From contig CAYNHT010000002.1 in the NCBI GenBank assembly GCA_964397485.1, forward strand, positions 158,061 to 222,060: a stretch of DNA of 64,000 nucleotides, written 5' to 3'. The notes beneath the pieces were generated by a model, which was given only the letters and a program-made list of their open reading frames with translations, had not been told where the DNA came from and searched no databases. This stretch comes from an uncultured Muribaculaceae bacterium. GTDB lineage: Bacteria; Bacillota_I; Bacilli_A; RF39; UBA660. The translations under genes were made by a program, and so were the position numbers. Of this stretch, positions 1 through 64,000 are shown piece by piece. How positions within the stretch are numbered: the first letter of the stretch is position 1; every line of letters begins with the position of its first letter.

Positions 1-686
1 TTACTTTGAGACATCGTGGTGGTGGAGCCAAAAGAAAATATCGTATTATCGATTTTAAAAGAGATAAAGATGGTATCGTTGGTACTGTTGCTTCAATTGA
101 GTACGATCCAAATAGAACAGCTAACATTGCTTTAATAAGTTATTCTGATGGGGAAAAAAGATATATTCTTGCTCCAAAAGGATTAAAAGTTGGGGATAAA
201 ATTGAGAGTGGAGATAATGCTGATATTAAAGTTGGTAACTCATTACCACTTGCAAATATTCCTGAAGGTACAACAGTACACAATATTGAAATTAAACCTG
301 GTAAAGGTGGGCAAATGGCTCGCTCTGCAGGAACAAGCGTTCAAATATTAGGACGTGAAGGAAGATATACTTTACTTCGTTTAAGTAGTGGGGAAGTTCG
401 TAAAATATTAAGTTCTTGTCGTGCTACTATTGGTGAAGTAGGAAATGCGGATCATGAATTAGTAAGTATTGGTAAAGCCGGTCGTAAAAGACATATGGGT
501 ATTAAGCCAACAGTTCGTGGTTCAGCTATGAACCCTAATGATCACCCGCATGGTGGTGGTGAAGGACGTTCGCCAATCGGTCGTAAAGGTCCAGTTACTC
601 CTTGGGGTAAACCAGCATTAGGATACAAGACACGTAGCAAGAAAAAAGCTTCAAGTAAGTTAATTGTTCGTCGTCGTAAAAAATAG
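1..686 (+). CDS. rplB: 50S ribosomal protein L2, 5'-truncated by window edge
   Basis: Reading frame is open from the window edge. Translation carries L2 hallmarks ([49 protein letters not shown]). It is the first gene in canonical S10-operon order. Confidence 0.97.
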
Positions 687-702
687 TGAAAGGATGGTTT
701 AA

Positions 703-975
703 ATGGCTAGAAGTTTAAAAAAAGGTCCCTTTGTTGATGGAAGCTTAGTTGCTAAAGTTAAAAAGGTAAGTGTTTCTGGAAAAAAAGAAGTAATTAAAAC
801 ATGGTCTCGCCGTTCAACAATTTATCCTGAATTTATTGGACACACATTTGCTGTTCATAATGGTAAAGAATTTATCCCTGTTTATGTAACAGAAGATATG
901 GTTGGACATAAATTAGGTGAATTTTCACCAACTCGTAAATTTGGTGGACATGGCGACGAAAAAGCTAAGAAATAA
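703..975 (+). CDS. rpsS: 30S ribosomal protein S19
   Basis: 90 aa with the KKGPFVD...[28 protein letters not shown] signature; sits between rplB and rplV. Confidence 0.97.
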
Positions 976-1000
976 TTGATTACCGGGAAGGAGGACTAAA

Positions 1001-1336
1001 ATGGAAGCAAAAGCGATTGCAAAAGGCGTTAGAATTGCACCTCGTAAAGCTCGTTTAGTTATTGATTTAATACGTGGTAAAAACGTAAATGAAGCTGATA
1101 AAATTTTAAGTAATTTAAATAAAGAAGCTGCAAGATTAATTCGTAAAGTGTTAACTTCAGCTGTTGCTAATGCAGAAAACAATTTAGGTTTAAATAAAGA
1201 AATCTTATTTGTTAAAGAAGCATTAATAAATGAAGGTCAAACAATGAAAAGAATTAAATTTGGTTCACGTGGACATGTGGATCCGATTAAGAAAAGAACA
1301 AGTCACATTACAATTGTTGTAAGTGAAAAAAATTAA
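1001..1336 (+). CDS. rplV: 50S ribosomal protein L22
   Basis: 111 aa starting [27 protein letters not shown], typical of L22; SD ggaagga upstream; operon order. Confidence 0.96.
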
Positions 1337-1353
1337 GCAAAGGAGGTAAACTG

Positions 1354-2034
1354 ATGGGTCAAAAAGTTAGTCCGGTCGGACTTAGAATAGGCATTAACAA
1401 AACTTGGGAGTCTAAATGGTATGCAGAAAACAAAGATTTTGCTAAGTTTTTAAATAACGATGTCAAAATTCGTAAATTTTTAACTAAGAAATTAAAAGAC
1501 GCAGCGGTTTCAAGTATTCTTATCGAAAGAACTGCCAAAAAGACAGAAGTTATTATTAACACAGCTAAGCCTGGTGTGGTAATTGGTCATGGTGGTGACG
1601 AAATTGAAAAAATCAAAAAAGAATTATCTAAGTTAGTAAACGAGGATGTTCAAATCTCAATTATGGAAGTTAAGAATCCAGATATAGATGCAGCATTGGT
1701 AGCTGAAGCAATTGCGCATCAAATTGAAAATCGTGTTTCATTCAGAATTGCACAAAAAAGAGCAATTAGAAACACAATGAAAGCAGGAGCAAAGGGAATT
1801 AAAACTTCTGTATCAGGTCGTTTAGGTGGAGCTGATATGGCAAGAACTGAAGGATATACAGAAGGTATGATTCCACTTCATACTTTAAGAGCAGATGTTG
1901 ATTATGCTCATAAAGAAGCTGATACTACATTTGGAAAAATTGGTGTTAAAGTATGGATTTATAAAGGAGAAATCCTTCCTGAAAAGAAAAATAAGGGAGG
2001 TAATGAAGATGGCGTTAATACCAAAAAGAACTAA
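1354..2034 (+). CDS. rpsC: 30S ribosomal protein S3
   Basis: 226 aa starting [24 protein letters not shown], with a KH domain ([15 protein letters not shown]). Confidence 0.97.
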
Positions 2035-2440
2035 GTACCGTCGTCCTCATCGTTTATCTTATGAAGGTAAAGCAAGAGGAAACACAGAATTACATTTTGG
2101 TGAATATGGTTTAATGGCAGTAGATGGAGCTTGGATTACACAACAACAAATCGAAGCTGCTCGTGTTGCTATGACACGTTATATGAAACGTGGAGGAAAA
2201 GTATGGATTAATATTTTCCCACACTTATCATTAACAAAAATACCTTTAGAAACTCGTATGGGTAAAGGTAAAGGTCAACCAGAGTTATGGGTAGCAGTAG
2301 TAAAGTCAGGCAAAATTATGTTTGAAGTTGCGGGTGTAGATGAAGCTACAGCACGTGAAGCATTACGTCTAGCTATGCACAAACTTCCGATCAAATGTAA
2401 ATTTGTAAAGAGAGAAAGTGGTGAAGCTAATGAAAAATAA
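2009..2440 (+). CDS. rplP: 50S ribosomal protein L16
   Basis: The track ORF 1895..2440 overlaps rpsC. The L16 N-terminus [15 protein letters not shown] starts at ATG 2009, 8 nt after SD aagggagg (1993-2000). Confidence 0.95.
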
Positions 2441-2627
2441 AGATATTAGAGAATTATCTAGCGAAGAAATCACTAAAAAAATCGAAGAATATAAAGAAGA
2501 ATTATTTAATTTACGTTTCAGTCAAGCTACAGGAAATCTTGAGAAGCCTTCAAGAATTCGTGAACTTAGGAAATTAGTAGCACGTATGAAAACAATCTTA
2601 CGTGAACGTGAATTGAAAGAAGACTAA
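2430..2627 (+). CDS. rpmC: 50S ribosomal protein L29
   Basis: [30 protein letters not shown] is typical L29. ATG 2430 overlaps the rplP stop, indicating translational coupling. Confidence 0.93.
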
Positions 2628-2638
2628 GGAGGCAATTT

Positions 2639-2899
2639 ATGGAAGCAAAAAGAACTCGTGAATTAATCGGAAAAGTTGTAAGTGATAAAAACGAAAAAAC
2701 TATTACAGTTTTAGTAGAAACTTACAAAACTGATAGTTTGTATGGAAAACGTGTTAAATATTCTAAAAAATATACTGCTCATGATGAAAAGAATGAAGCC
2801 AAAATTGGTGATAAAGTACGTATTGTTGAAACTAGACCATTATCTAAATCAAAACATTATCGTCTAGTAGAAATTATAGAAAAAGCAATTATTTTATAA
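2639..2899 (+). CDS. rpsQ: 30S ribosomal protein S17
   Basis: 86 aa with [17 protein letters not shown]...[16 protein letters not shown], typical of S17. Confidence 0.96.
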
Positions 2900-2926
2900 T
2901 TGCATCTCGAAAAGGAGGATTAATAT

Positions 2927-3295
2927 ATGGTTCAACAAGAAAGTCGTTTGAAAGTAGCTGACAACTCTGGTGCTCGTGAATTATCTGTAATTCGAGTATT
3001 AGGTGGAAGTAAAGTAAGAACGGGAAATATTGGAGATATAGTTGTTGGAACTATCAAAAAAGCAACTCCTAATGGCACAGTAAAAAAAGGTAAAGTTGTA
3101 AAAGCTGTGATTGTTAGAAGTAAATTTGGTCTAAGAAGAGAAGATGGATCTTATATTAAATTTGATGATAACGCTTGTGTTATTATTAAAGATGATAGAA
3201 GTCCAGTAGGAACTCGTGTGTTTGGACCAGTAGCGCGTGAATTGCGTGACAAAGATTTTATGAAAATTGTATCACTTGCTAAAGAAGTGTTATAA
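2927..3295 (+). CDS. rplN: 50S ribosomal protein L14
   Basis: 122 aa starting [18 protein letters not shown], typical of L14. Confidence 0.97.
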
Positions 3296-3312
3296 TGTTT
3301 GGAGGGAAAAAC

Positions 3313-3621
3313 ATGAACTTTAAAACTGGAGATAAAGTTGTTGTTATTGCTGGTAAAGATCGCGGGAAAGAAGGAAAAATAACAAAAATACTAAGAGCTG
3401 AAAATAAAGTTATAGTCGAATCAGTTAATGTTATTAAAAAACATGTAAAACCGAATGGGCAAACTGCTGGTAGTATTGTTGAAATGGAAGCACCTATTGA
3501 TGCATCTAATGTTATGATTTTAGATCCTAAGACGAAAAAAAGAACCAGAATAGGACATACTGTTGATAAAAAAGGTAACAAAATTAGAATCGCAAAGAAA
3601 TCTAATGAAAATCTTGATTAA
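3313..3621 (+). CDS. rplX: 50S ribosomal protein L24
   Basis: [23 protein letters not shown] (KOW motif). ATG 3313 follows SD ggaggg at 3301-3306; the track start at 3295 is too early. Confidence 0.94.
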
Positions 3622-3638
3622 TTGGAAGGAGGGTATAT

Positions 3639-4178
3639 ATGAACCGCCTAAAAGAAAAATATAATAAAGAAATCATACCTAGTTTAAGAGAAAAATATGG
3701 TTATAAATCTGTTATGGAAGTACCAACTTTAGATAAAATAGTAGTTAACATTGGTGTAGGAGATGCTACAACAAATAGTAAATTATTAGATGCAGCAGTG
3801 GCTGACTTAACAGTTATAACTGGTCAAAAACCAGTTGTTACAACAGCTAAAAAAGCAATTGCTGGATTCAAACTTAGAGAAGGTCAAGCAATTGGATGTA
3901 AAGTAACTCTTCGTGGAGAAAAAATGTATAACTTTTTAGATAAATTAGTTAGCATTACATTACCACGTGTTAGGGATTTTAGAGGAATTTCTAATAAGTC
4001 GTTTGATGGACGTGGAAACTATACATTAGGATTAACTGAACAATTAATTTTCTCAGAAATAGAATATGATAATGTTGTTAAAGTGCGTGGTATGGATATA
4101 GTTTTCGTTACAACAGCAAAAACTAACGAAGAAGCGTACGATCTCTTAAAAGGTTTCGGTATGCCGTTTAAGAAATAA
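3639..4178 (+). CDS. rplE: 50S ribosomal protein L5
   Basis: 179 aa starting [29 protein letters not shown], typical of L5. Confidence 0.97.
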
Positions 4179-4198
4179 CTCTAAAAAAGGAGGATATT

Positions 4199-4384
4199 AT
4201 GGCTAAAAAGAGCATGATTGTGAAAGCTAGTCGAAAACCAAAGTACAAAGTGCGCGAATATACTCGTTGTCAAAGATGTGGTAGACCTCATGCTGTACTT
4301 AAAAAATATGGAATTTGCCGTATTTGTTTTAGAGAACTAGCGTATAAAGGACAAATACCAGGTATAAAAAAATCGAGCTGGTAG
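4199..4384 (+). CDS. rpsZ: 30S ribosomal protein S14 type Z (zinc-binding form)
   Basis: 61 aa with [23 protein letters not shown] (CxxC...CxxC); spc-operon position. Confidence 0.96.
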
Positions 4385-4403
4385 AATTGAAGGGAGGATA
4401 TAT

Positions 4404-4802
4404 ATGGTAGTAACTGATCCAATCGCGGATATGCTTACGAGAATTCGTAATGCTAATCAAATGCGATATAAAGAAGTTGAAGTACCCGCTTCAAAATTAA
4501 AAATTGAGATAGCAAGAATATTAAAGGATGAAGGTTTTATAAGTGATTACAAAATCAAAAAGAATAATATTCAAGATATAATTGTCTTAAATTTAAAATA
4601 TGGACAAAATAAAGAACGCGTTATTACTGGATTAAAGAAAATTTCTAAACCAGGATTACGTGTATATGCAAAAGCTGATGAAGTTCCAAAAGTATTAAAT
4701 GGACTAGGTATTGCAATTGTTTCTACATCTAAAGGTGTTATGACAGATAAGCAAGCTAGAAATGAAACTCTTGGTGGCGAAGTATTAGCTTACATTTGGT
4801 AG
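4404..4802 (+). CDS. rpsH: 30S ribosomal protein S8
   Basis: 132 aa starting [19 protein letters not shown], typical of S8. Confidence 0.97.
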
Positions 4803-4820
4803 AAAGTAAGGAGGATTATT

Positions 4821-5354
4821 ATGAGTCGTATTGGTAATAGAGTACTATCAATACCTGAAAATGTTACAGTATCTGTTGATGGTAATATTGTTAGTGTTAA
4901 AGGTCCTAAAGGTGAACTTTCTACAGAAATAAATCGTAATATAACAATTGAAATTAGTGGAAATGAACTTACTGTTTCAAGAAAAAGCGATAATTTCAAG
5001 AATTTTCATGGAACTGCTAATGCAAATATCAGAAATATGATCATTGGTGTAACTGAAGGTTTTGAAAAGAAATTAGAATCAATTGGTGTTGGTTACCGTT
5101 TCGCATTAAAAGGTAATACTATAGTAGTAACTGCTGGATATTCACATCCTGTTGAGGTAAGTGTACCAGAAGGTCTTGCTGTAGAATCACCTAGTAATAC
5201 TGAATTAACAATCAAAGGAACAAATAAATGTCTTGTTGGTGAATTTGCAGCTAACATTCGTAAAATAAGACCACCTGAGCCATACAAAGGTAAAGGTATT
5301 CGTTATAAAGATGAAGTTATCCGTCGTAAAGAAGGAAAGAAAGCTTCTAAGTAA
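4821..5354 (+). CDS. rplF: 50S ribosomal protein L6
   Basis: 177 aa starting MSRIGNRVLSIPENVTVSVDGNIVSVKGPKGEL, typical of L6. Confidence 0.97.
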   Translation: MSRIGNRVLSIPENVTVSVDGNIVSVKGPKGELSTEINRNITIEISGNELTVSRKSDNFKNFHGTANANIRNMIIGVTEGFEKKLESIGVGYRFALKGNTIVVTAGYSHPVEVSVPEGLAVESPSNTELTIKGTNKCLVGEFAANIRKIRPPEPYKGKGIRYKDEVIRRKEGKKASK

Positions 5355-5378
5355 TCTAAGGTAAAGGAGAGATTTACT

Positions 5379-5741
5379 ATGATAAAAAAAGTATCTCGTA
5401 ATGAAGTACGTAAAGCTAGACACGCTCGTGTAAGAGAAAAAATCTCTGGAACATCTAATGTACCAAGACTTAACGTGTTTAGATCAAATCAAAATATTTT
5501 TGCACAAATTATAGATGATGAAAACGCAGTTACTTTAGTTAGTGCTTCTTCTATCGACAAAGAATTAAATCTTGTTAATGGTAGTAATGTAGAAGCTGCT
5601 ACTAAAGTGGGCGAATTGCTTGCTAAAAGAGCAAAAGATGCAAAAATTAAAGAAGTTAAATTTGATAGAGGTGGATACCTATATCATGGACGTGTTAAAG
5701 CTCTAGCTGAAGCTGCACGTGCAAATGGATTAGAATTCTAA
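5379..5741 (+). CDS. rplR: 50S ribosomal protein L18
   Basis: 120 aa with [18 protein letters not shown]...[26 protein letters not shown]. Confidence 0.97.
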
Positions 5742-5753
5742 GGAGGGTAAAGA

Positions 5754-6260
5754 ATGGAAAACAAAAGAAGAGAACCACGCCCGAAACAATTTGAAGAAGA
5801 AATTATCAATATTGGTAGGGTTACGAAAGTAACTAAAGGTGGTCGTCATTTCCGTTTCTCTGCTACAGTAGCTGTTGGAGATAAAAAAGGGCAAGTAGGA
5901 TTAGGAACTGGTAAAGCAAATGAAGTACCAGATGCTATTAAGAAAGCTGTTCAAGCAGCAACTAAAAATGTAGTTAGAGTATCTATAGTTGATAATAGAA
6001 CTATCCCGCATGAAGCAATTGGTGTTCAAGGAGCTAGTAAGGTTATGTTGAAACCAGCGTTAAAAGGTACAGGAGTAAAAGCAGGTGGACCTGTTCGTGC
6101 TGTCCTTGAATTAGCTGGGGTTAAAGATATCTTATCAAAGTCACTTGGATCAAGCACTAAAATTAATATGGCATACGCTACTCTTAATGCACTTAAATCA
6201 CAAAGAACAATTGAAGAAGTTGCTGCTTTACGTGGCAAAAAAGTAGAGGAGATCATATAA
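5754..6260 (+). CDS. rpsE: 30S ribosomal protein S5
   Basis: 168 aa with [38 protein letters not shown]. Confidence 0.97.
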
Positions 6261-6261
6261 T

Positions 6262-6705
6262 ATGAAATTATATAGTATGTATCCAAACGAAGGAGCTACG
6301 AAAACTCGTAAAAGAGTTGGTCGTGGACCTGGTAGTGGTTTAGGAAAAACAAGTGGTAAAGGGCACAAGGGGCAAAATGCTCGTAGTGGCGGTGGTGTAA
6401 GACCAGGGTTTGAAGGTGGACAATTACCATTATTCAGACGTTTACCAAAAAGAGGATTTAGTAATGCTAGATTTAAGGTAGAATATGCGGTTATTAATTT
6501 AAGTGATTTAAATAATTTCGAAGAAGGAGCTATTGTAACTCCAGAAATTTTAAAAGATATGGGACTAGTTAAGAATCAATTAGACGGTATTAAAGTATTA
6601 GGAAATGGTACTTTAGAAAAAAAAGTAGTTGTTAAAGCACATAAATTTTCTAATGTAGCTAAAGAACAAATAGAAAAATTAGGTGGAAAAGCAGAGGTGA
6701 TCTAG
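6262..6705 (+). CDS. rplO: 50S ribosomal protein L15
   Basis: 147 aa with [50 protein letters not shown]. It starts 1 nt after the rpsE stop, so there is no rpmD here. Confidence 0.96.
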
Positions 6706-6706
6706 A

Positions 6707-7975
6707 ATGTTTGCAGCTTTTAAGCAAATATTTAATCCCAAAAATAAAGACTTACAAAAAAAGGTATTGTTTACATTATTAGTATTAGTAATATTTAAAA
6801 TAGGAACAGCTATAATTGTTCCTGGTATTGATAAGGATAGTCTAGGAACCGACAATCTTGGTTTCTTAGAACTTATTAATGCGATGGGTGGAGGAGCATT
6901 AAAGAATTTTTCAATATTTGCTCTTGGAGTAATGCCTTACATTACCGCATCAATCGTAATACAGTTACTACAAATGGATATTATTCCATATTTAACTGAA
7001 CTATCTAAGCAAGGCCATGCTGGGCGTGTTAAAACAAATCAAATAACAAGAGTATTGGGTATTGTTTTAGCCTTTGTTCAAGGTTACATGATGTCATTTG
7101 CTTTTATCAAAGGTGGGACAGTAATGGATTATATGCAATTCGCAACCGTATTGACGGCTGGTACTGCTTTCTTATTGTGGTTAGGAGATCAAATAACTTC
7201 TAAAGGAATTGGAAATGGTATCTCGCTTATAATTATGGCCGGAATTATTGCAAGTTTACCAAAGATGTTTGTTGATGCTTGGGGCGCTTTAGTCAATACA
7301 AGTACTACTCAAGGAACATTTATTGGTGTAACAACATTTGTTATATTTGTTGCTATATATTTAGCTATCGTAATTGGTATTATTTATGTTCAGATTGCTG
7401 AGAGAAGAGTACCAATTCAATATGCAAATAAATCAACATCTAATTTAGGTAAACAAAATTATATACCTTTTAAACTAAATTCTGCTGGAGTAATACCAGT
7501 AATCTTTGCATCAGCACTTGTTTCAATACCAGCTTTATTAGCTCAGTTTTTGAAAAATGATGCATTTAGTGTATTTGTAAGTAAATGGTTATCAATGAAT
7601 ACCATGGTAGGTTTTATATTATATATAGGTTTTATAGTAGGGTTTTCTTACTTCTACACTTATTTACAATTAAAACCAAAAGAAATGGCTGATAACTTAC
7701 AAAAAAATGGTGGATATATCCCAGGTGTAAGACCAGGTGAAGAAACTGTTAGTTATGTAAGTAAAATATTAAATAGGATTACAGTTGTTGGAGCTATTTT
7801 CTTAGCTTTCATAGCTGGACTTCCAATTATCTTTGGAATGTTTTCGAGTTTACCAACTAGTGTATCAATTGGTGGTACAGGACTTTTAATTATTGTTGGA
7901 GTAGCTTTAGAAAGTTACAAACAATTAGAAAGTCAACTAGTTAGTCGAAATTACAGTCGTAGTAGAAGGAGATAA
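6707..7975 (+). CDS. secY: Preprotein translocase subunit SecY
   Basis: 422 aa multi-pass membrane protein in the conserved position after rplO. SecY motifs are present (GVMPYITASIVIQLL, GGYIPGVRPGEET). Confidence 0.96.
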   Translation: MFAAFKQIFNPKNKDLQKKVLFTLLVLVIFKIGTAIIVPGIDKDSLGTDNLGFLELINAMGGGALKNFSIFALGVMPYITASIVIQLLQMDIIPYLTELSKQGHAGRVKTNQITRVLGIVLAFVQGYMMSFAFIKGGTVMDYMQFATVLTAGTAFLLWLGDQITSKGIGNGISLIIMAGIIASLPKMFVDAWGALVNTSTTQGTFIGVTTFVIFVAIYLAIVIGIIYVQIAERRVPIQYANKSTSNLGKQNYIPFKLNSAGVIPVIFASALVSIPALLAQFLKNDAFSVFVSKWLSMNTMVGFILYIGFIVGFSYFYTYLQLKPKEMADNLQKNGGYIPGVRPGEETVSYVSKILNRITVVGAIFLAFIAGLPIIFGMFSSLPTSVSIGGTGLLIIVGVALESYKQLESQLVSRNYSRSRRR

Positions 7976-7977
7976 TA

Positions 7978-8637
7978 ATGAAAAGTATTATTTTTATTGC
8001 CCCACCAGCTGCTGGTAAGGGAACGCAATCAGACATGTTAACAGCAAAATATAACATTCCTCATATTTCTACTGGTTTACTTCTTAGAAATGAAGTTGTA
8101 AATGGTGGTAAGTATAGTGAATATATTAGTGAGCAAATGCATCTTGGTAATTTAGTTAACGATGATATTATTTTAGAATTGTTAAGTGAGCGATTAAGTC
8201 ATTCAGATTGCGACAATGGATATATACTTGATGGATTTCCTAGAGATATTGAACAGGCAATTGCATACGATAAAATTTTAAAGAATCTAAATAAAGAACT
8301 AGGATATGTAATTGTTTTAGATCTAGATAAAGATACTGCTTTAAAAAGAATTATTGGAAGATTGACTTGTTCTAATTGTGGTATTGTATATAATGATATG
8401 TTTGATGATACTAAACCTAAGCATTTAGGTGTATGTAATGAATGTAATTCAGAATTAACAAAAAGAGATGATGATACTGAAGAAATATTTAATAATAGAT
8501 ATCAGACATATCTTAATACGACTGAACCATTGATAAAATATTATGAGGCTAAGGGTGTCTTGTATCGCATTGATAGTGGTATCAATAAAGAATATACTTT
8601 TAGTCAAATAGAAAAAATTATAAATAAAGGTGAGTAG
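7978..8637 (+). CDS. adk: Adenylate kinase (Zn-lid type)
   Basis: P-loop APPAAGKGTQ; lid with CSNCG...CNEC; conserved position after secY. Confidence 0.95.
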   Translation: MKSIIFIAPPAAGKGTQSDMLTAKYNIPHISTGLLLRNEVVNGGKYSEYISEQMHLGNLVNDDIILELLSERLSHSDCDNGYILDGFPRDIEQAIAYDKILKNLNKELGYVIVLDLDKDTALKRIIGRLTCSNCGIVYNDMFDDTKPKHLGVCNECNSELTKRDDDTEEIFNNRYQTYLNTTEPLIKYYEAKGVLYRIDSGINKEYTFSQIEKIINKGE

Positions 8638-8641
8638 AGAT

Positions 8642-9388
8642 ATGATAAATATTAAAACTCCGCATGAAATAGAATTAATGGAGATAGCTGGTAAAATTGT
8701 AGGCGATACACATAACTATATAAAAAAATATATACGACCAGGTATTACAACTAAGGAATTAGATAAACTTGCATATGATTATATAATTAATTCTAATGCA
8801 AAACCCTCTTTTAAAGGTTATGAAGGATATCCAGGATCAATTTGTACTTCTATTAATGAAGAAGTTGTTCATGGGATTCCAAGTAACAGAAAATTAAAAG
8901 ATGGGGATATTATTTCAATTGATATTGGTGCTTGTTATAAAGGATATCACGGAGATTCAGCATGGACCTACGGTGTAGGTAATATAAGTGAAGAAAAGCA
9001 GTATTTATTAGAACATACTGAAAAATCTTTATTTGAAGGATTAGCGGTAGTTAAGCCGGGTGCGAGAATTGGTGATATTGGATATGCAATCTCCAAATAT
9101 ATTGAAGACCATAAATTAGGAGTAGTTAAGGAGTTAGTGGGTCATGGAATTGGAAGTGACTTACACGAAATGCCTGACATACCTAATTTTGGAGAAAAAA
9201 ATACTGGACCTATCTTAAAAGAAGGTATGGTTATTGCTGTTGAGCCGATGATCAATCTAGGAACTGATGAAGTTTATATATTAGATGATGGTTGGACAAT
9301 TGTAACGGCTGATAATAAACCATCTGCTCACTTTGAACATACAATCTTAGTAACAAAAGATGGGTATACAATTTTAACGAAGAGGTGA
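8642..9388 (+). CDS. map: Type I methionine aminopeptidase
   Basis: [13 protein letters not shown]... with metal ligands (DIGA, HGIG, AHFEHT). ATG 8642 was preferred over the GTG 8630 that overlaps the adk stop. Confidence 0.93.
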
Positions 9389-9392
9389 TTTG

Positions 9393-9608
9393 ATGGCCAA
9401 AGATGATACTATTGAAGTAGAAGGTAAAGTATTAGAAGTATTACCAGGTGGAATTTTTAGAGTAGAACTTGAGAATAAACATACTGTAATAGCTCACGTT
9501 TCTGGTAAAATCCGAATGAATTATATTCGCATTTTACCAGGTGATACAGTAACTATAGAACTGTCGCCATATGACTTAACACGTGGGCGCATAACCTATA
9601 GAAAATAA
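9393..9608 (+). CDS. infA: Translation initiation factor IF-1
   Basis: [53 protein letters not shown] agagg lies 7 nt upstream of ATG 9393. Confidence 0.96.
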
Positions 9609-9622
9609 TAGGAGGGATTTTA

Positions 9623-9736
9623 ATGAAAATAAAACCATCAGTAAAAAAAATCTGTGATAAATGTAAAATAATTAGACGTAAGGGAAAAGTATATGTAATA
9701 TGCTCTAACCCAAAACATAAACAAAGACAAGGTTAA
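9623..9736 (+). CDS. rpmJ: 50S ribosomal protein L36 (Zn-ribbon form)
   Basis: Not in the ORF track (37 aa). Hand translation gives [39 protein letters not shown] ggaggg at 9611-9616; sits between infA and rpsM. Confidence 0.95.
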
Positions 9737-9749
9737 TAGGAGGTGTTTT

Positions 9750-10115
9750 ATGGCACGTATAAAAGGTGTAGATATACCAAACAATAAAAGAATTGAAATT
9801 GCATTAACTTATATTTTCGGAATTGGAAGAGGTTTGTCAATTCAAATTTTGAAAGATGCTAATGTTGATTGCAATAAAAAAGCTGGTGATTTAGACAACG
9901 AAGAAATTATTCGTATTCGTGACGAAGTTAATAAATATCTTACTGAAGGTGACTTACGTCGTGAAGTAAATATGAATATCAAAACGAAAATGGAAATTAA
10001 CTCTTATGAAGGTAGCCGTCACAGAAAAGGTTTACCAGTAAGAGGACAACGAACTAATCGTAATGCGAGAACTCGTAAGGGTAAAGGAAAAGTAGTTGCT
10101 AATAAGAAAAAATAA
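9750..10115 (+). CDS. rpsM: 30S ribosomal protein S13
   Basis: 121 aa starting [26 protein letters not shown]. Confidence 0.97.
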
Positions 10116-10142
10116 TTTGTAACGAAAAAGGAGGTTATATAA

Positions 10143-10526
10143 ATGGCTTATAAACCAAGAAAACGTAAAGTTAAGAAGAATGTGCCAGAAGGACGTGCAT
10201 ATATTCACTCTACTTTTAATAACACTATTGTTACTATAAGTGATAAAGATGGAAATGCAATTAGTTGGGCTTCTGCTGGAACATTAGGATTTAAGGGAAG
10301 TAAGAAATCAACACCATTTGCGGCTGGTATGTCAGCTGAAGCGGCTGGTAAAGCTGCTACAGATATGGGTATGAAAAAAGTTGAAGTATTTGTTAAAGGT
10401 TTAGGTTCGGGTCGTGAAACGGCTATTCGTTCACTTCAAACTGCTGGATTAGAAATTACTTCAATATCTGATGTAACACCGATACCACATAACGGATGTC
10501 GTCCACCAAAACGTCCACGTGGATAA
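10143..10526 (+). CDS. rpsK: 30S ribosomal protein S11
   Basis: 127 aa with [28 protein letters not shown]...[15 protein letters not shown]. Confidence 0.97.
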
Positions 10527-10546
10527 AAGAAAAGGAGTGTGTTAGA

Positions 10547-11497
10547 GTGTTAAACTTTGAAAAACCAATATATAAAATAACTGAATATGTAGAAAATAAT
10601 AATTATGGAAAATTTGAGTTAGAACCTTTAGAAAGAGGTTTTGGTACGACTATTGGAAATGCACTTAGAAGAGTAATGCTATCAAGTATGCCGGGTAGTG
10701 CAATTGTAGCTGTGAAAATAGATGGAGTTATGCATGAATTCCAAACTATTGAAGGAGTAGTAGAAGACGTAACATCATTTGTTCTTAATTTAAAAAGTAT
10801 TGTTGTAAAAAATCATTCTAATGAACAAAAAGTAATTAGATTATCTATATCCGAAGAGAGAGTTGTTACAGCTAAAGATATTGAGACAGATTCAGATATT
10901 GAAATAGTTAATAAAGATCAAGTTATTGCAACTTTATCTAAAGGCGGAAAATTAGATATGGAAATGATCGTTGCTAACGGTCGTGGATATGTTCCTGCTA
11001 ATGAAAACAAAAAATATATTGAGAATGCAAAAATAGGATATATTCCAATGGATGCTCTTTATTCACCAATTGAAAGAATTAGTTATGAAGTAGAAAGTGC
11101 CAGAGTTGGTCAAGACGCTAACTATGACAAACTTATTCTACATGTACATACTAACGGTTCAACTCGTCCTGAAGATGCAATTGCTTTAGGGTCTAAAATA
11201 TTAATTGAACATTTTAATATTCTGACAAATTTAAGTGAAATAGCAGATACTACAGGCGTTATGAGTGCTAAACAAGAAGATAGTAAACTTAAGAAATTAG
11301 AAACATCTATTGATGATTTGGATTTCTCAGTTCGTGCTTATAACTGTTTGAAAAGAGCTGGTATAAATACTTTAGGCGATTTGACTGAAAAATCAGAACT
11401 AGAAATGATGAAAATCCGTAATTTAGGTAAAAAATCTTTAAAAGAAGTTATTGATAAAATTAAAGACATGGGACTTAAATTCCGTGATGAAGACTAA
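10547..11497 (+). CDS. rpoA: DNA-directed RNA polymerase alpha subunit
   Basis: GTG 10547 lies 9 nt after SD aaaggag and gives (M)[13 protein letters not shown].... A C-terminal alpha-CTD is present ([22 protein letters not shown]). The track start at 10496 overlaps rpsK. Confidence 0.94.
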
Positions 11498-11514
11498 TAG
11501 GTAGGAGGAATATT

Positions 11515-11862
11515 ATGTATAGAAAATTAGGACGTACTAATAAACATAGAAGAAGTATGCTTGCTAATTTAACTAAAGATTTAATTATGCATGAGAGAAT
11601 CGAAACAACTGAAACTAGAGCTAAAGAAGTTCGTAAGTTTGTTGATAAGATGATTACTTATGGTAAAGATGGTTCTTTAGTTTCAAGAAGAAAAGCATTA
11701 GCTTTCTTACAAAATGATAATACGGCGACAAAAAAAGTATTTGATGATTTAGCAAAGAGATTTGCTAGCAGAAATGGTGGATACACTAGAATTTTAAAAT
11801 TAACAGAGCGAAGAGGCGACGACGCTCTTATGGTAATACTAGAATTAGTTGAAGGGGAATAA
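11515..11862 (+). CDS. rplQ: 50S ribosomal protein L17
   Basis: 115 aa starting [19 protein letters not shown] with ...GGYTRILKL. Confidence 0.97.
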
Positions 11863-11877
11863 TATCTCCTTTTTTTG
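11852..11877 (+). terminator. Intrinsic terminator of the alpha operon
   Basis: Stem aagggga/tctcctt (7 bp, one G-U), loop ataata, followed by a T6 run. It overlaps the rplQ stop codon. Confidence 0.6.
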
Positions 11878-11933
11878 TTGTTTTATTTACCTAAATATTA
11901 TATAATTAAATAAAGAATGGTTGAGGTGATTAA

Positions 11934-12686
11934 ATGAAAGCATTAATAACAGGAGCAAGTTCTGGAATTGGAAAAGATATGGCAAGAATTTTAAGTAGTA
12001 GAGGTTACGATTTAATATTAGTTGCAAGAGATAAAGAAAAGTTAGAAAAATTAAAAAAAGAGTTAACTACAGAAGTACAAATAATAAGTATGGATATTTC
12101 AAGTACCTTTAACTGTATGAAATTATATAATAGAGTAAAAAAAGAAGATATTGATATATTAGTAAATAATGCAGGTTTTGGAGTTTATGGGAAATTTGAT
12201 GAGACTAGTCTAGATAAAGAACTTGATATGATTGATTTAAATATTAAGGCTGTTCATACTTTGACGAAAATGTTTTTAAAAGATTTTAAAGAAAAAAATA
12301 AAGGTTATATTTTGAATGTATCATCTGCAGCTGCATTTTTACCAAGGCCTTTAATGGCAGGATATTATGCGAGTAAAGCTTATGTTTTAAGACTTACAGA
12401 AGCAATATATGAAGAACTTAGACAAGATAATAGTAGTGTATACGTTGGAGCATTATGTCCAGGTCCAGTTAATACAAATTTTAATAATGTGGCAGGAGTT
12501 AAATTTTCGGTAGAAGCTTTGGAAAGTTATGATGTTGCATCCTATGCTGTTAAAAAGATGTTTGAGCGTGAAATGATTATAATACCAGGAAAAATGATGA
12601 AATTTAATATTTTCATGAACAAATTCATTCCGAAAAAGGCATTGTTAAAAATGGCGTATGGAATTCAAAAAAAGAAGGACCAATAA
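11934..12686 (+). CDS. Short-chain dehydrogenase/reductase (SDR) family oxidoreductase
   Basis: TGASSGIGKDMA (TGxxxGxG), NNAG and YYASKAYV (YxxxK) motifs. Confidence 0.85.
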   Translation: MKALITGASSGIGKDMARILSSRGYDLILVARDKEKLEKLKKELTTEVQIISMDISSTFNCMKLYNRVKKEDIDILVNNAGFGVYGKFDETSLDKELDMIDLNIKAVHTLTKMFLKDFKEKNKGYILNVSSAAAFLPRPLMAGYYASKAYVLRLTEAIYEELRQDNSSVYVGALCPGPVNTNFNNVAGVKFSVEALESYDVASYAVKKMFEREMIIIPGKMMKFNIFMNKFIPKKALLKMAYGIQKKKDQ

Positions 12687-13288
12687 TGACAAAATATATT
12701 GATGTTACTAATACATATATAGATGCAAGTGTAGAAATCGGTGAAAATACAATTATATATCCAAACGTAATGATTAAAGGAAAATCTAAAATTGGTGATA
12801 ATTGTATTATATACATGGGATGTTATATAGAGGATTCCACTATTGGTGATAATAACACTATATATAATTCACACATCAGTAAAAGTAATATAGGAAACAA
12901 TAATGAAATTGGTCCATATGCTAATATTAGAGAAAATAATAATATTAGAAATAATATAAAAATAGGGTCTTTTGTTGAATTGAAAAATTGTGATATAGAA
13001 GAATATACTAGGATACCCCATATTTCTTATTTAGGGGATACTACAGTGGGTAAAAGGGTAAATGTTGGATGTGGAACCACAACTGCTAATTTTGATGGTG
13101 AAAATAAGCAAAAAACAATAATCAAGGATGATGTTTTTGTGGGATGTAATACAACTATAATAGCTCCAGTTATCCTAGAAAAAAACAGTGTAGTTGCTGC
13201 AGGTTCAACTATCACTGAGGATGTAAATGAAAATTCACTTGCTATAGCTAGAAGTAGACAGATTACAAAAGAAGACTATTATGATTAG
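12686..13288 (+). CDS. Left-handed beta-helix acetyltransferase resembling only the C-terminal domain of GlmU
   Basis: Hexapeptide repeats throughout. It is collinear with my recollection of the GlmU acetyltransferase half (YIDASVEIGENTIIYPNV...HISYLGDTTVGKRVNVGCGTTTANFDGENKQKTIIKDDVFVGCNT...). There is no uridylyltransferase domain. Its ATG overlaps the SDR stop (TAATG). Confidence 0.75.
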   Translation: MTKYIDVTNTYIDASVEIGENTIIYPNVMIKGKSKIGDNCIIYMGCYIEDSTIGDNNTIYNSHISKSNIGNNNEIGPYANIRENNNIRNNIKIGSFVELKNCDIEEYTRIPHISYLGDTTVGKRVNVGCGTTTANFDGENKQKTIIKDDVFVGCNTTIIAPVILEKNSVVAAGSTITEDVNENSLAIARSRQITKEDYYD

Positions 13289-13312
13289 AAACACTTATAA
13301 GGTGTTTTTTTA
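13289..13312 (+). terminator. Intrinsic terminator
   Basis: Stem aaacac/gtgttt, 7-nt loop, then a T run immediately after the stop at 13288. Confidence 0.7.
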
Positions 13313-13316
13313 GTGA

Positions 13317-13345
13317 TTGACAATATTTATATTATATGTTAAACT
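13317..13345 (+). promoter_or_regulatory. SigA-type promoter for the pilin-leader GH18 gene
   Basis: TTGACA (13317-13322), 17-nt spacer containing TG, then TAAACT (13340-13345). Confidence 0.6.
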
Positions 13346-13401
13346 CACTAGTGTAAATAACAATAAAAATATTGTTTTTTTTTAGGAAGAAGGAATTAAG
13401 T

Positions 13402-15375
13402 TTGAAAAAAGGGTTCACATTGATTGAGTTACTAGCAGTAATAGTTATATTGGCTATTTTAGCACTAATTGCCATACCAATTATTAATAATGTTATATTA
13501 GGTGCTAAAAAGAATGCTTTTAGAGTAAGTGCTTCTTATATTCTTGACGCAGCAGATTATTATTTTTTTACTCATGATGAAATAAATAATAATGATTTTA
13601 TTAAATTAGATATAGGCAAAAATGATGATGTTAAAATTCAATTTAAAGGATCTCGACCTGATAATGGGCAAGTACTTAGAGATAGTGATGGAAACGTTAG
13701 TCTGTATATGTATAGCAAGGACTTAAAGGCATGTGTTATCAAAGATTATTATAATGATGATATAATTTTACATGAAAATGTAACGGAGGATATATGTAAA
13801 AAAGTATTAGAAAAACCATTGATATTATCTGATATAGTTAAAATAGGAGATTATGTCAATTATGAAGCAGGGATATGGAATGAAAATAAACCTTACGGGG
13901 ATATAATTTCGTTTGGAGAATTTGGGGGATACCAATCTGGTATGAGTAGAAATCAAGGTGTGGCTTGTGAAAATAATGGATCAATTGTTAATGAGGCATA
14001 TGGATGGAGAGTCATTGATGTTGATCAGTCAACAGGTGCTGTATCGTTAGTTCATGCAGGGACACCAGAATGTTATAGAAATGAATGGGGAAGAAATACA
14101 GAATCAGTAGATATTTTAAAAAACCGTAATTATAGTATTTATGTTGATAGCAAATATGCAAAATCAGCAACTATTTTCACAAAAGAAATGGCTGAAAAAG
14201 TGTATGGTTCAATAATAGAGGCTGGTGCTGGCTTTTATGATTTAGAACATGATGTTTTAAAATCATATTCACGTTATTGGTTTCCAACGCCACATGGAGA
14301 TAATAATCTTATGTATGTTCAACCTGGGGGATATGTTGGCAGCATGGGTTCATACACATATGGAATAAGACCGGTGGTAATTTTAAAAGAGAATCTTCTA
14401 ATAACAGACGGAACGGGAACTATCAACAATGGATACAAAATTGAAACTAAGTTTACGGCGAAATCAGCAATTGAAAATGAGGGGTTATTAACAGGCTATT
14501 GGGAAAATTGGAATGGTGTATCAAATATAGAATTATCTAAAGTTCCATATTCCTATGATATAATTGCTTTAGCATTTGGATTGACAAAAGATGGTTCTTT
14601 AAAAGGTACGGTGGACTTTAGTTTAGATCAATATTTATCTAATCATTTAGATGGATACACAGGGCAAGATTTAAAAGATGATATTAGGGTCCTTCAAATG
14701 AGAGGTAAGAAAGTAGTTTTGTCTATTGGTGGAGCTACAGGTAACGTTATTGTAGATGATGAGCAATCAACTGATAATTTTGTTAATAGTGTTATGAATC
14801 TAATTAATGAGTACAAATTTGATGGAATTGATATTAATCTTGAAAACGGTATTTATCCAACTTTTCTAGCAAACGCATTAACTAGAATTTCTAATAATAT
14901 TGGTCCCAATTTTATTTTGACACTTGCTCCTCAAACTGTTGATTTCAAAGTGAATGGTTCAGGTCAAGTATCAGGTGCATATTATGATTTAATATCACAA
15001 ATCAAAGAAATAGTGACAATAGTTAATATTCAATTGTATAATTCAGGTGATCAATATGGCTTAGATGGTAATATTTATTATCCGGGTACAGTAGATTTTA
15101 TCACCTCCCTTACTACAATACTGCTTGAGAATGGATTAGAACAATCTCAAGTGGGTATAGGAACAAACTATAATTCTACTAAAACCGGATACATGGAACC
15201 AGAATATATAATAGATGCATATAATTCTTTAAAATTGGGCGGAACTACACTGGGCGGTACTTATGATATACCAAATCAATATCCAAATTTAGGTGGTTTT
15301 ATGATATGGTCAATAAATGGTGATCACAGTATTGGTAATAAATTCAGTGATGCATATATAACAGTATTAAAATAA
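13402..15375 (+). CDS. Prepilin-type N-terminal cleavage/methylation domain protein with C-terminal GH18 glycoside hydrolase domain
   Basis: TTG 13402 lies 7 nt after SD aggaagaagga and gives MKKG|FTLIELLAVIVILAILALIAIP, a class III signal peptide with Glu+5. The C-terminal ~290 aa carry GYWENWNG, FDGIDINLE (GH18 catalytic motif) and MIWSINGD. Confidence 0.85.
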   Translation: MKKGFTLIELLAVIVILAILALIAIPIINNVILGAKKNAFRVSASYILDAADYYFFTHDEINNNDFIKLDIGKNDDVKIQFKGSRPDNGQVLRDSDGNVSLYMYSKDLKACVIKDYYNDDIILHENVTEDICKKVLEKPLILSDIVKIGDYVNYEAGIWNENKPYGDIISFGEFGGYQSGMSRNQGVACENNGSIVNEAYGWRVIDVDQSTGAVSLVHAGTPECYRNEWGRNTESVDILKNRNYSIYVDSKYAKSATIFTKEMAEKVYGSIIEAGAGFYDLEHDVLKSYSRYWFPTPHGDNNLMYVQPGGYVGSMGSYTYGIRPVVILKENLLITDGTGTINNGYKIETKFTAKSAIENEGLLTGYWENWNGVSNIELSKVPYSYDIIALAFGLTKDGSLKGTVDFSLDQYLSNHLDGYTGQDLKDDIRVLQMRGKKVVLSIGGATGNVIVDDEQSTDNFVNSVMNLINEYKFDGIDINLENGIYPTFLANALTRISNNIGPNFILTLAPQTVDFKVNGSGQVSGAYYDLISQIKEIVTIVNIQLYNSGDQYGLDGNIYYPGTVDFITSLTTILLENGLEQSQVGIGTNYNSTKTGYMEPEYIIDAYNSLKLGGTTLGGTYDIPNQYPNLGGFMIWSINGDHSIGNKFSDAYITVLK

Positions 15376-15429
15376 GTGGAAAAGAGGTATAATTATTATC
15401 ATTTTACTTCTTTTTTATTGGCATAAAAG

Positions 15430-15458
15430 TTGTAAAAAGCAAGTATTTATATTATAAT
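15430..15458 (+). promoter_or_regulatory. SigA-type promoter of the ecf-truA operon
   Basis: TTGTAA (15430-15435), 17-nt spacer, TATAAT (15453-15458). Confidence 0.55.
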
Positions 15459-15480
15459 AGGTATATTGTGTGGTGAGAAT

Positions 15481-16290
15481 ATGGACGATATTATAATAAT
15501 TAAAGATTTAATGTTTAAATACAATAATAATGTAATTTTTGAACAGTTTAGTTTAGATATTAAAGAGGGCAGCTGGACAACTTTGATTGGTCCAAATGGT
15601 AGCGGTAAAAGCACTTTAGTAAAAATTCTTTTAGGACTATTAAAGTTTGAAGGATATATTAATATTGACAAATGTATTCTATCTAAAGATAATTTTAGAG
15701 AAATAAGGAGTAAAATAGGAGTAGTATTCGAAAATCCAGATAATTGCTTTGTTGCCGAAACAGTATTAGATGAAATAGCATTTTCATTAGAAAATCTAGA
15801 ATTTGAAAAAGAAGATATAAGAAAAAGAGTGGTTGAAGTTAGTGAATATTTAAATATTGTTGATATTCTTGAAAACAATCCCCATAGTTTAAGTGGGGGT
15901 CAAAAACAGTTGGTTGCTTTGGCATCTGCTTTAGCTCTTGATCCTAAAATATTAATCTTAGATGAGGCATTAACTAGAATTGATAATAAGGAAAAAGATA
16001 AAATTTTAAAAATAATCAAAAAGATACATAAAGATAAAAATATTACAATTGTGAATGTGACTCACGATATGGAAGAAACTATATATGGTGATGATATAAT
16101 CGTTATAGATAAAGGGAAGATTATCTTAAAGGGCATAAAAGAATTAGTGTTAAAAGAAGAAAAAATATTTAGAGAATTAGGGCTAGAATTGCCATTTATG
16201 GCTTCGTTATCACTAAAGTTACAATATTATGATCTGATTGATGATATAATATTGGACATGGATAAGTTGGTGGATAAATTATGGAAATAA
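15481..16290 (+). CDS. ecfA1: ECF transporter ATPase subunit EcfA1
   Basis: Walker A GPNGSGKST, signature LSGGQKQ, Walker B ILILDEA. It is the first of the conserved ecfA1-ecfA2-ecfT-truA block. ATG 15481 was preferred over TTG 15466. Confidence 0.92.
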   Translation: MDDIIIIKDLMFKYNNNVIFEQFSLDIKEGSWTTLIGPNGSGKSTLVKILLGLLKFEGYINIDKCILSKDNFREIRSKIGVVFENPDNCFVAETVLDEIAFSLENLEFEKEDIRKRVVEVSEYLNIVDILENNPHSLSGGQKQLVALASALALDPKILILDEALTRIDNKEKDKILKIIKKIHKDKNITIVNVTHDMEETIYGDDIIVIDKGKIILKGIKELVLKEEKIFRELGLELPFMASLSLKLQYYDLIDDIILDMDKLVDKLWK

Positions 16291-17132
16291 AATTTGAAAA
16301 GGTAGGGTTTTGTTATAACGAAAAGACACCTTTAAAAAAAGAAGTTTTAAAAGATATTAATTTGACCATTAAAAAAGATAAGATAACAGGAATAGTTGGT
16401 AAAAGTGGTAGTGGTAAGACAACGCTAGTTGAAATGATTAATGCTTTAGTATTGCCTACTGCAGGTCAGATTACGATAGATAGTTTTGTAATAAAAAAAG
16501 GAAAGAAAATTTTTAATGTTAATAACTTAAGAGTTAACATAGGGCTTGTGTTTGAATTTCCTGAAGAACAATTTTTTTGTGATACAGTAAAAAAAGAAAT
16601 AGAGTTTGGAATGAAATATTTTAATTATAAATCAGATAAAATTGATAAAAGAGTAAGTGATTCTTTAAAAATGGTTGGGCTTGATGATAGTTATTTAAAT
16701 AGAGATCCCTTTTCTTTAAGTAGTGGAGAAAAAAGAAAAGTAGCAATTGCTTCTGTATTGGCATTTAATCCTAAAATAATTATATTAGACGAACCAACAG
16801 TTGGACTTGATAGTAACAGCAAAGACAACCTTGTTAAATTAATGAAAATGTTAAAACAAAAGTATAATAAGACAGTTATAATAGTTAGCCATGATGTTGA
16901 TTTGTTGCATAGATTAGTGGATTATATTTATATTGTGAATAATAAGAAAATAGTTTTACATGGTGAAAAATATGATGTCTTTAAAGAAGAAGATAAATTA
17001 AAAAGATATGGATTAACAGTGCCAAAAATAATTGAATTTTCAAATAAGGTTTTTAAGAAAAAAAATATAAAAATGGGATATCGTGATGACATAAATGATT
17101 TAATAAAGGATATATATAGATATGCTAAATAA
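16281..17132 (+). CDS. ecfA2: ECF transporter ATPase subunit EcfA2
   Basis: GKSGSGKTT, LSSGEKRK and IIILDEPT motifs; overlaps ecfA1 by 10 nt. Confidence 0.92.
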   Translation: MEIKFEKVGFCYNEKTPLKKEVLKDINLTIKKDKITGIVGKSGSGKTTLVEMINALVLPTAGQITIDSFVIKKGKKIFNVNNLRVNIGLVFEFPEEQFFCDTVKKEIEFGMKYFNYKSDKIDKRVSDSLKMVGLDDSYLNRDPFSLSSGEKRKVAIASVLAFNPKIIILDEPTVGLDSNSKDNLVKLMKMLKQKYNKTVIIVSHDVDLLHRLVDYIYIVNNKKIVLHGEKYDVFKEEDKLKRYGLTVPKIIEFSNKVFKKKNIKMGYRDDINDLIKDIYRYAK

Positions 17133-17877
17133 TGTAATGATTGGAAAATATTATCCTATTTATTCGAAAATTCATAGAATGAATCCATTGGCAAAAATAA
17201 TATGTACTTTTATATTTATAATTGCTACATTTATTAGTTATAACATTATTTTTAATGCATGTTTATTGGCATTTATTTTACTTATTGTAATGATGACACA
17301 TATACCACTAAGAATATATTTTAAGACACTAAGTAGTATAAAAATACTATTAATATTCATAATCGTAATTAACTTTGCACTAAAGGTTGATGTTACAATT
17401 ACGGCGATAATGATGATAAGATTGATTACTATTGTCCTTTATACCACTGTACTAACATTAACCACTCCACCAACTGAAATTACATATGGGTTAGAACTAT
17501 TTTTCGCACCTCTTAGAATAATTGGTATACCTGTCAATAAAATGGCGTTATCAATAAGTTTGGCATTACGTTTTATTCCTACAATTATAGACCAAGGTAA
17601 TAAAATCTTAAAATCACAAGCAAGCAGAGGAATAGACTATTATAGTTCTAATATTAGAGGTAAATTTCTAGCTTTAAAGGCTATGTTATTACCAATGTTA
17701 ATTTTATCTTTTAAAAGGGCAGACGAGTTAGCAGATTCAATGGAAGTTCGTCTTTATAGCATCAATAAAAAAAGAACAAATTATCGTTTAAATACATGGG
17801 GGTTTTTTGATACTTATATGGTATTAATCCATTTAATAGTATTAGTCGCAATAATAATGAAAGAGGTAGTAATATGA
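17122..17877 (+). CDS. ecfT: ECF transporter transmembrane subunit EcfT
   Basis: 251-aa polytopic membrane protein with CbiQ/EcfT-like sequence (ALRFIPTIIDQGNKILKSQASRG); conserved position. Confidence 0.9.
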   Translation: MLNNVMIGKYYPIYSKIHRMNPLAKIICTFIFIIATFISYNIIFNACLLAFILLIVMMTHIPLRIYFKTLSSIKILLIFIIVINFALKVDVTITAIMMIRLITIVLYTTVLTLTTPPTEITYGLELFFAPLRIIGIPVNKMALSISLALRFIPTIIDQGNKILKSQASRGIDYYSSNIRGKFLALKAMLLPMLILSFKRADELADSMEVRLYSINKKRTNYRLNTWGFFDTYMVLIHLIVLVAIIMKEVVI

Positions 17878-18614
17878 GATATTTTATAACTTTTTCATAT
17901 GATGGTTCAAAATACAATGGATATCAAAAACAACCACGTGTGAAAACTATTCAAGGGGAATTAGAAAAGGCATTAAAAACAATTAATGATAATGAAAAAG
18001 TTGATGTTTATGCTAGTGGAAGGACAGATGCTGGCGTACATGCGCTTAGTCAGAAGGCGCATTTTGATTTGAAAACTAGTATATGCCCTGATAATTTGTT
18101 AAGAGCATTAAATAGTTTAGTTCCTGGTGACATATATATAAAGAATGTTGAGGAAGTTACTGATATGTTTCATGCTAGATTTAATGTTAAAGCTAAAGAA
18201 TATATATATAAAATAAATATGGGCGAATATGATCCAATTGAAAAGGATTATGTGTACCAATATAATAAGCGGTTAGATGTAGTTGAAATGGAAAGAGCTC
18301 TTAAATATTTAGAAGGAACTCATGATTTTAAATCTTTTTCTAAAACTGATGAAGAAAAAGAAGATTTTGTTAGAACAATAATTCAAACTAATCTCTTAAG
18401 AGACATGAAAAATGTTAATAAAATTACAATTAGTTTTTTAGGAACAGGTTTTTTAAGATATATGGTTCGAAACATGGTTGGCACTTTAATCGAAATTGGT
18501 GAAGGTAAAAGAAGAAGTGAAGATATAATTAACATTATAGAAGCACTAGACAGGCGAAAAGCAGGAAAAACAGCAAATCCAGAAGGTTTATATTTAAAAG
18601 ATGTTTTTTATTGA
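17874..18614 (+). CDS. truA: tRNA pseudouridine(38-40) synthase TruA
   Basis: MRYFITFSYDGSKYNGYQKQP...ASGRTDAGVHA; overlaps ecfT by 4 nt. Confidence 0.95.
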   Translation: MRYFITFSYDGSKYNGYQKQPRVKTIQGELEKALKTINDNEKVDVYASGRTDAGVHALSQKAHFDLKTSICPDNLLRALNSLVPGDIYIKNVEEVTDMFHARFNVKAKEYIYKINMGEYDPIEKDYVYQYNKRLDVVEMERALKYLEGTHDFKSFSKTDEEKEDFVRTIIQTNLLRDMKNVNKITISFLGTGFLRYMVRNMVGTLIEIGEGKRRSEDIINIIEALDRRKAGKTANPEGLYLKDVFY

Positions 18615-18653
18615 AAAGTTTTAATATTTTAACGTAAAAAGCATATATTTTTA

Positions 18654-18682
18654 TTGACTTTTCTATAAAAATTTAGTACAAT
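18654..18682 (+). promoter_or_regulatory. SigA-type promoter of rplM-rpsI
   Basis: TTGACT (18654-18659), 17-nt spacer, TACAAT (18677-18682). Confidence 0.6.
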
Positions 18683-18689
18683 TTATACT

Positions 18690-18760
18690 GGTACATTTTC
18701 TATATCCCATTGGAGTAAGTATTGGGAACACTTACTTTGATAGATAGAAGGAAGGAAAAT
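18690..18760 (+). ncRNA. Structured 5' leader; candidate L13 (rplM) ribosomal-protein leader
   Basis: Hairpin agtaagt/acttact (18714-18736) competes with an alternative tccca/tggga pairing (18705-18709 with 18723-18727), just upstream of the rplM SD. Assignment to the L13-leader family rests on position only. Confidence 0.35.
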
Positions 18761-18763
18761 ATT

Positions 18764-19198
18764 ATGAAAAATACTTATATGCAAAAAAAGCAAGAAGTTG
18801 CTCGCAATTGGTATGTTATTGATGCTTCAGATAAGAATCTTGGGCGCTTGGCTACTAGAGTTGCACACGTATTACGTGGGAAGCATAAAACTACATTTAC
18901 ACCACATGTTGATTGTGGAGACTTTGTAATTGTAATCAATGCTTCAAAAATTAATTTAACTGGAAATAAACTGAATGATAAAATTTATTATAATCATAGT
19001 GGATACCCAGGTGGATTAAGAGAAAGAACAGCTAAAGTTATGAAAGAAAAATATCCTAATGAAATGGTTGAAAGAGCTATTAAAGGGATGCTTCCAAAGG
19101 GAAGACTAGGACGTCAAATGTATAGAAAGCTATTTGTATATGCGGATGCAAATCATCCACATATGGCTCAACAACCAGTTGAGTTAAAAATGGATTAA
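18764..19198 (+). CDS. rplM: 50S ribosomal protein L13
   Basis: [30 protein letters not shown] starts at ATG 18764 after SD gaaggaagga. The track start at 18722 is too early. Confidence 0.95.
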
Positions 19199-19210
19199 GG
19201 AGGATTTTAA

Positions 19211-19630
19211 ATGGCTAATAAAAAAGTATTTATTGGAACAGGTAGAAGAAAATCATCTATCGCACAAGTTAAAATGACTCCAGGTAAAGGTAAAATTACT
19301 GTTAACGGAAGAGACGTAAGAGATTTTTTCCCTTATGAAACTAATGTTATGGATTTAAAACAACCTTTAGTTGCAACTGATACAGTTGAAACATTTGATA
19401 TTGACGTTACTGTTACTGGAGGAGGATTCACTGGTCAAACTGGTGCAATTCGTTTAGGTATTGCTCGTGCTTTATTAGAATATGATGCTAATAATGATCC
19501 TGAAAGTGAAACAAGTTTTAGAAAAATCTTGAAAAGAGCTGGTTTTGTTACTAGAGATTCAAGAGCTAAAGAACGTAAGAAACCAGGACTTAAAGCAGCA
19601 CGTAGAGCTCCACAATTTTCTAAGAGATAA
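19211..19630 (+). CDS. rpsI: 30S ribosomal protein S9
   Basis: 139 aa with [19 protein letters not shown] and C-terminal ...RRAPQFSKR. Confidence 0.96.
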
Positions 19631-19658
19631 TTATTTCATAAAAAAAGTTATGTTTTAC

Positions 19659-19695
19659 AAAAGTACAATGTTAAAAATTGTACTTTTTTCTTGTT
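19659..19695 (+). terminator. Intrinsic terminator after rpsI
   Basis: Perfect 11-bp stem aaaagtacaat/attgtactttt, 7-nt loop, then a T-rich tail. Confidence 0.8.
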
Positions 19696-19752
19696 TTAAA
19701 ATATATCTTTTACGGTATGATTTTGTTATAATAATTAATAGGAAGTGATAAT

Positions 19753-20628
19753 ATGCTTAGATTGAGCACTGAATGGAAAAGCTATGAATGTATAGATGCT
19801 GGAAATGGTGAAAAATTAGAAAATTGGAATGGTATAGTATTAAGAAGACCAGATCCTCAAGCCATATGGCCAGTTAATAACAATAGTGAAATGTGGAATA
19901 ATTGTGATGGTCATTACTTTAGAAGTAATAAAGGCGGAGGCGAGTGGAGTTTTAAAAAGAAACTACCAGAGTACTGGACTGTTGAATATAGAGAATTGAC
20001 GTTTAAAGTTTCACCAACTAACTTCAAACATACTGGATTATTTCCTGAGCAAGCTGTTAACTGGGATTTTATGATTCAAAAAATTAAAAAAAGCAACAGA
20101 CCTATAAAAGTTTTAAATTTATTTGCTTATACAGGTGGAGCTACCATGGCTTGTTCATATGCTGGAGCTGAAGTTGTTCATGTTGATGCAGCTAAAGGTA
20201 TGGTTGAATGGGCAAAAGAAAATATGCGCTTATCTAATCTAGAAAATAATAAAATTCGTTTTATTATTGATGATTGTTTAAAGTTCGTTGAAAGAGAAGC
20301 AAGAAGAGGCAATGTATATGATGGTATCGTAATGGATCCACCATCATATGGAAGAGGTCCTAATGGTGAAGTATGGAAATTTGAAGATAATATATATATG
20401 CTTATCAATGCATGTTTAAAGATTTTAAGTGATAAGCCACTGTTCTTTTTAATAAACTCATATACTACAGGTATTTCAAGTACCGTACTTGAAAACATCT
20501 TAAAAACAACTTTACTGCCAATTTATCCAAGTGGGATTGTTGATGCAGGAGAGATAGGACTGCCTGTTACTAATAATAAATTAGTATTACCTTGTGGAAT
20601 TTATGGGAGATGGCAAGAAAATGATTAA
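19753..20628 (+). CDS. Class I SAM-dependent (RlmI/RlmK-like) methyltransferase
   Basis: SAM motif NLFAYTGGATMA and motif IV MDPPSYGRG. A methyltransferase sits in the same position after rpsI in Bacillus (ybaJ-like position, from memory). Confidence 0.8.
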   Translation: MLRLSTEWKSYECIDAGNGEKLENWNGIVLRRPDPQAIWPVNNNSEMWNNCDGHYFRSNKGGGEWSFKKKLPEYWTVEYRELTFKVSPTNFKHTGLFPEQAVNWDFMIQKIKKSNRPIKVLNLFAYTGGATMACSYAGAEVVHVDAAKGMVEWAKENMRLSNLENNKIRFIIDDCLKFVEREARRGNVYDGIVMDPPSYGRGPNGEVWKFEDNIYMLINACLKILSDKPLFFLINSYTTGISSTVLENILKTTLLPIYPSGIVDAGEIGLPVTNNKLVLPCGIYGRWQEND

Positions 20629-21289
20629 AATCATTTATGAAGATAATCATTTGTTAGTAGTAGAAAAACCAATTAATATTCCCGTACAAGCCGATGAAAG
20701 TAATGATATGGATTTTCTTAATCTACTTAAAGAATATATCAGAAAACAATACGCTAAACCTGGAAATGTGTACTTAGGACTAGTTCATCGTTTGGATAGA
20801 CCCGTTGGTGGTATTATGGTATTCGCTAAAACATCTAAAGCAGCAAGTAGGTTAAGTAAGCAAATCAGGACTCACAGGATGGAAAAAGGTTATTTGGCCG
20901 TTATGATAGGAGAGTTATTTCCTGCAAACGGGAAGTTAGTTGATAAACTAATTAAAGATACGAAAAAGAATATTGTTGTAGTTTCTGATGAAGGAAAAGA
21001 GGCAATTTTAAATTATCAGGTGATTGACACAATAGATAATTTATCATTAGTTGAAATTGATTTAATAACAGGGCACTCTCATCAAATAAGAGTACAATTT
21101 GCCTCTAGAAACCATCCGTTGTATGGTGATCAAAAATATAATAAAGGAGCAACGGTTGGAGAACAAATCGCATTATTTGCCAATAGACTTAGTTTATATC
21201 ATCCTATTACTAGAGAAAAAATGGAATTTAAATTAGACATTCCAAAGAGAAAACCATGGAATAGATTTATAAAGCAGAGCGATATTTAA
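20621..21289 (+). CDS. RluA-family pseudouridine synthase (no S4 domain)
   Basis: MIKIIYEDNHLLVVEKP...HRLDRPVGG. ATG 20621 overlaps the upstream stop (ATGATTAA). Confidence 0.88.
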   Translation: MIKIIYEDNHLLVVEKPINIPVQADESNDMDFLNLLKEYIRKQYAKPGNVYLGLVHRLDRPVGGIMVFAKTSKAASRLSKQIRTHRMEKGYLAVMIGELFPANGKLVDKLIKDTKKNIVVVSDEGKEAILNYQVIDTIDNLSLVEIDLITGHSHQIRVQFASRNHPLYGDQKYNKGATVGEQIALFANRLSLYHPITREKMEFKLDIPKRKPWNRFIKQSDI

Positions 21290-21437
21290 AAAAATGTTAA
21301 ATGTAAATATATACATAATTAAAATGATGACTATTTTATAATAATGTTACCTTTTTCAAAGTGAAACAAGCGTTTATTAAATTTTATTCTCCAAAAAAAA
21401 ATATATAAACGGATGTTATAAGAGGTCAAATTTAATA

Positions 21438-21478
21438 AAAAAGTGCCTAAATGTGTAAAGTTAGGTACTTTTTATTTG
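21438..21478 (+). terminator. Orphan intrinsic terminator in the 316-nt intergenic region
   Basis: 13-bp stem (21438-21450 with 21461-21473, one G-U), 10-nt loop, then tttatttg. It lies 150 nt after the nearest stop codon. Confidence 0.55.
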
Positions 21479-21529
21479 TTAGTCGATATCAAATACTAAT
21501 AATTATTTTACAATATTATTAGAACTACA

Positions 21530-21562
21530 AAGAGATAATTGTTATCTTTTTGTTTTTTATTG
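21530..21562 (+). terminator. Second orphan terminator-like hairpin
   Basis: 12-bp stem acaaagagataa/ttatctttttgt (one G-U), loop ttg, then a T run. Confidence 0.45.
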
Positions 21563-21605
21563 TAAAGCAAAGAATATATTAACATATATTTTATTAGGTG
21601 ATAAA

Positions 21606-22289
21606 ATGACTAGATATAAAGCATGTGTTTTATTTTTGTTTATTATAGGAATATGTACATTTAGTTTTGTTGAAGCAGAACAAAATCCTTTGCCTTTATT
21701 TGGTAAGGTTATATATATTGACCCTGGTCACGGAGGGACCGATCCTGGCGCGATTTATAAAGAAATATATGAATCTGATATAAACCTTGAAATAAGTAAG
21801 AAAATAGAGGACGTTTTAAGAAGCTATGGGGCAATTGTGTATCTAACACGTTATGGAGATTATGATCTAGCAGTCCCGCATGCTCTTAATAGAAAACGAA
21901 GTGACCTATCAAGAAGGGGTAATATTATTAATAGATCAATGTGTGATATGTATATATCAATTCACTTAAATGCTGAAACGTCAAGTACATGGTATGGGGC
22001 TCAGGTTTTTTATGACGATGTTAATCCTGATAATAAGGCAATTGCTGAAACAATGCAGAAAGTATTAAGTAGTAATTTAAGAACAAGAAGAAAAATATCT
22101 GAAACATCTGAAATGTATTTACATAGACGAGTTGAAAGACCGGGTGTATTAATAGAAGCAGGCTTTTTAACTAATCCAAATGAAAGATATTTACTAAGAC
22201 AAGAATGGTATCAGAAAAAATTGGCTAAAGTAATCAGTGATGGCATTTTACAATACTTCCAAAATAGTCAAATAAAAATAGGTGTTTAG
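21606..22289 (+). CDS. cwlD: Germination-specific N-acetylmuramoyl-L-alanine amidase CwlD
   Basis: N-terminal membrane anchor plus an Amidase_3 domain (IYIDPGHGGTDPGA, ISIHLNA, EAGFLTN). About 230 aa and syntenic with B. subtilis rpsI...cwlD. Confidence 0.85.
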   Translation: MTRYKACVLFLFIIGICTFSFVEAEQNPLPLFGKVIYIDPGHGGTDPGAIYKEIYESDINLEISKKIEDVLRSYGAIVYLTRYGDYDLAVPHALNRKRSDLSRRGNIINRSMCDMYISIHLNAETSSTWYGAQVFYDDVNPDNKAIAETMQKVLSSNLRTRRKISETSEMYLHRRVERPGVLIEAGFLTNPNERYLLRQEWYQKKLAKVISDGILQYFQNSQIKIGV

Positions 22290-22405
22290 TGTATAAAAAC
22301 ATTTAAAAGATTTAATAAATTTAAATCTTTTTTTACACAAAAATACCACAAAAAAAACATATTTTTTTTATAATTATTATGATATAATGAATAATAGGTG
22401 GTCGT

Positions 22406-23338
22406 ATGGGAAATAAGACATTTAAATCCTTAGAAGAACAAATAGAAATATTGAAATCAAAAGGATTAATCATCTGTAATGATGATATCGCTAAAGAAAT
22501 ATTGTTTCGTGAAAACTATTTTTTTATTAGTGGATATAGACATTTGTTTATGAGATCTATAAAAGAACATAATTTTATTGAAGGAACAACGTTTGAAGAA
22601 TTATATGCAACATTCGTTTTTGATCGCAGAGTTAGAAATATAATGTTTAAGTATATTTTAGTTATAGAAAATAATATTAAGTCAATAATAAGTTATACGT
22701 TGTCTAAAAAATATGGTTTTAAAGAGAAGGATTATTTGAACACTAGAAACTTTAATCAAGATAGTGCTAGAATAAGACAAGTTCATGATATTTTAAATAA
22801 AATGAAAAGACAGATTCGTGTTAATGGAAGACAACATAAAGCTACGATGCACTATTTAAGTAATTATGGGTATATCCCAATGTGGATTTTAGTTAAGGTT
22901 TTATCATTTGGTATAATAGCAGAACTTTATAATATACTAAAACCTGAAGACCAATTGAAGATATCAGAATTTTATGATATCGATGTAGAAACATTGTCTA
23001 TTTATCTATCTTTATTAGCAAATTCAAGAAATTTATGTGCTCACGAAGATATTTTGTATGATCATCGTATGCAAAGGTCAATTCCTGATAATAAATATCA
23101 TTACATGCTTAATATCGATATGACTGATGATGAATATAATTATGGTAAAAATGATTTATATTCCTTAGTAATAATCTTAAGACAAATGTTATCAGATGTT
23201 GAATTTAGGGAATTTATTTATGAAATAGGTTACGAAATTGACGTTTTAGATGGAAAGGTAGATGTAGTACCGTTAAACAGTATTTTAAATAAAATGGGCT
23301 TTCCAGATAATTGGAGAGATATAATAGATATTGATTAG
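22406..23338 (+). CDS. Abi-like protein (Abi_2 / AbiD-AbiF family abortive-infection protein)
   Basis: Collinear Abi_2 hallmarks are present: SLEEQIEILKSKGL, NYFFISGY, FEELYATFVFDRRVRN, IPMWILVKVLSFG, RNLCAHED. Confidence 0.85.
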   Translation: MGNKTFKSLEEQIEILKSKGLIICNDDIAKEILFRENYFFISGYRHLFMRSIKEHNFIEGTTFEELYATFVFDRRVRNIMFKYILVIENNIKSIISYTLSKKYGFKEKDYLNTRNFNQDSARIRQVHDILNKMKRQIRVNGRQHKATMHYLSNYGYIPMWILVKVLSFGIIAELYNILKPEDQLKISEFYDIDVETLSIYLSLLANSRNLCAHEDILYDHRMQRSIPDNKYHYMLNIDMTDDEYNYGKNDLYSLVIILRQMLSDVEFREFIYEIGYEIDVLDGKVDVVPLNSILNKMGFPDNWRDIIDID

Positions 23339-23347
23339 GAGGTAAGT

Positions 23348-24439
23348 ATGCGAGAAAAAATAGTATATATTATAACTATCATTATTTCACTGTCTGTAGG
23401 AGTTATTGGAACAATTATTACACTTCAATATGTACCTACTAAAACAGAGGTTATTGAAAGAAATATTAATGAGGTTACCATTAACGAAAGTGATACCATA
23501 AAATCAGCTGTTAACAAGGTATATGATTCTGTTGTAGTAATTGAGGCGTATAAGGGAAATACGCCTATAAGTACAGGAACAGGATTTGTTTATAAAACGG
23601 ATGAAGATTATGGTTATATAATAACTAATCATCATGTTATTGATAGTGGTACAAGTATAAAAGTTCTAAATATTGAAGGACAACAAGTTGATGCTACAAT
23701 TTTAGGTAGTGATGCGTATGCTGATATAGCAGTATTATCAATTGATAAAGAGGCTGTTTTACAAGTGGCAGAAATTGGAGATAGTACTAAATTAGAATTA
23801 GGAGATACATTATTTACTGTCGGATCTCCGCTTGGAAAAGAATATATGGGAACTGTTACAAAAGGAATTTTATCTGGCCAAGATAGAACAGTAACAGTCG
23901 AGTTATCTCATGGTAGTTTCATGATGGAAGTATTACAAACTGATGCGGCTATAAATCCTGGAAATAGTGGGGGACCGCTTGTTAATATAAATGGTGAAGT
24001 TATTGGAGTTAATTCATTGAAGTTAGTAAAGGATGAAATTGAAGGAATGGGATTTGCTATTCCTATTGAATTAGTTATGTCTAGCGTTGATCGTTTGGAG
24101 AAAGGTGAAGAAATCAAAAGACCTTTGTTTGGTGCTGAACTGTCAGACGCAACTAATACATATGGGTTATACAGAAACGATATATATTTAAAAGATGATT
24201 TTACTAGCGGAGTTGTAGTTATAAGTGTTGTTGAAGGAATGCCAGCTGCAGGTTCTAATTTTCAAAAGGGTGATGTTATATTAGAAATTAATAACACAAA
24301 GATAAAGAATATTGGACATTTTAGATTTATTTTGTATAAATATGATATCGGAGATACCATAACTGTTAAGTATTACCGTGATGGTAAAATAAATGAAGTA
24401 GATGTACTTTTGGATAAAAGCGTAGAAGACGGTCAATAG
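23348..24439 (+). CDS. htrA: HtrA/DegP-family S1C serine protease with PDZ domain, membrane anchored
   Basis: N-terminal TM helix. Catalytic triad context TNHHV / DIAVL / GNSGGPLVN, plus a C-terminal PDZ domain. SD ggagg; the gene starts 9 nt after the Abi stop. Confidence 0.9.
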   Translation: MREKIVYIITIIISLSVGVIGTIITLQYVPTKTEVIERNINEVTINESDTIKSAVNKVYDSVVVIEAYKGNTPISTGTGFVYKTDEDYGYIITNHHVIDSGTSIKVLNIEGQQVDATILGSDAYADIAVLSIDKEAVLQVAEIGDSTKLELGDTLFTVGSPLGKEYMGTVTKGILSGQDRTVTVELSHGSFMMEVLQTDAAINPGNSGGPLVNINGEVIGVNSLKLVKDEIEGMGFAIPIELVMSSVDRLEKGEEIKRPLFGAELSDATNTYGLYRNDIYLKDDFTSGVVVISVVEGMPAAGSNFQKGDVILEINNTKIKNIGHFRFILYKYDIGDTITVKYYRDGKINEVDVLLDKSVEDGQ

Positions 24440-24509
24440 ATCGTTTTTTTGTATGTTATTTATAACAAAAATAGATATATATCATAGAATATTTTGAGGA
24501 GGGAATACT

Positions 24510-26081
24510 ATGATAGTAATAGATGCTGGTCATGGAGGAGATGATCCAGGTGCAATAGGCGGTGGCATAATTGAAAAAAATATGAATTTAGATATTTCTA
24601 AATATATGAATGATAGATTTAGTGAATTGGGTGTTCCAGTTAAAATGACAAGAACAACTGATGAGACACTTTCCCCAAGTGTAAGAACACAAAGAGTTAT
24701 AAATGCTTTTGGAAATAATCCTAACGTATTAGTATTATCTAACCATATAAATGCAGGTGGTGGAGATGGGGCTGAAGTTATTTATGCGCTACGTAACACT
24801 AGCACTTTATCTAATTTAATTTTAGAAGAAATCGCCAAAGAAGGTCAAAATATAAGAAAAGCGTATCAAAGACGTTTACCATCTGATACATCAAAAGATT
24901 ATTATTTTATGCATAGAGAAACGGGTGTTACACAACCAGTGATCATTGAATATGGTTTTTTAGATAGCCCAGGGGACGATGTTCAACAATTAAAAAACAA
25001 TTGGCAAAATTATTCTGAAGCTGTTGTTAGGGCAGTCATGAAATATTTAAATTTACCATATACCCCACCGGAAGGAGCAGATGTTTATGTTGTTCAACCA
25101 GGTGATAGTTTATGGAGTGTTGCTAAAAAATTTAATATTACTGTAGAGGAATTGAAAGCAGCTAATAATTTGACAACTAATTTATTAAGTGTAGGTCAAA
25201 TACTTAAAATACCAACAGTTCAACCAGAACCAGTACCAGGGGAATATATTGTTTATACAGTTCAAGCAGGAGATAGTTTATATTCAATAGCCCAACGATA
25301 TAATACAACAGTTGATAATTTAATTAGTTACAATAACTTAAGTACTACTAGTCTAAAAATAGGTCAACAATTATTAATACCAACAACGACAGTACCACCA
25401 GTGACTCCACCGGTAGAACCACCAACTGACTTTATAACATATACAGTAAAATCCGGAGATAATCTATACGCAATAGCTCGTACTTATAACACGACTGTGA
25501 ATGCTATAATGCAATTAAATAATCTAACAAGTACTTCATTAAGCATAGGTCAACAATTAAGAATACCGACAACTACCACGCCGCCAGAAGAGCCGCCAGT
25601 GATACCACCAGAAGAACCACCAACTGACTTTATAACATATACAGTAAAATCCGGAGATAATCTATACGCAATAGCTCGTACTTATAATACAACAATAGAT
25701 GAAATAATGCGTTTAAATAATCTAACAAGTACTTTATTGAGCTTGGGTCAACAATTAAAAATCCCAACAGCAACGACACCACCACAAGTAGATTATATAG
25801 ATTACGTTGTTAAATCCGGAGATAATTTATACTCGATAGCCCAAAGGTACAACACTACAACAACTAGATTGATGGAATTTAATAATTTGAAAACGAATCT
25901 TTTAAGTATAGGTCAAGTGTTAAGAATACCGACAACTAGTTCTCCAGTAACATATACAGTAAAATCTGGAGATAATTTATATTCAATAGCCCAAAGATTT
26001 AATACTACTGCTGATGAAATAAAAAGAAAAAATAACCTAACTTCCAATCTTTTAAGTATAGGTCAAATATTAATTATATAA
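24510..26081 (+). CDS. N-acetylmuramoyl-L-alanine amidase (Amidase_3, no signal peptide) with six C-terminal LysM modules
   Basis: Starts directly with MIVIDAGHGGDDPGA, as CwlC does. Six Y(T/V)V(K/Q)xGD(S/N)LYxIA...NNL...L..GQ.L.IP modules are separated by Pro-rich linkers. Confidence 0.9.
   Translation: MIVIDAGHGGDDPGAIGGGIIEKNMNLDISKYMNDRFSELGVPVKMTRTTDETLSPSVRTQRVINAFGNNPNVLVLSNHINAGGGDGAEVIYALRNTSTLSNLILEEIAKEGQNIRKAYQRRLPSDTSKDYYFMHRETGVTQPVIIEYGFLDSPGDDVQQLKNNWQNYSEAVVRAVMKYLNLPYTPPEGADVYVVQPGDSLWSVAKKFNITVEELKAANNLTTNLLSVGQILKIPTVQPEPVPGEYIVYTVQAGDSLYSIAQRYNTTVDNLISYNNLSTTSLKIGQQLLIPTTTVPPVTPPVEPPTDFITYTVKSGDNLYAIARTYNTTVNAIMQLNNLTSTSLSIGQQLRIPTTTTPPEEPPVIPPEEPPTDFITYTVKSGDNLYAIARTYNTTIDEIMRLNNLTSTLLSLGQQLKIPTATTPPQVDYIDYVVKSGDNLYSIAQRYNTTTTRLMEFNNLKTNLLSIGQVLRIPTTSSPVTYTVKSGDNLYSIAQRFNTTADEIKRKNNLTSNLLSIGQILII
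25416..25687 (+). repeat. Intragenic direct repeat (LysM modules 3 and 4)
   Basis: 25416-25489 is identical to 25614-25687 (74 nt, checked base by base). The period is 198 nt, or 66 codons. Confidence 0.95.
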
Positions 26082-26104
26082 AAGAGACATTAATATGTCT
26101 CTTT
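26081..26104. terminator. Bidirectional terminator between convergent genes
   Basis: Perfect palindrome aaagagacat-taat-atgtctcttt, flanked by A and T runs. Confidence 0.75.
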
Positions 26105-26531
26105 ATCTAATTTGTACACAAACCCCAATAGCTGGTCTATAAAAACAATGATTTTTATATCTACCACTTAATTGTTGGTCCCACCACGTTGGCAAACAAT
26201 TTTCTCCTTTTTTAGGAGCGTAAAACCATAAAGCATGGGTAGCAGGATAATAATATTCTCCTCTTAAAACGCGATCTGCTAAATTTCTTTCAGCCGTTGT
26301 TGGACTACTGAAAAACAAAGGACTATCTTTTCCCGAAAAACCACCGGGAGATTGATAAATCACTTGCGATATGGTTCTTATATCTCTAAATGTTAAACAA
26401 TCAGCAATCCCTCGATTAACTGCAACATTACCAACCATTAACATACCTAAATCGCCTTCACCGATAGCTTCAGCCCTCATTAAACGGGCAAGTAGATCTC
26501 TTTCACTACTTGTATATTTGATTACACTCAT
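26103..26531 (-). CDS. cwlJ: Spore cortex-lytic enzyme, CwlJ/SleB catalytic-domain family (Hydrolase_2)
   Basis: 142 aa, collinear with B. subtilis CwlJ from memory (DLLARLMRAEAIGEG, VGNVAVNR, ending HCFYRP). Confidence 0.8.
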   Translation of the reverse strand: MSVIKYTSSERDLLARLMRAEAIGEGDLGMLMVGNVAVNRGIADCLTFRDIRTISQVIYQSPGGFSGKDSPLFFSSPTTAERNLADRVLRGEYYYPATHALWFYAPKKGENCLPTWWDQQLSGRYKNHCFYRPAIGVCVQIR

Positions 26532-26574
26532 TAAATCACCTAATTAAATATATGAAATAAATAATAAAATATTA

Positions 26575-26603
26575 TTGTATAATGGCTTAAAGTATGATAT
26601 AAT
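26575..26603 (+). promoter_or_regulatory. SigA-type promoter of tRNA-Trp
   Basis: TTGTAT (26575-26580), 17-nt spacer, extended -10 TGaTATAAT (26595-26603). Confidence 0.55.
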
Positions 26604-26625
26604 TTATTTGCTTGAATGCACTTAC

Positions 26626-26699
26626 AGGGGTGTAGTTAAATGGTATAATGACGGTCTCCAAAACCGTGGTTGGGAGTTCGATTCTCTCCACCCCTGCCA
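26626..26699 (+). tRNA. trnW: tRNA-Trp (anticodon CCA)
   Basis: Hand-folded cloverleaf: acceptor AGGGGTG/CACCCCT, anticodon stem ACGGT/ACCGT with loop CTCCAAA, T-arm GGGAGTTCGATTCTCTC, encoded 3' CCA. Length 74 nt. Confidence 0.9.
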
Positions 26700-26714
26700 A
26701 ATATGAATTATTTG

Positions 26715-26742
26715 AACTTGGTATGAAAATATCAAGTTTTTT
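26715..26742 (+). terminator. Intrinsic terminator after tRNA-Trp
   Basis: 10-bp stem aacttggtat/atatcaagtt (one G-U), loop gaaa, then T6. Confidence 0.75.
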
Positions 26743-26768
26743 GCTATAATATTATTGAGGTGTAAGTA

Positions 26769-27242
26769 ATGATTGTAAATTATTCAGATCAGGAAATAAT
26801 AAAAGGGAAAAGCTCAATTTTTCTTGCTGGACCCACTCCAAGAGGAAAAAACGTTGTTTCATGGCGAAATGAAGCTTGTAAAATTTTAGAAGAACTTAAA
26901 TTTAATGGAATAGTTTATGTGCCGGAATATTCTACGTGGAAACCGAAAGAAGATTATGTAGATCAAGCTATGTGGGAAAGAATTGGTTTAAATGAAGCGA
27001 CAGTGATTATGTTCTGGATTCCTAGACGTTTGCCTGATATGCCAGCTTTTACTACAAATGTAGAATTTGGATATTGGTTGCACTCTAATAAAGTCGTTTA
27101 TGGAAGGCCAAATGATGCTGAAAAAATTAAATATTTAGATTGGTTATATAAATTAGATTATAATAAGGAACCTTTTGAAAATTTATATGAAACATTAAAA
27201 GAGTGTGTCGATATAATTAATAAAAAAACATATAATAAATAA
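26769..27242 (+). CDS. Nucleoside 2-deoxyribosyltransferase-like domain protein
   Basis: 157 aa. SIFLAGPTPRG...WR.EA...PE...TNVEFGYW resembles the Nuc_deoxyri_tr2-type family as I recall it. No search was possible. Confidence 0.45.
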   Translation: MIVNYSDQEIIKGKSSIFLAGPTPRGKNVVSWRNEACKILEELKFNGIVYVPEYSTWKPKEDYVDQAMWERIGLNEATVIMFWIPRRLPDMPAFTTNVEFGYWLHSNKVVYGRPNDAEKIKYLDWLYKLDYNKEPFENLYETLKECVDIINKKTYNK

Positions 27243-27312
27243 TTAATTTTAGGTTCTTTTTGGTATAAGGTAGTGAAAATTTTTAGCCAATATTATTTAT
27301 TATATAATTTTT

Positions 27313-27338
27313 AAACTTCTTAAATGAAGTTTTTTTTA
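27313..27338 (+). terminator. Intrinsic terminator
   Basis: Stem aaacttc/gaagttt, loop ttaaat, then T7. Confidence 0.65.
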
Positions 27339-27380
27339 TATCTATTTAAGTATATGGTATAATTTATTAAGGTGATTTAA

Positions 27381-28256
27381 ATGAGAAAAAGAAGTTCAAA
27401 GATATCTAGAGATAACACAAAAAAAACAAATAAAAAAAGGAACTACGATTATAAAAATAATTTTGAGCGAAAAAGTACTGAACCATCAAAAAAGATGATT
27501 TTGAAAAACAATAAAAATAAATTCAAGCAATTCGAACCAATAAATACTGGTGAAATTAGATTGAATAAGCATATTAGTGATAGTGGCTTTTGTTCTAGAA
27601 GAGAAGCAGACAACTATATAGCTATGGGTAAAGTTAAAGTTGATGGAAAAGTGGCAGGAATAGGTTCAAAGATCAATTCTAGGAGTGAAGTACTAGTCAA
27701 TAATCATTTGATTGAAGTGGTAGATAACACGGTTTATATAGCCCTTAATAAGCCAGTCGGAATTACTTGTACAACTGAGCATAATGTTAAGGATAATATC
27801 GTTGATTTCGTTAACTATCCAGAAAGAATATTTCCGATTGGCAGACTTGATAAGGAATCAGAGGGACTTATATTGTTAACAAATGATGGAGATATAGTCA
27901 ATAAAATATTAAGAGCTGATAACAATCATGAAAAAGAGTATTTTGTTCGTGTTAATAAAAAAATAAATGATGAATTTGTAAAAAAAATGAGTAGTGGAAT
28001 TCCAATCTTAGGCACTAAAACAAAAAAATGTATTGTAACTAAAATTGATGATTTTACTTTTAATATAATATTAGTGCAAGGATTAAATAGGCAGATTAGA
28101 AGAATGTGTGAATATTTAGGTTATGAGGTTGTGGCTTTAAAAAGAGAAAGAATTATGAACATTGATTTAAGTAAATTACCTATTGGTAAATGGAGATTTC
28201 TAACTGAAAAGGAAATAAAAAAAATAAAAGATCTAAGTTCAGAATCTTCAAAATAA
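27381..28256 (+). CDS. RsuA/RluF-family rRNA pseudouridine synthase with S4 domain and Lys-rich N-terminal extension
   Basis: S4 domain ([22 protein letters not shown]) and catalytic [17 protein letters not shown]. The ~55-aa basic N-terminal tail is unusual. Confidence 0.88.
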
Positions 28257-28413
28257 GCTAATATCAATTCGATTTTTAAGAATAGTGCTTGTTTTTTTAG
28301 TTTAAATTGATACTGTTTTGTATTGAAAAAATAATTGAGGGATTAAATCCTTTTTTAGTAGTTTGTATTTAGTGATTTAAATGGTATAATTATTTATAGG
28401 ATAAGGTGGTAGT

Positions 28414-28908
28414 ATGACAGTGATTGCATCGTATGTAACGATTTTTTTAATTAAATTTATAGGTGGAGGCCTTGCTAATTATAGATTAATCATGATGAAA
28501 GAAGGTAATAGAATAGGAGTTTCTGTACTTACTATTTTTACGAGTCTATCTTGGATTTTAGCAATGGGGTTAGTAGTTGATAGTATAAACGAAGACATCT
28601 TTGTGGTAATTCCTTTTTTATTAGCTGTTGTTGGTGGTAATTATTTTGGTATGTATATAAACAATAAAATAAAAATAGGTCACGTATTAACGACTGTTAT
28701 AATTAACAATGATGAACTTGATTTAATAAAAAAATTGAAAGAGTTAAATTTTGATATTAAGGTCTTCAAAGCAACTGGGAAGGATAATGAAAAAAAAGTA
28801 GTTTTAATTAAAACTAGAACAAGTGAACATAAAACGTTAATCCAAACAATGAAAGATCTTAATGCTAATAAATTTATAATAAACGAAAAAATAGAGGAGG
28901 TATTCTAA
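28414..28908 (+). CDS. UPF0316-like membrane protein (DUF5698+DUF2179 architecture), paralog 1
   Basis: Three N-terminal hydrophobic helices plus a ~70-aa soluble C-terminal domain. This is the most divergent of the three tandem copies. Confidence 0.65.
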   Translation: MTVIASYVTIFLIKFIGGGLANYRLIMMKEGNRIGVSVLTIFTSLSWILAMGLVVDSINEDIFVVIPFLLAVVGGNYFGMYINNKIKIGHVLTTVIINNDELDLIKKLKELNFDIKVFKATGKDNEKKVVLIKTRTSEHKTLIQTMKDLNANKFIINEKIEEVF

Positions 28909-29408
28909 TGGATATATATTTATATTTATTTATATTTTCTCTGAAAATTTTAGAGGTAGGAATTTATTCGATTAGAATGGTACTTCTTACCTCTGGAGAA
29001 AAATATAAATCTTCATTATTCAGTTTTTTTGAAGTTGTTGTATGGGCTTTTGGAACTGGTATGGTAGCTAAATTGATTTTTGAAGATCTATTTATATTAT
29101 TTCCATATTTGTTAGGTGGATTAATAGGTGCTTTTTTAGGAATGACAATACAAGAGTTTATATCTAAAAGAGATACAATTGTAATTACTTTTATTAATAT
29201 AGACAACTTCAATGAAATAACAAGTTCTCTTAGAAAAAATAAATATGGTTTGACTATTTTAGAATGTGAAGAAGGAGAAAAAATGTTGCTTGTAGCGACT
29301 AAGAAAAATCGAATTTCTAATCTAAGGAAAATCATAAAGAGAATTGATAAAGACTCTACAATTATAACAAATGCAGCTGGGGATACAGTTGGAGGTTATA
29401 TATACTAG
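28908..29408 (+). CDS. UPF0316-like membrane protein, paralog 2
   Basis: Same architecture; the C-terminus ...GDTVGGYIY resembles B. subtilis YebE-type UPF0316 (from memory). The start overlaps the upstream stop (TAATG). Confidence 0.7.
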   Translation: MDIYLYLFIFSLKILEVGIYSIRMVLLTSGEKYKSSLFSFFEVVVWAFGTGMVAKLIFEDLFILFPYLLGGLIGAFLGMTIQEFISKRDTIVITFINIDNFNEITSSLRKNKYGLTILECEEGEKMLLVATKKNRISNLRKIIKRIDKDSTIITNAAGDTVGGYIY

Positions 29409-29422
29409 GAAGGTGATAATAA

Positions 29423-29926
29423 ATGATTTATTTTTTAATCTTTTTTCAGAAAATAATTGAAAATGCATTAAGTTCTTTTAGAGCAATTGTTTATACTGCT
29501 GGTCATAAGCATATAGGCGCCCTTCTTATAGCTATTAATACTGTTTTTTGGTTGTATATAGTTACAATCATTATTCATGATCTAACTGACGATCCAATTA
29601 AAGTTTTAATTTACGCATTAGGACAATTTTTTGGAGTCTATATAGGTATGGTTATTGAAAAAAGAATGGCAATTGGGAAATCATTACTGTATGTAATATT
29701 AGGAAAAGAAAACGAAGAGAACGTTACTCAAGAGTTAAGGGAAAAGGGGTATGGAGTTACCTGCATTGAAGCAAAAGGTTATGATGATAATGTAAAGAGT
29801 TTGCTTCTTATAGTTTGTAAAAGAAAAAATAAAGATACTATTCGAGATATAATAAAAAAATTCGAAAGTGAAGTGGTCATAATGAGTAAAAATCCTTCTA
29901 ATTTTACTGGAGGATATGTGAATTAG
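29423..29926 (+). CDS. UPF0316-like membrane protein, paralog 3
   Basis: Same architecture (QKIIENALSSFRAIVYTAG..., C-terminus NFTGGYVN). Confidence 0.7.
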   Translation: MIYFLIFFQKIIENALSSFRAIVYTAGHKHIGALLIAINTVFWLYIVTIIIHDLTDDPIKVLIYALGQFFGVYIGMVIEKRMAIGKSLLYVILGKENEENVTQELREKGYGVTCIEAKGYDDNVKSLLLIVCKRKNKDTIRDIIKKFESEVVIMSKNPSNFTGGYVN

Positions 29927-30014
29927 CAATGTAATTATCGGTTTTATTTTGAGGGACACATTCAAAATAAAAGATAAACAAAGCAATCTGTTTGTAAGAA
30001 AATGACGGAATTTG

Positions 30015-30043
30015 TTGACTTAAATTAATTACTATACTATAAT
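30015..30043 (+). promoter_or_regulatory. Consensus SigA promoter
   Basis: TTGACT (30015-30020), 17-nt spacer, TATAAT (30038-30043). About 170 nt upstream of ATG 30213. Confidence 0.65.
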
Positions 30044-30212
30044 TGTACTATAGTACGATTTGTTATGAATATGCAGTATCTTTCATAACTGACTTAATTT
30101 TAAGTTTGTATAAGATGCTGCCTTTTTTGTATAACCTTCACAAAGCATCTTTTATAATTGTCTATTGTTGTATGTATACATAGTGGAATTAATAAAAGAT
30201 GGGTGGTGAATT

Positions 30213-30539
30213 ATGAAAAAAAAGATCGGATTTGCAGGATTTTCTTTGCTTATAACCTTTGTAACTGCTATCACAGTTATGGCTGGATATAATTTTGGTC
30301 CAGATAATATTTTTCATCTGGAAGCTTCGGCAGGAATAAGTTGGAAAGGTCTATGGGTTGAGGGAAAAATGTCAAATGCGAAGTTAGAAGCAATTGAGTA
30401 TTCTAAACGTGTTTATGCTCGTTCTGGTGCAACGGGGACTTATTCGAGTTGGGCTGAACCTTCAATTGATCCAGTGACTCATCGTAATTATGGTTCTTTT
30501 GATAACGATTACGCAGAGGTTAGGGGAGAATGGAAATAA
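30213..30539 (+). CDS. Small Sec-secreted protein; candidate lactococcin-972-type bacteriocin
   Basis: 108 aa. Signal peptide MKKKIGFAGFSLLITFVTAITVMA|G, then a ~83-aa mature Trp/Tyr/Gly-rich product. It is the first gene of a 3-gene cassette whose partners match lactococcin-972 loci. Confidence 0.5.
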   Translation: MKKKIGFAGFSLLITFVTAITVMAGYNFGPDNIFHLEASAGISWKGLWVEGKMSNAKLEAIEYSKRVYARSGATGTYSSWAEPSIDPVTHRNYGSFDNDYAEVRGEWK

Positions 30540-30551
30540 AGACTTTCACAT

Positions 30552-30576
30552 AAACAGAGAATATTCTTCTCTGTTT
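30552..30576 (+). promoter_or_regulatory. Intercistronic hairpin (attenuating terminator or processing site)
   Basis: Perfect 10-bp stem aaacagagaa/ttctctgttt, loop tattc, followed by aattatttt. It lies between the small gene and the membrane-protein gene. Confidence 0.6.
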
Positions 30577-30600
30577 AATTATTTTGGAGGTAAATAATAT

Positions 30601-32775
30601 ATGAAAAAAATCACTACAATTATTCCTATTATAACTATATTAGTTGCAATTGTATTATCGATATTTTTCTTAGACTTTAATCAATCAAAGAGATATTTAC
30701 AGTTTAATTCATATAAAAAGGAATTTATAGCAATTAATTATAATGAAGATAGAACGCTTGACAGTCTCGTGATTGATAAGATTTTACAACTTGCAGAAGA
30801 TAATGGGGTAATAATCCAGAAAATGAATTTTTCTCATAATCAACCGGATGTTAGAAATATATATATATCATTTGAGACAACTGAAGAATTATATAAATTT
30901 ATCGGTGAAAATCTTCGGCTAAAGAGACTTAATGATTATACAAATAAAAATGATGGTTTTATATCAACTTATCAGCATAATGATAAAAATCAAATTGCAA
31001 TAATTCCTGATTTAATGGAGAATAATTATTACAATTATTATACATTTGATAAACTACTATCTGATGGTGATAATCTATATGGGGAATATATTGTTTATTA
31101 CAAAGGAAATAATGATTTTGCCAAGTTTTCGAGTGACGTTAGCGAATTGTTGGGGCAAGATATTAGTTCCAATTCACACTTCAATGACCTCACAAAATAT
31201 ACAATTATAGCACTGTTAATTAGTGTTTCTATTATGTTACTATTTTATTTTATTTTTCAAATATATGATACTTATTATAAATCTCAAAAAATAGGCTGTA
31301 TGAAATTACTAGGTTATAGTGAGTCTAAAATTACCAGTTTGTTGATAAAAAAAAGAATAAAAATATATTTTTTATTCTCATTGTTCACATTATTGATTTT
31401 ATTAATTTTAATTAAAAATATAACCTTTTCAAATCTTATATTTCTATTTAATGTCAACTTTATATTAATATTATTAACTATTATAATAAATTATGTATGT
31501 GTAAAAATAATATTTGGTGGTTATAATGTTTCAAATATATTAAAAAAACAAAACATAGCTTTAAAAATAAGTAAAACTAGTTTAAAATTAAAGGTTGTAA
31601 CTACAGTATTATTCATAATAACCTTATGTATATCTTTTCAACAACTGTCACCTATCTATTCTGAGCTAAAAGTTTATAGGGATGCGAAAGAATTGTTACA
31701 ATATGGTGTGATAGCTACCTTCAATGCTGATGCTAAGGAAATATATGATTATGAAAAACATTCTGAATTATATAAATTGATTGCAAGGAATCCTGAACTA
31801 AATACATTTTATTCTAGTTTTGATAATTATGGTGTTATGAATGAGGAGGAACAAAGAAATAGTAATTTACTTGAGGAACAAGGAACCTATTTTAGATATG
31901 GATCAATTGATAAAAACTACTTAAAAAAGGAAAGTATAGTTGTGTATGATGTAAATAATCATCTGGTTGATATAGATAAAATAAATAGCACATTCTTTTT
32001 ATTTCCTAAAAGCAAATATGGAAAAATAGAAAAATTTGAAGAATTTTATAAAAAACGTAGTGCTGATGATTATATAAAATATAATATTGAAAATGATTTT
32101 GTAGCTTATATTTATGATGATCAAACTATAAATTCATATAGATTAGATTTAAAAACCAAATATGTGAGTAGCCCTATTTTAAGGGTTATTGACGAAGCCG
32201 TTAGACTATCATATATAGAAACACCACTTGGTATAAATACATTTGGAACATCGCTTGGAACAAGCTTAAAAATAGAAATTAAGAATAACAAAAAAGAAAC
32301 ATTCGAAATTTTAGAAAAAGATATAGAAAAAGCGGGTTTGAAAAATCTGATTGGATTAGATAATTTTATATCTTTTTCAGATTATTTTGAGAGCGAAATA
32401 AGACTTTCAAGAATAGTTTCTTTTGTAGCTCTAACATTAATCTCAATTATTTTCGGTGTTTACTTAATAATCTCCATGCAAATAATCTCTCTCTATATAA
32501 AAAGTGATAAGCAAAGGGTAAATGTTAAATATTTATTAGGTTATGGAAAGAAAAAAATATTTTCTATTATTGTAAATAAAAATGCAATGTATAATGTAAT
32601 TGCATTTATCATAGCTATCGTTATACTTGTTCTGACTGAACAGTTAAATATTTTATTTTATTTGATATCGATATCTGCTTTTGCTGTTATTGATTTGATT
32701 GTTTTGTTTACTATAATTAGAACATATGATTTTTCGAAAATGTATCTTCAACTAAAAGGAGGGAATTATGATTGA
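30601..32775 (+). CDS. Bacteriocin-associated 7TM / FtsX-like integral membrane protein (putative immunity-export component)
   Basis: 724 aa: an N-terminal TM helix, a large extracytoplasmic loop, a TM cluster, a second large loop and a C-terminal TM cluster. Size and topology match the family found next to lactococcin-972 genes (TIGR01654, from memory). Confidence 0.65.
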   Translation: MKKITTIIPIITILVAIVLSIFFLDFNQSKRYLQFNSYKKEFIAINYNEDRTLDSLVIDKILQLAEDNGVIIQKMNFSHNQPDVRNIYISFETTEELYKFIGENLRLKRLNDYTNKNDGFISTYQHNDKNQIAIIPDLMENNYYNYYTFDKLLSDGDNLYGEYIVYYKGNNDFAKFSSDVSELLGQDISSNSHFNDLTKYTIIALLISVSIMLLFYFIFQIYDTYYKSQKIGCMKLLGYSESKITSLLIKKRIKIYFLFSLFTLLILLILIKNITFSNLIFLFNVNFILILLTIIINYVCVKIIFGGYNVSNILKKQNIALKISKTSLKLKVVTTVLFIITLCISFQQLSPIYSELKVYRDAKELLQYGVIATFNADAKEIYDYEKHSELYKLIARNPELNTFYSSFDNYGVMNEEEQRNSNLLEEQGTYFRYGSIDKNYLKKESIVVYDVNNHLVDIDKINSTFFLFPKSKYGKIEKFEEFYKKRSADDYIKYNIENDFVAYIYDDQTINSYRLDLKTKYVSSPILRVIDEAVRLSYIETPLGINTFGTSLGTSLKIEIKNNKKETFEILEKDIEKAGLKNLIGLDNFISFSDYFESEIRLSRIVSFVALTLISIIFGVYLIISMQIISLYIKSDKQRVNVKYLLGYGKKKIFSIIVNKNAMYNVIAFIIAIVILVLTEQLNILFYLISISAFAVIDLIVLFTIIRTYDFSKMYLQLKGGNYD

Positions 32776-33397
32776 AATCAATGGATTGAACAAATCTTAT
32801 GGTGAGAAGGAAATCTTTAAAAAATTTAATTACAAAATAAATGATGCAACACTGTTGGCTATTGTTGGTAAGAGTGGAAGTGGTAAATCAACTTTGTTAA
32901 ATATTCTAGGATTATTAGATCGTGATTATCACGGTGATATATTATATAATGGCGAGAATATCGCAAAAAGAAAAGAGTCTAAAGTGACAGAGTTCATTAG
33001 ACAAAATATAAATTATTTATTTCAAAATTATGCACTAGTAGATAATGAAACGGTCGAATATAATCTCCTTCTTGCACTAGAATACGAAAAAATGTCCAAG
33101 AAAGAAAAAATTTCTAAAGTAAGTAATGCATTAAAGTTAGTAGATTTAAATGAATTTAATAATAAAAAAATTTACACGTTAAGTGGTGGTGAGCAACAGA
33201 GGGTAGCTTTAGCAAGGATTATACTAAAAAAGGGGAATATTATATTGGCTGATGAACCAACTGGGAATTTGGATTATAACAATAGCTTGAAAGTAATGAA
33301 TATACTAAAGAATTTACAACAGCAAGGAAAAACTATTGTAATTGTAACACATAATGAGAATCTTGCTTTGGAATGTGATGAAATAATTCGTTTGTAG
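32768..33397 (+). CDS. ABC transporter ATP-binding protein (MacB/LolD-like, bacteriocin-export group)
   Basis: GKSGSGKST, LSGGEQQR and IILADEPT motifs; overlaps the upstream gene by 8 nt. Confidence 0.9.
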   Translation: MIEINGLNKSYGEKEIFKKFNYKINDATLLAIVGKSGSGKSTLLNILGLLDRDYHGDILYNGENIAKRKESKVTEFIRQNINYLFQNYALVDNETVEYNLLLALEYEKMSKKEKISKVSNALKLVDLNEFNNKKIYTLSGGEQQRVALARIILKKGNIILADEPTGNLDYNNSLKVMNILKNLQQQGKTIVIVTHNENLALECDEIIRL

Positions 33398-33520
33398 TAA
33401 AAGTAATTTTGTTTTATGTTATTAGGTAAAATCGTTTGATGTCTAGATAGGTTATAAAATATTACTTATATGACAAAAATAATGTTATACTATATTTATA
33501 AAAAGATAGGAGGATAAACA

Positions 33521-33871
33521 ATGAAGGATACAAAAATTTTAAAAATGCCTTTTAGTACCATATATCCTTTTTATGTTGAAAAAGCTAATAAAAAAGGACG
33601 AACTAAAGAAGAAGTAGATAAAATAATATGTTGGTTAACGGGCTATGATATGGAAGCACTTCAATTACAATTGGATCAACATGTTGATTTTGAATCGTTT
33701 TTAAAGAATGCTCCCCAAATCAATCCAAATGCATCTCTTATTAAAGGAGTTATTTGTGGGTATCGTGTAGAAGAGATTGAGGATGAAACAATAAGGAATA
33801 TTCGTTATCTAGATAAGCTTGTTGATGAACTTGCAAAAGGTAAGTCGATGGAAAAAATTCTTAGAAAATAA
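33521..33871 (+). CDS. DUF2200-family protein
   Basis: 116 aa. [33 protein letters not shown]...[23 protein letters not shown] matches my recollection of DUF2200 proteins. Confidence 0.7.
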
Positions 33872-34011
33872 TGATTTTACAACATTATATATTGAAAATT
33901 AAACTTGATACTTTAAGTATCAGTTTTTTTATAATAAAAGAATCATCCATAAAAAAATATTATATGTATCAAAAACAAGTTGTATAATATATATTAGGAG
34001 GATATAGAATA

Positions 34012-34323
34012 ATGAGAGAAGTTAATTTACAAAAAATAAGTTTTAAATCGTATTTGAAGTTAAATATGATTAGCGGATTAGGAATGGGTATTTTATTTGG
34101 TATATTTGGATTTATCATCTCATTTATAGATGGTGAATCTGTTTATGTAACAATAGGTGAAAAAACCACTACCGGAATAAGGGCGGGTCTATCAATGTTA
34201 TTATTATCTCCAATAATGGTGTCTTTTATATTTACTTTCTTTTCAATATTTTTATATTTAGGTTTTCGCCTTATAATGAAGTTTAAAAAATCAATTAAAA
34301 TTAAAGTTCAAACAATAGAATAA
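34012..34323 (+). CDS. Small membrane protein, unknown function
   Basis: 103 aa with two long hydrophobic segments; SD aggagga upstream. Confidence 0.55.
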   Translation: MREVNLQKISFKSYLKLNMISGLGMGILFGIFGFIISFIDGESVYVTIGEKTTTGIRAGLSMLLLSPIMVSFIFTFFSIFLYLGFRLIMKFKKSIKIKVQTIE

Positions 34324-34352
34324 TAAAAAAAAGAGTTTTGACTCTCTTTTTA

Positions 34353-34775
34353 TTATCTTGAACGACTTACATTGATTTTGTAATCATCTAAATATTCGTT
34401 TAAATATGTATTAGCATACTGATCAATTGAAGAGTACAACTTATCATAAGTTGTTTTCTTACTGCCATTATACATAATTGTTGCTTTAGCCATATCTGAG
34501 AATGCATCAGCAGATAATTTAAGATTAGATGCTGCAAATTGAATAGGCATTTTTTTAAGTACTTCATCTTGAATATTTAATGATTCACAAAGTGTAATTC
34601 TTACACCTTCTGAATTAATACTCATATTAGCGTCACTAACTGCTGGTGCAAAAGTGGTCGCAACTGAGACAAGTGAAGCTTTTTTTAATTCATCCAATTC
34701 CCCTTCAACTTCGAATGTAGTCTTTAACATCTGTTCTAATTGTTTTTGATACATTTGTTTTTCGTTTAAATTCAT
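34353..34775 (-). CDS. Hypothetical protein
   Basis: 140-aa ORF with SD ggaggt upstream (minus strand). No family recognised. It is divergent from the LytTR gene. Confidence 0.55.
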   Translation of the reverse strand: MNLNEKQMYQKQLEQMLKTTFEVEGELDELKKASLVSVATTFAPAVSDANMSINSEGVRITLCESLNIQDEVLKKMPIQFAASNLKLSADAFSDMAKATIMYNGSKKTTYDKLYSSIDQYANTYLNEYLDDYKINVSRSR

Positions 34776-34879
34776 AATTTAACCTCCAATTAAATTTTAG
34801 CACAAAACCTGCTACTGCACAAATAAAACCTTTAATCATTTACGTTATTTTACAAATCAATAAAATAATATTTATATGA

Positions 34880-34924
34880 AATTTTACCACTTACATGAAA
34901 AAAATTACTTCTTGTGGTAAAATT
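34880..34924 (+). promoter_or_regulatory. Repeat element upstream of the LytTR gene (candidate regulator-binding site)
   Basis: An 11-bp perfect inverted repeat aattttaccac (34880-34890) / gtggtaaaatt (34914-34924). The same DNA reads as two degenerate direct repeats AAnnTTACnnCTT 21 bp apart (34880, 34901). TATAAT at 34948-34953 has no good -35. Confidence 0.4.
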
Positions 34925-34974
34925 AGGGATTTTTTTAAAAATCATAGTATAATTATTGATGTAGGGGATGTTAT

Positions 34975-35421
34975 ATGAAGATTATTGTAGATATTGATAA
35001 AACCATCAAACCAGATGAAATAATAATTCGATGTAAAGAAGAAAATGATTTAGTAAGAAAAATAAAAGAATATGGTGATTGTTTAAATAATGTAAATCTT
35101 TGTTTTTATAAACGAGAACAAGAATATTATTTTGACATAAACGAAATCCTTTTTTTTGAAACATATGATTGTGGTATTAGTGCACACACTGCCAATGATT
35201 TATATTATGTTAGGCATAAACTATATGAACTTGAAAAATTATTGCCTAAAAATTTTATTAGAATATCTAAATCTACAATTGTAAATGTTAAACATATATA
35301 TTCAATTAACAAAAATATTGCATCTTCTAGTGAAATAGAATTTGGTAAATCTCATAAAAAAGTATTTGTTTCTAGATTTTATTTCAAAAATTTAAAAGAG
35401 AGATTAAAGGAGAGAAGTTAA
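34975..35421 (+). CDS. LytTR-domain DNA-binding protein without receiver domain
   Basis: 148 aa with a C-terminal LytTR fold signature (ILFFETYDCGISAHTANDLYYVRHKLYELEKLLPKNFIRISKSTIVNVKHI). Confidence 0.8.
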   Translation: MKIIVDIDKTIKPDEIIIRCKEENDLVRKIKEYGDCLNNVNLCFYKREQEYYFDINEILFFETYDCGISAHTANDLYYVRHKLYELEKLLPKNFIRISKSTIVNVKHIYSINKNIASSSEIEFGKSHKKVFVSRFYFKNLKERLKERS

Positions 35422-36102
35422 ATGAAAAAAGTATTTTGGGGTCTATTTTTTATAGTTGCTGCCGTATTTGTTATAATTAATCAATTAGGTTATTATACTG
35501 ATGTAAATTTATTTACCCTTTTATGTACTATACTAATTATTCCAATATTATTAAAAAGTTTGTACAAAATTAATTTTACTGGGATTTTCTTTTCAATAGC
35601 ATTTTTATGTATTTTGTATAGGGAACCACTGAATTTAGAAAGTATTACACCAATACCAGTATTATTGGCAGCTTTATTTTTCAGTATTGGTTTTTCAATA
35701 ATGTTTGATAAACATAGGTTATTTAGAAGATATAATTGTAATTTTGATCAAGTAATAAATGAGGCTGATTTGGATTCAGTTGATTTAAATGTAAACTTTG
35801 GTTCTAGTATAAAATATGTTAATAGTGAAGATTTTAAATCTGCTAATTTAAGATGTTCTTTTGGAGCTATGGAAGTATACTTTGATAATGCTAAAATAAT
35901 TGGTGATAGTGCAATTATAAATTTAGACGTTTCTTTTGGTGGAGTAGAGTTATATATCCCAAAGGAATGGAAAATTATAGAAAATGTAGATGTTACTTTA
36001 GGTGGTATTGAGCAAAAAAGAACTAAAAAACAGGATTATGAAAAAACAGTTACTTTAACAGGGAGAGTAAACTTAGCCGGAGTTGAAATACACTATATTT
36101 AA
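35422..36102 (+). CDS. Membrane protein with LiaF-like (DUF2154-type) C-terminal domain
   Basis: Starts 1 nt after the LytTR stop. Four N-terminal TM helices, then a beta-rich repeat region (VDLNVNFGS...LDVSFGGVELYIPKEW...VDVTLGGIE...VNLAGVEIHYI). Confidence 0.7.
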   Translation: MKKVFWGLFFIVAAVFVIINQLGYYTDVNLFTLLCTILIIPILLKSLYKINFTGIFFSIAFLCILYREPLNLESITPIPVLLAALFFSIGFSIMFDKHRLFRRYNCNFDQVINEADLDSVDLNVNFGSSIKYVNSEDFKSANLRCSFGAMEVYFDNAKIIGDSAIINLDVSFGGVELYIPKEWKIIENVDVTLGGIEQKRTKKQDYEKTVTLTGRVNLAGVEIHYI

Positions 36103-36195
36103 ATGGGTTATGAAAATAACTCTTTTTTTATATTAAATTTTGTCTATACCTTTTTCCATCTCTGTAACTTAAAAAAAATATATTTAAAAAAACAG

Positions 36196-36224
36196 TTGAC
36201 AATTAAATAGTTTTATAATAAAAT
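36196..36224 (+). promoter_or_regulatory. SigA-type promoter of the marR-MATE-HD operon with overlapping repeats
   Basis: TTGACA (36196-36201), 17-nt spacer, TAAAAT (36219-36224). AAATAGTTT occurs twice (36205-36213, 36221-36229) around the palindrome ttttat-a-ataaaa. Confidence 0.5.
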
Positions 36225-36283
36225 AGTTTGAGTGCCAAATCAATATGTGGAAAAAATTTGTGTTTAGAAAGAGAGGATAATGT

Positions 36284-36772
36284 ATGAAAGAACAAAACAA
36301 ACAAAATATTTCAACGGCCTTGCTAGCAAATAAGGTTAATATTTTAACGAAATCTATGTCATTATTTACACGTAGAACAATAATGGAATGGCTTCCAAAT
36401 ATAGCAGAAAAAATAGGAATAAATGAAGAAAGATTCATGGTAATGTACGAACTACAACTTCAACCTGATATTAGTTTAAAAGAACTTGCGAAAAACATGG
36501 GAGTATCACCGTCTAGTATGTCAATAATGGTAAATTCAATGGTTGAACAAAATATAATAGAAAGAATTGCTGATGAAAATGATAGAAGATATGTGGTGTT
36601 GAAACTCAGTGAATTTGGACAACAAAAATTCAAAATGATTGATCAACAGTTAGAATCATTGTTTGAAAATTTCTTTGTTCATCTATCTGAAATTGACAAA
36701 CACAAAATGGAAGAAGTTGTAGTTAAAATAATAGATATTATTCAAGAGATTATGCGAAACGAGAGTAAGTAA
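36284..36772 (+). CDS. MarR-family transcriptional regulator
   Basis: 162 aa with a winged-HTH region (ISLKELAKNMGVSPSSMSIMVNSMVEQNIIERIADENDRRYVVLKLSEFG). Confidence 0.85.
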   Translation: MKEQNKQNISTALLANKVNILTKSMSLFTRRTIMEWLPNIAEKIGINEERFMVMYELQLQPDISLKELAKNMGVSPSSMSIMVNSMVEQNIIERIADENDRRYVVLKLSEFGQQKFKMIDQQLESLFENFFVHLSEIDKHKMEEVVVKIIDIIQEIMRNESK

Positions 36773-36803
36773 AAAGCCAAGAATATTTTAGGAGTGAATT
36801 AAA

Positions 36804-38177
36804 GTGTTAGAAAAAAATGTAGAAATATTAAATGAGACTAGAGAGAAATTTTTAAAAATGCCATTAGGAAAGTTAATAGCAGCAAACGCTATGCCTGCCG
36901 TAGCATCAATGCTTTTTATGGCATTATATCAAATAATAGATGGAATTATGGTTGGGAGACGTTTAGGAGCGGATGCCCTTGCTTCTATAAATGTATTGTA
37001 TCCAATTTTTGCACTTATGTCAGGTATAGCAGTAATGATAGGGATAGGTGGAAATGCTAGAATAGCAGTATTGTTGGGTGCTGGCGACGATAAGAAGGCA
37101 AGTCGGATTTTAGGATTAATAGTATTAATAGGCGTTATTATAGGTATTTTATTCGGATCACTAAATCTAATTTTTATGCCTCAAATATTAAATTTACTAG
37201 GAAGTTTCGAGGGGAATCTTGGGGTTCTTGCCGGGCAATATCTAATGGGGTTTATTCCTTTTTATGTATTTCTTATACTAATGTTTATTTTAGAACAGTC
37301 TGTTCGAAATGATGGTAGTCCAAATTTAGCTAGTGGAGTCATGGCAGGTTGTGCATTACTCAATATTGCACTAGACTATATCTTTTTATTTGTTCTAGAT
37401 ATAGGAATAATAGGCGCTTCTTTAGCTTCAGGAATATCCCAAACTGTGGGAGGTTTAATTTTTGTTATTTATTTTATAAAGAAATCAAAAAATAAAAAAT
37501 CGGGATTATTATTTGCCAAACCTATATTAAACATGAATATATTTAAGGGAATCGTTATAAATGGATCATCTGAATTATTTAATTCGATAGCTATAGGAAT
37601 AACAACCTTTCTATTCAATAGAATGATTATAACTAATGTTGGTGCAATTGGAGTAGCTTCTTTTTCGGTAGTGCAATATTTACTTATGATAGGAATGTTT
37701 ATAACATTAGGTATAGGGAATGGGTGCCAACCGATATTTAGTTATAATCATGGTGCAAAATTACGCAAACGTGTTTATGGTACACTTTGGAGAGTTGGTG
37801 CAATATGTTTTATTGTTGGAATCATGGTTTTTGTATTAATGATATGGCAAACAACTGCAGCTGTGCAATTATTCTTGCCTGATCAAGCAGAAGCAATAGC
37901 GCTAAGTTTAGAGATTTCTAATTATGTTAAGTGGTCATTGTTATTTATGCCTTTAGGTATGCTTGCATCAATATATTTCACAGCGATAGAGCAAGCAAAA
38001 AAATCGCTAATTATAGCAGTTTCAAGAAGTTTGGCTATGCCTGTTATCGGATTGTTTTTATTTACTACAGTATTTGGAACTGTTGGTATATGGATTACGC
38101 CTGTCTTTTCCGAATTAATTACTGTTTTAATTTTCTTTTATATATTGCAGAAAAAAAAGGCTAATTTGTATGTATGA
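36804..38177 (+). CDS. MATE-family efflux transporter
   Basis: 457 aa, about 12 TM helices, N-terminal MPAVASMLFMALYQIIDGIMVGR typical of MATE. GTG start 7 nt after SD aggagtg. Confidence 0.88.
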   Translation: MLEKNVEILNETREKFLKMPLGKLIAANAMPAVASMLFMALYQIIDGIMVGRRLGADALASINVLYPIFALMSGIAVMIGIGGNARIAVLLGAGDDKKASRILGLIVLIGVIIGILFGSLNLIFMPQILNLLGSFEGNLGVLAGQYLMGFIPFYVFLILMFILEQSVRNDGSPNLASGVMAGCALLNIALDYIFLFVLDIGIIGASLASGISQTVGGLIFVIYFIKKSKNKKSGLLFAKPILNMNIFKGIVINGSSELFNSIAIGITTFLFNRMIITNVGAIGVASFSVVQYLLMIGMFITLGIGNGCQPIFSYNHGAKLRKRVYGTLWRVGAICFIVGIMVFVLMIWQTTAAVQLFLPDQAEAIALSLEISNYVKWSLLFMPLGMLASIYFTAIEQAKKSLIIAVSRSLAMPVIGLFLFTTVFGTVGIWITPVFSELITVLIFFYILQKKKANLYV

Positions 38178-38835
38178 ACAAATAATAAAAGATCCTATTT
38201 TCATAAATATTATGAATGAAATTGGAAATATTAAGTTTATAGAAGATGGTAAATGGGATTGGGAGCATTCGACAGGTCATGCAATAAGAGTGTCTAGTTA
38301 TGTGGAACAAATTTTAATGTATCTTGGTGAGGATGACAAGACTATCGAAATAGGGAAGGTGGCAGGAATTCTGCACGATATCGGATTGATTAGTGGTGTG
38401 AAAAAAGGACATGCTGTGTATGGTAGTAAACTTGCAAGGGATTATTTAGAGAAATGTTTGTACGATAAACACGATTTAGAAATTATAGTACAAGCGATAT
38501 CTGATCATTCTAGTGGTAAAAATATATGCAATAATATTGGGGTCGCATTGATGTTAGCTGATAAAATTGACGTATCAAGGTATCGAGTTTTGAATTCTAG
38601 CATTAGCGATGAGATAAATAATCAAATCGCTAATATTAAGGATGTTAAAATTATTATAACTGAAAAGAAACTTATTGTTAATTACCTGACCAATGGTATT
38701 TTTGATCCATTAATTCTGAAACATTGGAATAAGAGTATACTAGGACCATTGAAGGCAGCTCGTTATTTAAAAAAAGAATATGTGTTTAAGATAGATGACA
38801 CCATATATGATTACTCAAAAATATTACGAATATAA
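38170..38835 (+). CDS. HD-domain phosphohydrolase
   Basis: HSTGHAIRV...AGILHDIGL (H...HD motif); overlaps the MATE gene end by 8 nt. Confidence 0.75.
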   Translation: MYEQIIKDPIFINIMNEIGNIKFIEDGKWDWEHSTGHAIRVSSYVEQILMYLGEDDKTIEIGKVAGILHDIGLISGVKKGHAVYGSKLARDYLEKCLYDKHDLEIIVQAISDHSSGKNICNNIGVALMLADKIDVSRYRVLNSSISDEINNQIANIKDVKIIITEKKLIVNYLTNGIFDPLILKHWNKSILGPLKAARYLKKEYVFKIDDTIYDYSKILRI

Positions 38836-38842
38836 ATTAACA

Positions 38843-38876
38843 GAAAAACAACTTCGTAAGAGGTTGTTTTCTTATT
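38843..38876 (+). terminator. Intrinsic terminator
   Basis: An ~11-bp stem (38845-38855 with 38860-38870, one G-U), loop gtaa, T-rich tail. Confidence 0.65.
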
Positions 38877-38913
38877 GATGTGATATAATGTATTTATAGA
38901 ATAGAGGGTTAGT

Positions 38914-41634
38914 ATGAAGTTATTTGTAAAATTAAATGTATCTATATTAATAATTCTTATATCTTTTTTTGCGATTTTTGATGTTAATAGTATTAATAAT
39001 CATACTAATACTCAATTAATTGATTTATCTTCAAATGATCCAGTAAAAGTATATCAAGCAGGAAAAGGTAAGTCTAAATATAAAAGTAATGAATTAATAA
39101 TAAATTTCAATGTTGAAGATTATAGTTATCTTGAAGACAAATATAATATAAAAGTTAATGATAAACTTGATAGTGATAATTATTTGATTGAATTTAATCC
39201 TAATGAATATACAATGGAAGAAATATTAATATTAGCTAATAAAGAACCTGGTATTGAATATGCAGAACCTAACTATGTTATGAAATTAGCATATTCACCA
39301 GTTTCTGAACAGTTTTATGATTATCTTTGGGCATTTAAAAACCCAACATACGGTATTAATATTACACCAGTTTGGGATGAAACTTTTGGACGTGATGAAG
39401 TTGTAGTAGCGATTGCTGATTCTGGTATTGATTATACCCACCCTGATTTGATATCTAATATATGGATTAATACTGAGGAAATATTAGGTAATGGTATAGA
39501 TGATGACGGTAATGGATATATAGACGATTATTACGGTTGGAATTTTTATCAAAATAATAATAATGTAATGGATTACAATGGGCATGGTACACATGTAGGG
39601 GGAATAATTGCTGCCGAAATAAATGGGGAAGGAATCGTAGGAACTGCACCTAATGTAAAAATTATGGCCTTAAAAGTTAGTGACATAGAAGGAAATGTAT
39701 ATTTAGATAAAGTTGTTTCTTCAATAAATTATGCGGTCAATAAAGGAGTTAAGATATTTAATTTTTCATTTGGAGGACCTGTCCAATATCAAGCTTTTGG
39801 CAATGCAATTGCTAACACGGATGCTTTGTTTTTATGTGCTGCAGGTAATGATGGTACTAATAACGATATTTTACCTTTCTATCCAGCAAGTTATAACTAT
39901 AATAATATTATTTCAGTTGCTGCTCATAGAGAAACAGGTGTTTTAGCGGACTTTTCTAATTATGGAATCAATTCTGTAGATGTATCTGCTCCTGGCCATA
40001 ATATTTTAAGCACCTATCCGCTATCACTCACACCAGATGGATATTATCCGTATATTTACTTTAATGGGACCTCGATGGCGGCTCCTTATGTATCTGGTTT
40101 AGCTGCTTTACTTTGGAGTCAAAACTCTAATTACAGTGTATCTGAAATACGGAATTATATTTTAAGTAATGTTAAAACGTATGGTTCATTTACAACAAAG
40201 GTATCTACAGGAGGTATTATAGATGCTTCAAAATCATATAGCGCGCTTATAGATTCACTATACGATGGTGGAAGTGGTACGATTGAAGACCCATATCTTA
40301 TCTCCAATGTGGAGCAATTTAATAATATAAGAAATAATTTAGCTGCCTCTTATAGATTAACAAGTAATTTAGATTTTACTTATGATACGACTAATGTTAA
40401 TGGTTTATTTTATAATAATGGTAAAGGTTGGTTACCAATTGGTAATAACGAAAGTAGCAGTAGTGGTTATACTGGTAATGCTTTTAATGGAAATTTTGAT
40501 GGAAATGGATATGTAATAAAGGGTTTGAATATTAATCGTCCGAGTGAATATTATTTAGGATTATTTGGTAATGTTGTTGGAATTGATACAGAGCATTCCA
40601 CGATCAAAAATCTTATCTTAGAAAACGGAAATATTAAAGGTCAAGGATATATAGGTGGATTGATTGGCTATGCACAATATGTTGATATATCAAATGTTGG
40701 GACAAATTTAAATATTATTGCATCAGACATGTATATAGGTGGGGTTGTTGGTTATATAGAGGGCAATATTAATAAATCATATAATACTGCTTTAATCGAA
40801 GCTTCTAGTAAAGCTGGTGGTATAGCCGGATCAATAATGGGTGATATTTATGATACCTTTAATTTAGGGATAATGAATAGGTATAACGATATTAATGTTA
40901 CTGATAGTGGCGGAATCGTTGGTGTATTATCTGGTAGTATGTCAAATTCATATAATTTGGGTATGTTAAGAGACAATAATTTTAAATTTTTTGTTGGACT
41001 TAATAATGGAGGAATTATTGATAATGTTTACTATTATAATCCATATAATTTAAATGAGGATATATATGGTGTACAATTGACGGAATCTGAAATATATGAA
41101 AGTGAAAGTTATATAAACTTTGATTTTGATAATGTATGGCAAATAAACATTAATAGTAAACTGCCAACATTAAGAGGAATGCCTTTTCATCAATTAACTG
41201 ATTATAATGTGGCTGATAAGTTAACTTTGAATATAAAAAAGGACCAGTCTTATAATTTAAATATCACAAATAATCCTAGCTTTAATTTAAGAAAAAATTA
41301 TGTTTACAGTAGTGATGATGAAAATATTGTTACCGTTGATAAAAATGGAAAGATTACACCTATAAAGATAGGGAATGCTGTCATAGAAATATATTCGATT
41401 GAACTGGGCGTTTCTAAATATATAGATGTTGAAGTAAAGATAGTTAAGGGTGATGTAAATAATGACGGTAATGTAACTATTACAGATTTGGTAAAGTTAA
41501 GTCGTCATCTAGCTGGATTAGAAACTATTCAAAGCAACTATTTAGAAAACGCTGATATTAATAATGATGGTAATGTAACTATTACAGATTTAGTAAAACT
41601 AAGTCGTCATCTAGCTGGATTGGAGGGAATATAA
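38914..41634 (+). CDS. Secreted subtilisin-like S8 peptidase with GLUG-type module, Big_2 domain and C-terminal type I dockerin
   Basis: Contains a signal peptide and an I9-like propeptide. Catalytic triad context AIADSGIDYTHPDL / HGTHVGGIIAA / GTSMAAPYVSG. A ~308-aa GLUG-type module spans 40267-41190, followed by an Ig-like Big_2 domain. Two Ca-binding dockerin segments DVNNDGNVTITD and DINNDGNVTITD lie at 41449-41631. Confidence 0.9.
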   Translation: MKLFVKLNVSILIILISFFAIFDVNSINNHTNTQLIDLSSNDPVKVYQAGKGKSKYKSNELIINFNVEDYSYLEDKYNIKVNDKLDSDNYLIEFNPNEYTMEEILILANKEPGIEYAEPNYVMKLAYSPVSEQFYDYLWAFKNPTYGINITPVWDETFGRDEVVVAIADSGIDYTHPDLISNIWINTEEILGNGIDDDGNGYIDDYYGWNFYQNNNNVMDYNGHGTHVGGIIAAEINGEGIVGTAPNVKIMALKVSDIEGNVYLDKVVSSINYAVNKGVKIFNFSFGGPVQYQAFGNAIANTDALFLCAAGNDGTNNDILPFYPASYNYNNIISVAAHRETGVLADFSNYGINSVDVSAPGHNILSTYPLSLTPDGYYPYIYFNGTSMAAPYVSGLAALLWSQNSNYSVSEIRNYILSNVKTYGSFTTKVSTGGIIDASKSYSALIDSLYDGGSGTIEDPYLISNVEQFNNIRNNLAASYRLTSNLDFTYDTTNVNGLFYNNGKGWLPIGNNESSSSGYTGNAFNGNFDGNGYVIKGLNINRPSEYYLGLFGNVVGIDTEHSTIKNLILENGNIKGQGYIGGLIGYAQYVDISNVGTNLNIIASDMYIGGVVGYIEGNINKSYNTALIEASSKAGGIAGSIMGDIYDTFNLGIMNRYNDINVTDSGGIVGVLSGSMSNSYNLGMLRDNNFKFFVGLNNGGIIDNVYYYNPYNLNEDIYGVQLTESEIYESESYINFDFDNVWQININSKLPTLRGMPFHQLTDYNVADKLTLNIKKDQSYNLNITNNPSFNLRKNYVYSSDDENIVTVDKNGKITPIKIGNAVIEIYSIELGVSKYIDVEVKIVKGDVNNDGNVTITDLVKLSRHLAGLETIQSNYLENADINNDGNVTITDLVKLSRHLAGLEGI

Positions 41635-41635
41635 A

Positions 41636-43240
41636 ATGAAAAAGAAATTGATTTATCTGGTACTATTAATGGGATTATTTATTGTGCTTCCTGTTAAGGC
41701 TGCCAATTTTTCAACATCAATAAGTGGGGTTTCTAATATAGCCTTAAACCAACAATTTACTGTTACTTTTAATGTTGTTAATGGAACAAATATTATGGGG
41801 GTTGATGGATTATTAAATTATGATTCTTCCAAACTTACATTAGTGTCATCATCTGGATTAAATGGTTTTACTGTTGTAACGGGAAGTAGGTTAGTTGCAT
41901 ATAAGACAACGGGAAAATCTGGAACTTTTGGGTTTGCTACTTTTACTTTTAAAGCAAAAAGTACTTTTACTGCAGGGCAAAGTACAACAATCTCTTTATC
42001 TGATGTTAAAGGATCTAATGGTAGTGATATAAGTGGTAGTAGTAGTGTAAAAACGATTAAAGTTGTCTCTAGTAATAATAATCTATCATCTTTAAAAATT
42101 GATGGAACAACTATTAGTGGTTTTAGTCCTACCAAGACTTCTTATAGTATAACTGTACCTAACAATAAAAATTCTGTTGCAATTAGTGCTGTAGCTGAAA
42201 GTTCTAGCAGTAACATTATTGGAACTGGCAATAAAAATTTAAATGTTTATGCAAATACTTATAACATTGTAGTTACAGCGGAAAATGGTTCTAAAAAAAC
42301 ATATACTATAACTATATATCGCAAAGATGCGGATGGTTTAACTTCCCCAAAGTCTACAGATAGTACATTGAAAAATTTAAAAGTAACTAATTATGATATT
42401 AAATTTAATTCATCAACAACAAAGTATGACTTGAAAGTAGATAATAATATAACAAATTTAAAGGTTGAAGCATTGTCAAATAGTGATAAAGCTAAGGTTA
42501 CTATAGATAATCCTAGTGAATTAAAAGTGGGTATTAATATTATTAAAATTACTGTACAGGCTGAGGATAATTCGGTAACTGAATATGTGATAAATGTTAC
42601 AAGAAGTGGTGAGGGCCCTACAACGACTTTAGATAAACTGATTGATATAGTAAAAACAACAACGGCAAATACTATAAATGTTGATATAAAAGATAATAAT
42701 ACTGAAATAAGTTCTGATATGTTAAATGAAATAAAAAATAGTCAGAAGCAAGTTATTATAAATCATTATAATTCTAGTGATAACATAACTTACATTTGGA
42801 AAATAAATGGTACTAAGTTGATTAATGACAAAACTATAAATACTAATATAAATTTCACTTCTCCAAATGTAGAGGCTATTAACGAATTGACTAATTATTC
42901 TAATTATCTTATATTAAATTTTGATCATTCAGGTGATTTGCCAGAAAACACAACTGTTACAATATATGTGGGCGATAAATATAAAGATGGTGATGTATTA
43001 AAATTATATTATTATTCATCAGAAGACAATAAGATAGAATTAAATCGTGATAATTTAAAGGTGGAAAATGGTTATGTAGAATTCGAACTAGAACATTGTT
43101 CTGAGTACTTATTGTCAATGGCTAATTTTACGAGAGCTAATATTGAGAGTAATACAACTATATTACTTTTGCAGATAATTCTAGTAATTGAGACAATTTT
43201 TATAGCATACTTACTAATAAAGAAAAAAATAACGGGTTAA
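41636..43240 (+). CDS. Membrane-anchored cohesin-domain protein with two cadherin-like beta-sandwich domains
   Basis: Starts 1 nt after the protease stop and has a signal peptide. The ~130-aa N-terminal domain has a cohesin-like pattern (FTVTFNVVNGTNIMGVDGLLNYDSSKLTLVS...GTFGFATFTFKAKS). Two NLSSLKIDG.../LKNLKVTN... cadherin-like modules follow, then a C-terminal TM helix plus KKKITG. Confidence 0.7.
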   Translation: MKKKLIYLVLLMGLFIVLPVKAANFSTSISGVSNIALNQQFTVTFNVVNGTNIMGVDGLLNYDSSKLTLVSSSGLNGFTVVTGSRLVAYKTTGKSGTFGFATFTFKAKSTFTAGQSTTISLSDVKGSNGSDISGSSSVKTIKVVSSNNNLSSLKIDGTTISGFSPTKTSYSITVPNNKNSVAISAVAESSSSNIIGTGNKNLNVYANTYNIVVTAENGSKKTYTITIYRKDADGLTSPKSTDSTLKNLKVTNYDIKFNSSTTKYDLKVDNNITNLKVEALSNSDKAKVTIDNPSELKVGINIIKITVQAEDNSVTEYVINVTRSGEGPTTTLDKLIDIVKTTTANTINVDIKDNNTEISSDMLNEIKNSQKQVIINHYNSSDNITYIWKINGTKLINDKTINTNINFTSPNVEAINELTNYSNYLILNFDHSGDLPENTTVTIYVGDKYKDGDVLKLYYYSSEDNKIELNRDNLKVENGYVEFELEHCSEYLLSMANFTRANIESNTTILLLQIILVIETIFIAYLLIKKKITG

Positions 43241-43281
43241 ATAATTTCAAACAAAAAAGCTAAAAATAAGATTTAGTTTTT

Positions 43282-43371
43282 TTACCAACCACAATTACAG
43301 AAAATAATTACTAAAAGAATGAAAATAACTATTATAAAACTTGCGTTTGTACCTGATTTACATGGTTTCAT
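43282..43371 (-). CDS. Tiny YjcZ-like membrane peptide (29 aa), not in ORF track
   Basis: Hand translation gives MKPCKSGTNASFIIVIFILLVIIFCNCGW. Strong SD aaaggagag lies 7 nt upstream and a hairpin lies downstream. It is a paralog of the 57888-57977 ORF. Confidence 0.6.
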   Translation of the reverse strand: MKPCKSGTNASFIIVIFILLVIIFCNCGW

Positions 43372-43575
43372 GTAATCTCTCCTTTCAATTCCACTTTAGT
43401 GAAATTAGTGGACTATAATAAATATAATATGAATACATAATTTTTTTGTTCCTTGTTCTAATCTATCTAATATAACATATTAAAATAGAAATAATACGAC
43501 TATATAATAAACCCAGATATTATGAATATAGTAAAAATAATTCTTTTTTTGTTATAATGTTGTTAGGTGATTAAA

Positions 43576-43920
43576 ATGAAAGAATATAACAATATTGATC
43601 AATATATAAGTGTTTTTCCTGAAAATATTCAAATTAAGTTGCAAGAAATTCGAGAAGTTATAAAGAAAAGTGCTCCAGAGGCTATAGAAACTATAAATTA
43701 CCAAATGCCTACATTTAAACTTAATGGTAATTTAGTACATTTTGCTGCGTATAAAAATCATATTGGTTTTTATCCTGGACCTCGTGCTATTGAGGTGTTT
43801 AAAGAAAAATTAAGTAAATATAAAACCACAAAAGGGACTATTCAGTTTCGTTTAGATGAACCGATCCCATTTGAAATAATAGATGAAATAGTTAAATTTC
43901 GAGTTAGCAACAGTAAATAA
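43576..43920 (+). CDS. DUF1801 (YdhG-like) domain protein
   Basis: MKEYNNIDQYISVFPENIQIKLQEIREVIKKSAPEAIETINYQMPTFKLNGNLVHFAAYKNHIGFYP. ATG 43576 follows SD aggtga. Confidence 0.7.
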   Translation: MKEYNNIDQYISVFPENIQIKLQEIREVIKKSAPEAIETINYQMPTFKLNGNLVHFAAYKNHIGFYPGPRAIEVFKEKLSKYKTTKGTIQFRLDEPIPFEIIDEIVKFRVSNSK

Positions 43921-43957
43921 ATGATATTTTGTATGATATAATTAGTATGGTGATACT

Positions 43958-44986
43958 ATGAAGAAAAAAGGTAAAATAGTACGTAATATAGGAATAGTTA
44001 TTTTTTCTATATATGTTATCCCTATGGTTTTCGGATTTTATGCGATGGAATTCCATCCTATTTTTGCGCTTTTGCTGGGTTTTATCGTGGCTTTTTTTAT
44101 GGCATTGATGATTGTTCTATGGATAAAAATGATAATATTTGTATTTACAGAACCAATAAAAAAAGTTAATAAGGTTAGACGATTGCAAGATGCTAAATAT
44201 GTTGAATCTAGCGATTATAAATATGTAAGAAATATACCTAATAATTATAGCCCAGCTTTAGCTAGTTTAATATTAGACCAATCTATTGAAAGTAATAAAG
44301 ATGTAATCGCAACAACTCTTTATTTAATTAACCACGGTTATTTAAAAGAACAAGAGGGCAAGATTGTAGTTACTAATAAGGACAATCGTAATCTAATGTC
44401 TCATGAATTATATTTAATTGGTATTTATGAGAAGAAAAGTGCTTTTTCTCCAATAAAGTGGCGAGATAATATAATTAGTGATGCTAATAATGAGAATTTA
44501 ATAGAAAAAAGACATACATTAGATACTAATGATAAAATAAAATTGGCAGCCAATTTAATACTTCCTATTTTAGTGGTAATTACATTATTCAATTTAATTA
44601 TGTGGTTAATGTCGTTAGAAAACATAATCTTATTTATTCCGTCTTTATTAATTATGATGGCTTTTCCAATGATTGTTTTATCAGTTGTTATATATGATTT
44701 TTTCTATTTTGCCTCATATATAAGTAAGGATATTAAACTAACGAAAACAGGATTGCGTGAACAAGAAAATATGGCTAAGTTTAAGAACTTTTTACAAGAT
44801 TTTTCTAACATTCAAAAAAGGAATACCGAAGAGGTTATTCTTTGGGAAGATTATTTAACATTTGCTGTTGCACTAGATGTTAATAAACAAGTATATTGGG
44901 ACGAAAAATTTAGAAATAAAATCAAAGCAACTAGCAATACTATTCAATTTGAATTTATCAATGAATTAAGTAAATTAGGTAGTTAG
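43958..44986 (+). CDS. Membrane protein, DUF2207-like C-terminal region
   Basis: 342 aa with N-terminal and central TM clusters. The segment YSPALASLILDQSIESNKDVIATTLYLINHGYLK resembles DUF2207 proteins (from memory). Confidence 0.45.
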   Translation: MKKKGKIVRNIGIVIFSIYVIPMVFGFYAMEFHPIFALLLGFIVAFFMALMIVLWIKMIIFVFTEPIKKVNKVRRLQDAKYVESSDYKYVRNIPNNYSPALASLILDQSIESNKDVIATTLYLINHGYLKEQEGKIVVTNKDNRNLMSHELYLIGIYEKKSAFSPIKWRDNIISDANNENLIEKRHTLDTNDKIKLAANLILPILVVITLFNLIMWLMSLENIILFIPSLLIMMAFPMIVLSVVIYDFFYFASYISKDIKLTKTGLREQENMAKFKNFLQDFSNIQKRNTEEVILWEDYLTFAVALDVNKQVYWDEKFRNKIKATSNTIQFEFINELSKLGS

Positions 44987-44997
44987 ATAACTATATG

Positions 44998-45023
44998 ACG
45001 AAACGTTTGTTTCGTTTTTTTTT
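44998..45023 (+). terminator. Intrinsic terminator
   Basis: Stem acgaaac/gtttcgt, loop gttt, then T8. Confidence 0.8.
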
Positions 45024-45077
45024 GTGAAAAAGTAGTCATATTTCTGTGATATAATATATTAAAATGGAGTGGTATTT

Positions 45078-46814
45078 ATGAAATTTATGAAGATGTTTAA
45101 AACTATTTGGAAATATATAAGGCCAGATAAATATAAATTTATCATATTTATTACACTAACTGTTGGACTTACAATTTTATCATTAATATATCCTTACTTA
45201 TATGGTAAGACACTAGAAGCCCTTGTTAATATTGATATGAAGTTATTCATATTTTTTCTCTTACTATCTAATGGGATTGATTTTATTGAAATTATTTTTT
45301 TTCAATATATAAAAGATCGTTTACATGATATACTGGAATTAAATTTTATGAAACGCATTAGTAAAGATTTATACAGCAAGGTTTTAAAAATGCCAGTTAA
45401 AGCCTTTGATGAACATAATGTTGGGGAATATATAAATCGTATTTATAATGACCCTGACAAAATAATTGAACTTATTGGAAGAATAATCAAACTACTTACT
45501 CGGGTATTAAATGCAATATTTATTATAATATTATCCTTTACAATTTCATGGATAATAACAATTGAATTATTATTAATGGTTATCGTTATATACTTTTTAT
45601 CTAAACTATATTATCCAAAGATTAGAAAAAATGAAAAGGAAATGAGAGAGTGTACTGATCAATTTGTCAGTAAATCGACACAGACTTTAATTGGTGTGAG
45701 AGAAGTTAAAGTGCTAGGTTTAAGGAGAGTTGTCAGTGATCTTATTTTTAAAAACATAGATTCTATATATAATAAAAAATTAATAGGTAGAAAATATGAA
45801 GTCGTTTATAATAAAATTATATGGGCAATCTCAGTTATATTTGAAGTTATAATAATTTTTACAGCAGGGTATATGTTCTTTAAGGAACATATATCATTAG
45901 CCCTGTTATTAGCTTTTTATAACTATACTCACCGTGTTTTTGATGTATCTCGAGAGGTATCAGACCTTGGTGTTTTATATCAAAGGGTATTGGTATCAAT
46001 GAATAGAATAATAGAGATTTTGGATAATAAATTATATGATGACGAGGTATATGGTGTAACTAATATAGATTCTATAAATGGTGAAGTCGAATTTAGCAAT
46101 ATCAATTTTGATTATGACGGTACTTCTAAAGTTTTAAAAAACTTAAATATAAAATTTGAAACTGGGAAGAAAATTGCTATTGTTGGAAAAAGTGGAATGG
46201 GAAAATCAACGATATTTAATTTATTACTAAAATTATATGAACCTAAATCAGGTAAAATATTAATAGATGGAATTGATATTAGAGAGATAAACGAGGAAAG
46301 TTTAAGAAAACATATTTCAATCATTAGACAAGAACCATACTTATTTAATATGAGTATTATGGAAAATTTCAAACTCGTAAATCCTGATATAACACTAGAA
46401 GAAGTGCGAAAGCAGTGTGAACAAACATATATTGATGAATATATAATGTCATTACCTAAGCAATACGACACCATAATTGGAGAAGGTGGCATAAATTTAT
46501 CTGGTGGACAGAAACAAAGACTTGCGATTGCTAGAACATTGGATAAAAGATCTAAGATAATTCTTTTTGACGAGGCTACATCAGCTCTAGATAATGAATC
46601 ACAACTTTATATAAAAAAGACAATTGATAGTATGGTAAAGGATCATACAATCATTATTATAGCGCATAGATTATCTACAATTCTTGATGCTGATGTAATA
46701 TTTCTAATTGATGATGGTAAAGTTATAGCTACCGGAACTCATAAGGAACTATTAGAAAAAAGTGAAATATATCGCAATTTATATACTCCTGAACTACTAG
46801 AACTTAATATATAG
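45078..46814 (+). CDS. ABC exporter, fused permease/ATPase (MsbA-like type I exporter)
   Basis: Six-TM N-terminal domain plus an NBD with GKSGMGKST, LSGGQKQR and IILFDEAT. ATG 45078 lies 8 nt after ggag. Confidence 0.9.
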   Translation: MKFMKMFKTIWKYIRPDKYKFIIFITLTVGLTILSLIYPYLYGKTLEALVNIDMKLFIFFLLLSNGIDFIEIIFFQYIKDRLHDILELNFMKRISKDLYSKVLKMPVKAFDEHNVGEYINRIYNDPDKIIELIGRIIKLLTRVLNAIFIIILSFTISWIITIELLLMVIVIYFLSKLYYPKIRKNEKEMRECTDQFVSKSTQTLIGVREVKVLGLRRVVSDLIFKNIDSIYNKKLIGRKYEVVYNKIIWAISVIFEVIIIFTAGYMFFKEHISLALLLAFYNYTHRVFDVSREVSDLGVLYQRVLVSMNRIIEILDNKLYDDEVYGVTNIDSINGEVEFSNINFDYDGTSKVLKNLNIKFETGKKIAIVGKSGMGKSTIFNLLLKLYEPKSGKILIDGIDIREINEESLRKHISIIRQEPYLFNMSIMENFKLVNPDITLEEVRKQCEQTYIDEYIMSLPKQYDTIIGEGGINLSGGQKQRLAIARTLDKRSKIILFDEATSALDNESQLYIKKTIDSMVKDHTIIIIAHRLSTILDADVIFLIDDGKVIATGTHKELLEKSEIYRNLYTPELLELNI

Positions 46815-46842
46815 AAACCTGCAAAAGCGGGTTTTAATTTTA
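46815..46842 (+). terminator. Intrinsic terminator
   Basis: 8-bp stem aaacctgc/gcgggttt (one G-U), loop aaaa, weak T tail. Confidence 0.55.
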
Positions 46843-46931
46843 AATTAAATTGTCTAATTGGTAGTATGTTATAGTTATAAATTGATATTTTGAATATTCT
46901 ACTATAGGTATATAAAAAGGGAGGGGTAATT

Positions 46932-47066
46932 ATGTATCCGTGTGGAGGACCATGTGGGCCTGGTTATGGTTATGGTTATGGCGGTGCAGGAATCATTTGG
47001 ATAGTTATAATAATATTTATCATTTTTGCGCTATTTTGCTTTAATAGACCATTTAGATATGTATAA
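46932..47066 (+). CDS. Tiny Gly/Tyr/Cys-rich YjcZ-like membrane peptide (44 aa), not in ORF track
   Basis: Hand translation gives MYPCGGPCGPGYGYGYGGAGIIWIVIIIFIIFALFCFNRPFRYV. Strong SD aaagggagggg upstream and a perfect terminator 20 nt downstream. Confidence 0.65.
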   Translation: MYPCGGPCGPGYGYGYGGAGIIWIVIIIFIIFALFCFNRPFRYV

Positions 47067-47085
47067 ATTGTAGATAAAATGAATT

Positions 47086-47113
47086 AAAACTTACATGCAT
47101 GTAAGTTTTTTTT
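47086..47113 (+). terminator. Intrinsic terminator
   Basis: Palindrome aaaacttacatg/catgtaagtttt followed by a T run. Confidence 0.8.
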
Positions 47114-47166
47114 ATTTTGTGGTTAAAAAAATAAAATATTGTAATAATAAAAAGGGAGGTGTATTA

Positions 47167-48063
47167 ATGGAGTATACAAGTAGTGATGTAGCTATAACAA
47201 AATGTTTATTTAAAAAAGAAGTTAATGCCGTTTTAGAGGGTTTGGATTTAATAAAAGCCTCATCTTTAATTGAACAAAAAGATACAGTTGTTATTGTTCC
47301 AAATTGGGTAAATAAGGAAAAACCAGATCCAGAATGTGGAGTAATTGTTGGTCCTGATACTCTAGAAGCTATTATTAAATGGGTAAAGAAACTAAATCCT
47401 AAAAGAATAGTAGTGGCTAGTGGTTCTGGAGGCGGCGATACTAAGGAAGTGATGAAAAAAGTAGGTTATGACAAGATAATAAAAAAAACGGGTGTAGAAT
47501 TTATCGACTTAAATAAAGGACCATATGTTGATATAAAATTAGATCACGACTACCCTAGTAAAATAAAAATAAATAAAATTTATAAAGAAATGACTAAATT
47601 AATATCTTTTACTCAATTAAAAGAACATGAAGAGGCAACAATGTCATCTTCTATTAAAAATATCACAATGTCTTTTCCCTCGACTGAAGAGCACGGAACC
47701 CCAAAAAAAGATGGAGGAATTCATAATGACTTGCATGGATTCATTAGAGCAATGGCACAAAAAATTAAAATAGACATATCAATTGTAAGTCTAAATCCGG
47801 TTATGGTCGCAACTGGTCCAACAAAAGGAATTAGTAGACATACTGGATTAGTAATAGTAGGAAATAATCCTATTAGTGTTGATACGGTATGCGCTAGAAT
47901 GTTAGGTTTTAAGACACAAGGTGTTAGATATTTATATGAACTTGAGAAAAGAGGGTTAAAGGAAACGGATATTAATAACATAAACATTTTAGGAATAGAT
48001 CTTATCAAAGCCGAGAAGATATTTACTGATAAAGTTTTTGGCAAAAAAACTTCGGTCGATTAA
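47167..48063 (+). CDS. DUF362-domain protein
   Basis: ATG 47167 follows SD aagggagg. The track start at 47095 lies inside the upstream terminator. The sequence (VVIVPNWVNKEKPDPECGVIVGPDTLEAIIKWV...VASGSGGGDT) resembles DUF362 as I recall it. Confidence 0.6.
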   Translation: MEYTSSDVAITKCLFKKEVNAVLEGLDLIKASSLIEQKDTVVIVPNWVNKEKPDPECGVIVGPDTLEAIIKWVKKLNPKRIVVASGSGGGDTKEVMKKVGYDKIIKKTGVEFIDLNKGPYVDIKLDHDYPSKIKINKIYKEMTKLISFTQLKEHEEATMSSSIKNITMSFPSTEEHGTPKKDGGIHNDLHGFIRAMAQKIKIDISIVSLNPVMVATGPTKGISRHTGLVIVGNNPISVDTVCARMLGFKTQGVRYLYELEKRGLKETDINNINILGIDLIKAEKIFTDKVFGKKTSVD

Positions 48064-48070
48064 TTATATG

Positions 48071-48093
48071 AATCTAGGTGACTAGATTTTTTT
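48071..48093 (+). terminator. Intrinsic terminator
   Basis: Stem aatctag/ctagatt, loop gtga, then T7. Confidence 0.8.
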
Positions 48094-48225
48094 GATTTGT
48101 AACCAAACTGTATAAGCGGGTGGTATTTATGAGTGAAAACATGTTATAATTAGTAAAATCTAAAATATGAGTACTTACGTGCTATATACTGGTTTCAAGA
48201 TGATTGACAGTAAGGGGATGAGTTT

Positions 48226-51200
48226 ATGAATAAAAAGGGATTTACTTTAATAGAACTATTAGCGGTAATAGTTATTATTGCAATTATTTTGAGTGTTACT
48301 GTCCCATTAGTAATGGGGATTATAGATGATGTAAGAGATGCCGCAAACGAGAGACAAAAAGAATTAATAGTAAAAGCAGCGGAAAAATATGTTTTTTTCA
48401 ATAGTGATGTTTTAGCTGATATATCTGAAATAGACTCATTTACTTATATAACAATTGGTGATTTAATAGATGCTAATTTAATTGGTAGTAATTTAAGAAA
48501 TATAAAAAAGAATACTATTTTAAATAAAGATCAAAAGATAAAAATTATAAATAGAGGAAATGGTTATTATAGTTATTATTTTGTTGATGAAGATGGAGAA
48601 GAAGAGGAAATTATTATTATTGATAATGGATCTAATGGCGTAATTGATCCTGATTATACCTATAGTTATGGTAGTGGAACATCTGAAGACCCATATCAAA
48701 TAAGAGGTTTAACAGATTTAAACCATGTGCGCTTAGAAGAAAGTGCTAATTATGTTTTAATGACTAATATTAATGCTGAATATACAAGAGATTGGAATGA
48801 TGGTGCAGGTTGGGTTCCGTTAGGAAATTCTGTTAGTAATTATAATGGGATTATAGATGGAAATGGATATACAATAAGTAATTTATATATAAATCGACCT
48901 ACAGATGACTATCAAGGATTTATTGGTTATCTTGGGATTGATTCAAGTATTTCTAATATAAATTTAATTAACGTTGATATAACAGGGAAAAATTATGTAG
49001 GGGCGGTTTCTGGATATATAAACAGGTCAAACATTGATAGCGTTACAGTTGCTGGTAATGTATCGGGCTACAATAACATTGGAATGGTTTCAGGGTATTC
49101 AATGCTATCGGATGTATCAAATGTGGTAACGTTAGGTTCAGTAACAGGAAATAGTAATGTAGGAGCAATAAATGGTTATCAAAATAGAATGAATTTATCA
49201 AATAGTTATTCATTTGCCGATGTAACAGGAAGTAGTAATGTAGGGGGACTTGTTGGATATTTATATGGTTCCTCATCAAGTGCAACTGGAAATATAACAA
49301 ATTCTTATTTTTCAGGAACTGTATCTGGTAGTAGTTATGTAGAACCTATAGTAGGAAGGTTTAATAGTAATGTTAACATATCTAGTACATATTGGGATAC
49401 TGAAGTAACAGGAATATCTAGCGCTACTCATGGCGAAGGTTTATTAACTTTTAGGATGAAAATGGAAAGCAGTTTTATAGATTGGGACTTTAACAATGTA
49501 TGGGATATAATAGAAAATGAAACATTCCCTTATTTAAGGCATCAGGGAGGACCTTTGGACGAATATCCCGAGACTATCGATAATGGTGTAATGTTAGGTG
49601 ATGGTACAGCAGAAAATCCTTATCAAATAAGAAATTTAGCAAGCCTAGATCAAATAAGAAATGTCTCTAATGCGCACTATGTTCTTAAAAATAATATAGA
49701 TGCAAGTGATACAATAAATTGGAATGATGGTACAGGATGGCTACCAATTGGAGATAATTCCGTCAAGTTTAGTGGAGTAATAGATGGAAATGGGTATAGC
49801 ATAAATAATTTATATATAAATAGACCAACTACTGACTATCAGGGATTAGTTGGATATTTGGATACAGGTGGAGAAGTAAAAAATTTAATATTAAACGATG
49901 TTAATATCACTGCCAGAAATTATGCCGGAGGATTAGTTGGATATTTAAATGGATCATCATTGAGTAATATAGGTGTAAGCGGAACTGTCACTACTTATAA
50001 TTACGGTGGAATGATAACTGGATATGCCACTTTATCACAGATAAATAATGCCTTTAGTGTTGGTGATTTGACTGGGAATACTAACGTTGGAGGAATAAGT
50101 GGATACCAAAATCGAACTGATTTATTTAACAGTTATTCAGTAGCTAATGTAACTGGAAGTGGAACTGTTGGAGGTTTAACAGGATATTTGTTAGGTGCAA
50201 ATTCTAGTAGTCGAGCATTTATTACAAATAGTTATTATGCTGGAAAATTAGTTGGTGGTAGTTATACCGATATGATCGCAGGTAGAACGAATAGTTATAT
50301 AACAGTCACTGATACATATTGGGATGCTGAACAGGTTGGTAGAACTAGTTTGGGTGAAGGTCAAGCAATCTATACAATTGAGATGAAAAATAAAGATAGA
50401 TTCGTAAATTGGGATTTTGAAAATATTTGGGGTATCAATGAAGGTCTAACATATCCGTATTTGAAACATCAAAATGGTCCACTAACAAGCTATCCTGAAA
50501 CAACACAGGGAGGAATAACTTTAGGTACGGGGACTATTGATGATCCATATCAAGTATCTACATTGGTTGGGTTAGGTCAAATGGCTAATATAGTTAATGC
50601 GCACTATATCCTAATATCGAATATAAATGCAGGTGATACGACAAATTGGAATAATGGAACAGGATGGATACCTGTTGGTAATAATTCTGTAAATTTTATT
50701 GGATCAATTGATGGAAATGGTTATACAATAAGTAATTTATATATAAATAGACCAACTACCGATTATCAAGGGTTAGTTGGTTATCTTGGAACAAATGCAA
50801 GTGTTTCTAATTTACGATTATTAAATATTAACATTACAGGAAGAAATTATACATCTGGTTTATCAGGATATTCAAATGAAGCAGAGATAACAAATGTAGG
50901 AATAGAAGGAAATGTAAATGGTAATAATTACGTTGGGATGATTACAGGTTATTCGATGTCAACTAATATTAATCAGTCTTATAGTAATGGTGAATTGATA
51001 GGCACTTCATATCTAGGTGGAATAAGTGGATATCAAAACAGAATGAACTTAATAAATAGTTACTCACTTATTGATATAAGTGGAACATCATATGTTGGCG
51101 GATTAGTGGGATATTTAGTTGGTGGTAATTCTAGTCTTATAGGGCGAATAGAAAATTCATATTATGCAGGTAATATAACTGGAGGAAGTTATACAGATCC

Positions 51201-52347
51201 AATAGCTGGAAGAACTAATAGTTATATTAATATTACAAATACATATTGGGATGCTGAAAGTGCAAATATACCATCTTCTAGTAATGGTGAAGGTATGTTT
51301 ATTTTCCAAATGAAGAATAAAAATAGTTATGAAAATTGGGATTTTTCTAACATATGGAGTATTGGAGAAAATCAAACATATCCATATTTGAAATTTCAGG
51401 AGAATCCATTTGCTACTTATCCTGAAACAACAGCAAATAGAATAATTATGGGTAATGGTACTGTTGAAAACCCGTATCAAGTACCAACTCTTATTGGATT
51501 AAATCAAATAAGATATTTAATTAATTCTAATTATATATTGACAGCAAATATAAACGCTAATGATACATCTAGTTGGAATAATGGCGAAGGATGGATACCT
51601 ATTGGAGATAATAGTGTACAATTTAAAGGAACAATCGATGGAAATGGGTATGTTATTAATAATTTACATATAAATCGATCAACCTCTAGTTATCAGGGTC
51701 TATTTGGGTATCTAGGAGATGGAAGTAGTATCATTAATTTACACTTAAGTAATTTGAGTATTAATGGCAGAGATTACATCGGTGGGATTGCTGGATATGC
51801 AAACTTATCATCTGTTAGTAATGTATCTGTTCAAGGTGATATCAACGGTAGAAATTATCTTGGAATGATCGTAGGTTATTCTATGTACAGTAATATTGAT
51901 AAATCATATAGTAATGGCTTTGTAACTGGTGCTTCATATCTAGGAGGAATAAGTGGATATCAAAATAGATTTTATATGACAAATAGTTATTCTAGTTCTA
52001 ATATAAGTGGAAGCACTTATATTGGAGGACTAACTGGATATCTTTATAGTTCAACAAGTGCGGCTCGAGCCGAAATTATTAATTGCTACTTTGCAGGAAC
52101 AATAACCGGTGGAAGCTATACTGCTCCTATTGGCGGAAGGGTTAATAACCATACTGTCATCAGTACCTATTGGGATAAAGACATAAACGGAATTCAAAGT
52201 TCTACTAGTGGTGAAGGAAAAACTACGACTGAGATGAAAAATTTAAATACTTTTATAGATTGGGATTTTACCAATATATGGAATATTCAATCAGGCACAT
52301 CTTATCCTTTTTTAAGAGGTAATCAACAAATACCAGTGCCACAATAA
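48226..52347 (+). CDS. Giant prepilin-type N-terminal cleavage/methylation domain protein with four GLUG-type repeat modules
   Basis: MNKKG|FTLIELLAVIVIIAIILSVTVPLV (class III signal peptide, Glu+5), then a ~125-aa pilin-like head and an acidic linker (DEDGEEEE). Four homologous 309-aa modules follow, each with xDPYQI...GW(L/I/V)P(I/L/V)G...IDGNGY.I.NLYINRPT.DYQG and multiple xxVGGLxGY (GLUG) turns. Confidence 0.9.
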   Translation: MNKKGFTLIELLAVIVIIAIILSVTVPLVMGIIDDVRDAANERQKELIVKAAEKYVFFNSDVLADISEIDSFTYITIGDLIDANLIGSNLRNIKKNTILNKDQKIKIINRGNGYYSYYFVDEDGEEEEIIIIDNGSNGVIDPDYTYSYGSGTSEDPYQIRGLTDLNHVRLEESANYVLMTNINAEYTRDWNDGAGWVPLGNSVSNYNGIIDGNGYTISNLYINRPTDDYQGFIGYLGIDSSISNINLINVDITGKNYVGAVSGYINRSNIDSVTVAGNVSGYNNIGMVSGYSMLSDVSNVVTLGSVTGNSNVGAINGYQNRMNLSNSYSFADVTGSSNVGGLVGYLYGSSSSATGNITNSYFSGTVSGSSYVEPIVGRFNSNVNISSTYWDTEVTGISSATHGEGLLTFRMKMESSFIDWDFNNVWDIIENETFPYLRHQGGPLDEYPETIDNGVMLGDGTAENPYQIRNLASLDQIRNVSNAHYVLKNNIDASDTINWNDGTGWLPIGDNSVKFSGVIDGNGYSINNLYINRPTTDYQGLVGYLDTGGEVKNLILNDVNITARNYAGGLVGYLNGSSLSNIGVSGTVTTYNYGGMITGYATLSQINNAFSVGDLTGNTNVGGISGYQNRTDLFNSYSVANVTGSGTVGGLTGYLLGANSSSRAFITNSYYAGKLVGGSYTDMIAGRTNSYITVTDTYWDAEQVGRTSLGEGQAIYTIEMKNKDRFVNWDFENIWGINEGLTYPYLKHQNGPLTSYPETTQGGITLGTGTIDDPYQVSTLVGLGQMANIVNAHYILISNINAGDTTNWNNGTGWIPVGNNSVNFIGSIDGNGYTISNLYINRPTTDYQGLVGYLGTNASVSNLRLLNINITGRNYTSGLSGYSNEAEITNVGIEGNVNGNNYVGMITGYSMSTNINQSYSNGELIGTSYLGGISGYQNRMNLINSYSLIDISGTSYVGGLVGYLVGGNSSLIGRIENSYYAGNITGGSYTDPIAGRTNSYINITNTYWDAESANIPSSSNGEGMFIFQMKNKNSYENWDFSNIWSIGENQTYPYLKFQENPFATYPETTANRIIMGNGTVENPYQVPTLIGLNQIRYLINSNYILTANINANDTSSWNNGEGWIPIGDNSVQFKGTIDGNGYVINNLHINRSTSSYQGLFGYLGDGSSIINLHLSNLSINGRDYIGGIAGYANLSSVSNVSVQGDINGRNYLGMIVGYSMYSNIDKSYSNGFVTGASYLGGISGYQNRFYMTNSYSSSNISGSTYIGGLTGYLYSSTSAARAEIINCYFAGTITGGSYTAPIGGRVNNHTVISTYWDKDINGIQSSTSGEGKTTTEMKNLNTFIDWDFTNIWNIQSGTSYPFLRGNQQIPVPQ
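48670..52344 (+). repeat. Four tandem coding repeats with an exact 927-nt (309-codon) period
   Basis: The conserved Pro codon of the DPYQ motif falls at 48691, 49618, 50545 and 51472, each exactly 927 nt apart. Units start at about 48670, 49597, 50524 and 51451, and the last is 11 codons short. The copies have diverged; they are not near-identical DNA. Confidence 0.9.
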
Positions 52348-52391
52348 AACAAGCAATATACTATAGTAGCATTAGAGAGGAGAAATTTAAT

Positions 52392-52841
52392 TTGAAAAAA
52401 ATAATTTATATGTGTGTCATTACCTTAGTATTAATATCACTTATTGGGTGTGAGAAAAAGCAGGAAGAACGGGTAAAATGTTCAGATTATATTCTTGATT
52501 ATATGGCTGAAAAAAAATGGATTTTAAGTAATGAGGAGAATGCTGAATTTACTAACAATGATAAACCTAATATAATGTGGTCAATAGTTCATGATTACTT
52601 ATTTATAGATAAAGGACCGGATTTTTATGATCTAGATATTAGAAATAACAGTATCTATAAAGATAACGATTTCAAAAATAATGTTTATGATACATATAAA
52701 AATGAGGTTGAATTTGATAAGCTAAAATCTGAATTAATTTCGATTCATGAACATCTAGAGTACGTAGGTTGCCCTGTTTATGGACAATCACCTGACATAT
52801 TATTAAACTATAAGGAGTTGGAGCAAGAGAAAAAGAATTGA
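52392..52841 (+). CDS. Lipoprotein, unknown function
   Basis: TTG start after SD agagaggag; lipobox LISLIG|C. Confidence 0.6.
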   Translation: MKKIIYMCVITLVLISLIGCEKKQEERVKCSDYILDYMAEKKWILSNEENAEFTNNDKPNIMWSIVHDYLFIDKGPDFYDLDIRNNSIYKDNDFKNNVYDTYKNEVEFDKLKSELISIHEHLEYVGCPVYGQSPDILLNYKELEQEKKN

Positions 52842-52859
52842 TTATTATCAATTCTTTTT
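52830..52859. terminator. Bidirectional terminator overlapping both convergent stop codons
   Basis: 13-bp perfect stem aaaaagaattgat/atcaattcttttt, loop tatt. Confidence 0.75.
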
Positions 52860-54875
52860 TATGAAATTTTTAAAGTGATTTATATCAGTCACTGGTGAAG
52901 AACATGTGTTATTGCTGCAAATATAGGCTGTTGTTAAATCATTGATTTTTTTATAATTAGAAATTGATGGAATAATTTCTTCCAATAAAAAGTGATTATC
53001 TTTATTTGTTAACAACACACTTACATATGGATTAAAATCATTATTAATTAATGTCAATATATCTTGTGTTGTATAATTTTCTATTTCCCCATTTATTATA
53101 ATTTCTTTTGTTATTTCTGTTGAGTACATATAGCATATTAACATGAATGAATGTGCTGTTGGGTTGTTATTGATGCTATTTGAAAATGTTTTAAATTGGG
53201 TATCTGCTAATTGCTTAAATGAATAATCTCCAGTTAAGCTAAATAACCGTAACCAATTCATTGTTGCTACTGAATTGGCTGATGGCATTACACCATCATA
53301 TATTTCTTTTGGACGTTTTATTAATTTTTCACTATCGCTACCGTATAAAAATAAACCTCCTTTATCATAATCCCAAAAATATTTTTTTAGTTGCTCTTGC
53401 AATTTAATTGCTTTTTTTAAGTATTGCGGTTCAAATGTCGATTGGTATAACTCCAACAAGCCCCAAGTTAAGAAAGAATAGTCCTCAGCATATGCCAAAA
53501 TTGAAGATTCTTTATCTCTATATCTAGCTAGTAAACGCCCTTCTTTATTAAATAGATTATTGTATATAAATGTTACAGCTCTTTTGGCTGCTATAATATA
53601 ATTATTTTCTTTAAAAGTTCTACCTGCTATTGATAGTGCAGCTATTACTAGCCCATTCCAAGAAGTCAGTATTTTATCATCTTTATGTGGGTGTATTCTG
53701 TTATTCCTATAATCAAATAATTTTTCACGTATATCATTGTCAGCATTTATTTCATCTTTATCTATTAAATTTGGTATGTTTCTTCCGTCGAAATTTCCTT
53801 CGACAGTTATATTATATAGATTACAAAATTTTTCACCTTCCTCTTTTCCTAATATTTCAATTATTTCATTATAATCCCATGTATAAAATTTACCTTCTAT
53901 ACCCTCTGAATCAGCATCTTCTGCTGATAAAAAGGAACCATTTTCGCCAGTCATGTCTCTCAAAATATAAGATAATGTGTCATTGGCCACCTTCTTAAAC
54001 AACGCATCTTTGGTTACTAGATAGGCCTCTGTATATGCAATAGTCATAAGTGCATTATCATAAATCATTTTTTCAAAATGAGGTATTAACCACCTATTAT
54101 CTGTTGAATATCTTGAAAACCCAAATCCAATATGATCAAAAATTCCACCTTTATATATTTTTTTTAGTGAATTAGTAACTATCGAAAGCGCATGAATATT
54201 ATTTTTAGAATAATAATATCTTAATAAAAAAGAAAAATAAGTAGGCATAGGAAATTTAGGTGCATACCCGAAGCCCCCATAATGCTTATCATAATCATAA
54301 GACATTTGTTCAAATGCATAATCTAATACTTCATTAGAAATCTCTTCACTATAGTCAAAATTGGAAATTTTACTGATTATATCTGTTATATGATTGCTAG
54401 AATCGACAATTTCATTTTTTCTAGTTATCCAAAGAGAAGTGACCTTGGTTAGAATATCTATTAACCCAGGTCTATTGTGCGCTGCAAATTTTGGAAAGTA
54501 GGTACCGGCAAAAAAAGGTTTCTGGTCTGGTGTTAAAAATATAGTTAATGGCCATCCACCACTATGATTTAAGGCTTGGCATACTTCCATATAAATAGAA
54601 TCAATATCAGGTCTTTCTTCTCGATCTACTTTAATAGCTACAAAATTATCATTAAGTATTTTGGCTACATCAATATCCTCAAATGATTCTCTTTCCATCA
54701 CATGACACCAATGACAAGTTGAATATCCAATTGATAAAAATATAGGTTTATCTTCTTGTTTAGCTTTATTCAATGATTTTTCGTTCCACGGATACCAATT
54801 TACTGGGTTGTGAGCATGTTGTAGTAGGTATGGAGATTTTTCGTGTATAAGTTCATTAGTAAAGTTATTGTTCAT
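52848..54875 (-). CDS. Thioredoxin-domain protein, YyaL/DUF255 family (N-terminal Trx-like plus six-hairpin glycosidase-like domain)
   Basis: 675 aa with [24 protein letters not shown]...[20 protein letters not shown], typical of YyaL/SPATA20-like proteins. Confidence 0.85.
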
Positions 54876-54933
54876 TAAACTCTCCTCTCTAACATTTAGT
54901 ATGTTGGAAACAACAAAAATTAGTCATTTTTTA

Positions 54934-54960
54934 AAACAAAAAAATCTGCATCTTGCAGAT
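54934..54960 (-). terminator. Intrinsic terminator of the 688-aa gene
   Basis: On the minus strand, stem atctgca/tgcagat with a 3-nt loop, followed by a T-rich run (plus-strand aaaacaaaaaaa). It abuts the stop codon at 54961-54963. Confidence 0.7.
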
Positions 54961-57027
54961 CTATATTTTCTTTTTTACTAAACTAAGTTGTTTAATAGCT
55001 TGTTTTGATAAAGGAATGCTTCTGTTGTTAAGATATTCTTGCCATTCTTTTTTTTGTTGTTCAAGAGTATTAAAATTGTTTATAAAATCCTCTTCAATAC
55101 ATGTGTTATATGTTAATGATTTTAAATCGATGTCAATATTGAAATAGTTTAATATTTTTATAATGAAACTAGGATTATAAAATCTATCTCCATGATTACT
55201 CGATAAAGAAAGTATATGTATATTGTTATATAATAAAAGCAAATCTTCTTTAGATAAATTATCGCTTTTTAAAATTAGTTCAAATACTTTTTCTATTGCA
55301 ATTTTATTTTTATCTACAATTGATTTTTCTTTTATTTGTCGTTCTTTATATTGATCAAAGCATTTATACAATTCTGATAATTGATCACCATATAGTTGTT
55401 TTAATTTCGCCAGAAAAGGTTTGTTAAAAGGACTATTAAGAGGATTAGCACAAGCTTTTTCTGAAATACAAAGATCAATGAAATCAACAAAATCATACTC
55501 AATGAATTGATTATTTATATCCTTGTGATAATTTTCCATGTTGAATAATTCTTCCATAATTGAATTTACGAAATAATCAGTACCATCTTCTTCTACCACC
55601 TTTTCTTGTTGTACAAAATTTTTAACGAATTCTAAAGCCTTTTCCTTGGTGTCAATATTAAAACTCTTTTGATTTGTAAATACAATTGGTCTTCCATCAA
55701 TATGAAGAATAAGAATCCCTTTTCCTTTAATAATTGGACTCAAAGAGTTATATGTTCCTAAAAATTGCTTTTCAATTATGAATTTGTCTTCATAGGGCAA
55801 TAAAATTTTAAGTGGATTAATTAAATTGTCATAATTAAGTTTTATTTTTGAATTTATGACTTCATAATATCCTTTATCAAGCTCCAAAAAATTTGGGTTA
55901 TTTACATAATCATATAAATTTTTATATTTTGAATAAATATCCTTTAAATTTTTTTCTTCATCTATTGTAAAAGATAATCTATTGTGTAGTTCACATAATC
56001 TAAGTATTCTGCTAACTTCTAGTGAGCAAGTATCATGATTTTGTAATTTTTCGCTATTTTTATATCCTTTAAGAATTTTTTTGATTTCAACTTGCTCTTT
56101 ATTTTTTTCTTCAAGTCTTCCAAGTTCTTTTATGTTATTTACAACAGGACTTGCCATACCAAAACAGTTATAAAATCCTTTTAATTCAATTATTTGTAAA
56201 TTTTTTAGTCTTGTTAAAAAAAGCATATTTGTTACTTTCCCATCAATAGATATAACTTCTAGATTAGGAGCAAAATCAGGTAAATAATTATAGTTATCGT
56301 TTAAATCTTCAGTGTCTATATTAGCAATTTCTAACACTTGTAAATTAGGCGCATATGATATCAAAAATAATTTCTTATAATTTATATTACAATTTATGAG
56401 TGCTAATTTTTCTGATTGAATATTAACTTGCTTTTCTAACGAAATATCACAACTGTTAAAAGTGTAGTCATTATTAGTGTTTTTGAAAATCCCAAAATCT
56501 TGTATATTCATATTAGAGAAAATTATATCTTGGTTTTGTAATAAAGTGAAATTTATATGTGGGCCAATAACACAATTGTTAAATGTAATTCCTTTGTTAT
56601 TTTTGAAGTAATTGTTTAAGTTGATAATAAGTTTATTATCTATGACTATATTGTTAAAGTATAGTTTGCTATTATTGTAGATGAGATCTAAGATATTTCT
56701 TTTCCTATCTTCTTCTACATATATTAAATCATTAGAATTACTTTCTATTGTTTCAATAAATTTCTTAAAATCAGTACTTCCTAGTTCTATGTTTTTACTT
56801 AGTGAATGAAAATATATACTACATGAATTAATAGTGAAATTATAATATAAATGAGTATGGAAATCATCGCCAAATATCCAAGCATCTCCATAATCGCGGC
56901 CACTTGCATATTCAGGCATGTTTATTTTATAAAATTCTCCGCTCCTATTATAAACAACAATATTTTTATTTGTGAATTGTCTTATAATTTTATTGTAAAT
57001 ATTTACACGATATAGTTCTAGATCCAT
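54961..57027 (-). CDS. Orphan 688-aa protein with a leucine-rich-repeat-like central region
   Basis: Long ORF with SD aggggga. The central segment shows LRR-like periodicity (NLQVLEIANIDTEDL...PNLEVISIDGKVTNMLFLTRLKNLQIIELKG). No catalytic motif or family was recognised. Confidence 0.6.
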   Translation of the reverse strand: MDLELYRVNIYNKIIRQFTNKNIVVYNRSGEFYKINMPEYASGRDYGDAWIFGDDFHTHLYYNFTINSCSIYFHSLSKNIELGSTDFKKFIETIESNSNDLIYVEEDRKRNILDLIYNNSKLYFNNIVIDNKLIINLNNYFKNNKGITFNNCVIGPHINFTLLQNQDIIFSNMNIQDFGIFKNTNNDYTFNSCDISLEKQVNIQSEKLALINCNINYKKLFLISYAPNLQVLEIANIDTEDLNDNYNYLPDFAPNLEVISIDGKVTNMLFLTRLKNLQIIELKGFYNCFGMASPVVNNIKELGRLEEKNKEQVEIKKILKGYKNSEKLQNHDTCSLEVSRILRLCELHNRLSFTIDEEKNLKDIYSKYKNLYDYVNNPNFLELDKGYYEVINSKIKLNYDNLINPLKILLPYEDKFIIEKQFLGTYNSLSPIIKGKGILILHIDGRPIVFTNQKSFNIDTKEKALEFVKNFVQQEKVVEEDGTDYFVNSIMEELFNMENYHKDINNQFIEYDFVDFIDLCISEKACANPLNSPFNKPFLAKLKQLYGDQLSELYKCFDQYKERQIKEKSIVDKNKIAIEKVFELILKSDNLSKEDLLLLYNNIHILSLSSNHGDRFYNPSFIIKILNYFNIDIDLKSLTYNTCIEEDFINNFNTLEQQKKEWQEYLNNRSIPLSKQAIKQLSLVKKKI

Positions 57028-57237
57028 ATTAATCCCCCTAAAAGATAGTGTTGTTGTATATTATAACACAAAACTATGAAGAGAATTAAAAATTTTAAAA
57101 CTTTTATATTATTAATTAAAATACAATTTATGTGTACATTATTATTTGATATTATCTTCTAAAGTTTTATCGGAATTTATCTATTATTAATCATATCTTT
57201 TATTTCAAGATAAAAACAATAATCATTGATTATTGTT

Positions 57238-57735
57238 TTATCTACCAACTCTAAATAAGTTTAAAAATAAGGCAAACCATAGTGAAAATTGAGTTTTAAA
57301 TTTTATGGTATATTCATATGTGCCAATTGTCTTGTCAACAAAGCTAATTATCCAACCCTCAATATATTTTGATGGTTTTGTAAAAGGAAACATATGTGTT
57401 TCAATGATGTTCTCTTCTTTTTTTGAAATGTTAAAATGGTGTTTTGCGTTTTTTGCAGCAATTTTTGGATGCTCTATTTGAAATTTAAAAAAATTTTTAG
57501 GGGTGCCATCTTCTTCTCCTAAGAAAAAATCATGTAATAACCCAGAGATTGCTGATGCCTTGTAATCAAGTTTGAAAAATCGAGCAATTTTATATGAATA
57601 ATATGAAACTCTCATAGAATGCTTTAATCTATTTGTTCCGTGATGTGAAAAATTCTTTATTTTTTTAAAATCTTTTTTATTTAGAATATGTGTAACTAAT
57701 TCAAAATAGTGTTTATCTTTTTTTCGAAGTTTCAT
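57238..57735 (-). CDS. HD-domain phosphohydrolase with C-terminal hydrophobic tail
   Basis: HHGTNRLKHSMRVSYY...SGLLHDFF (H...HD). ATG at 57735 lies 7 nt after SD aaaggagg. The track start at 57756 lies upstream of that SD. Confidence 0.75.
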   Translation of the reverse strand: MKLRKKDKHYFELVTHILNKKDFKKIKNFSHHGTNRLKHSMRVSYYSYKIARFFKLDYKASAISGLLHDFFLGEEDGTPKNFFKFQIEHPKIAAKNAKHHFNISKKEENIIETHMFPFTKPSKYIEGWIISFVDKTIGTYEYTIKFKTQFSLWFALFLNLFRVGR

Positions 57736-57852
57736 TTGAATTCCTCCTTTATTCATATATTTAATATTTTATATATATGCTATCTCTTTTTATGATATAC
57801 TAATTCTATTTTTATTGTCAATAATTTTATTTAAAAAATACAAAATCACTAA

Positions 57853-57880
57853 GAAAAGGAAAGGGTTACCTTTCCTTTTT
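57853..57880. terminator. Terminator hairpin downstream of the tiny minus-strand ORF
   Basis: 11-bp stem aaaaggaaagg/cctttcctttt with loop gtta, flanked by A and T runs. Confidence 0.65.
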
Positions 57881-57887
57881 TGTGCTG

Positions 57888-57977
57888 TTAATATCTTCCG
57901 CAGCCGCATGTTACGATTACTAAAAGAACAAATATAACAATTATAAATGCATAGTTATAGGTATATCCTCCTTGCAT
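57888..57977 (-). CDS. Tiny YjcZ-like membrane peptide (29 aa), not in ORF track
   Basis: Hand translation gives MQGGYTYNYAFIIVIFVLLVIVTCGCGRY. Strong SD aaaggaggga upstream and a terminator hairpin downstream. The core FIIVIF(V/I)LLVI is shared with the 43282-43371 ORF. Confidence 0.65.
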   Translation of the reverse strand: MQGGYTYNYAFIIVIFVLLVIVTCGCGRY

Positions 57978-58157
57978 ATCCTTCCCTCCTTTAATGTGCT
58001 CATTATAATGTATTAAGTTTCTTGAAAATCGGTTATAGTAGCAACCTAAAAATTATAATATATTGCTAAAAGGAAAAATTTAAATAATAGAATACAAACT
58101 AATTGGTTTGCTTTTTTTGTACTATTTTGTCCCCTTTATTTTGTTATACCCCCTATA

Positions 58158-58184
58158 TCCTCCTAATATTATTGTATAGGAGGA
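58158..58184 (+). promoter_or_regulatory. SD-sequestering hairpin in the P-type ATPase leader
   Basis: tcctccta (58158-58165) is the exact reverse complement of taggagga (58177-58184), which contains the SD of ATG 58189. The loop is 11 nt. Confidence 0.5.
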
Positions 58185-58188
58185 AAAT

Positions 58189-60801
58189 ATGAAAAATTAT
58201 GAAATAGGGTTAACGGAAAAGCAAGTTCTCGATTCTCGAACTAAGTATGGTAGTAATGAAATAAGTACAAAAAAGCAAAACAGCTTTATCAAATTATTTA
58301 TTGAAAGTTTAGGCGAGCCGATGACAAAAATATTAATAATCGCCTTAGCTGTTAAGACTTTATTTTTATTAAGTAACTTTGATTGGTATGAAACAGTCGG
58401 AATAGCAATTGCTATTTTTGTGGCATCTTTCATATCTACCATATCAGAATATGGTAGTGAAGCCTCCTTTAAAAAACTACAAGAAGAGGCTGCAAAGATA
58501 AAGTGTCGGGTGTATCGTAATGCTGGTGTTAAGGAAATAAAAATAGGTGAAGTTGTAAAAAATGATATCATTTTATTACAAGCAGGAGATAAAGTTCCAG
58601 CAGATGGGATTGTAATATCTGATAGTGTCCATGTTGATGAATCAGCTTTAAATGGTGAATCTAAAGAAGTTTTGAAGGATATACACAATAACAAATTGTT
58701 AAGAGGTAGTATTATTTGTTATGGTGAGTGTAGAATGCTTGTTACTGCAGTTGGAGATGAGACTCTATATGGTCAAATTGGTTTAGAATTACAGGAAGAA
58801 CAAAGGGAAAGTCCATTAAAACTTCGTCTTAGACAACTAGCTAAATGGATAAGTAAGCTAGGGTATATAGGAGCATTTTTAGTTGCTTTTTCTTATTTGA
58901 TTCATATAGTAATTATAAAAAATAACTTTGATTATGTGAAAATATCAGAAATGATTAACAATGTACCAATTATACTCGGTTATTGCTTGCATGCTGTAAC
59001 TTTGGCCGTTACTGTTATAGTAGTTGCTGTTCCAGAGGGTCTTCCGATGATGATTACTTTAGTTTTGTCTATGAATATGAAAAGAATGCTAAAAGATAAC
59101 ATCTTAGTTAGAAAACTCCTTGGAATAGAAACATCAGGGAGCATAAATATTTTATTTACCGATAAAACAGGTACATTAACAAAAGGAAAATTACAGGTAG
59201 TCAATTTTATAAATGGTGGAAATATTGAAATGACGCCATCAGAATTATCTAAAAGAGAAAAACTACTAAATTTATTAAATGTATCTTTAAAATATAATAA
59301 TGCATCAGTAATAAGTGAAAATGGTTCATATGCAATTGGGGGTAATGCGACTGATCGAGCACTTTTAGAATATATTACTAGTTATCAAATTAATAATTTC
59401 AATGTGAAGAAAGAAAAAGTTATTCCTTTTGATAGTAAAAATAAAATAGCAATTACTAAAATAAGTGGCGAATATAATTTTTATTTAGTAAAGGGGATAC
59501 CAGAAAAAATTATAGCTGCATCGAATTATTATTTTGATGAAACAGGCTCAAGAAAAGTTTTAGTTGATAAACAAAAAATTTATAAAAAGATGGAAACTAT
59601 GTCATCAAAAAGTATAAGGTTTATTGCAGTAGCAATATCAAATGTTCCAATAAATGAAGATTTGCGATTGAATAATTTAACATTAGTTGGATTATTAGGT
59701 ATAAGAGATGAAATTAGACCTGGGGTTAAAGAAACTTTAGCTAGAGTGGAATCTGCCGGGGTTCATGTAGTTATGATGACTGGGGATGCTAAAAATACAG
59801 CTGTTGCTATAGCTAGAGAAGTGGGGCTTTTGAATGAAGGTGATTTGACATTGACCTCAGATGAGATTGCAAACTTATCTGATCGTAGTTTAAAAGAGAT
59901 GATACCTAGGTTGAAAGTGATATCGCGCGCATTACCTAGTGATAAGAGTAGATTAGTACGAATATGTCAGGAATTAGATTTGGTTGTTGGAATGACTGGA
60001 GATGGTGTTAATGATGCTCCGGCTATAAAGAAGGCTGATGTTGGATTTGCAATGGGTAGTGGAACAGAAGTTGCTAAAGAAGCGGCTGACATTGTTATAT
60101 TAGATGATAATTTTCTTTCAATTTCTAAAGCCATATTGTATGGACGTACAATTTTTAAAAATATTAGAAAATTTATCATTCTACAATTGACTGTTAATAT
60201 GTGTGCCGTTGGGTTATCAATAATCGGACCATTTATCGGAATTGATAATCCAATAACGATTATTCAAATGTTATGGATTAATATGATAATGGATACACTA
60301 GCAGCCCTAGCTTTTGCGGGAGAACCAGCTTTAGAAGAATATATGAGGGAAAAACCTAAAAAAAGAGATGAAGCTATTGTTAACCAATATATGAAAGGTC
60401 AAATTCTCTTCACTGGTATATATTCTCTACTTCTTTGTTTACTGTTTTTAAAAATTCCATTCTTAAAGAACTTTTTTTCACCTGATGGGGACGAATTATA
60501 TCTAATGACAGCATTCTTTGCCTTATTTATTTTTGTAGGAGTATTTAACTGTTTTAACGCCCGTACGCATCGATTAAACTTGCTAGCTAATATATTTAAG
60601 AATAAAGGGTTTATTGTAATAATGGCACTTGTTTCTTTCATTCAAATATATATAATTTATTTTGGAGGTGAGTTGTTTAGAGTTGTTGGGCTCAATTTAA
60701 TAGGTTTTAGTTGGATTATAGTATTGTCATTTACGGTAATTCCTGTTGACTGGATTAGAAAATTATATTTAAGATATCATAAGGAAAAAGGTGGGGTTTA
60801 A
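58189..60801 (+). CDS. Cation-translocating P-type ATPase, Ca2+-type (P2A, YloB-like)
   Basis: 870 aa with PEGLP, DKTGTLT and TGDGVNDAPA motifs and a 10-TM layout. Confidence 0.9.
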   Translation: MKNYEIGLTEKQVLDSRTKYGSNEISTKKQNSFIKLFIESLGEPMTKILIIALAVKTLFLLSNFDWYETVGIAIAIFVASFISTISEYGSEASFKKLQEEAAKIKCRVYRNAGVKEIKIGEVVKNDIILLQAGDKVPADGIVISDSVHVDESALNGESKEVLKDIHNNKLLRGSIICYGECRMLVTAVGDETLYGQIGLELQEEQRESPLKLRLRQLAKWISKLGYIGAFLVAFSYLIHIVIIKNNFDYVKISEMINNVPIILGYCLHAVTLAVTVIVVAVPEGLPMMITLVLSMNMKRMLKDNILVRKLLGIETSGSINILFTDKTGTLTKGKLQVVNFINGGNIEMTPSELSKREKLLNLLNVSLKYNNASVISENGSYAIGGNATDRALLEYITSYQINNFNVKKEKVIPFDSKNKIAITKISGEYNFYLVKGIPEKIIAASNYYFDETGSRKVLVDKQKIYKKMETMSSKSIRFIAVAISNVPINEDLRLNNLTLVGLLGIRDEIRPGVKETLARVESAGVHVVMMTGDAKNTAVAIAREVGLLNEGDLTLTSDEIANLSDRSLKEMIPRLKVISRALPSDKSRLVRICQELDLVVGMTGDGVNDAPAIKKADVGFAMGSGTEVAKEAADIVILDDNFLSISKAILYGRTIFKNIRKFIILQLTVNMCAVGLSIIGPFIGIDNPITIIQMLWINMIMDTLAALAFAGEPALEEYMREKPKKRDEAIVNQYMKGQILFTGIYSLLLCLLFLKIPFLKNFFSPDGDELYLMTAFFALFIFVGVFNCFNARTHRLNLLANIFKNKGFIVIMALVSFIQIYIIYFGGELFRVVGLNLIGFSWIIVLSFTVIPVDWIRKLYLRYHKEKGGV

Positions 60802-60872
60802 AGACTTTATTATATGTTTAAAATATGATATAATTAAATTATGATAATATTTAAGAATAAGGAGGTAATAAA

Positions 60873-61238
60873 ATGCGTTTGTTTAAATGTGAAATATGCG
60901 GAAATATTGTTGAATTAATAAATGATGGGGGAGGAACTTTGGTTTGTTGTGGACAAGAAATGGCCGAGTTAAAAATTAACACCGAGGAAACAACTTTTGA
61001 AAAGCACATTCCTATTGTTACAAAAGAAGGTGATATGATTAAGGTAGATGTTGGATCTATTGCTCATCCAATGATTGAAAACCATTACATTGAATGGATT
61101 GCTTTGGTTGAAAAAAATAGGATTCAAAAAGTATTACTTAATCCCAATGATAAACCGACAGCAACTTTTGAAACTGACAATAATGAATATGAAGTTTATG
61201 CTTATTGTAATATTCACGGGTTTTATAAAGCTAAATAA
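60873..61238 (+). CDS. dfx: Desulfoferrodoxin (class I superoxide reductase)
   Basis: N-terminal desulforedoxin-like CEICGN...CCGQEM plus a C-terminal SOR centre (HPMIENHYIEWI...CNIHG). Confidence 0.9.
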   Translation: MRLFKCEICGNIVELINDGGGTLVCCGQEMAELKINTEETTFEKHIPIVTKEGDMIKVDVGSIAHPMIENHYIEWIALVEKNRIQKVLLNPNDKPTATFETDNNEYEVYAYCNIHGFYKAK

Positions 61239-61268
61239 AAATACTAACTATTGTTAGTATTTTTTTTA
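61237..61268. terminator. Bidirectional terminator
   Basis: 12-bp perfect stem aaaaatactaac/gttagtattttt, loop tatt. It overlaps the dfx stop and the 3' end of the convergent small gene. Confidence 0.75.
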
Positions 61269-61522
61269 ATATCTATAATAAGTGCTGTTATAAGCATAGT
61301 CAAAAATATTTCAACCCATATTATAGTAGATATTACATAGGATACTTTTTTAAAACCTTCACTACCACTACATATGTCAATGATAGATTTTGTGCCAAGA
61401 ATAACAGCTAATATTATAGGTATGTATTTAGTAAATCTATGTTTATATGATTTTGCTAACCCATAAGTTATTATTACTGACACAAAAGCGGTTACAAATA
61501 CTCCTATAAGGATTTCTATCAC
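61244..61522 (-). CDS. Small membrane protein (3 TM), unknown function
   Basis: 92-aa hydrophobic ORF, translationally coupled (4-nt overlap) to the upstream 95-aa ORF. Confidence 0.5.
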   Translation of the reverse strand: MIEILIGVFVTAFVSVIITYGLAKSYKHRFTKYIPIILAVILGTKSIIDICSGSEGFKKVSYVISTIIWVEIFLTMLITALIIDIKKNTNNS

Positions 61523-61806
61523 TTTTTATTTTCTTTAATTTTAAGTATAATCAAAGTTGTAGATAGTGTTATTATTGCTGCTAAAAAAATTATCATCGAC
61601 ATAATATAATAACCTAAATCTTCCATCGCGTAAGAAAAAAAACGGCCTTTAATGAATAAAATAATACTTAAAACAAAGACTAATAAACTTGGTATTATTG
61701 CTACAATCTTAGTCTTTTTAAATATCTTCATAAGAATCATACTGATGATGATTATTATAGCAATTGCTAGTAAAACTAAACCCCAAAAGCGCCACATCTC
61801 ACTCAT
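61519..61806 (-). CDS. Small membrane protein (3 TM), unknown function
   Basis: 95-aa hydrophobic ORF with SD aaggaggt upstream on the minus strand. Confidence 0.55.
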   Translation of the reverse strand: MSEMWRFWGLVLLAIAIIIIISMILMKIFKKTKIVAIIPSLLVFVLSIILFIKGRFFSYAMEDLGYYIMSMIIFLAAIITLSTTLIILKIKENKK

Positions 61807-61977
61807 ATTTTACCTCCTTATTATTGTAGTTATCTATCTTAGGTAAAGTATATCATACGCGATTACAAATGTCTACTTCTACATAAATTGTTTGTTAAAA
61901 CTTATATTATATATAAAGATTGAATTTTGTTAAAATTTGGTGTAAAATAGGGATATGATTAAAAAGGATGGTGTAAA

Positions 61978-62808
61978 GTGGAATACGTTTTAAAAAATAC
62001 CGTTGATGGTAATAGAATAACGGTTAAGGATGTCCAAGATGTATTACTTAAGATGATGAAAGATATAGATGAACTTTGTAAAAAAAATAATATAGAGTAT
62101 ATGTTGACAAGTGGAACAACATTAGGAGCTATTAGGCATAAAGGATTTATTCCATGGGATGATGATTTAGATATAGCTATGATGCGTGATCAATATAATA
62201 AGTTCATTAAAGTATTAGAAGAGCAACTTTCTGATGAATACGTTTTCCATTGTTTTGAGAAAAATAAAAAATATGATGTAACATGGCCGGCTATGAAAAT
62301 CCGCAAAAAAGGTACTTATGTTAAAGAAGCAAATACACTGTTGTTCAACAAATGTACTGATTGCGACGGGATATTTATAGATATTTTTATATATGACTAT
62401 ATGTCTAATAGCACAATTATAGATTTACCATTTCGTCTATTCAATACATTATTAATGCCGGTAATAATATTTTTTGAAAATTTAAGAATTAATCCAGTAA
62501 TTTTAAAAAAATTATTTAAAGGAAATGCTGTATTGTACGGTAAATTAAATCGTAGATCCAAATACATAGGTGATGAACTTACTTGGACTTATCGTAACCC
62601 TTTACATCCTTATAAATATAAATATGATCATATTTTTCCTATTAAGCATGTAAAATTCGAATCTCTTATGTTGCCTGTACAAAATAATACACACGAGTAT
62701 TTGATAAATCATTTTGGGGAAACTTATATGACACCACCACCAGAAAATAAAAGAATGCCTAAACATATAGTTGATATAAGTTTAAATTCTGATAAACCAG
62801 AGAAATAG
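61978..62808 (+). CDS. LicD-family phosphotransferase (phosphocholine/polyol-phosphate transfer)
   Basis: GTTLGAIRHKGFIPWDDDLDIAMMRDQY, typical of LicD; GTG start after SD aaaggatgg. Confidence 0.85.
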   Translation: MEYVLKNTVDGNRITVKDVQDVLLKMMKDIDELCKKNNIEYMLTSGTTLGAIRHKGFIPWDDDLDIAMMRDQYNKFIKVLEEQLSDEYVFHCFEKNKKYDVTWPAMKIRKKGTYVKEANTLLFNKCTDCDGIFIDIFIYDYMSNSTIIDLPFRLFNTLLMPVIIFFENLRINPVILKKLFKGNAVLYGKLNRRSKYIGDELTWTYRNPLHPYKYKYDHIFPIKHVKFESLMLPVQNNTHEYLINHFGETYMTPPPENKRMPKHIVDISLNSDKPEK

Positions 62809-62818
62809 AGGAATGAAA

Positions 62819-62980
62819 ATGAGAAACAAAAAATTATCCATTGTATATTTTATTTTAGGAATAGTGATGATTGTAACAGGATTATTATTATGGAAAGAAA
62901 GCAGCTTTATTATTGGTGGACTAGGTATTGTTTTAATAGGAATTTCCTTGATGCTTTATTTCAATCAAACTAATATTTAA
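62819..62980 (+). CDS. Small two-TM membrane protein (53 aa), not in ORF track
   Basis: Hand translation gives MRNKKLSIVYFILGIVMIVTGLLLWKESSFIIGGLGIVLIGISLMLYFNQTNI. SD agagga lies 7 nt upstream and a terminator follows. Confidence 0.45.
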   Translation: MRNKKLSIVYFILGIVMIVTGLLLWKESSFIIGGLGIVLIGISLMLYFNQTNI

Positions 62981-62985
62981 ATACT

Positions 62986-63012
62986 AAAAATACACAGATA
63001 CTGTGTATTTTT
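62986..63012. terminator. Bidirectional terminator
   Basis: 12-bp perfect stem aaaaatacacag/ctgtgtattttt, loop ata. Confidence 0.8.
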
Positions 63013-63905
63013 TAATTTATGTGATATGTATTTTCGCATGCTACTTCTTTAGCGGTATCACTATAAATTAATTTATTATTTCTGTATAATGATATTTTCA
63101 AATCTGAATTTAAGCTCTCACTTATTATTCTGGTCATATTACCGTATTTTACTGGCGCTACTAACTTATATTCATCCTTATAATCCACTTCTACTTTCAA
63201 AGTTAAATCCCTCTTAGATATTTCTATCACGACATTATTTTTATTAGAAGTTATTACTTTCGTTTTGAAACCATTATAAGTTGCAAAACGCAATTCTTCA
63301 CCATCTATTTTTAAAATGGCGAAAAACCCATCTACATTAGCAAACAAATTGGCATACGCCATTACAAAAGATGTGTTGTTATTAGAAAAATTGTTTGATT
63401 CAATCCATATCCATTTATTAGGAAATCTGCTGCCCCAATTTTTTTCCATATATGCGCTACCACTAAAGTCTTCTTGATTTATTGTTCCCGTTATTAAAGA
63501 GTCTAAGAAAATTATTTCTATATGAGTAGGGATAGGTAAATATTTAATTAAACCCATCGCACCAGGTGTTAGCAAATTATTTTCCAAAACATTCAAACCA
63601 CTTATTGATAAATCTATATCAAAGGGACCTTCATTAATAACCACTTGCGTTGGACTTAAAATGTTATCTTTGATTTTTATCGAATCGTTATTATAGTAAA
63701 AATCATTAATATCAAATCTAAAATAAAACGGTTCCTTAACGTTTTTATCAATTATTTGAATAAATGCATGTTTGTCTTTTTCGTATAAAGATATCCCAAA
63801 TATAAAAGCATACGCAATCTTTTTTTCATTATCAAGAAGATGTATATACCACCCTTCAAAATAATTACTTTTTTTATTGACTCCATTAAAACTAAAAGAA
63901 TTCAT
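63012..63905 (-). CDS. Tocopherol-cyclase-like family protein
   Basis: 297 aa. The N-terminal ...KKSNYFEGWYIHL... resembles the FEGWYF motif of the tocopherol cyclase family (from memory), and the remainder is beta-rich. Confidence 0.4.
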   Translation of the reverse strand: MNSFSFNGVNKKSNYFEGWYIHLLDNEKKIAYAFIFGISLYEKDKHAFIQIIDKNVKEPFYFRFDINDFYYNNDSIKIKDNILSPTQVVINEGPFDIDLSISGLNVLENNLLTPGAMGLIKYLPIPTHIEIIFLDSLITGTINQEDFSGSAYMEKNWGSRFPNKWIWIESNNFSNNNTSFVMAYANLFANVDGFFAILKIDGEELRFATYNGFKTKVITSNKNNVVIEISKRDLTLKVEVDYKDEYKLVAPVKYGNMTRIISESLNSDLKISLYRNNKLIYSDTAKEVACENTYHIN

Positions 63906-64000
63906 ATTATCACCCGTTGTTATTATGGTACCGAAATTAAAATTTATAACTTAAAAGTTTGCATAATTATAGGAATATGACAAAAACTATATAGGATAGG

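Follow-up and report, generated by a model that had tools for sequence, protein, structure and literature searches.

Type IV filaments serve in adhesion, motility, DNA uptake and secretion, and we know of no catalytic glycoside hydrolase that has been characterised as a pilin subunit. Some pilins carry additional modules, and the term modular pilin, as introduced by Raynaud et al. (2021, PMC8179133), denotes proteins with an N-terminal IPR012902/N_methyl region and at least one further domain that is not peculiar to type IV pili. In Streptococcus sanguinis PilB bears a vWA module and PilC a lectin module, a design proposed to give the filament of this monoderm Firmicute added functions (PMC8179133; Shahin et al. 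2023, PMC9934059). Enzyme-type modular pilins have also been catalogued, with IPR012902 joined to S74 or M26/GLUG peptidase modules, and IPR013529 was listed in two proteins and IPR003610 in one (PMC8179133 Discussion, Dataset S1). GH18 (IPR001223) is absent from this catalogue of 264 modular pilin architectures (PMC8179133). The enzyme-type members resemble the protein described below in that a module predicted to be catalytic or carbohydrate-active is attached to a pilin, but they belong to other enzyme families and are known from databases, not from experiment. We take IPR013529 to be GH42_N and IPR003610 to be the CBM5/12 chitin-binding module. A more distant parallel is offered by the sugar-binding proteins of the Sulfolobus 'bindosome', which reportedly bear a class III signal and have a non-pilus function, as Zolghadr and Szabo are said to have described in 2007 (cited in PMC5023256). 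The likeness lies in a prepilin-type signal on functional, non-structural extracellular proteins, many per genome, whereas the proteins are archaeal, their cargo consists of binding proteins, and homology is confined to the signal.

The 64-kb window, i.e. the whole stretch of DNA that was analysed, comes from an uncultured Firmicute of low GC content and gut type and contains a gene predicted to encode a trimodular type IV pilin-family protein with a pilin carrier, a middle module and a chitinase-type GH18 module, and we give about even credence to the reading that it is a filament-borne glycosidase cassette. As N_methyl and Glyco_hydro_18 occur in one polypeptide, the protein falls under the published definition of a modular pilin. 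The modular pilin concept itself is already published, and the window protein is a rare added example with GH18 cargo; a full-text literature search brought up no paper in which prepilin, chitinase and N-terminal methylation appear together. The likeness to S. sanguinis PilB and PilC drawn in the first-pass annotation is apt (PMC8179133), but in place of an adhesin domain the window protein has a predicted glycoside hydrolase and a middle domain as cargo, which makes it trimodular. In addition, the window gene is solitary and lies outside a pil locus, and assembly of its product into a pilus is presumed.

Features of the pilin-GH18 gene and of a second modular pilin gene (positions in the window; residues refer to the 657-aa protein)
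Feature	Position	Strand	Evidence or remark
Promoter-like TTGACA-17-TAAACT with TG extension	13317..13345	+	10/12 matches
Terminator-like hairpin and U-run after upstream hexapeptide-transferase gene	13288..13311	+	-7.2 kcal/mol, z = -2.2 vs shuffles
Shine-Dalgarno-like AGGAAGAAGGAA	13384..13395	+	3' end 6 nt before TTG 13402
CDS, predicted trimodular pilin-GH18 protein	13402..15375	+	Translation, HMMs, public gene calls
Class III (prepilin) signal MKKG, predicted cleavage Gly4 then Phe5, hydrophobic helix	13402..13479	+	PF07963, TIGR02532
Pilin module, residues 1-137, long N-terminal helix and small sheet, Cys111/Cys132 pair	13402..13812	+	AlphaFold, phmmer
Middle module, residues 140-348, beta-rich, Cys189/Cys224, end GIRPVVxLK	13819..14445	+	AlphaFold, weak DUF6273 likeness
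GH18 (beta/alpha)8 chitinase-like module, residues 362-657	14485..15372	+	PF00704, phmmer, Foldseek
Catalytic motif D474-G-I-D477-I-N479-L-E481	14821..14844	+	Aligned to 3ebv DGVDIDLE, 3n11 DGIDIDLE
Terminator-like hairpin, U-rich 3' arm, between stop codon and ecfA	15375..15424	+	-13.8 kcal/mol, z = -3.1
Second modular pilin, 1373 aa, four GLUG / Peptidase_M26_N-type repeats	48226..52347	+	Pfam

The open reading frame spans 13372..15375 on the forward strand and encodes 657 aa plus a stop codon from the TTG at 13402. This TTG is likely the start, as proposed in the first-pass annotation, because three lines of evidence agree: the spacing of AGGAAGAAGGAA, the public gene calls, in which at least 11 contigs, taken from several samples, carry the same 657-aa product (100% identical), and the N-termini of the pilin-GH18 orthologues, which read MKK(x)G. 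A longer start at TTG 13372 was rejected, since no product of exactly that length is on record and since 14 residues, not 4, would then precede the cleavage Gly. The gene had also been described as monocistronic, with a promoter and flanking terminators. The promoter-like site is indeed present, but such sites are as frequent in shuffled sequence (23 observed in the AT-rich stretch vs 19.5 +/- 4.9 in shuffles, i.e. no enrichment), so that it is weak evidence for a promoter by itself. Likewise, hairpins beside U-runs are found on both flanks, but a strict terminator scan gave no terminators flanking the gene, the upstream hairpin being missed because its stem is AT-rich. A monocistronic gene is therefore plausible. 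That the region is a recently acquired foreign island was considered and rejected, the GC content being 0.29-0.33 with similar flanks and no anomaly.

The protein begins with MKKG followed by FTLIELLAVIVILAILALIAIP, i.e. a short, mostly basic leader ending in Gly and continuing with FTLIE as in type IV pilins, with Phe at +1, Glu at mature +5 and Pro at mature +22. The prepilin motif was borne out by two profiles that both exceed their curated cut-offs, Pfam N_methyl PF07963 (residues 2-25, 28.8 bits vs 21.2) and TIGR02532 (33.4 bits vs 16.3). The G, F, T, L, I, E and P22 of the signal are unchanged in nine paralogues with differing cargo, and orthologues share 60-90% identity over their first 30 residues, compared with 21-56% over the remaining pilin module. 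Relatives include classic pilins of 127 and 133 aa with the same N-terminus. The remaining secreted proteins in the window have ordinary Sec or lipoprotein signals, and the class III signal is therefore a specific choice.

The full-length structure prediction called for in the first-pass annotation was made with AlphaFold and gave a pilin-like helix and sheet, a middle domain and a TIM barrel. In the model the pilin module is predicted to form a helix from residue 7 to 58/60, followed by four to five strands at residues 67-125 (pLDDT 90.9 over residues 1-352). When the protein was compared with solved pilins by phmmer, matches were restricted to the N-terminal part, the best spanning residues 5-68; S. 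sanguinis PilE1 (8pfb) gave E = 3e-4. A Foldseek search of the residue 1-352 model against the PDB gave nothing significant, pilins included (best E 0.15), which counts against display on a filament.

The signal and the module behind it bear directly on a different localisation, in which the protein is a membrane-tethered ectoenzyme that never polymerises, whether or not its class III signal is cleaved. The hydrophobic N-terminal helix would then hold the cassette on the outward-facing side of the membrane, and the pilin module would be a general surface anchor in the lineage. We regard this as rather unlikely, albeit the strongest competitor where localisation is concerned. Gly-1 and the buried Glu+5 are needed for prepilin processing and filament packing, but not for a plain membrane anchor (PMC8179133, PMC10191384), and an anchor could do without both the strictly conserved Gly-1, Glu+5 and Pro+22 and the folded globular part of the pilin with its conserved Cys pair. 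On the other hand, the pilin-like N-terminus of one GH18 relative (P0128, 54% identity), KKG then ISLIV, is without Glu+5 and resembles a plain anchor, and the membrane is the location of processed pilins before assembly (PMC10191384).

The gene neighbourhoods fit a tether as well. Pfam searches of the larger ORFs and a motif scan found no prepilin peptidase, T2SSE/PilB ATPase or PilC platform protein in the window, as the first-pass annotation had stated, and assembly genes are likewise absent from the 10-kb flanks on each side (about 20 kb in total) and from the surroundings of about 15 related low-GC loci (scanned for the T2SSE Walker A plus Asp box and for A24 GGGDxK). The motif scan is valid, because in other lineages it picked up ATPases close to pilins at 13 loci or more. 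To judge from these sequences, the absence counts against filament display. The family has a great many members, whose genes stand in tandem arrays of four to five or as solitary copies amid housekeeping genes, with no assembly gene next to them at any locus examined; it is plausibly too large for all its members to take part in one filament.

Two further observations speak against a tether. Genes for an Amidase_3/LysM protein and a cell-wall hydrolase in the window, and for Mur ligases in related genomes, indicate an organism with a peptidoglycan wall, and a tethered enzyme would lie under this wall, away from insoluble chitin. Moreover, in other organisms the cassette of middle and GH18 modules (39-54% identity) is found on an N-terminal module of the TasA/camelysin type (Peptidase_M73, 28.8 bits in relative P0011 and 30.7 bits in relative P0012, cut-off 22.5), known from fibre subunits of Bacillus. 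Members of the TasA/camelysin family form fibres, so the alternative carrier is a fibre subunit and not an anchor. The presence of one cassette on two unrelated fibre-subunit carriers argues for display on a polymer. The TasA/camelysin module is absent from the window protein, and the relation is one of carrier swapping, not of membership.

We infer every step beyond translation of the gene, including the display of its product on, or export by, a filament. The N-terminal helix would insert the protein into the membrane, a prepilin peptidase would cut after Gly4, and machinery of the T4P/Com type would add the processed protein, as a low-abundance or tip subunit, to a filament made up mainly of small pilins. 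The glycosidase cassette would in this way be held past the cell wall, where it may bind GlcNAc-containing polymers, chitin for example, and cut or transglycosylate them, the middle module being the putative ligand-binding-type part of the cassette. Release instead of display, with the pilin machinery acting in T2SS-like or T4P-dependent export and proteolysis in the short linker (around residues 133-150) freeing the cassette, appears improbable to us. The pLDDT of the full-length model does dip between the modules, to about 55 at residues 131-140, chitinases are classic T2SS cargo in diderm bacteria, and the solved Legionella ChiA is among the structural matches of the GH18 module. However, we see no evident cleavage motif or dedicated protease, the proteins exported by a T2SS are not pilins themselves, and the literature searches gave no precedent.

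The middle module is modelled with confidence (pLDDT about 90-97). The domain postulated earlier, with the previously quoted run YTYGIRPVVILKENL, measures about 210 aa in the model and not about 240 aa. Its similarity to DUF6273 (PF19789) is limited to the C-terminal 50 residues, with 12.9-15.1 bits, i.e. under the cut-off of 23.5; within the modular pilin family, DUF6273 was matched by 2 of 15 members (best E = 3.8e-5). No significant match in the PDB was obtained for the middle module by fold (Foldseek) or by sequence profile. The same module is the terminal one in many other members of the family. Separately, Foldseek with residues 1-352 repeatedly returned very weak C-type-lectin matches (probability <=0.1), which are a lead at most.

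The GH18 assignment of the first-pass annotation was confirmed by Glyco_hydro_18 PF00704 (residues 364-590, 60.5 bits vs a cut-off of 29.6), and the segments GYWENWNG, FDGIDINLE (residues 473-481) and MIWSINGD are all present. The closest described enzymes are 'chitinase A' of Streptomyces coelicolor (3ebv; phmmer E = 5.9e-67, Foldseek TM 0.91, 42% identity) and ChiNCTU2 of Bacillus cereus (3n11; TM 0.80, 36% identity), both compact TIM barrels that have the catalytic Glu and QxYN in common with the window GH18. These single-domain chitinases are ordinary Sec-secreted soluble enzymes and have the full DxxDxDxE motif, whereas the window protein is fused to a pilin module and has Asn at the position two residues before the Glu. 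Of the two activities suggested at first, chitinase or endo-beta-N-acetylglucosaminidase, the chitinase type was retained. ENGase identity was rejected, since the EndoS model PF23916 reached 15.5 bits against a cut-off of 27 and the best structures are chitinases: they make up the top 24 Foldseek matches, the first ENGases ranking 29 and 49.

The first-pass reading hinged on the alignment of the catalytic Glu, and Glu481 does align with the motif Glu of 3ebv and ChiNCTU2. The motif has the form DxxDxNxE, with Asn479 in place of the usual Asp; in the alignment it falls on the site of the D143A exchange in ChiNCTU2 (structure 3n13). An Asp at this position normally helps catalysis by assisting the acetamido group of the substrate and stabilising the oxazolinium intermediate, and its exchange for Asn in Serratia ChiA and ChiB reportedly leads to loss of much hydrolytic activity. 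Transglycosylation by the same mutants, ChiA-D313N and ChiB-D142N, rises (PMC5505975). A sequencing error at Asn479 was considered and rejected, since the identical protein is found on the contigs from several samples mentioned above, at least 11 in number, and since Asn recurs in relatives. Fold and Glu481 keep the protein within GH18, but it is uncertain whether it hydrolyses with full competence, and Asn479 counts against the reading as a filament-borne glycosidase.

We consider it rather unlikely that the GH18 module has little or no catalytic power and acts as a lectin or a transglycosylase, in an adhesive pilin, not a degradative enzyme, that, like PilC, would bind chitin or GlcNAc glycans. 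This possibility concerns the cargo alone and is compatible with every localisation discussed here. The transglycosylating Serratia mutants are in line with it, and so is the variation in the motif: 6 of 12 relatives have Asn and the other six Asp at the position two residues before the Glu, and the first motif Asp is replaced by Asn in 4 of 12. In contrast, Glu481, Asp477 and the QxYN motif are invariant among 13 relatives, and non-catalytic chitinase-like lectins usually are without the Glu. Close orthologues with the same architecture have a canonical DIDIE, which suggests one conserved function tolerating either residue.

By its sequence, the window protein is one of a large set of modular pilins that is specific to its lineage and in which one carrier module is combined with many cargo modules. 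Hundreds of proteins of 350-1400 aa from 'Bacilli/Bacillota' MAGs share the pilin module with differing cargo. A second member is encoded in the window itself (48226..52347); its product starts with MNKKG followed by FTLIELLAVIVII and scores 28.4 bits with PF07963, 41 bits with GLUG and 62.3 bits with Peptidase_M26_N, and the modular pilin design therefore recurs in the genome. Its architecture is exactly the catalogued IPR012902-IPR011493 (PMC8179133).

If the pilin-GH18 protein is assembled and active, pili would gain the ability to degrade or remodel polysaccharides at a distance from the cell, and the enzyme-type modular pilins predicted from databases in 2021 would have a concrete case. 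The hundreds of cargo variants and the cassette swap between pilin and TasA-like carriers suggest a general strategy of surface display in poorly known gut-associated Firmicutes, and the carrier/cargo design could inspire engineered filament display. The widest reading, which we put forward tentatively and consider doubtful, is that in this uncultured Bacillota lineage the pilin module is a carrier of universal and interchangeable use, by which enzymes and binding modules are put on filaments, that a pilus-borne glycosidase thereby amounts to a minimal apparatus for polysaccharide degradation on a fibre that can retract or extend, that the cassette is movable between the unrelated type IV pilin and TasA-like systems, and that the filaments are catalytic and not solely adhesive.

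The fusion of a pilin module with GH18 is rare: among 1.84 billion representatives, clustering at 50% identity gives two more clusters that have it. Among GTDB species representatives the best matches are four MAGs labelled 'Bacillota bacterium' or uncultured bacterium (41-46% identity). Orthologues of the pilin-GH18 gene are found in differing neighbourhoods, e.g. between ligA and a pflB-like gene (so read from its translation) at locus L004.

Both AlphaFold2 models, one covering the full length (pLDDT 82.5) and one built from a deeper alignment of residues 1-352 (pLDDT 90.9), concur on three modules in the pilin-GH18 protein. The prepilin (class III) signal and the GH18 domain of the first-pass annotation were both confirmed by profile searches, with scores above the curated cut-offs for N_methyl (PF07963, 28.8 bits; cut-off 21.2), TIGR02532 (33.4 bits; cut-off 16.3) and Glyco_hydro_18 (PF00704, 60.5 bits; cut-off 29.6). 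The leader MKKG is followed by FTLIELLAVIVILAILALIAIP, giving Phe+1, Glu+5 and Pro+22. The pilin module is predicted to form an unbroken helix (residues 7-58/60) that leads into four or five strands plus one short helix, and Cys111 and Cys132 are a conserved pair. Its N-terminal part matched solved pilins in phmmer (e.g. S. sanguinis PilE1, 8pfb, E = 3e-4). Foldseek with the model of residues 1-352 retrieved no pilin from the PDB, and the pilin fold thus stands on predicted topology and sequence, not on a structural match.

Coordinates of the features (window numbering unless a residue range or locus is given)
Feature	Position	Strand	Remarks
Short-chain dehydrogenase and hexapeptide-repeat transferase	11934-13288	+	between rplQ and pilin-GH18 gene
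Promoter-like site	13317-13345		TTGACA-17-TAAACT
Pilin-GH18 coding sequence	13402..15375	+	657 aa from TTG 13402
Pilin module	residues 1-137		AlphaFold2 and sequence
Middle module	residues 140-348		AlphaFold2; beta-rich, confident prediction
GH18 module	residues 362-657		PF00704 and structure match
Catalytic motif	D474-G-I-D477-I-N479-L-E481		in GH18 module
Three tandem paralogues	28414-29926	+	164/166/167 aa; DUF5698 (first below Pfam cut-off); second and third also DUF2179
Large ORF	30601-32775	+	724 aa; no Pfam match at E <= 0.001
Subtilase	within 38914-43240	+	906 aa; fervidolysin-type prodomain, Big_2, C-terminal type I dockerin
Secreted protein	within 38914-43240	+	534 aa; cadherin-like beta-sandwich domains; directly after subtilase
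Second prepilin-signal protein	48226..52347	+	1373 aa, MNKKG/FTLIELLAVIVII
Large ORF	54961-57027	-	688 aa; no Pfam match at E <= 0.001
Pilin genes, chromosome OW818670.1	L055 6277-7084 and 10001-11824; L056 10001-11620

The GH18 module is, by homology, of the chitinase type. Its closest match was the Streptomyces coelicolor chitinase 3ebv (E = 5.9e-67, 42% identity, TM 0.91), followed by Bacillus cereus ChiNCTU2 and a B. anthracis chitinase. Of the two activities first proposed, chitinase therefore fits better than endo-beta-N-acetylglucosaminidase, for which the EndoS-type model fell below its cut-off and the ENGases lay far down the structural ranking. The catalytic Glu, the middle Asp and QxYN (Q544, Y546, N547) were invariant in 13 relatives, while the Glu-2 position is Asn here and in 6/12 relatives, and Asp in the other 6/12. 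A sequencing error at this Asn is ruled out by the recurrence of the identical protein in independent samples. Serratia ChiA and ChiB with the corresponding Asp-to-Asn mutation reportedly lose much of their hydrolytic activity. The same mutants exhibit more transglycosylation (PMC5505975). Catalytic activity is plausible, its kind and level being uncertain; as a separate question, GH18 may act here as a full hydrolase, or else as a lectin or transglycosylase.

In the middle module Cys189 and Cys224 are invariant, and its C-terminal end reads GIRPVVxLK. DUF6273 matched below threshold only, fold and profile searches gave no significant PDB neighbour, and the C-type-lectin matches that recurred in Foldseek of residues 1-352 were very weak (probability <=0.1) and a lead at most. 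Many relatives (P0016, P0019-P0023) carry this module as their terminal cargo; it acts as a module in its own right, probably with a binding role.

With 29% GC the window is AT-rich, and it passes through a ribosomal-protein gene cluster, the genes before ~3400 being named from a shorter contig. The usual Firmicute order runs from rplQ directly to ecfA; here the dehydrogenase, the transferase and the pilin-GH18 ORF are additional genes between rplQ and ecfA-ecfA'-ecfT-truA. The TTG start is preceded by AGGAAGAAGGAA and is that of the public gene calls, which place the identical protein on 11 or more contigs, up to 324 kb long; a longer product from TTG 13372 is not on record there. The transcription signals first described held in part. 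The promoter-like site is present, but such sites were no commoner in the region than in shuffled sequence, and hairpins beside U-runs flank the gene on both sides (z = -2.2 and -3.1 by RNA folding), although a strict terminator scan reported none. These hairpins make a single-gene transcription unit plausible, yet it is unproven.

The full architecture is rare. Among 1047 relatives from a word-indexed search it was confined to P0002-P0008 (44-68% identity), among 1.84 billion representatives clustered at 50% identity only to the two other clusters of P0002 and P0007, and in the GTDB species set it was present in four 'Bacillota bacterium' or uncultured-bacterium MAGs at non-syntenic positions. 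At one orthologue's locus (L004) the neighbours are ligA on one side and, as we read the translation, a pflB-like gene on the other. The pilin module itself is common, with hundreds of proteins of 350-1400 aa in 'Bacilli/Bacillota' MAGs that begin almost identically (KKG/FTLIELLAVIVILAIIALIA.P helix) and then share one small globular domain. As cargo they carry Ig-like domains, Gly-rich PF12810, LRR_5/DUF285, DUF6273, Laminin_G_3, or nothing other than the middle module. The genes lie as solitary inserts among housekeeping genes, some with cell-wall genes around them (ftsW upstream, Mur-ligase and D-Ala-D-Ala-ligase genes immediately downstream), or in tandem arrays with near-identical N-terminal helices, such as five modular pilins of 537-1074 aa (L060 5056-19000) and four of 340-651 aa (L057 4794-11176). 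Classic pilins of 127 and 133 aa with the same N-terminus are also encoded in relatives. The chromosome OW818670.1 of a relative (1.49 Mb) has two small pilin genes of the classic kind between gap and pgk. It also has single insertions of large modular pilins, one in the spo0A-gpmI interval and one in the secG-secE interval; such scattering of pilin genes inside housekeeping clusters is unusual.

The middle-GH18 cassette was also found (39-54% identity) behind a different N-terminal module, which belongs to the TasA/camelysin family (Peptidase_M73; P0011 28.8 bits, P0012 30.7 bits, cut-off 22.5). In P0010-P0013 and P0130, from other metagenomes, this module replaces the pilin module, P0130 being assigned by alignment; the signal on these carriers is presumably SipW-type. 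By sequence, one cargo is swapped between two fibre-subunit carriers. A 417-aa metagenomic protein, P0128, has a GH18 module 54% identical to that of the window and a pilin-like N-terminus (KKG/ISLIVLVITIIVIIILA) without Glu+5 and without the middle module, and may carry a decayed pilin signal now serving as a plain anchor.

Gly-1, Phe+1, Glu+5 and Pro+22 were invariant whatever the cargo, and the first 30 residues showed 60-90% identity, against 21-56% for the rest of the pilin module. Residues of this type serve prepilin-peptidase cleavage and helix packing in the filament, whereas plain membrane anchoring needs none of them (PMC8179133, PMC10191384). Because the assembly residues are invariant, the N-terminus is best conserved and the alternative carrier belongs to a fibre subunit family, the best single reading, to which we give about an even chance, is that a type IV filament would display the protein, which would probably be a rare or tip subunit of it. 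Architecture, conservation and homologies are observed, and here the first-pass annotation holds, whereas display is still something we infer. The main rival, a membrane-tethered ectoenzyme with the pilin helix as its anchor, would suit the very many paralogues and the absence of assembly genes nearby, but is rather unlikely given the conserved assembly residues and a cell wall that would cover a tethered enzyme. Release of the enzyme after export is a minor alternative. As first claimed, the window holds no pilus assembly genes: Pfam searches and a motif scan, the latter with positive controls in other lineages, found no prepilin peptidase or ATPase gene in it, 10 kb past either end or near related loci, and no assembly genes lay within 10 kb of the L060 and L057 arrays. 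Many members of the phylum have ComG/ComC or Pil systems, which gives no more than a prior. Other secreted proteins of the window have Sec or lipoprotein signals.

The organism appears, from its genes, to be a walled spore-former; the window encodes an Amidase_3/LysM protein and a cell-wall hydrolase, a CotZ-like spore-coat gene lies just past its end, and one related genome has Spo0A and SASP genes. In the same flank (L058) the CotZ-like gene adjoins an Agr-like quorum-sensing set (2456-5281, ~5-8 kb past 64000) of AgrB, a 40-aa ORF, a histidine kinase and a LytTR response regulator.

The modular-pilin concept was set up with S. sanguinis PilB and PilC, and a database survey listed 1219 modular pilins and 264 architectures, some of them with predicted peptidase modules (S74, M26); GH18 (IPR001223) is absent from that list (PMC8179133). 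Our literature search found no paper combining prepilin, chitinase and N-terminal methylation, in agreement with the first-pass statement that no such combination was known to have been characterised, and later literature mentioning modular pilins concerns adhesion or DNA capture. By InterPro numbers, we take that list to include GH42_N (two entries) and CBM5/12 (one entry) as well. The pilin-GH18 protein is thus a rare modular pilin with an enzyme class not noted before, the concept itself being known. A limited search found no description of the TasA-like carrier swap or of the family's scale in these MAGs.

The second prepilin-signal protein of the window has a PulG-like pilin module, unlike that of the pilin-GH18 protein, followed by four ~300-aa repeats matching GLUG/Peptidase_M26_N, an architecture already catalogued by Raynaud et al. 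2021 (PMC8179133). Elsewhere in the window, the subtilase and its 534-aa neighbour may belong to a surface system of the cohesin-dockerin type. At its N-terminus the 724-aa ORF encodes a membrane helix, and the ORF extends into the beginning of an ABC ATPase gene (32768-33397).

Follow-up and report, generated by a model that had tools for sequence, protein, structure and literature searches.

There are precedents for anchors with a single cohesin, for proteases with a dockerin and for a cohesin-dockerin operon of two genes. The monovalent anchoring scaffoldins OlpA and OlpC of C. thermocellum have a single type I cohesin together with SLH, and ScaE of R. flavefaciens carries one cohesin and is sortase-anchored. 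The module-bearing secreted enzymes of Clostridium perfringens, studied by Adams et al. in 2008, reportedly assemble with each other. ScaE binds a dockerin-bearing cysteine peptidase (PMC12484212). In cellulosomal bacteria, peptidases of the S8 and cysteine types have an S8 or papain-like module fused to a dockerin, as here (PMC12484212); they dock onto multi-cohesin cellulosomal scaffoldins and presumably process components of the cellulosome. For ClcC/ClcD of Cellulosilyticum lentocellum, a single-cohesin/single-dockerin two-gene operon, a heterodimer was shown experimentally in 2026 (PMC13487519), and the view taken in an earlier note on the present DNA, that non-cellulosomal pairs are rarely characterised, needs updating. 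The ClcC/ClcD scaffold targets cellulose with a CBM, its cargo is a GH5 cellulase, and its asymmetric dockerin is predicted to have a single binding mode.

The locus described here lies in a 64-kb stretch of DNA (the window) and consists of two adjacent, co-oriented genes, one for a dockerin-bearing protease and one for an anchor with a single cohesin (Table 1). As with OlpA, OlpC and ScaE, a cell-bound single-cohesin protein, here known from sequence, would capture a dockerin enzyme at the surface. It differs from these scaffoldins in being anchored by a C-terminal transmembrane (TM) helix, not SLH or LPXTG, in having a stalk of cadherin-like repeats and a juxtamembrane domain, and in sharing one operon with its partner without a cellulosome context. 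The arrangement is that of a minimal two-gene operon of the ClcC/ClcD type, with the shared transcription unit inferred; in contrast to ClcC/ClcD, the scaffold has a TM anchor and no CBM, the cargo is an S8 protease and the dockerin is symmetric. Structurally, the cohesin of the window comes closest, at TM 0.77-0.78, to the C. perfringens modules carried by glycoside hydrolase toxins that are secreted (GH84C, GH33; 2w1n, 2vo8, 2jh2). That system is likewise non-cellulosomal and belongs to a non-cellulolytic Firmicute, but both modules are carried by soluble secreted enzymes, and membrane anchor, operon pairing and protease cargo are lacking. The peptidases of cellulosomal bacteria differ in having neither a dedicated one-cohesin anchor nor a setting outside the cellulosome. 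A 2009 survey of cohesins and dockerins of non-cellulolytic organisms, often on non-CAZyme proteins, covers the same general category, apparently as a module catalogue; in the literature consulted, neither the conserved cassette of dockerin cargo and cohesin-TM anchor nor its co-variation was found described. A cellulosome was ruled out for the present locus, which has one cohesin and a protease cargo, with a CBM or CAZyme domain in neither protein (Pfam). New here are the conserved pairing with varied cargo, the module-specific co-variation and the concerted dockerin halves.

Gene pair and domain composition

The stop codon of gene 1 (TAA, 41632-41634) is followed by a single A (41635) and the ATG of gene 2 (41636), as read from the sequence; the open reading frame positions and the 1-nt gap had been given exactly in the earlier note. 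The gene 2 ribosome-binding site (RBS) ends 9 nt before the ATG, and its location inside the dockerin codons, together with the 1-nt gap, suggests that both genes are co-transcribed as one unit; they are probably also translationally coupled. Terminator-like hairpins flank the pair on either side. The upstream hairpin was the sole terminator-like site from a scan of 38100-44000 and may end the upstream HD-domain gene, insulating the cassette, and the downstream hairpin is likely an intrinsic terminator ending the two-gene unit. A promoter-like match at 38875-38902 lies in the same region as the extended -10 element.

Table 1. Features of the protease-anchor locus, with positions in the window and the evidence for each.
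Feature	Position	Strand	Evidence
Terminator-like hairpin	38845..38870	+	terminator scan and sequence read
Extended -10 promoter-like element TGATATAAT	38881..38889	+	direct sequence read; match to consensus alone
RBS GAGGG of gene 1	38904-38908	+	sequence read
Gene 1, secreted S8 subtilase pre-pro-enzyme with C-terminal dockerin, 906 aa	38914..41634	+	ORF, Pfam, catalytic motifs
Prodomain, Fervidolysin_NPro-like, aa 45-120	39046..39273	+	Pfam PF22148, 28.7 bits vs cut-off 21
Peptidase_S8 catalytic domain, aa 161-424	39394..40185	+	Pfam E 1.8e-56
GLUG / M26_N-like repeat module, aa ~449-768 (~320 aa)	40258..41217	+	profile score, window paralogue, orthologues
Big_2 Ig-like spacer, aa 772-827	41227..41394	+	Pfam 23.2 bits vs 22.8
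Type I dockerin, aa 845-906	41446..41631	+	Dockerin_1 PF00404, aa 845-900, E 2.7e-13, 50.3 bits vs 22.9
Dockerin segment 1, aa 847-870	41452-41523	+	DNA repeat; DxNNDGNVTITD + LVKLSRHLAGLE
Dockerin segment 2, aa 881-904	41554-41625	+	DNA repeat; DxNNDGNVTITD + LVKLSRHLAGLE
RBS GGAGGG of gene 2	41621..41626	+	sequence read; within final dockerin codons
Gene 2, single-cohesin protein with membrane anchor, 534 aa	41636..43240	+	ORF
Signal peptide, 22 aa	41636-41701	+	N-terminal sequence
Cohesin domain, aa 23-146	41702..42073	+	PF00963, homologues, profile matches, Foldseek
Two cadherin-like beta-sandwich domains, aa 150-326	42083..42613	+	Pfam PF12733, E 7.5e-17, two stretches
Conserved juxtamembrane domain, 177 aa, aa 327-503	42614..43144	+	AF2 pLDDT 94.3, pTM 0.88
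C-terminal TM helix, aa 507-533, basic tail KKKITG	43154..43234	+	hydropathy >1.6 at windows 505-514; AF2 helix 507-533
A/U-rich 12-bp hairpin, then U-run	43253..43283	+	fold -7.4 kcal/mol, z = -4.94 vs shuffles

Pfam bore out the description of gene 1 as a secreted subtilase with a terminal dockerin. The N-terminus has a hydrophobic signal segment by sequence analysis, and membership of peptidase family S8 follows from the HMM match and the intact Asp-His-Ser triad and oxyanion Asn (D169, H224, N312 and S387, in canonical motifs and order). Among solved structures, deseasin MCP-01 (3vv3, E 3.4e-54) is the closest to the catalytic domain. By analogy, the role of the protease is probably scavenging of extracellular protein, since it resembles a collagenolytic subtilase. 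The GLUG/M26_N-like module scores 19.2 bits with Glug PF07581, slightly below the cut-off of 20.5; it is present four times in the window ORF at 48226-52347, where Peptidase_M26_N and Glug are above threshold, and it is conserved among the closest cargo orthologues. It probably forms a region of beta-helix type with an accessory or substrate-binding role. This module, the prodomain and the 177-aa anchor domain go beyond the earlier note.

The dockerin is type I by HMM and by its two Ca-binding loop/helix segments of ~22-24 residues, which start 102 nt (34 residues) apart. The halves are identical at 23/24 aa, with V/I as the single difference, and at the DNA level at 87% over 82 nt (64/72 nt in the core); the spacing reported before was right, and "nearly identical" for the DNA was slightly overstated. 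The six synonymous changes against one conservative change (V/I) indicate that the halves are held alike by purifying selection. The recognition residues at positions 10-11 (I-T), 17-18 (S-R) and 22 (G) are kept in both repeats, which is the criterion for dual binding in PMC13487519. Across the family, helix identity is 0.80 within one dockerin and 0.35 between dockerins, and segment 1 is nearest to its own segment 2 in 43/49. This concerted evolution of the halves is in line with dual binding, and the earlier suggestion of such binding from symmetry agrees with the symmetry, the selection and the concerted evolution.

The gene 2 protein has >630 homologues and an AF2 model with pLDDT 88.6. 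Scanning of the full-length 534-aa anchor with Pfam gave no match to PF00963 Cohesin; the isolated residues 23-149 matched positions 3-135 of the 139-position profile at 24.6 bits (gathering cut-off 24.1, E 3.1e-5), and homologues reach 24.4-30.6 bits over the aligned region. Profile matches of this N-terminal domain are the cohesins 3l8q and 5g5d. The model has pLDDT ~90 across the domain and superposes on solved cohesins as a nine-stranded beta-sandwich (jelly-roll). Foldseek matched it to 2vo8 (TM 0.78, rmsd 2.1 Å, 133 columns), 2jh2 (0.77), 5nrm (0.68) and 4dh2 (0.61), and the structures that match best as single domains are all solved cohesins, among them those of the monovalent anchoring OlpC (4dh2) and ScaE (2zf9). 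The assignment as a cohesin, on which the earlier note had staked its reading, is supported by HMM, family transitivity and modelled fold; it held narrowly, with 0.5 bit over the threshold and TM 0.78. The other anchor parts named there (signal peptide, two cadherin-like domains, C-terminal TM) were all found by Pfam, hydropathy or AF2. The cadherin-like repeats, whose number ranges from 1 to 6 across anchor homologues, are read as a stalk. For the juxtamembrane domain, the Pfam scan gave no match, and the best PDB match in the structure search had E 2.3e-3 and TM 0.41. The topology would place the N-terminus outside and the C-terminus inside.

Recurrence of the cassette and dockerin-cohesin co-variation

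The gene pair recurs across dozens of uncultured Erysipelotrichaceae-like bacteria. Of 73 related anchor genes, the majority of them from separate species, 66 share their locus with a dockerin-ending gene, usually one that abuts upstream. Where the cohesin HMM matches in full (33 loci), the dockerin-ending gene abuts upstream in 24, is divergent in three, is separated by one inserted gene in three and is missing in three. An S8-dockerin gene lies upstream of anchor homologues 55%, 48% and 40% identical, with unrelated flanking contexts. Cargoes beside the anchor include S8 and papain-like C1 peptidases, GH73 wall hydrolases, LRR and pilin-like proteins, and the dockerin is kept over at least six unrelated cargo types wherever the anchor adjoins; a plant-polysaccharide enzyme was found in 0/17 sampled cargoes of the family. 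We propose from these sequences a cassette family of uncultured Erysipelotrichaceae and related Bacilli in which the cognate dockerin/cohesin interface would stay together and the cargo be swapped.

Dockerin (Doc) and cohesin (Coh) divergence are correlated at r = 0.87, with a partial r of 0.78 given the C-terminal domain of the anchor (p = 2e-4); given Coh, the partial r of Doc with the other anchor domains is 0.12 and 0.02. In a 53-pair set, Doc-Coh gave r = 0.77 and partial r = 0.72. At the sequence level, dockerin divergence follows that of the cohesin domain specifically and not that of the rest of the anchor. As the two coding regions are <100 nt apart, the correlation could have arisen because both were inherited together as a single DNA block when cassettes were shuffled, instead of by interface co-evolution. 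Such block co-inheritance, too, would mark Doc and Coh as a unit.

Probable surface display and alternative readings

This plug-and-socket gene pair, pointing to non-cellulosomal pinning of enzymes to the cell surface, is likely an operon of two genes by which a protease is displayed non-covalently on the surface. Sec would export both products, and the anchor would be retained in the membrane by its C-terminal TM helix, with the single cohesin lifted off the membrane by a stalk of the two cadherin-like domains and the juxtamembrane domain. After removal of the prodomain, the C-terminal Ca-binding dockerin of the subtilase would plug into the cohesin, probably in either of two 180-degree-related orientations because its helices are practically identical, and the docked enzyme would stay on the cell surface rather than diffuse off. 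Binding of dockerin to cohesin and its dependence on Ca are predictions.

An alternative that we regard as unlikely is a shared socket, in which several dockerin proteins encoded elsewhere in the genome compete for the cohesin of the anchor, or the protease dockerin binds further cohesins, and the pair is only one visible piece of a broader non-cellulosomal network. Among relatives, two dockerin-bearing C1 peptidase genes precede one anchor (locus L039), giant dockerin-ending proteins occur (L044, L050), three related species have orphan anchors that lack a dockerin gene in the surrounding 7 kb, and one MAG has two cassettes (L027, L048). However, the dockerin helices of these two cassettes are clearly different, which suggests orthogonal pairs, and the closeness of the Doc-Coh co-variation speaks for one-to-one matching. 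Also against a shared socket, a six-frame search of the window found no dockerin motif beyond that of gene 1. This agrees with the earlier description of the module as self-contained; the orphan anchors and the two-cargo locus do not.

Co-expression without cohesin-dockerin binding, the anchor being an adhesin or substrate-binding surface protein and the dockerin a Ca-dependent stabiliser or a binder of, for example, a wall polymer, seems more doubtful still. The cohesin HMM score is marginal and a sandwich of the cohesin type is similar to other Ig-like folds (Foldseek also matched CLIPPER and Rib), but the best structural matches are genuine dockerin-binding cohesins, the dockerin co-varies with that domain and not with the remaining anchor, and it is retained whatever the cargo. 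Least probable, and by our estimate very improbable, is that the anchor mainly controls the protease rather than displaying it, holding it at the membrane while the prodomain is removed or limiting self-damage, with later release of active enzyme. The pro-enzyme architecture, the stoichiometric co-production suggested by translational coupling and the controlled location needed by GH73 wall hydrolases would fit such a role; against it, an inhibitor-like or chaperone-like domain was not detected in the anchor by Pfam or PDB structure search, and non-enzymatic cargoes (LRR, FctA-like) share the anchor type, which is more in keeping with display than with control of an enzyme.

Surface display may also extend beyond this locus. 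More tentatively, and at a little under an even chance, the pair could represent a previously undescribed, widespread system of uncultured Erysipelotrichaceae and related Bacilli in which the gene for a monovalent, TM-anchored cohesin socket directly follows that for its cognate dockerin cargo, with many mutually orthogonal, co-evolving Doc/Coh pairs, sometimes several per genome, and free exchange of cargoes (proteases, wall hydrolases, adhesins). If true, it would serve the same function as LPXTG anchoring, but non-covalently and independently of sortase, and would be a natural library of symmetric, orthogonal cohesin-dockerin pairs. The placing of the locus in a gut-type anaerobe degrading host or mucus protein was unsupported: ten sludge metagenome runs contain all (100%) of the words sampled from it, and the sources of relatives include groundwater and lakes as well as rumen and gut.

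The protease and anchor genes

Gene 1 encodes a secreted S8 protease (subtilase) with a C-terminal dockerin, and gene 2 encodes a 534-aa anchor protein with a cohesin-like domain, cadherin-like domains, a conserved juxtamembrane domain, and a transmembrane (TM) helix. The earlier note placed both ORFs exactly, and its single nucleotide between the stop and the next start was also exact (GGA TTG GAG GGA ATA TAA A ATG). A sigma-70 promoter scan was at background (48 found vs 44 expected), and the promoter call was made solely on a positionally sensible extended -10 element. The neighbours of the pair are unrelated to it (MarR-like, MATE-like, HD, DUF1801, DUF2207_C, and ABC transporter genes), and the locus was absent from the RNA-seq runs searched. 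The most plausible reading of these sequence features is that the protease and anchor genes form a bicistronic unit of their own.

Features of the gene pair. Nucleotide positions are those of the window.
Feature	Location	Strand	Remarks
Terminator-like hairpin	38845-38870		3' of the upstream HD-domain gene
Extended -10 element TGATATAAT	38881-38889		Ahead of gene 1, followed by an RBS
Gene 1, secreted S8 protease with dockerin	38914-41634	+	ORF, 906 aa
Fervidolysin_NPro-like prodomain	gene 1 aa 45-120	+	Pfam
Peptidase_S8	gene 1 aa 161-424	+	Pfam, E 1.8e-56
Big_2	gene 1 aa 772-827	+	Pfam
Dockerin_1	gene 1 aa 845-900	+	Pfam, 50.3 bits
Dockerin segment 1	aa 847-870, nt 41452-41523	+	Repeat in gene 1
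Dockerin segment 2	aa 881-904, nt 41554-41625	+	Repeat in gene 1
RBS of gene 2, GGAGGG	41621-41626		Inside the last dockerin codons
Gene 2, anchor	41636-43240	+	ORF, 534 aa
Two cadherin-like sandwiches	anchor aa 150-326		
Conserved 177-aa juxtamembrane domain	anchor aa 327-503, window 42614-43144		AF2 pLDDT 94, pTM 0.88
C-terminal TM helix with basic tail	anchor aa 507-533		
A/U-rich hairpin and U-run	43253-43283		3' of gene 2, z = -4.9

The protease begins with a hydrophobic signal segment, and its catalytic residues (D169, H224, N312, and S387) all lie within canonical motifs. The solved structure nearest to its catalytic domain is that of deseasin MCP-01, a collagenolytic subtilase (3vv3, E 3.4e-54). 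The S8 and dockerin domains listed in the earlier note were recovered using Pfam, but that list had overlooked a GLUG-motif module of ~320 aa between S8 and Big_2, which scores just below threshold (19.2 vs 20.5 bits). Elsewhere in the window, a 1373-aa ORF (48226-52347, +) opens with an N-terminal methylation motif of the type IV pilin kind (N_methyl, residues 2-24), followed by a tandem array of four modules, ~290 aa each, that share homology with the middle region of the protease (Peptidase_M26_N / GLUG); its sequence suggests a giant pilin-like or pseudopilin protein made from copies of this module.

The full-length anchor matched Cadherin-like alone in the Pfam scan, in two stretches, with no match to Cohesin, and the NCBIfam scan was empty too. 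When residues 23-149 were searched in isolation, PF00963 Cohesin was matched at 24.6 bits (gathering cut-off 24.1, E 3.1e-5) over profile positions 3-135 of 139. The same profile scores in anchor homologues at residues ~27-144, including one 55% identical, and the cohesin region of the homologues occupies alignment columns corresponding to window anchor residues 23-146. Using phmmer, no meaningful match to the anchor was found among PDB sequences; the anchor-family profile gave cellulosomal cohesins as its best matches, weak but specific (3l8q, E 0.004, then 5g5d). The best single-domain structural matches of the AF2 model of the anchor (pLDDT 88.6) were solved cohesins, namely the Clostridium perfringens GH33 cohesin 2vo8 (TM 0.78, rmsd 2.1 Å), 2jh2 (TM 0.77), A. 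cellulolyticus ScaB Coh6 (5nrm, TM 0.68), C. thermocellum OlpC (4dh2, TM 0.61), and R. flavefaciens ScaE (2zf9). The earlier note had made its reading depend on this domain scoring and folding as a cohesin; the sequence score is marginal, and the modelled fold is clear evidence for a cohesin. The two cadherin-like domains and the C-terminal TM anchor, also claimed there, were borne out by Pfam and the AF2 model. The 177-aa domain had no Pfam match, and its best PDB structural match was not significant (ankyrin ZU5, E 2e-3, TM 0.41); as modelled, it may represent an undescribed fold or family.

Dockerin symmetry and co-variation with the cohesin

The duplicated dockerin segments were confirmed at the 102-nt spacing reported earlier. 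The segments are identical at 23/24 aa and 64/72 nt, with differences including six synonymous changes and one V/I replacement, which argues that the symmetry is kept by purifying selection on the protein and is not merely the remnant of a very recent duplication. Family-wide, the two halves of one dockerin share 80% identity at recognition-helix positions 9-22 vs 35% across dockerins, and for 43 of the 49 dockerins compared, segment 1 resembled its own segment 2 more than any segment of dockerins <70% identical. The dockerin halves show concerted evolution across the family by sequence comparison. This and the 23/24 symmetry agree with the sequence criterion for a dual binding mode (PMC13487519), which may thus be predicted for the window dockerin. 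A dockerin-only search of a 5.8-billion protein set yielded 133 scored candidates, the window's own protease not being among them, so this count is no guide to other carriers of the dockerin.

Across 53 non-redundant pairs, dockerin distance was correlated with distance of the anchor N-terminal domain (r = 0.77) and much more weakly with that of the first cadherin-like repeat (r = 0.37); the partial correlation with the N-terminal domain given the cadherin-like repeat was 0.72 (p <= 5e-4), and the reverse partial was -0.01. The comparison was repeated with 23 pairs and positionally orthologous controls, giving r = 0.87 between dockerin and cohesin, a partial r of 0.78 given the C-terminal domain (p = 2e-4), and residual correlations of 0.12 (dockerin and C-terminal domain) and 0.02 (dockerin and cadherin-like). 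The cohesin was correlated with the other domains of its own protein at 0.65 and 0.45, below its correlation with the dockerin despite the latter being on a separate polypeptide. Because the dockerin and cohesin coding regions lie <100 nt apart, block co-inheritance during cassette shuffling would mimic such a signal; under co-evolution and block co-inheritance alike, dockerin and cohesin act as one unit.

The core interpretation of the pair as a putative cohesin-dockerin display system is well supported computationally. In the proposed mechanism, protease and anchor alike would be exported by Sec, the anchor would be a type I membrane protein holding the cohesin out on a stalk of variable length (one to six cadherin-like repeats per homologue), and Ca-dependent dockerin-cohesin binding would keep the protease at the cell surface. 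Taken as a whole, this mechanism is considered fairly probable.

Conservation of the pairing and relation to known systems

An S8-dockerin gene is found upstream of three anchor homologues (55%, 48%, and 40% identity) in wholly different flanking contexts. For a wider synteny scan, one genome per GTDB species was used, giving 80 loci whose ORFs were searched with HMMs from the window's modules; anchor-like genes were defined as cadherin-like, <900 aa, and without a dockerin of their own (n=73, non-redundant). A dockerin-ending gene was present in the locus for 66 of the 73. Where a full-length cohesin HMM match was present (33 loci), the dockerin gene abuts or overlaps the anchor gene upstream on the same strand in 24, is adjacent but divergent in 3 (L031, L032, and L035), is separated from it by one inserted gene in 3 (L004, L010, and L018), and is missing within 7 kb in 3 (L009, L012, and L013), where the protease is gone from its slot, leaving orphan anchors. 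One Erysipelotrichaceae clade has a Rieske/VanA_C oxygenase gene between protease and anchor (cf. L004, L010, L011, and L018); L009, L012, and L013 represent three species of this clade.

S8 with the GLUG module is the cargo (the dockerin-bearing partner) in the closest relatives only. Elsewhere, the cargoes are S8 without the GLUG module or with BspA-type LRRs, papain-like C1 peptidases (some carrying a lectin-like domain, others lacking it), GH73 glucosaminidase, LRR proteins, an FctA pilin-like protein, and SH3_3 plus cadherin-like proteins. No plant-polysaccharide enzyme was found among the cargoes of the related loci, so the system is read as non-cellulosomal, with the dockerin-cohesin junction as its constant element. 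A cellulosome component was rejected because neither this locus nor the related ones contain a CAZyme, a CBM, or a scaffoldin with multiple cohesins. The hosts of the cassettes are MAGs of uncultured Erysipelotrichaceae, Bacilli, and 'Tenericutes', with a small number from Clostridia; their habitats are gut, rumen, lakes, and groundwater. Ten sludge metagenome runs contain the window, each at 100% of the words sampled. Given the sludge runs and the mixed habitats of the relatives, the suggestion in the earlier note of a gut-type anaerobe degrading mucus is without basis and was rejected.

The concept is not new, since anchors with one cohesin, proteases bearing a dockerin, and a cohesin/dockerin operon of two genes are already documented. 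Functionally, the closest systems are the monovalent anchoring scaffoldins OlpA/OlpC and ScaE and the recently characterised ClcC/ClcD two-gene operon (PMC13487519); structurally, the closest are the non-cellulosomal cohesins of C. perfringens. S8 and cysteine peptidases with dockerins are known from cellulosome producers (PMC12484212). The window cassette differs from OlpA/OlpC, ScaE, ClcC/ClcD, and the C. perfringens cohesins in its TM anchor, its cadherin-like stalk and unassigned domain, its operonic pairing with exchangeable non-CAZyme cargo, and its phylogenetic setting. No published description of a cargo-dockerin / cohesin-TM-anchor cassette was found in literature of incomplete coverage.

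If the binding is true, cohesin-dockerin chemistry would serve far beyond plant-fibre degradation, as a general, modular means of pinning proteases, wall hydrolases, and adhesins to the cell in a large, barely studied group of Firmicutes from sludge, groundwater, rumen, and gut. It would also assign a role to many hypothetical proteins annotated as 'cadherin-like domain-containing' (the protein database has >630 homologues), explain the cell-association of extracellular proteases in these bacteria, and provide dozens of naturally matched, probably orthogonal cohesin/dockerin pairs for protein-assembly engineering. The finding gains value if the plug-and-socket reading holds family-wide.

Variant cassettes and unusual bins

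Two tandem papain-like C1 peptidase genes ending in similar dockerins precede a single anchor gene at L039:504-8338, so that from sequence two cargoes are apparently served by one socket. One MAG (RGIG3038) carries two cassettes with clearly different dockerin helices (L027 and L048), the cargoes being an FctA pilin-like protein and a C1 peptidase with a lectin-like domain, which suggests orthogonal pairs within one cell. Giant proteins with many cadherin-like repeats and a dockerin at the end are encoded at L050:2537-15925 (4463 aa) and L044:214-6987 (2258 aa), the latter directly upstream of the anchor gene. In L019, L021, L022, and L024 (e.g. Candidatus Onthocola), the dockerin cargoes are of ~1570 aa with Big_2 and without a recognised catalytic domain, and the anchors are shorter (394-aa ORFs) without a C-terminal domain match. 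The cassette contigs of L030, L049, L059, and L069 lie in MAGs assigned to Candidatus Saccharimonas, Prevotellaceae, or Muribaculaceae, and could be mis-binned Bacilli contigs or the result of horizontal transfer.

Follow-up and report, generated by a model that had tools for sequence, protein, structure and literature searches.

The question raised by this locus is what a protein that begins as a type IV prepilin does with some 1,240 residues of repeated cargo, that is, whether it is a filament subunit, a surface protein anchored by its pilin leader, an enzyme, or an artefact. The window referred to below is the whole stretch of 64,000 nucleotides that was analysed.

Results

A single gene encodes a predicted prepilin of 1373 aa

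The gene and the signals preceding it are located as follows.

48226–52347, + strand: modular pilin ORF (ATG start, single ORF, 1373 aa)
48073..48093, + strand: terminator-like hairpin TCTAG-GTGA-CTAGA followed by T7, 3′ of the upstream DUF362 gene (inferred by direct sequence reading)
48142..48150, + strand: extended −10 promoter-like element TGTTATAAT (consensus match only, no evidence of function)
48212..48218, + strand: ribosome-binding site AAGGGGA, with the ATG 7 nt further on (sequence)

The hairpin was missed by the consensus terminator scan because its stem is too AT-rich for the scan rule. The reading frame stays open through 4.1 kb of DNA with 31 % GC and the ORF is a real gene: 17 contigs from several archives (ENA, Logan, JGI and NCBI sources) encode the identical 1373-aa product. 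Its full architecture comprises a prepilin leader, a pilin module of ~120 aa, an acidic linker and four tandem GLUG/Peptidase_M26_N modules of ~309 aa; in the Pfam search N_methyl matched residues 2–24, while Glug and Peptidase_M26_N matched five and four stretches, respectively. The N-terminal part contains the following elements.

48226..48240, + strand: prepilin leader peptide MNKKG, predicted cleavage after Gly5 (N_methyl and TIGR02532 matches)
48241..48309, + strand: hydrophobic alpha1N segment FTLIELLAVIVIIAIILSVTVPL with Glu+5 (codon 48253–48255) and Pro+22 (sequence)
48226..48585, + strand: complete pilin module ("head", residues 1–120; AF2 and homology to stand-alone pilins)
48586..48645, + strand: linker, residues 121–140, DEDGEEEE and then IIIIDNGSNGVI (sequence and AF2)
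48586–48609, + strand: acidic run DEDGEEEE, residues 121–128 (sequence)

The leader MNKKG is followed by FTLIELLAVIVII, which places Gly at −1, Phe at +1 and Glu at +5. Both Pfam N_methyl (28.4 bits, cutoff 21.2) and TIGR02532 IV_pilin_GFxxxE (29.2 vs cutoff 16.3) scored above their cutoffs, in agreement with the prepilin leader with Glu+5 noted in the preliminary description; the predicted class III (prepilin) signal peptide is thus canonical. Judging from the motif, Phe6 would be the N-methylated first residue after the predicted cleavage. In type IV filaments, Glu5 makes an inter-subunit salt bridge (review PMC10191384).

The AF2 model of the head (alignment A4) reached a pLDDT of 91.4 and a pTM of 0.76, and consists of an alpha1 helix (residues 8–58), an alpha-beta loop and beta strands at 72–76, 104–111 and 114–120; a further strand was modelled at linker residues 126–132. 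The closest PDB match by sequence was S. sanguinis PilE1 (8pfb, E 7.5e-6). When the head model was compared with the PDB by Foldseek, nothing matched significantly, so sequence homology and topology are the basis for assigning the pilin fold.

The head belongs to a family that carries large cargo

A phmmer search with the head against 1.84 billion representatives returned 11,155 matches at E<=1e-3. Of the 143 top-ranking ones (self left out), 59 were under 200 aa, mostly stand-alone proteins of 110–140 aa, and the other 84 measured 200–948 aa; in most of the 143 the match covered head residues 1 to ~120. In the multiple alignment the cargo begins where the small pilins end, and the head alignment stops at the linker. 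In a 775-residue AF2 model residues 131–141 fell below a pLDDT of 50. The acidic linker is flexible and lies exactly at the point where the small pilins terminate. The claim that the protein is a giant modular pilin candidate accordingly stands: the head, at ~120 aa, makes up a complete pilin module and shows full-length homology to stand-alone pilins of ~120 aa.

Across the 84 large members, F, T, L and E of the leader motif never varied and G-1 hardly did; when the head was aligned with the stand-alone pilins, F, T and E were invariant, and almost no variation was seen at G, L and P27 (Pro+22), with Pro+22 kept in 90 % or more of the alignment. The cargo of the large members included Laminin_G_3 in 19 of the 84, Bact_surface_Ig-like in six, and further BspA LRR, Flg_new, dockerin, PA14 and GLUG domains, all of which are typical adhesin domains. 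At related loci, 15 of 99 complete leader ORFs were at least 500 aa long, and ORFs with a prepilin leader in related metagenome contigs measured about 1340 and 1590 aa. The family genes (80 loci, 760 kb) are dispersed among housekeeping genes, and many genomes have arrays of very large leader-bearing proteins, five in tandem in the case of locus L086. The suggested use of pilin leaders for large cargo in this lineage is therefore borne out by head-family loci and metagenome contigs, and is common in this low-GC group.

The window contains a second gene of this type.

13402–15375, + strand: second modular pilin-type gene (GH18; Pfam N_methyl and Glyco_hydro_18)

Its product starts with a prepilin leader and a ~140-aa head, the latter from another family, and continues through a middle region into a GH18 domain with the catalytic motif DGIDINLE. 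The N-termini of the two proteins had been called nearly identical and taken as a link between them. The first 15 residues from KKG are indeed identical and 18 of 25 match, but there is no similarity past alpha1; the common stretch is a generic pilin alpha1N motif and the heads belong to different pilin-head families, which leaves the link weaker than implied.

The cargo consists of four diverged beta-helix modules

The remainder of the protein is occupied by the modules.

48646..49572, + strand: GLUG-type beta-helix module 1, residues 141–449, 309 aa (register, alignment, AF2, Foldseek)
49573..50499, + strand: GLUG-type beta-helix module 2, residues 450–758, 309 aa (register, alignment, AF2, Foldseek)
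50500..51426, + strand: GLUG-type beta-helix module 3, residues 759–1067, 309 aa (register, gapless alignment to modules 1 and 2)
51427..52347, + strand: GLUG-type beta-helix module 4, residues 1068–1373, 306 aa, and stop codon (register, alignment)

The Pro codons of the [DN]PYQ anchor (DPYQ in two copies, NPYQ in two) are found at 48691, 49618, 50545 and 51472, with a spacing of 927 nt three times. Modules 1–3 align without gaps, while module 4 has two small indels. The description of the array as four exact 927-nt modules consequently holds for the register of the anchors and neither for sequence identity nor for module 4. Ungapped comparison of the modules gave 40–57 % aa and 53–67 % nt identity, and the gapped alignment of modules 1 and 4 gave 48 % identity (E 2e-94). 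The copies are so diverged that Tandem Repeats Finder missed the array. Identity among the modules was 48–57 %, compared with at most 40 % to any other module fetched. Since dS was 1.0–1.4 and dN 0.33–0.43 (dN/dS about 0.3), the duplication is old, as had been proposed from the divergence of the copies, and under purifying selection; on these comparisons the four modules evidently arose by intragenic amplification.

AF2 modelled the modules with a pLDDT of 90–98 and the inter-module linkers with low confidence. Foldseek matched a module to 3n6z (E 1e-7, TM 0.67) and also to the IgA1 protease structures 6xja/6xjb, with E values from 1e-7 to 7e-4 across the matches to this family. The modules were thus shown to be right-handed beta-helices of the GLUG / Peptidase_M26_N type, in accordance with the beta-helical cargo expected earlier, and to be homologous to the beta-helix of M26 IgA1 proteases, which binds substrate and is non-catalytic.

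Search for pilin-assembly genes

Six-frame translation of the window revealed no signature of a pilin-assembly ATPase or prepilin peptidase, and Pfam gave no T2SSE, T2SSF or Peptidase_A24 match in the 39 other ORFs of the window that were scanned, confirming the reported absence of pil assembly genes from the 64 kb. Neither a prepilin peptidase nor an assembly ATPase was found within 10 kb past each window end or in the six small-pilin contexts inspected, and a motif search across 80 related loci of the head family (760 kb) found no signature of either. For the platform protein (T2SSF) the search was by Pfam only and covered the window ORFs that were scanned and the genes of the flanks. In the part of this genome examined, the window and its 10-kb flanks, we identified no small major pilin from the head family of the GLUG protein.

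Discussion

Proposed function and alternative explanations

We consider it somewhat probable that the product is a modular type IV pilin, processed by prepilin peptidase, which displays a beta-helix adhesin on a filament at low abundance. The precursor would be inserted into the membrane by the Sec/SRP pathway, cut after Gly5 and methylated at Phe6 by a PilD/ComC-type prepilin peptidase, and retained in the membrane via the alpha1N helix until type IV filament machinery takes it up, at low abundance, into a filament made mainly of small pilins. With a cargo of ~1,240 aa, the protein would most probably be placed either at the tip or close to it, or on the shaft, where the linker would let the cargo swing outwards. 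The four beta-helix beads, connected through short flexible linkers, could project perhaps 15–20 nm and form a multivalent adhesin, whose ligand may be a protein or a glycan in a gut-type habitat. That this protein and the large members of its head family all keep Glu+5 and Pro+22 argues that the head would serve for polymerisation and not as a membrane anchor alone. Counting against the pilin reading are the size of the cargo, which is far above that of any experimentally studied modular pilin and would need passage across the cell wall, the absence of assembly genes from all the regions searched (window, 10-kb flanks, 80 loci and six contexts), and the lack of a significant Foldseek match of the head model in the PDB.

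Several of these observations would also fit a possible but less likely explanation, by which the pilin leader anchors the protein without polymerisation: the mature protein would be held in the membrane by alpha1N, or form a very short stub, and show its GLUG modules through the wall. Head-family genes never lie beside an assembly ATPase in the regions listed above, and leader-bearing proteins as large and as numerous as those observed (15 of 99 ORFs of at least 500 aa, five in tandem at L086) are hard to fit on tips. GLUG arrays elsewhere carry ordinary anchors (T9SS tail, dockerin, SLH, LPXTG, PGF-CTERM), and therefore the pilin head would fill the "anchor" slot; were this true, such heads might generally take the place of LPXTG, SLH or lipoprotein anchoring in the lineage. 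An archaeal precedent is provided by the bindosome, whose sugar-binding proteins reportedly have class III signal peptides (PMC3047682). For a mere anchor, however, a globular pilin domain would be superfluous, yet conservation with the stand-alone pilins extends over the whole ~120-aa head, and Glu+5, a charged residue within a hydrophobic helix with a known role in subunit docking, is invariant in all 84 large members. Moreover, accessory pilins of well-studied systems are usually unlinked to assembly genes as well.

It is very unlikely that the protein is a pilin-tethered enzyme, either an M26-type IgA1-like protease or a beta-helix polysaccharide lyase or hydrolase, even though Peptidase_M26_N matched with an E value of 5.5e-17 and Raynaud et al. 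call IPR012902-IPR011493 a predicted M26 peptidase module (PMC8179133). HExxH occurs nowhere in the 1373-aa protein, which has a single Cys, and Pfam found no Peptidase_M26_C match, so the protein is not a protease and reading the Peptidase_M26_N match as such activity was ruled out; the solved IgA1 protease has its catalytic residues in the middle and C-terminal domains and a beta-helix that is non-catalytic (PMC7695701). Tailspikes, PL6 lyases and epimerases, which have the beta-helix fold in common with the modules, were matched weakly by Foldseek (E 0.016–1), non-significantly and with a TM of 0.1–0.15 for lyases and tailspikes. Long genes with internal repeats are prone to metagenome mis-assembly, but a repeat artefact or a decaying gene is hardly conceivable here, given repeats too diverged for collapse or mis-joining (53–67 % DNA identity), the same product on 17 contigs, an intact frame with dN/dS about 0.3, and a good RBS and promoter-like element upstream.

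Comparison with known systems

The bindosome proteins of Sulfolobus are not known to have the complete bacterial-type pilin module that the GLUG protein carries. They belong to a different domain of life, and the likeness, a pilin-type signal on large non-pilin surface cargo (PMC3047682), implies no homology.

The ~300-aa module occurs elsewhere in arrays of 3–8 copies with 25–40 % identity (1,825 matches at E<=1e-5 among 8,000 candidates scored). Other GLUG-array proteins bear T9SS Por_Secre_tail, dockerin, SLH, LPXTG, PGF-CTERM or PASTA, their sorting signals being C-terminal or other, whereas the sorting device of the GLUG protein is an N-terminal pilin; their module period ranges between 260 and 420 aa, while here it is exactly 309 aa over three modules. 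Fold and family of the modules are those of the M26 IgA1 proteases (S. pneumoniae IgA1P, 6xja/6xjb; G. haemolysans, 7uvk) and of BACOVA_03286 (3n6z). The IgA1P beta-helix domain is similarly compact (~290–310 aa), folds independently and makes the protein-ligand contact, binding IgA1 Fab (PMC7695701). In contrast to these proteases, the GLUG protein has four tandem copies, lacks the middle and C-terminal catalytic domains, HExxH, LPXTG and the G5 region, and is anchored by a pilin instead of a cell-wall motif.

The pilin-GLUG architecture is already known and falls in the class of "modular pilins" defined by Raynaud et al. (2021) with >1,200 proteins and 264 architectures, six proteins of that dataset being IPR012902-IPR011493 (GLUG) (PMC8179133). 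As in this class, the GLUG protein combines a class III signal peptide, a small pilin module, a short linker and a non-pilus-specific domain. Its closest experimentally established counterparts in design are S. sanguinis PilB (vWA) and PilC (ConA-like lectin), modelled at the pilus tip (PMC8179133); lectin cargo is common to PilC and the head family (Laminin_G_3). The GLUG protein, predicted from sequence, is the product of an orphan gene, and its cargo, four tandem 309-aa beta-helix modules of about 1,240 aa, is several times larger than PilB or PilC and exceeds the 860-aa extreme cited by Raynaud et al. (PMC8179133). It is nevertheless not the largest of its kind, since an N_methyl+GLUG protein, P0144 (GCA_942493215.1, contig OW818670.1), measures 1811 aa. 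P0144 and the four tandem GLUG paralogues with prepilin leader at L086 resemble it in having a prepilin leader, a pilin head and GLUG-type modules (3–5), and in coming from low-GC uncultured Firmicutes. P0144 differs in that it is only 31 % identical, has modules of variable length and a head of the GH18-type family (34 % identity over 144 aa to the GH18 head). The pilin-GLUG architecture thus recurs independently, and from the different head of P0144 it follows that either the fusions were independent or the heads were swapped.

The GLUG pilin gene and its prepilin leader

The GLUG pilin was encoded by a single ORF on the + strand (48226 to 52347, 1373 aa), and it is not an assembly artefact, since the identical protein was found on 17 contigs of several archives. 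The N-terminus, MNKKG/FTLIELLAVIVIIAIILSVTVP (slash, predicted cleavage site), contained all the elements of a signal peptide of class III, namely a short basic leader, Gly(−1), Phe(+1) and Glu(+5), followed by a hydrophobic stretch of approximately 20 residues with Pro at +22, and the HMM scores exceeded the curated cutoffs: Pfam N_methyl (PF07963) matched residues 2–24 (28.4 bits; gathering score, 21.2), and the NCBIfam prepilin domain TIGR02532 scored 29.2 against a cutoff of 16.3. Thus, both the prepilin leader with Glu+5 and the 1373-aa ORF with four GLUG modules, as proposed in the preliminary description, were supported by the sequence and the domain models. The signals read from the sequence in front of the gene were the following:

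5′ of the GLUG pilin ATG, + strand: hairpin and T-run
5′ of the GLUG pilin ATG, + strand: extended −10 box, TGTTATAAT
5′ of the GLUG pilin ATG, + strand: ribosome-binding site, AAGGGGA

Assignment to the competence pilin ComGC (NF040999, 30.9 against a cutoff of 75) or to the T2SS pseudopilin GspG (TIGR01710, 25.5 against 88.85) was rejected on these scores, with the N-terminal helix alone being matched. The scores were far below every cutoff for the NCBIfam equivalog models ComGC, GspG, GspH, ComGE, and ComGF.

The N-terminal head compared with stand-alone pilins

A word-indexed search with residues 1–162 matched 943 proteins, among which the closest ones, P0001 (46% identity) and P0002 (40%), were aligned over residues 1 to ~125 (some 76% of the query) and contained N_methyl as their only domain. 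In the exhaustive phmmer search, residues 1–135 were compared with 1.84 billion cluster representatives, resulting in 11,155 matches at E ≤ 1e-3, of which 103 passed E ≤ 1e-10. The best 143 matches (own protein excluded) consisted of 59 proteins shorter than 200 aa, mostly stand-alone pilins of ~110–140 aa, and 84 larger ones of 200–948 aa, and the match covered head residues 1 to ~120 in most members of both groups. When the head was aligned with the stand-alone pilins, these stopped at the point where the acidic run DEDGEEEE starts in the GLUG pilin, at the beginning of the linker:

Residues 121–140 of the GLUG pilin, + strand: linker, delimited by AF2 confidence and sequence

In this alignment, Phe+1, Thr+2, and Glu+5 were invariant and Gly−1, Leu+3, and Pro+22 were kept in at least 90% of the sequences; the F, T, L, and E residues were invariant across the 84 large members as well. 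The AF2 model of the head built on the same alignment (pLDDT 91.4, pTM 0.76) consisted of the α1 helix at residues 8–58 and strands at 72–76, 104–111, 114–120, and 126–132, a predicted topology that fits a type IV pilin. The top match among PDB sequences was the major pilin PilE1 of S. sanguinis (8pfb, E 7.5e-6, residues 6–69 only), and no significant match of the head model to the PDB was obtained by Foldseek. A long helix with a small sheet is suspected to be a poor Foldseek query, and most deposited pilin structures are suspected to be without α1N. Judged from the alignments, a whole pilin module appears to make up the GLUG pilin head.

The GLUG module array

Tandem Repeats Finder returned nothing relevant for the 48000–52600 region because the module copies are too diverged, and the module register was taken instead from the protein motif [DN]PYQ. 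With Pro codons at 48691, 49618, 50545, and 51472, the four motifs confirmed the previously described spacing of exactly 927 nt. The claim of four exact 927-nt modules held for modules 1–3, which are 309 aa apiece and could be aligned without gaps, and failed for module 4, which is 306 aa long with two small indels. Ungapped module pairs showed 40–57% aa and 53–67% nt identity, and the gapped alignment of the most distant pair reached 48% identity (E 2e-94). Among modules 1–3, dS was 1.0–1.4 and dN 0.33–0.43, while the other modules fetched had at most 40% identity to those of the GLUG pilin, which are closer to one another. The mutual similarity of the modules together with the dS and dN values argues for an old duplication inside the gene, under purifying selection, in agreement with the ancient duplication and well-diverged copies presumed in the preliminary description. 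That three copies at ~50% identity differ by no indel suggests a constraint on the length of the GLUG pilin modules; the module period in the homologous proteins ranged from ~260 to 420 aa.

Fold of the modules and the question of protease activity

Pfam detected Glug (PF07581) in five and Peptidase_M26_N (PF05342) in four stretches of the protein (E 5.5e-17), that is, the N-terminal β-helix domain of M26 IgA1 metalloendopeptidases (Peptidase_M26_N/GLUG) is present in the GLUG pilin. The structure prediction proposed in the preliminary description was carried out on residues 1–775 with AF2 and gave a mean pLDDT of 87, with 90–98 in both modules covered. Low confidence was confined to the head (with the alignment used in this run) and the linkers at 131–141, 447–453, and 759–767, which suggests that the modules are arranged as beads on a string. 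Foldseek matched the modules to the β-helical structures of BACOVA_03286 (3n6z, E 1e-7, target TM 0.67) and the IgA1 proteases of S. pneumoniae and G. haemolysans (6xja, 6xjb, 7uvk), and tailspikes and lyases appeared only as non-significant matches. A single module compared with PDB sequences by phmmer gave no match at E ≤ 1, thus the homology to IgA1 proteases is visible only by Pfam and fold search.

The β-helix of the IgA1 protease (residues ~781–1070) is compact and self-folding, it touches the substrate Fab and gates the active site, and the catalytic residues belong to other domains (PMC7695701). In the 1373 aa of the GLUG pilin, neither HExxH nor LPXTG was present, Pfam found no Peptidase_M26_C at E ≤ 0.1, and the protein contains one Cys. 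Since both the zinc-binding HExxH and the M26_C region are absent, the possibility that the GLUG pilin is an M26 IgA1 protease was rejected. Ligand binding is the best-supported reading of its modules.

GLUG arrays in other proteins and their fusions to pilins

Searching with the full-length protein gave 1,825 matches at E ≤ 1e-5 among 8,000 candidates scored. GLUG arrays were found in bacteria and archaea, joined with a T9SS tail (PF18962), dockerin, SLH, LPXTG, PGF-CTERM, or PASTA, and by these domain combinations they are anchor-independent cargo. A scan of genome contigs with the full protein revealed 62 GLUG loci in bacteria and archaea at 22–40% identity and no close orthologue.

Among the top 120 homologues, the combination of N_methyl and GLUG was found in one, P0144 (OW818670.1, GCA_942493215.1), an 1811-aa protein with five modules encoded on a 1.49-Mb contig. 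Its head matched that of the GLUG pilin in α1 only, indicating separate families, and was 34% identical over 144 aa (E 4e-21) to the head of the GH18 protein of the window. Consequently, pilin heads of two different families have become fused to GLUG arrays. About 3 kb upstream of P0144, a gene for a 630-aa protein with N_methyl and Bact_surface_Ig-like domains was observed (4927–6819 of locus L006); several large pilin fusions are thus present in GCA_942493215.1 as well.

On contig JAEEGL011026697.1, five tandem prepilin-leader genes (5044–18767 of locus L086; 540, 1117, 1077, 1053, and 748 aa) were located between pgsA and spoIVFA/B-like genes. Four of the five proteins contained ~3 diverged GLUG-like modules each, which were detected by a custom module HMM and missed by Pfam Glug at E ≤ 0.001. 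The locus L064, where the match started at query residue 6, was examined as another pilin–GLUG candidate and discarded, as it encodes a GLUG, HINT, and PG_binding protein with a lipoprotein signal instead. On the contig of P0002 (234 aa, with P0001 the closest to the head in the word-indexed search), a protein of 643 aa with a weak Glug match and no pilin motif is encoded 5 kb from the pilin gene (7818–9749 of locus L069).

Host lineage and other genes of the window

The GC content of the window was 25–35% and the GC skew was positive over most of its length. The SecY relatives with 70–89% identity were labelled as MAG Mollicutes, Bacilli, or Firmicutes bacterium, and in the flanks ParB, S6-SSB-S18, and the S10 operon are found upstream, with CotZ, Agr, and SecA on the downstream side. 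The host is a low-GC Firmicute able to form spores, and the replication origin is probably close to the window. Further genes of interest were annotated as follows:

13402–15375, + strand: GH18 protein with prepilin leader, catalytic motif at 14821–14844 (Pfam, sequence)
22406–23338, + strand: Abi_2 (abortive-infection-like) protein between housekeeping genes, adjoining an HtrA-type protease and a six-LysM amidase
28414–29926, + strand: three consecutive ORFs of 164–167 aa, the first with a weak DUF5698 match
30601–32775, + strand: 724-aa ORF, no Pfam match at E ≤ 0.001
32768–33397: ABC ATPase gene directly after the 724-aa ORF (Pfam)
38914–41634, + strand: 906-aa subtilase with Fervidolysin-type prodomain, Peptidase_S8, Big_2, and dockerin (Pfam)
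41636–43240, + strand: gene after the subtilase, two cadherin-like domains (Pfam)
52392–52841, + strand: 149-aa ORF with lipoprotein-type signal (LISLIG/C) and no Pfam family, starting 44 nt past the GLUG pilin stop
54961–57027, − strand: 688-aa ORF, no Pfam match at E ≤ 0.001

The head of the GH18 protein belongs to a pilin family distinct from that of the GLUG pilin. Its catalytic motif is DGIDINLE (DxxDxNxE), where Asn replaces the third Asp, thus the GH18 domain may be weakly active or lectin-like. The gene is placed between the ribosomal operon (at its rpoA–rplQ end), followed by SDR and hexapeptide transferase genes, and ecfA/ecfA′/ecfT. The subtilase has one GLUG-type module (residues 445–765), so the same genome also uses a GLUG module with a dockerin anchor; a recent module exchange with the GLUG pilin was rejected, since the identity to the GLUG pilin modules is only 32–34%. 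The ORF at 52392–52841 was considered as a conserved partner and dismissed, as the gene downstream of P0144 showed no resemblance to it. The 724-aa ORF may be a permease because the ABC ATPase gene follows it directly, and the three ORFs at 28414–29926 resemble a set of tandem paralogues coding for small membrane proteins.

Cargo of the head family and search for the assembly machinery

Scanning metagenomes with the head alignment identified 80 loci (760 kb in total, median GC 27%) with 99 complete leader-bearing ORFs, of which 44 were ≥200 aa, 15 were ≥500 aa, and 5 were ≥1000 aa long. Their cargo included BspA-type LRR, Ig-like, Flg_new, DUF285, and glycine-rich domains, and the representative set contained Laminin_G_3 (19 of 84), Bact_surface_Ig-like, sialidase-N, dockerin, PA14, and GLUG. 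These counts and the range of cargo bore out the earlier suggestion that the lineage deploys large cargo on pilin leaders. A 213-aa protein, P0119, has a prepilin leader, a pilin head, and a type I dockerin, an arrangement also seen in two of the 84 head-family proteins; such dockerin-pilins would allow the recruitment of cohesin-bearing partners to a pilin or of the pilin to a scaffoldin. No literature on the combination of pilin and dockerin was found.

The signatures of T2SSE-type ATPases and A24-type peptidases were absent from all six frames of the 64-kb window, and Pfam detected no T2SSE, T2SSF, or Peptidase_A24 in the 39 other ORFs scanned, confirming the reported lack of pilin assembly genes there. 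The gene tables of the 10-kb flanks on both sides contained none of these three families and no pilus genes. The motif scan of the 80 head-family loci found neither GPTGSGK(S/T) (T2SSE) nor GxGDxK (A24), and the looser ATPase Walker-A pattern detected only ABC, UvrA, PriA, and VirB4-like proteins. All six small-pilin contexts inspected (P0001, P0041, P0002, P0020, P0061, and P0102) were orphans among housekeeping or sporulation genes. Since the genes of the prepilin peptidase and the assembly machine are near-universal in Firmicutes, the host genome is expected to carry them. In two loci, small orphan pilin genes were followed by a gene for a Wzy_C-family membrane protein, directly in L154 (10001–11737) and with a GTPase gene in between in L070 (10001–14329). 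This family, which we take to include the pilin O-oligosaccharyltransferases PilO/TfpO and PglL, hints at glycosylation of these two small pilins.

Proposed display of the GLUG pilin

The main alternative to filament display is that the pilin head anchors the protein in the membrane without polymerization, which we consider rather unlikely. It is favoured by the dispersal of the head-family genes, unlinked to assembly machinery, by how many and how large the leader-bearing proteins are, and by the position of the pilin head, which fills the slot occupied by ordinary anchors in other GLUG proteins. Polymerization, on the other hand, is argued for by the conservation of the whole globular head, beyond the hydrophobic helix, with free-standing pilins and by the invariance of Glu+5 even in large fusions, as this residue makes the inter-subunit salt bridge in filaments (PMC10191384).

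Thus, we lean slightly toward display of the GLUG pilin on a type IV filament. The precursor would be inserted into the membrane via Sec/SRP, a PilD/ComC-type enzyme would cleave it after Gly5 and methylate Phe6, and α1N would retain the protein in the membrane until its low-abundance incorporation in the filament, from which the cargo would stand out perhaps 15–20 nm as a multivalent adhesin. In the tip complex, the capping subunit is without Glu5 (PMC10191384), thus the GLUG pilin, having kept this residue, is presumably not the very last cap.

More doubtful than either reading is a broader proposal, according to which pilin heads serve as a general-purpose carrier of the surface proteome in the uncultured, spore-forming host lineage of very low GC. 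At least two head families would bear cargos by the dozen (adhesins, enzymes, and dockerins of up to ~1,800 aa), their genes standing as scattered orphans or in tandem arrays with no link to assembly genes; the products would be displayed on, or as, short type IV filaments spanning the wall, and this "pilin-displayed adhesome" would replace sortase or SLH anchoring. If so, the 309-aa GLUG period would reflect a spacing constraint of display.

Comparison with known systems

GLUG arrays are very widespread, and we know of no function assigned to them outside IgA1 proteases. Through the GLUG pilin they acquire a fourth or fifth mode of anchoring, and this lends support to regarding them as generic binding modules independent of the anchor. 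If presented on a filament, it would be among the largest known pilin-borne cargos and would widen module grafting on pilins from single domains of ~200–300 aa to a multivalent β-helix array of ~1,240 aa. By the metagenome survey, a poorly known low-GC lineage invests heavily in prepilin-leader surface proteins; for gut and rumen microbiology, this is relevant to the attachment of these uncultured organisms to hosts, particles, or other cells, and the broader pattern, many dispersed and very large pilin fusions with at least two head families in a low-GC lineage, might reward further work.

Modular pilins were defined as proteins with an N-terminal IPR012902 pilin module and at least one non-type-IV-filament domain joined via a linker, and more than 1,200 of them with 264 architectures were catalogued, the largest example being 860 aa (Raynaud et al., 2021, PMC8179133). 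The IPR012902–IPR011493 (GLUG) combination was listed in six proteins and mentioned as a predicted M26 peptidase module (Raynaud et al., 2021, PMC8179133); nothing specific on prepilin and GLUG was found in the literature beyond that study. The GLUG pilin, with N_methyl, Glug/Peptidase_M26_N, and the linker at 121–140, has the published composition, and it shows, at the sequence level, that the "peptidase" label of the GLUG module of modular pilins is unwarranted. From the interpretation in the preliminary description, the architecture and the lineage pattern stood, but the implied novelty was overstated: the class and the domain combination have already been catalogued, larger members exist, and current concepts are not overturned. 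Compared with the modular pilins of Raynaud et al. (2021), the GLUG pilin is bigger and has a four-fold module array. It has the same type of β-helix as the IgA1 protease but, unlike that enzyme, contains no catalytic motif.
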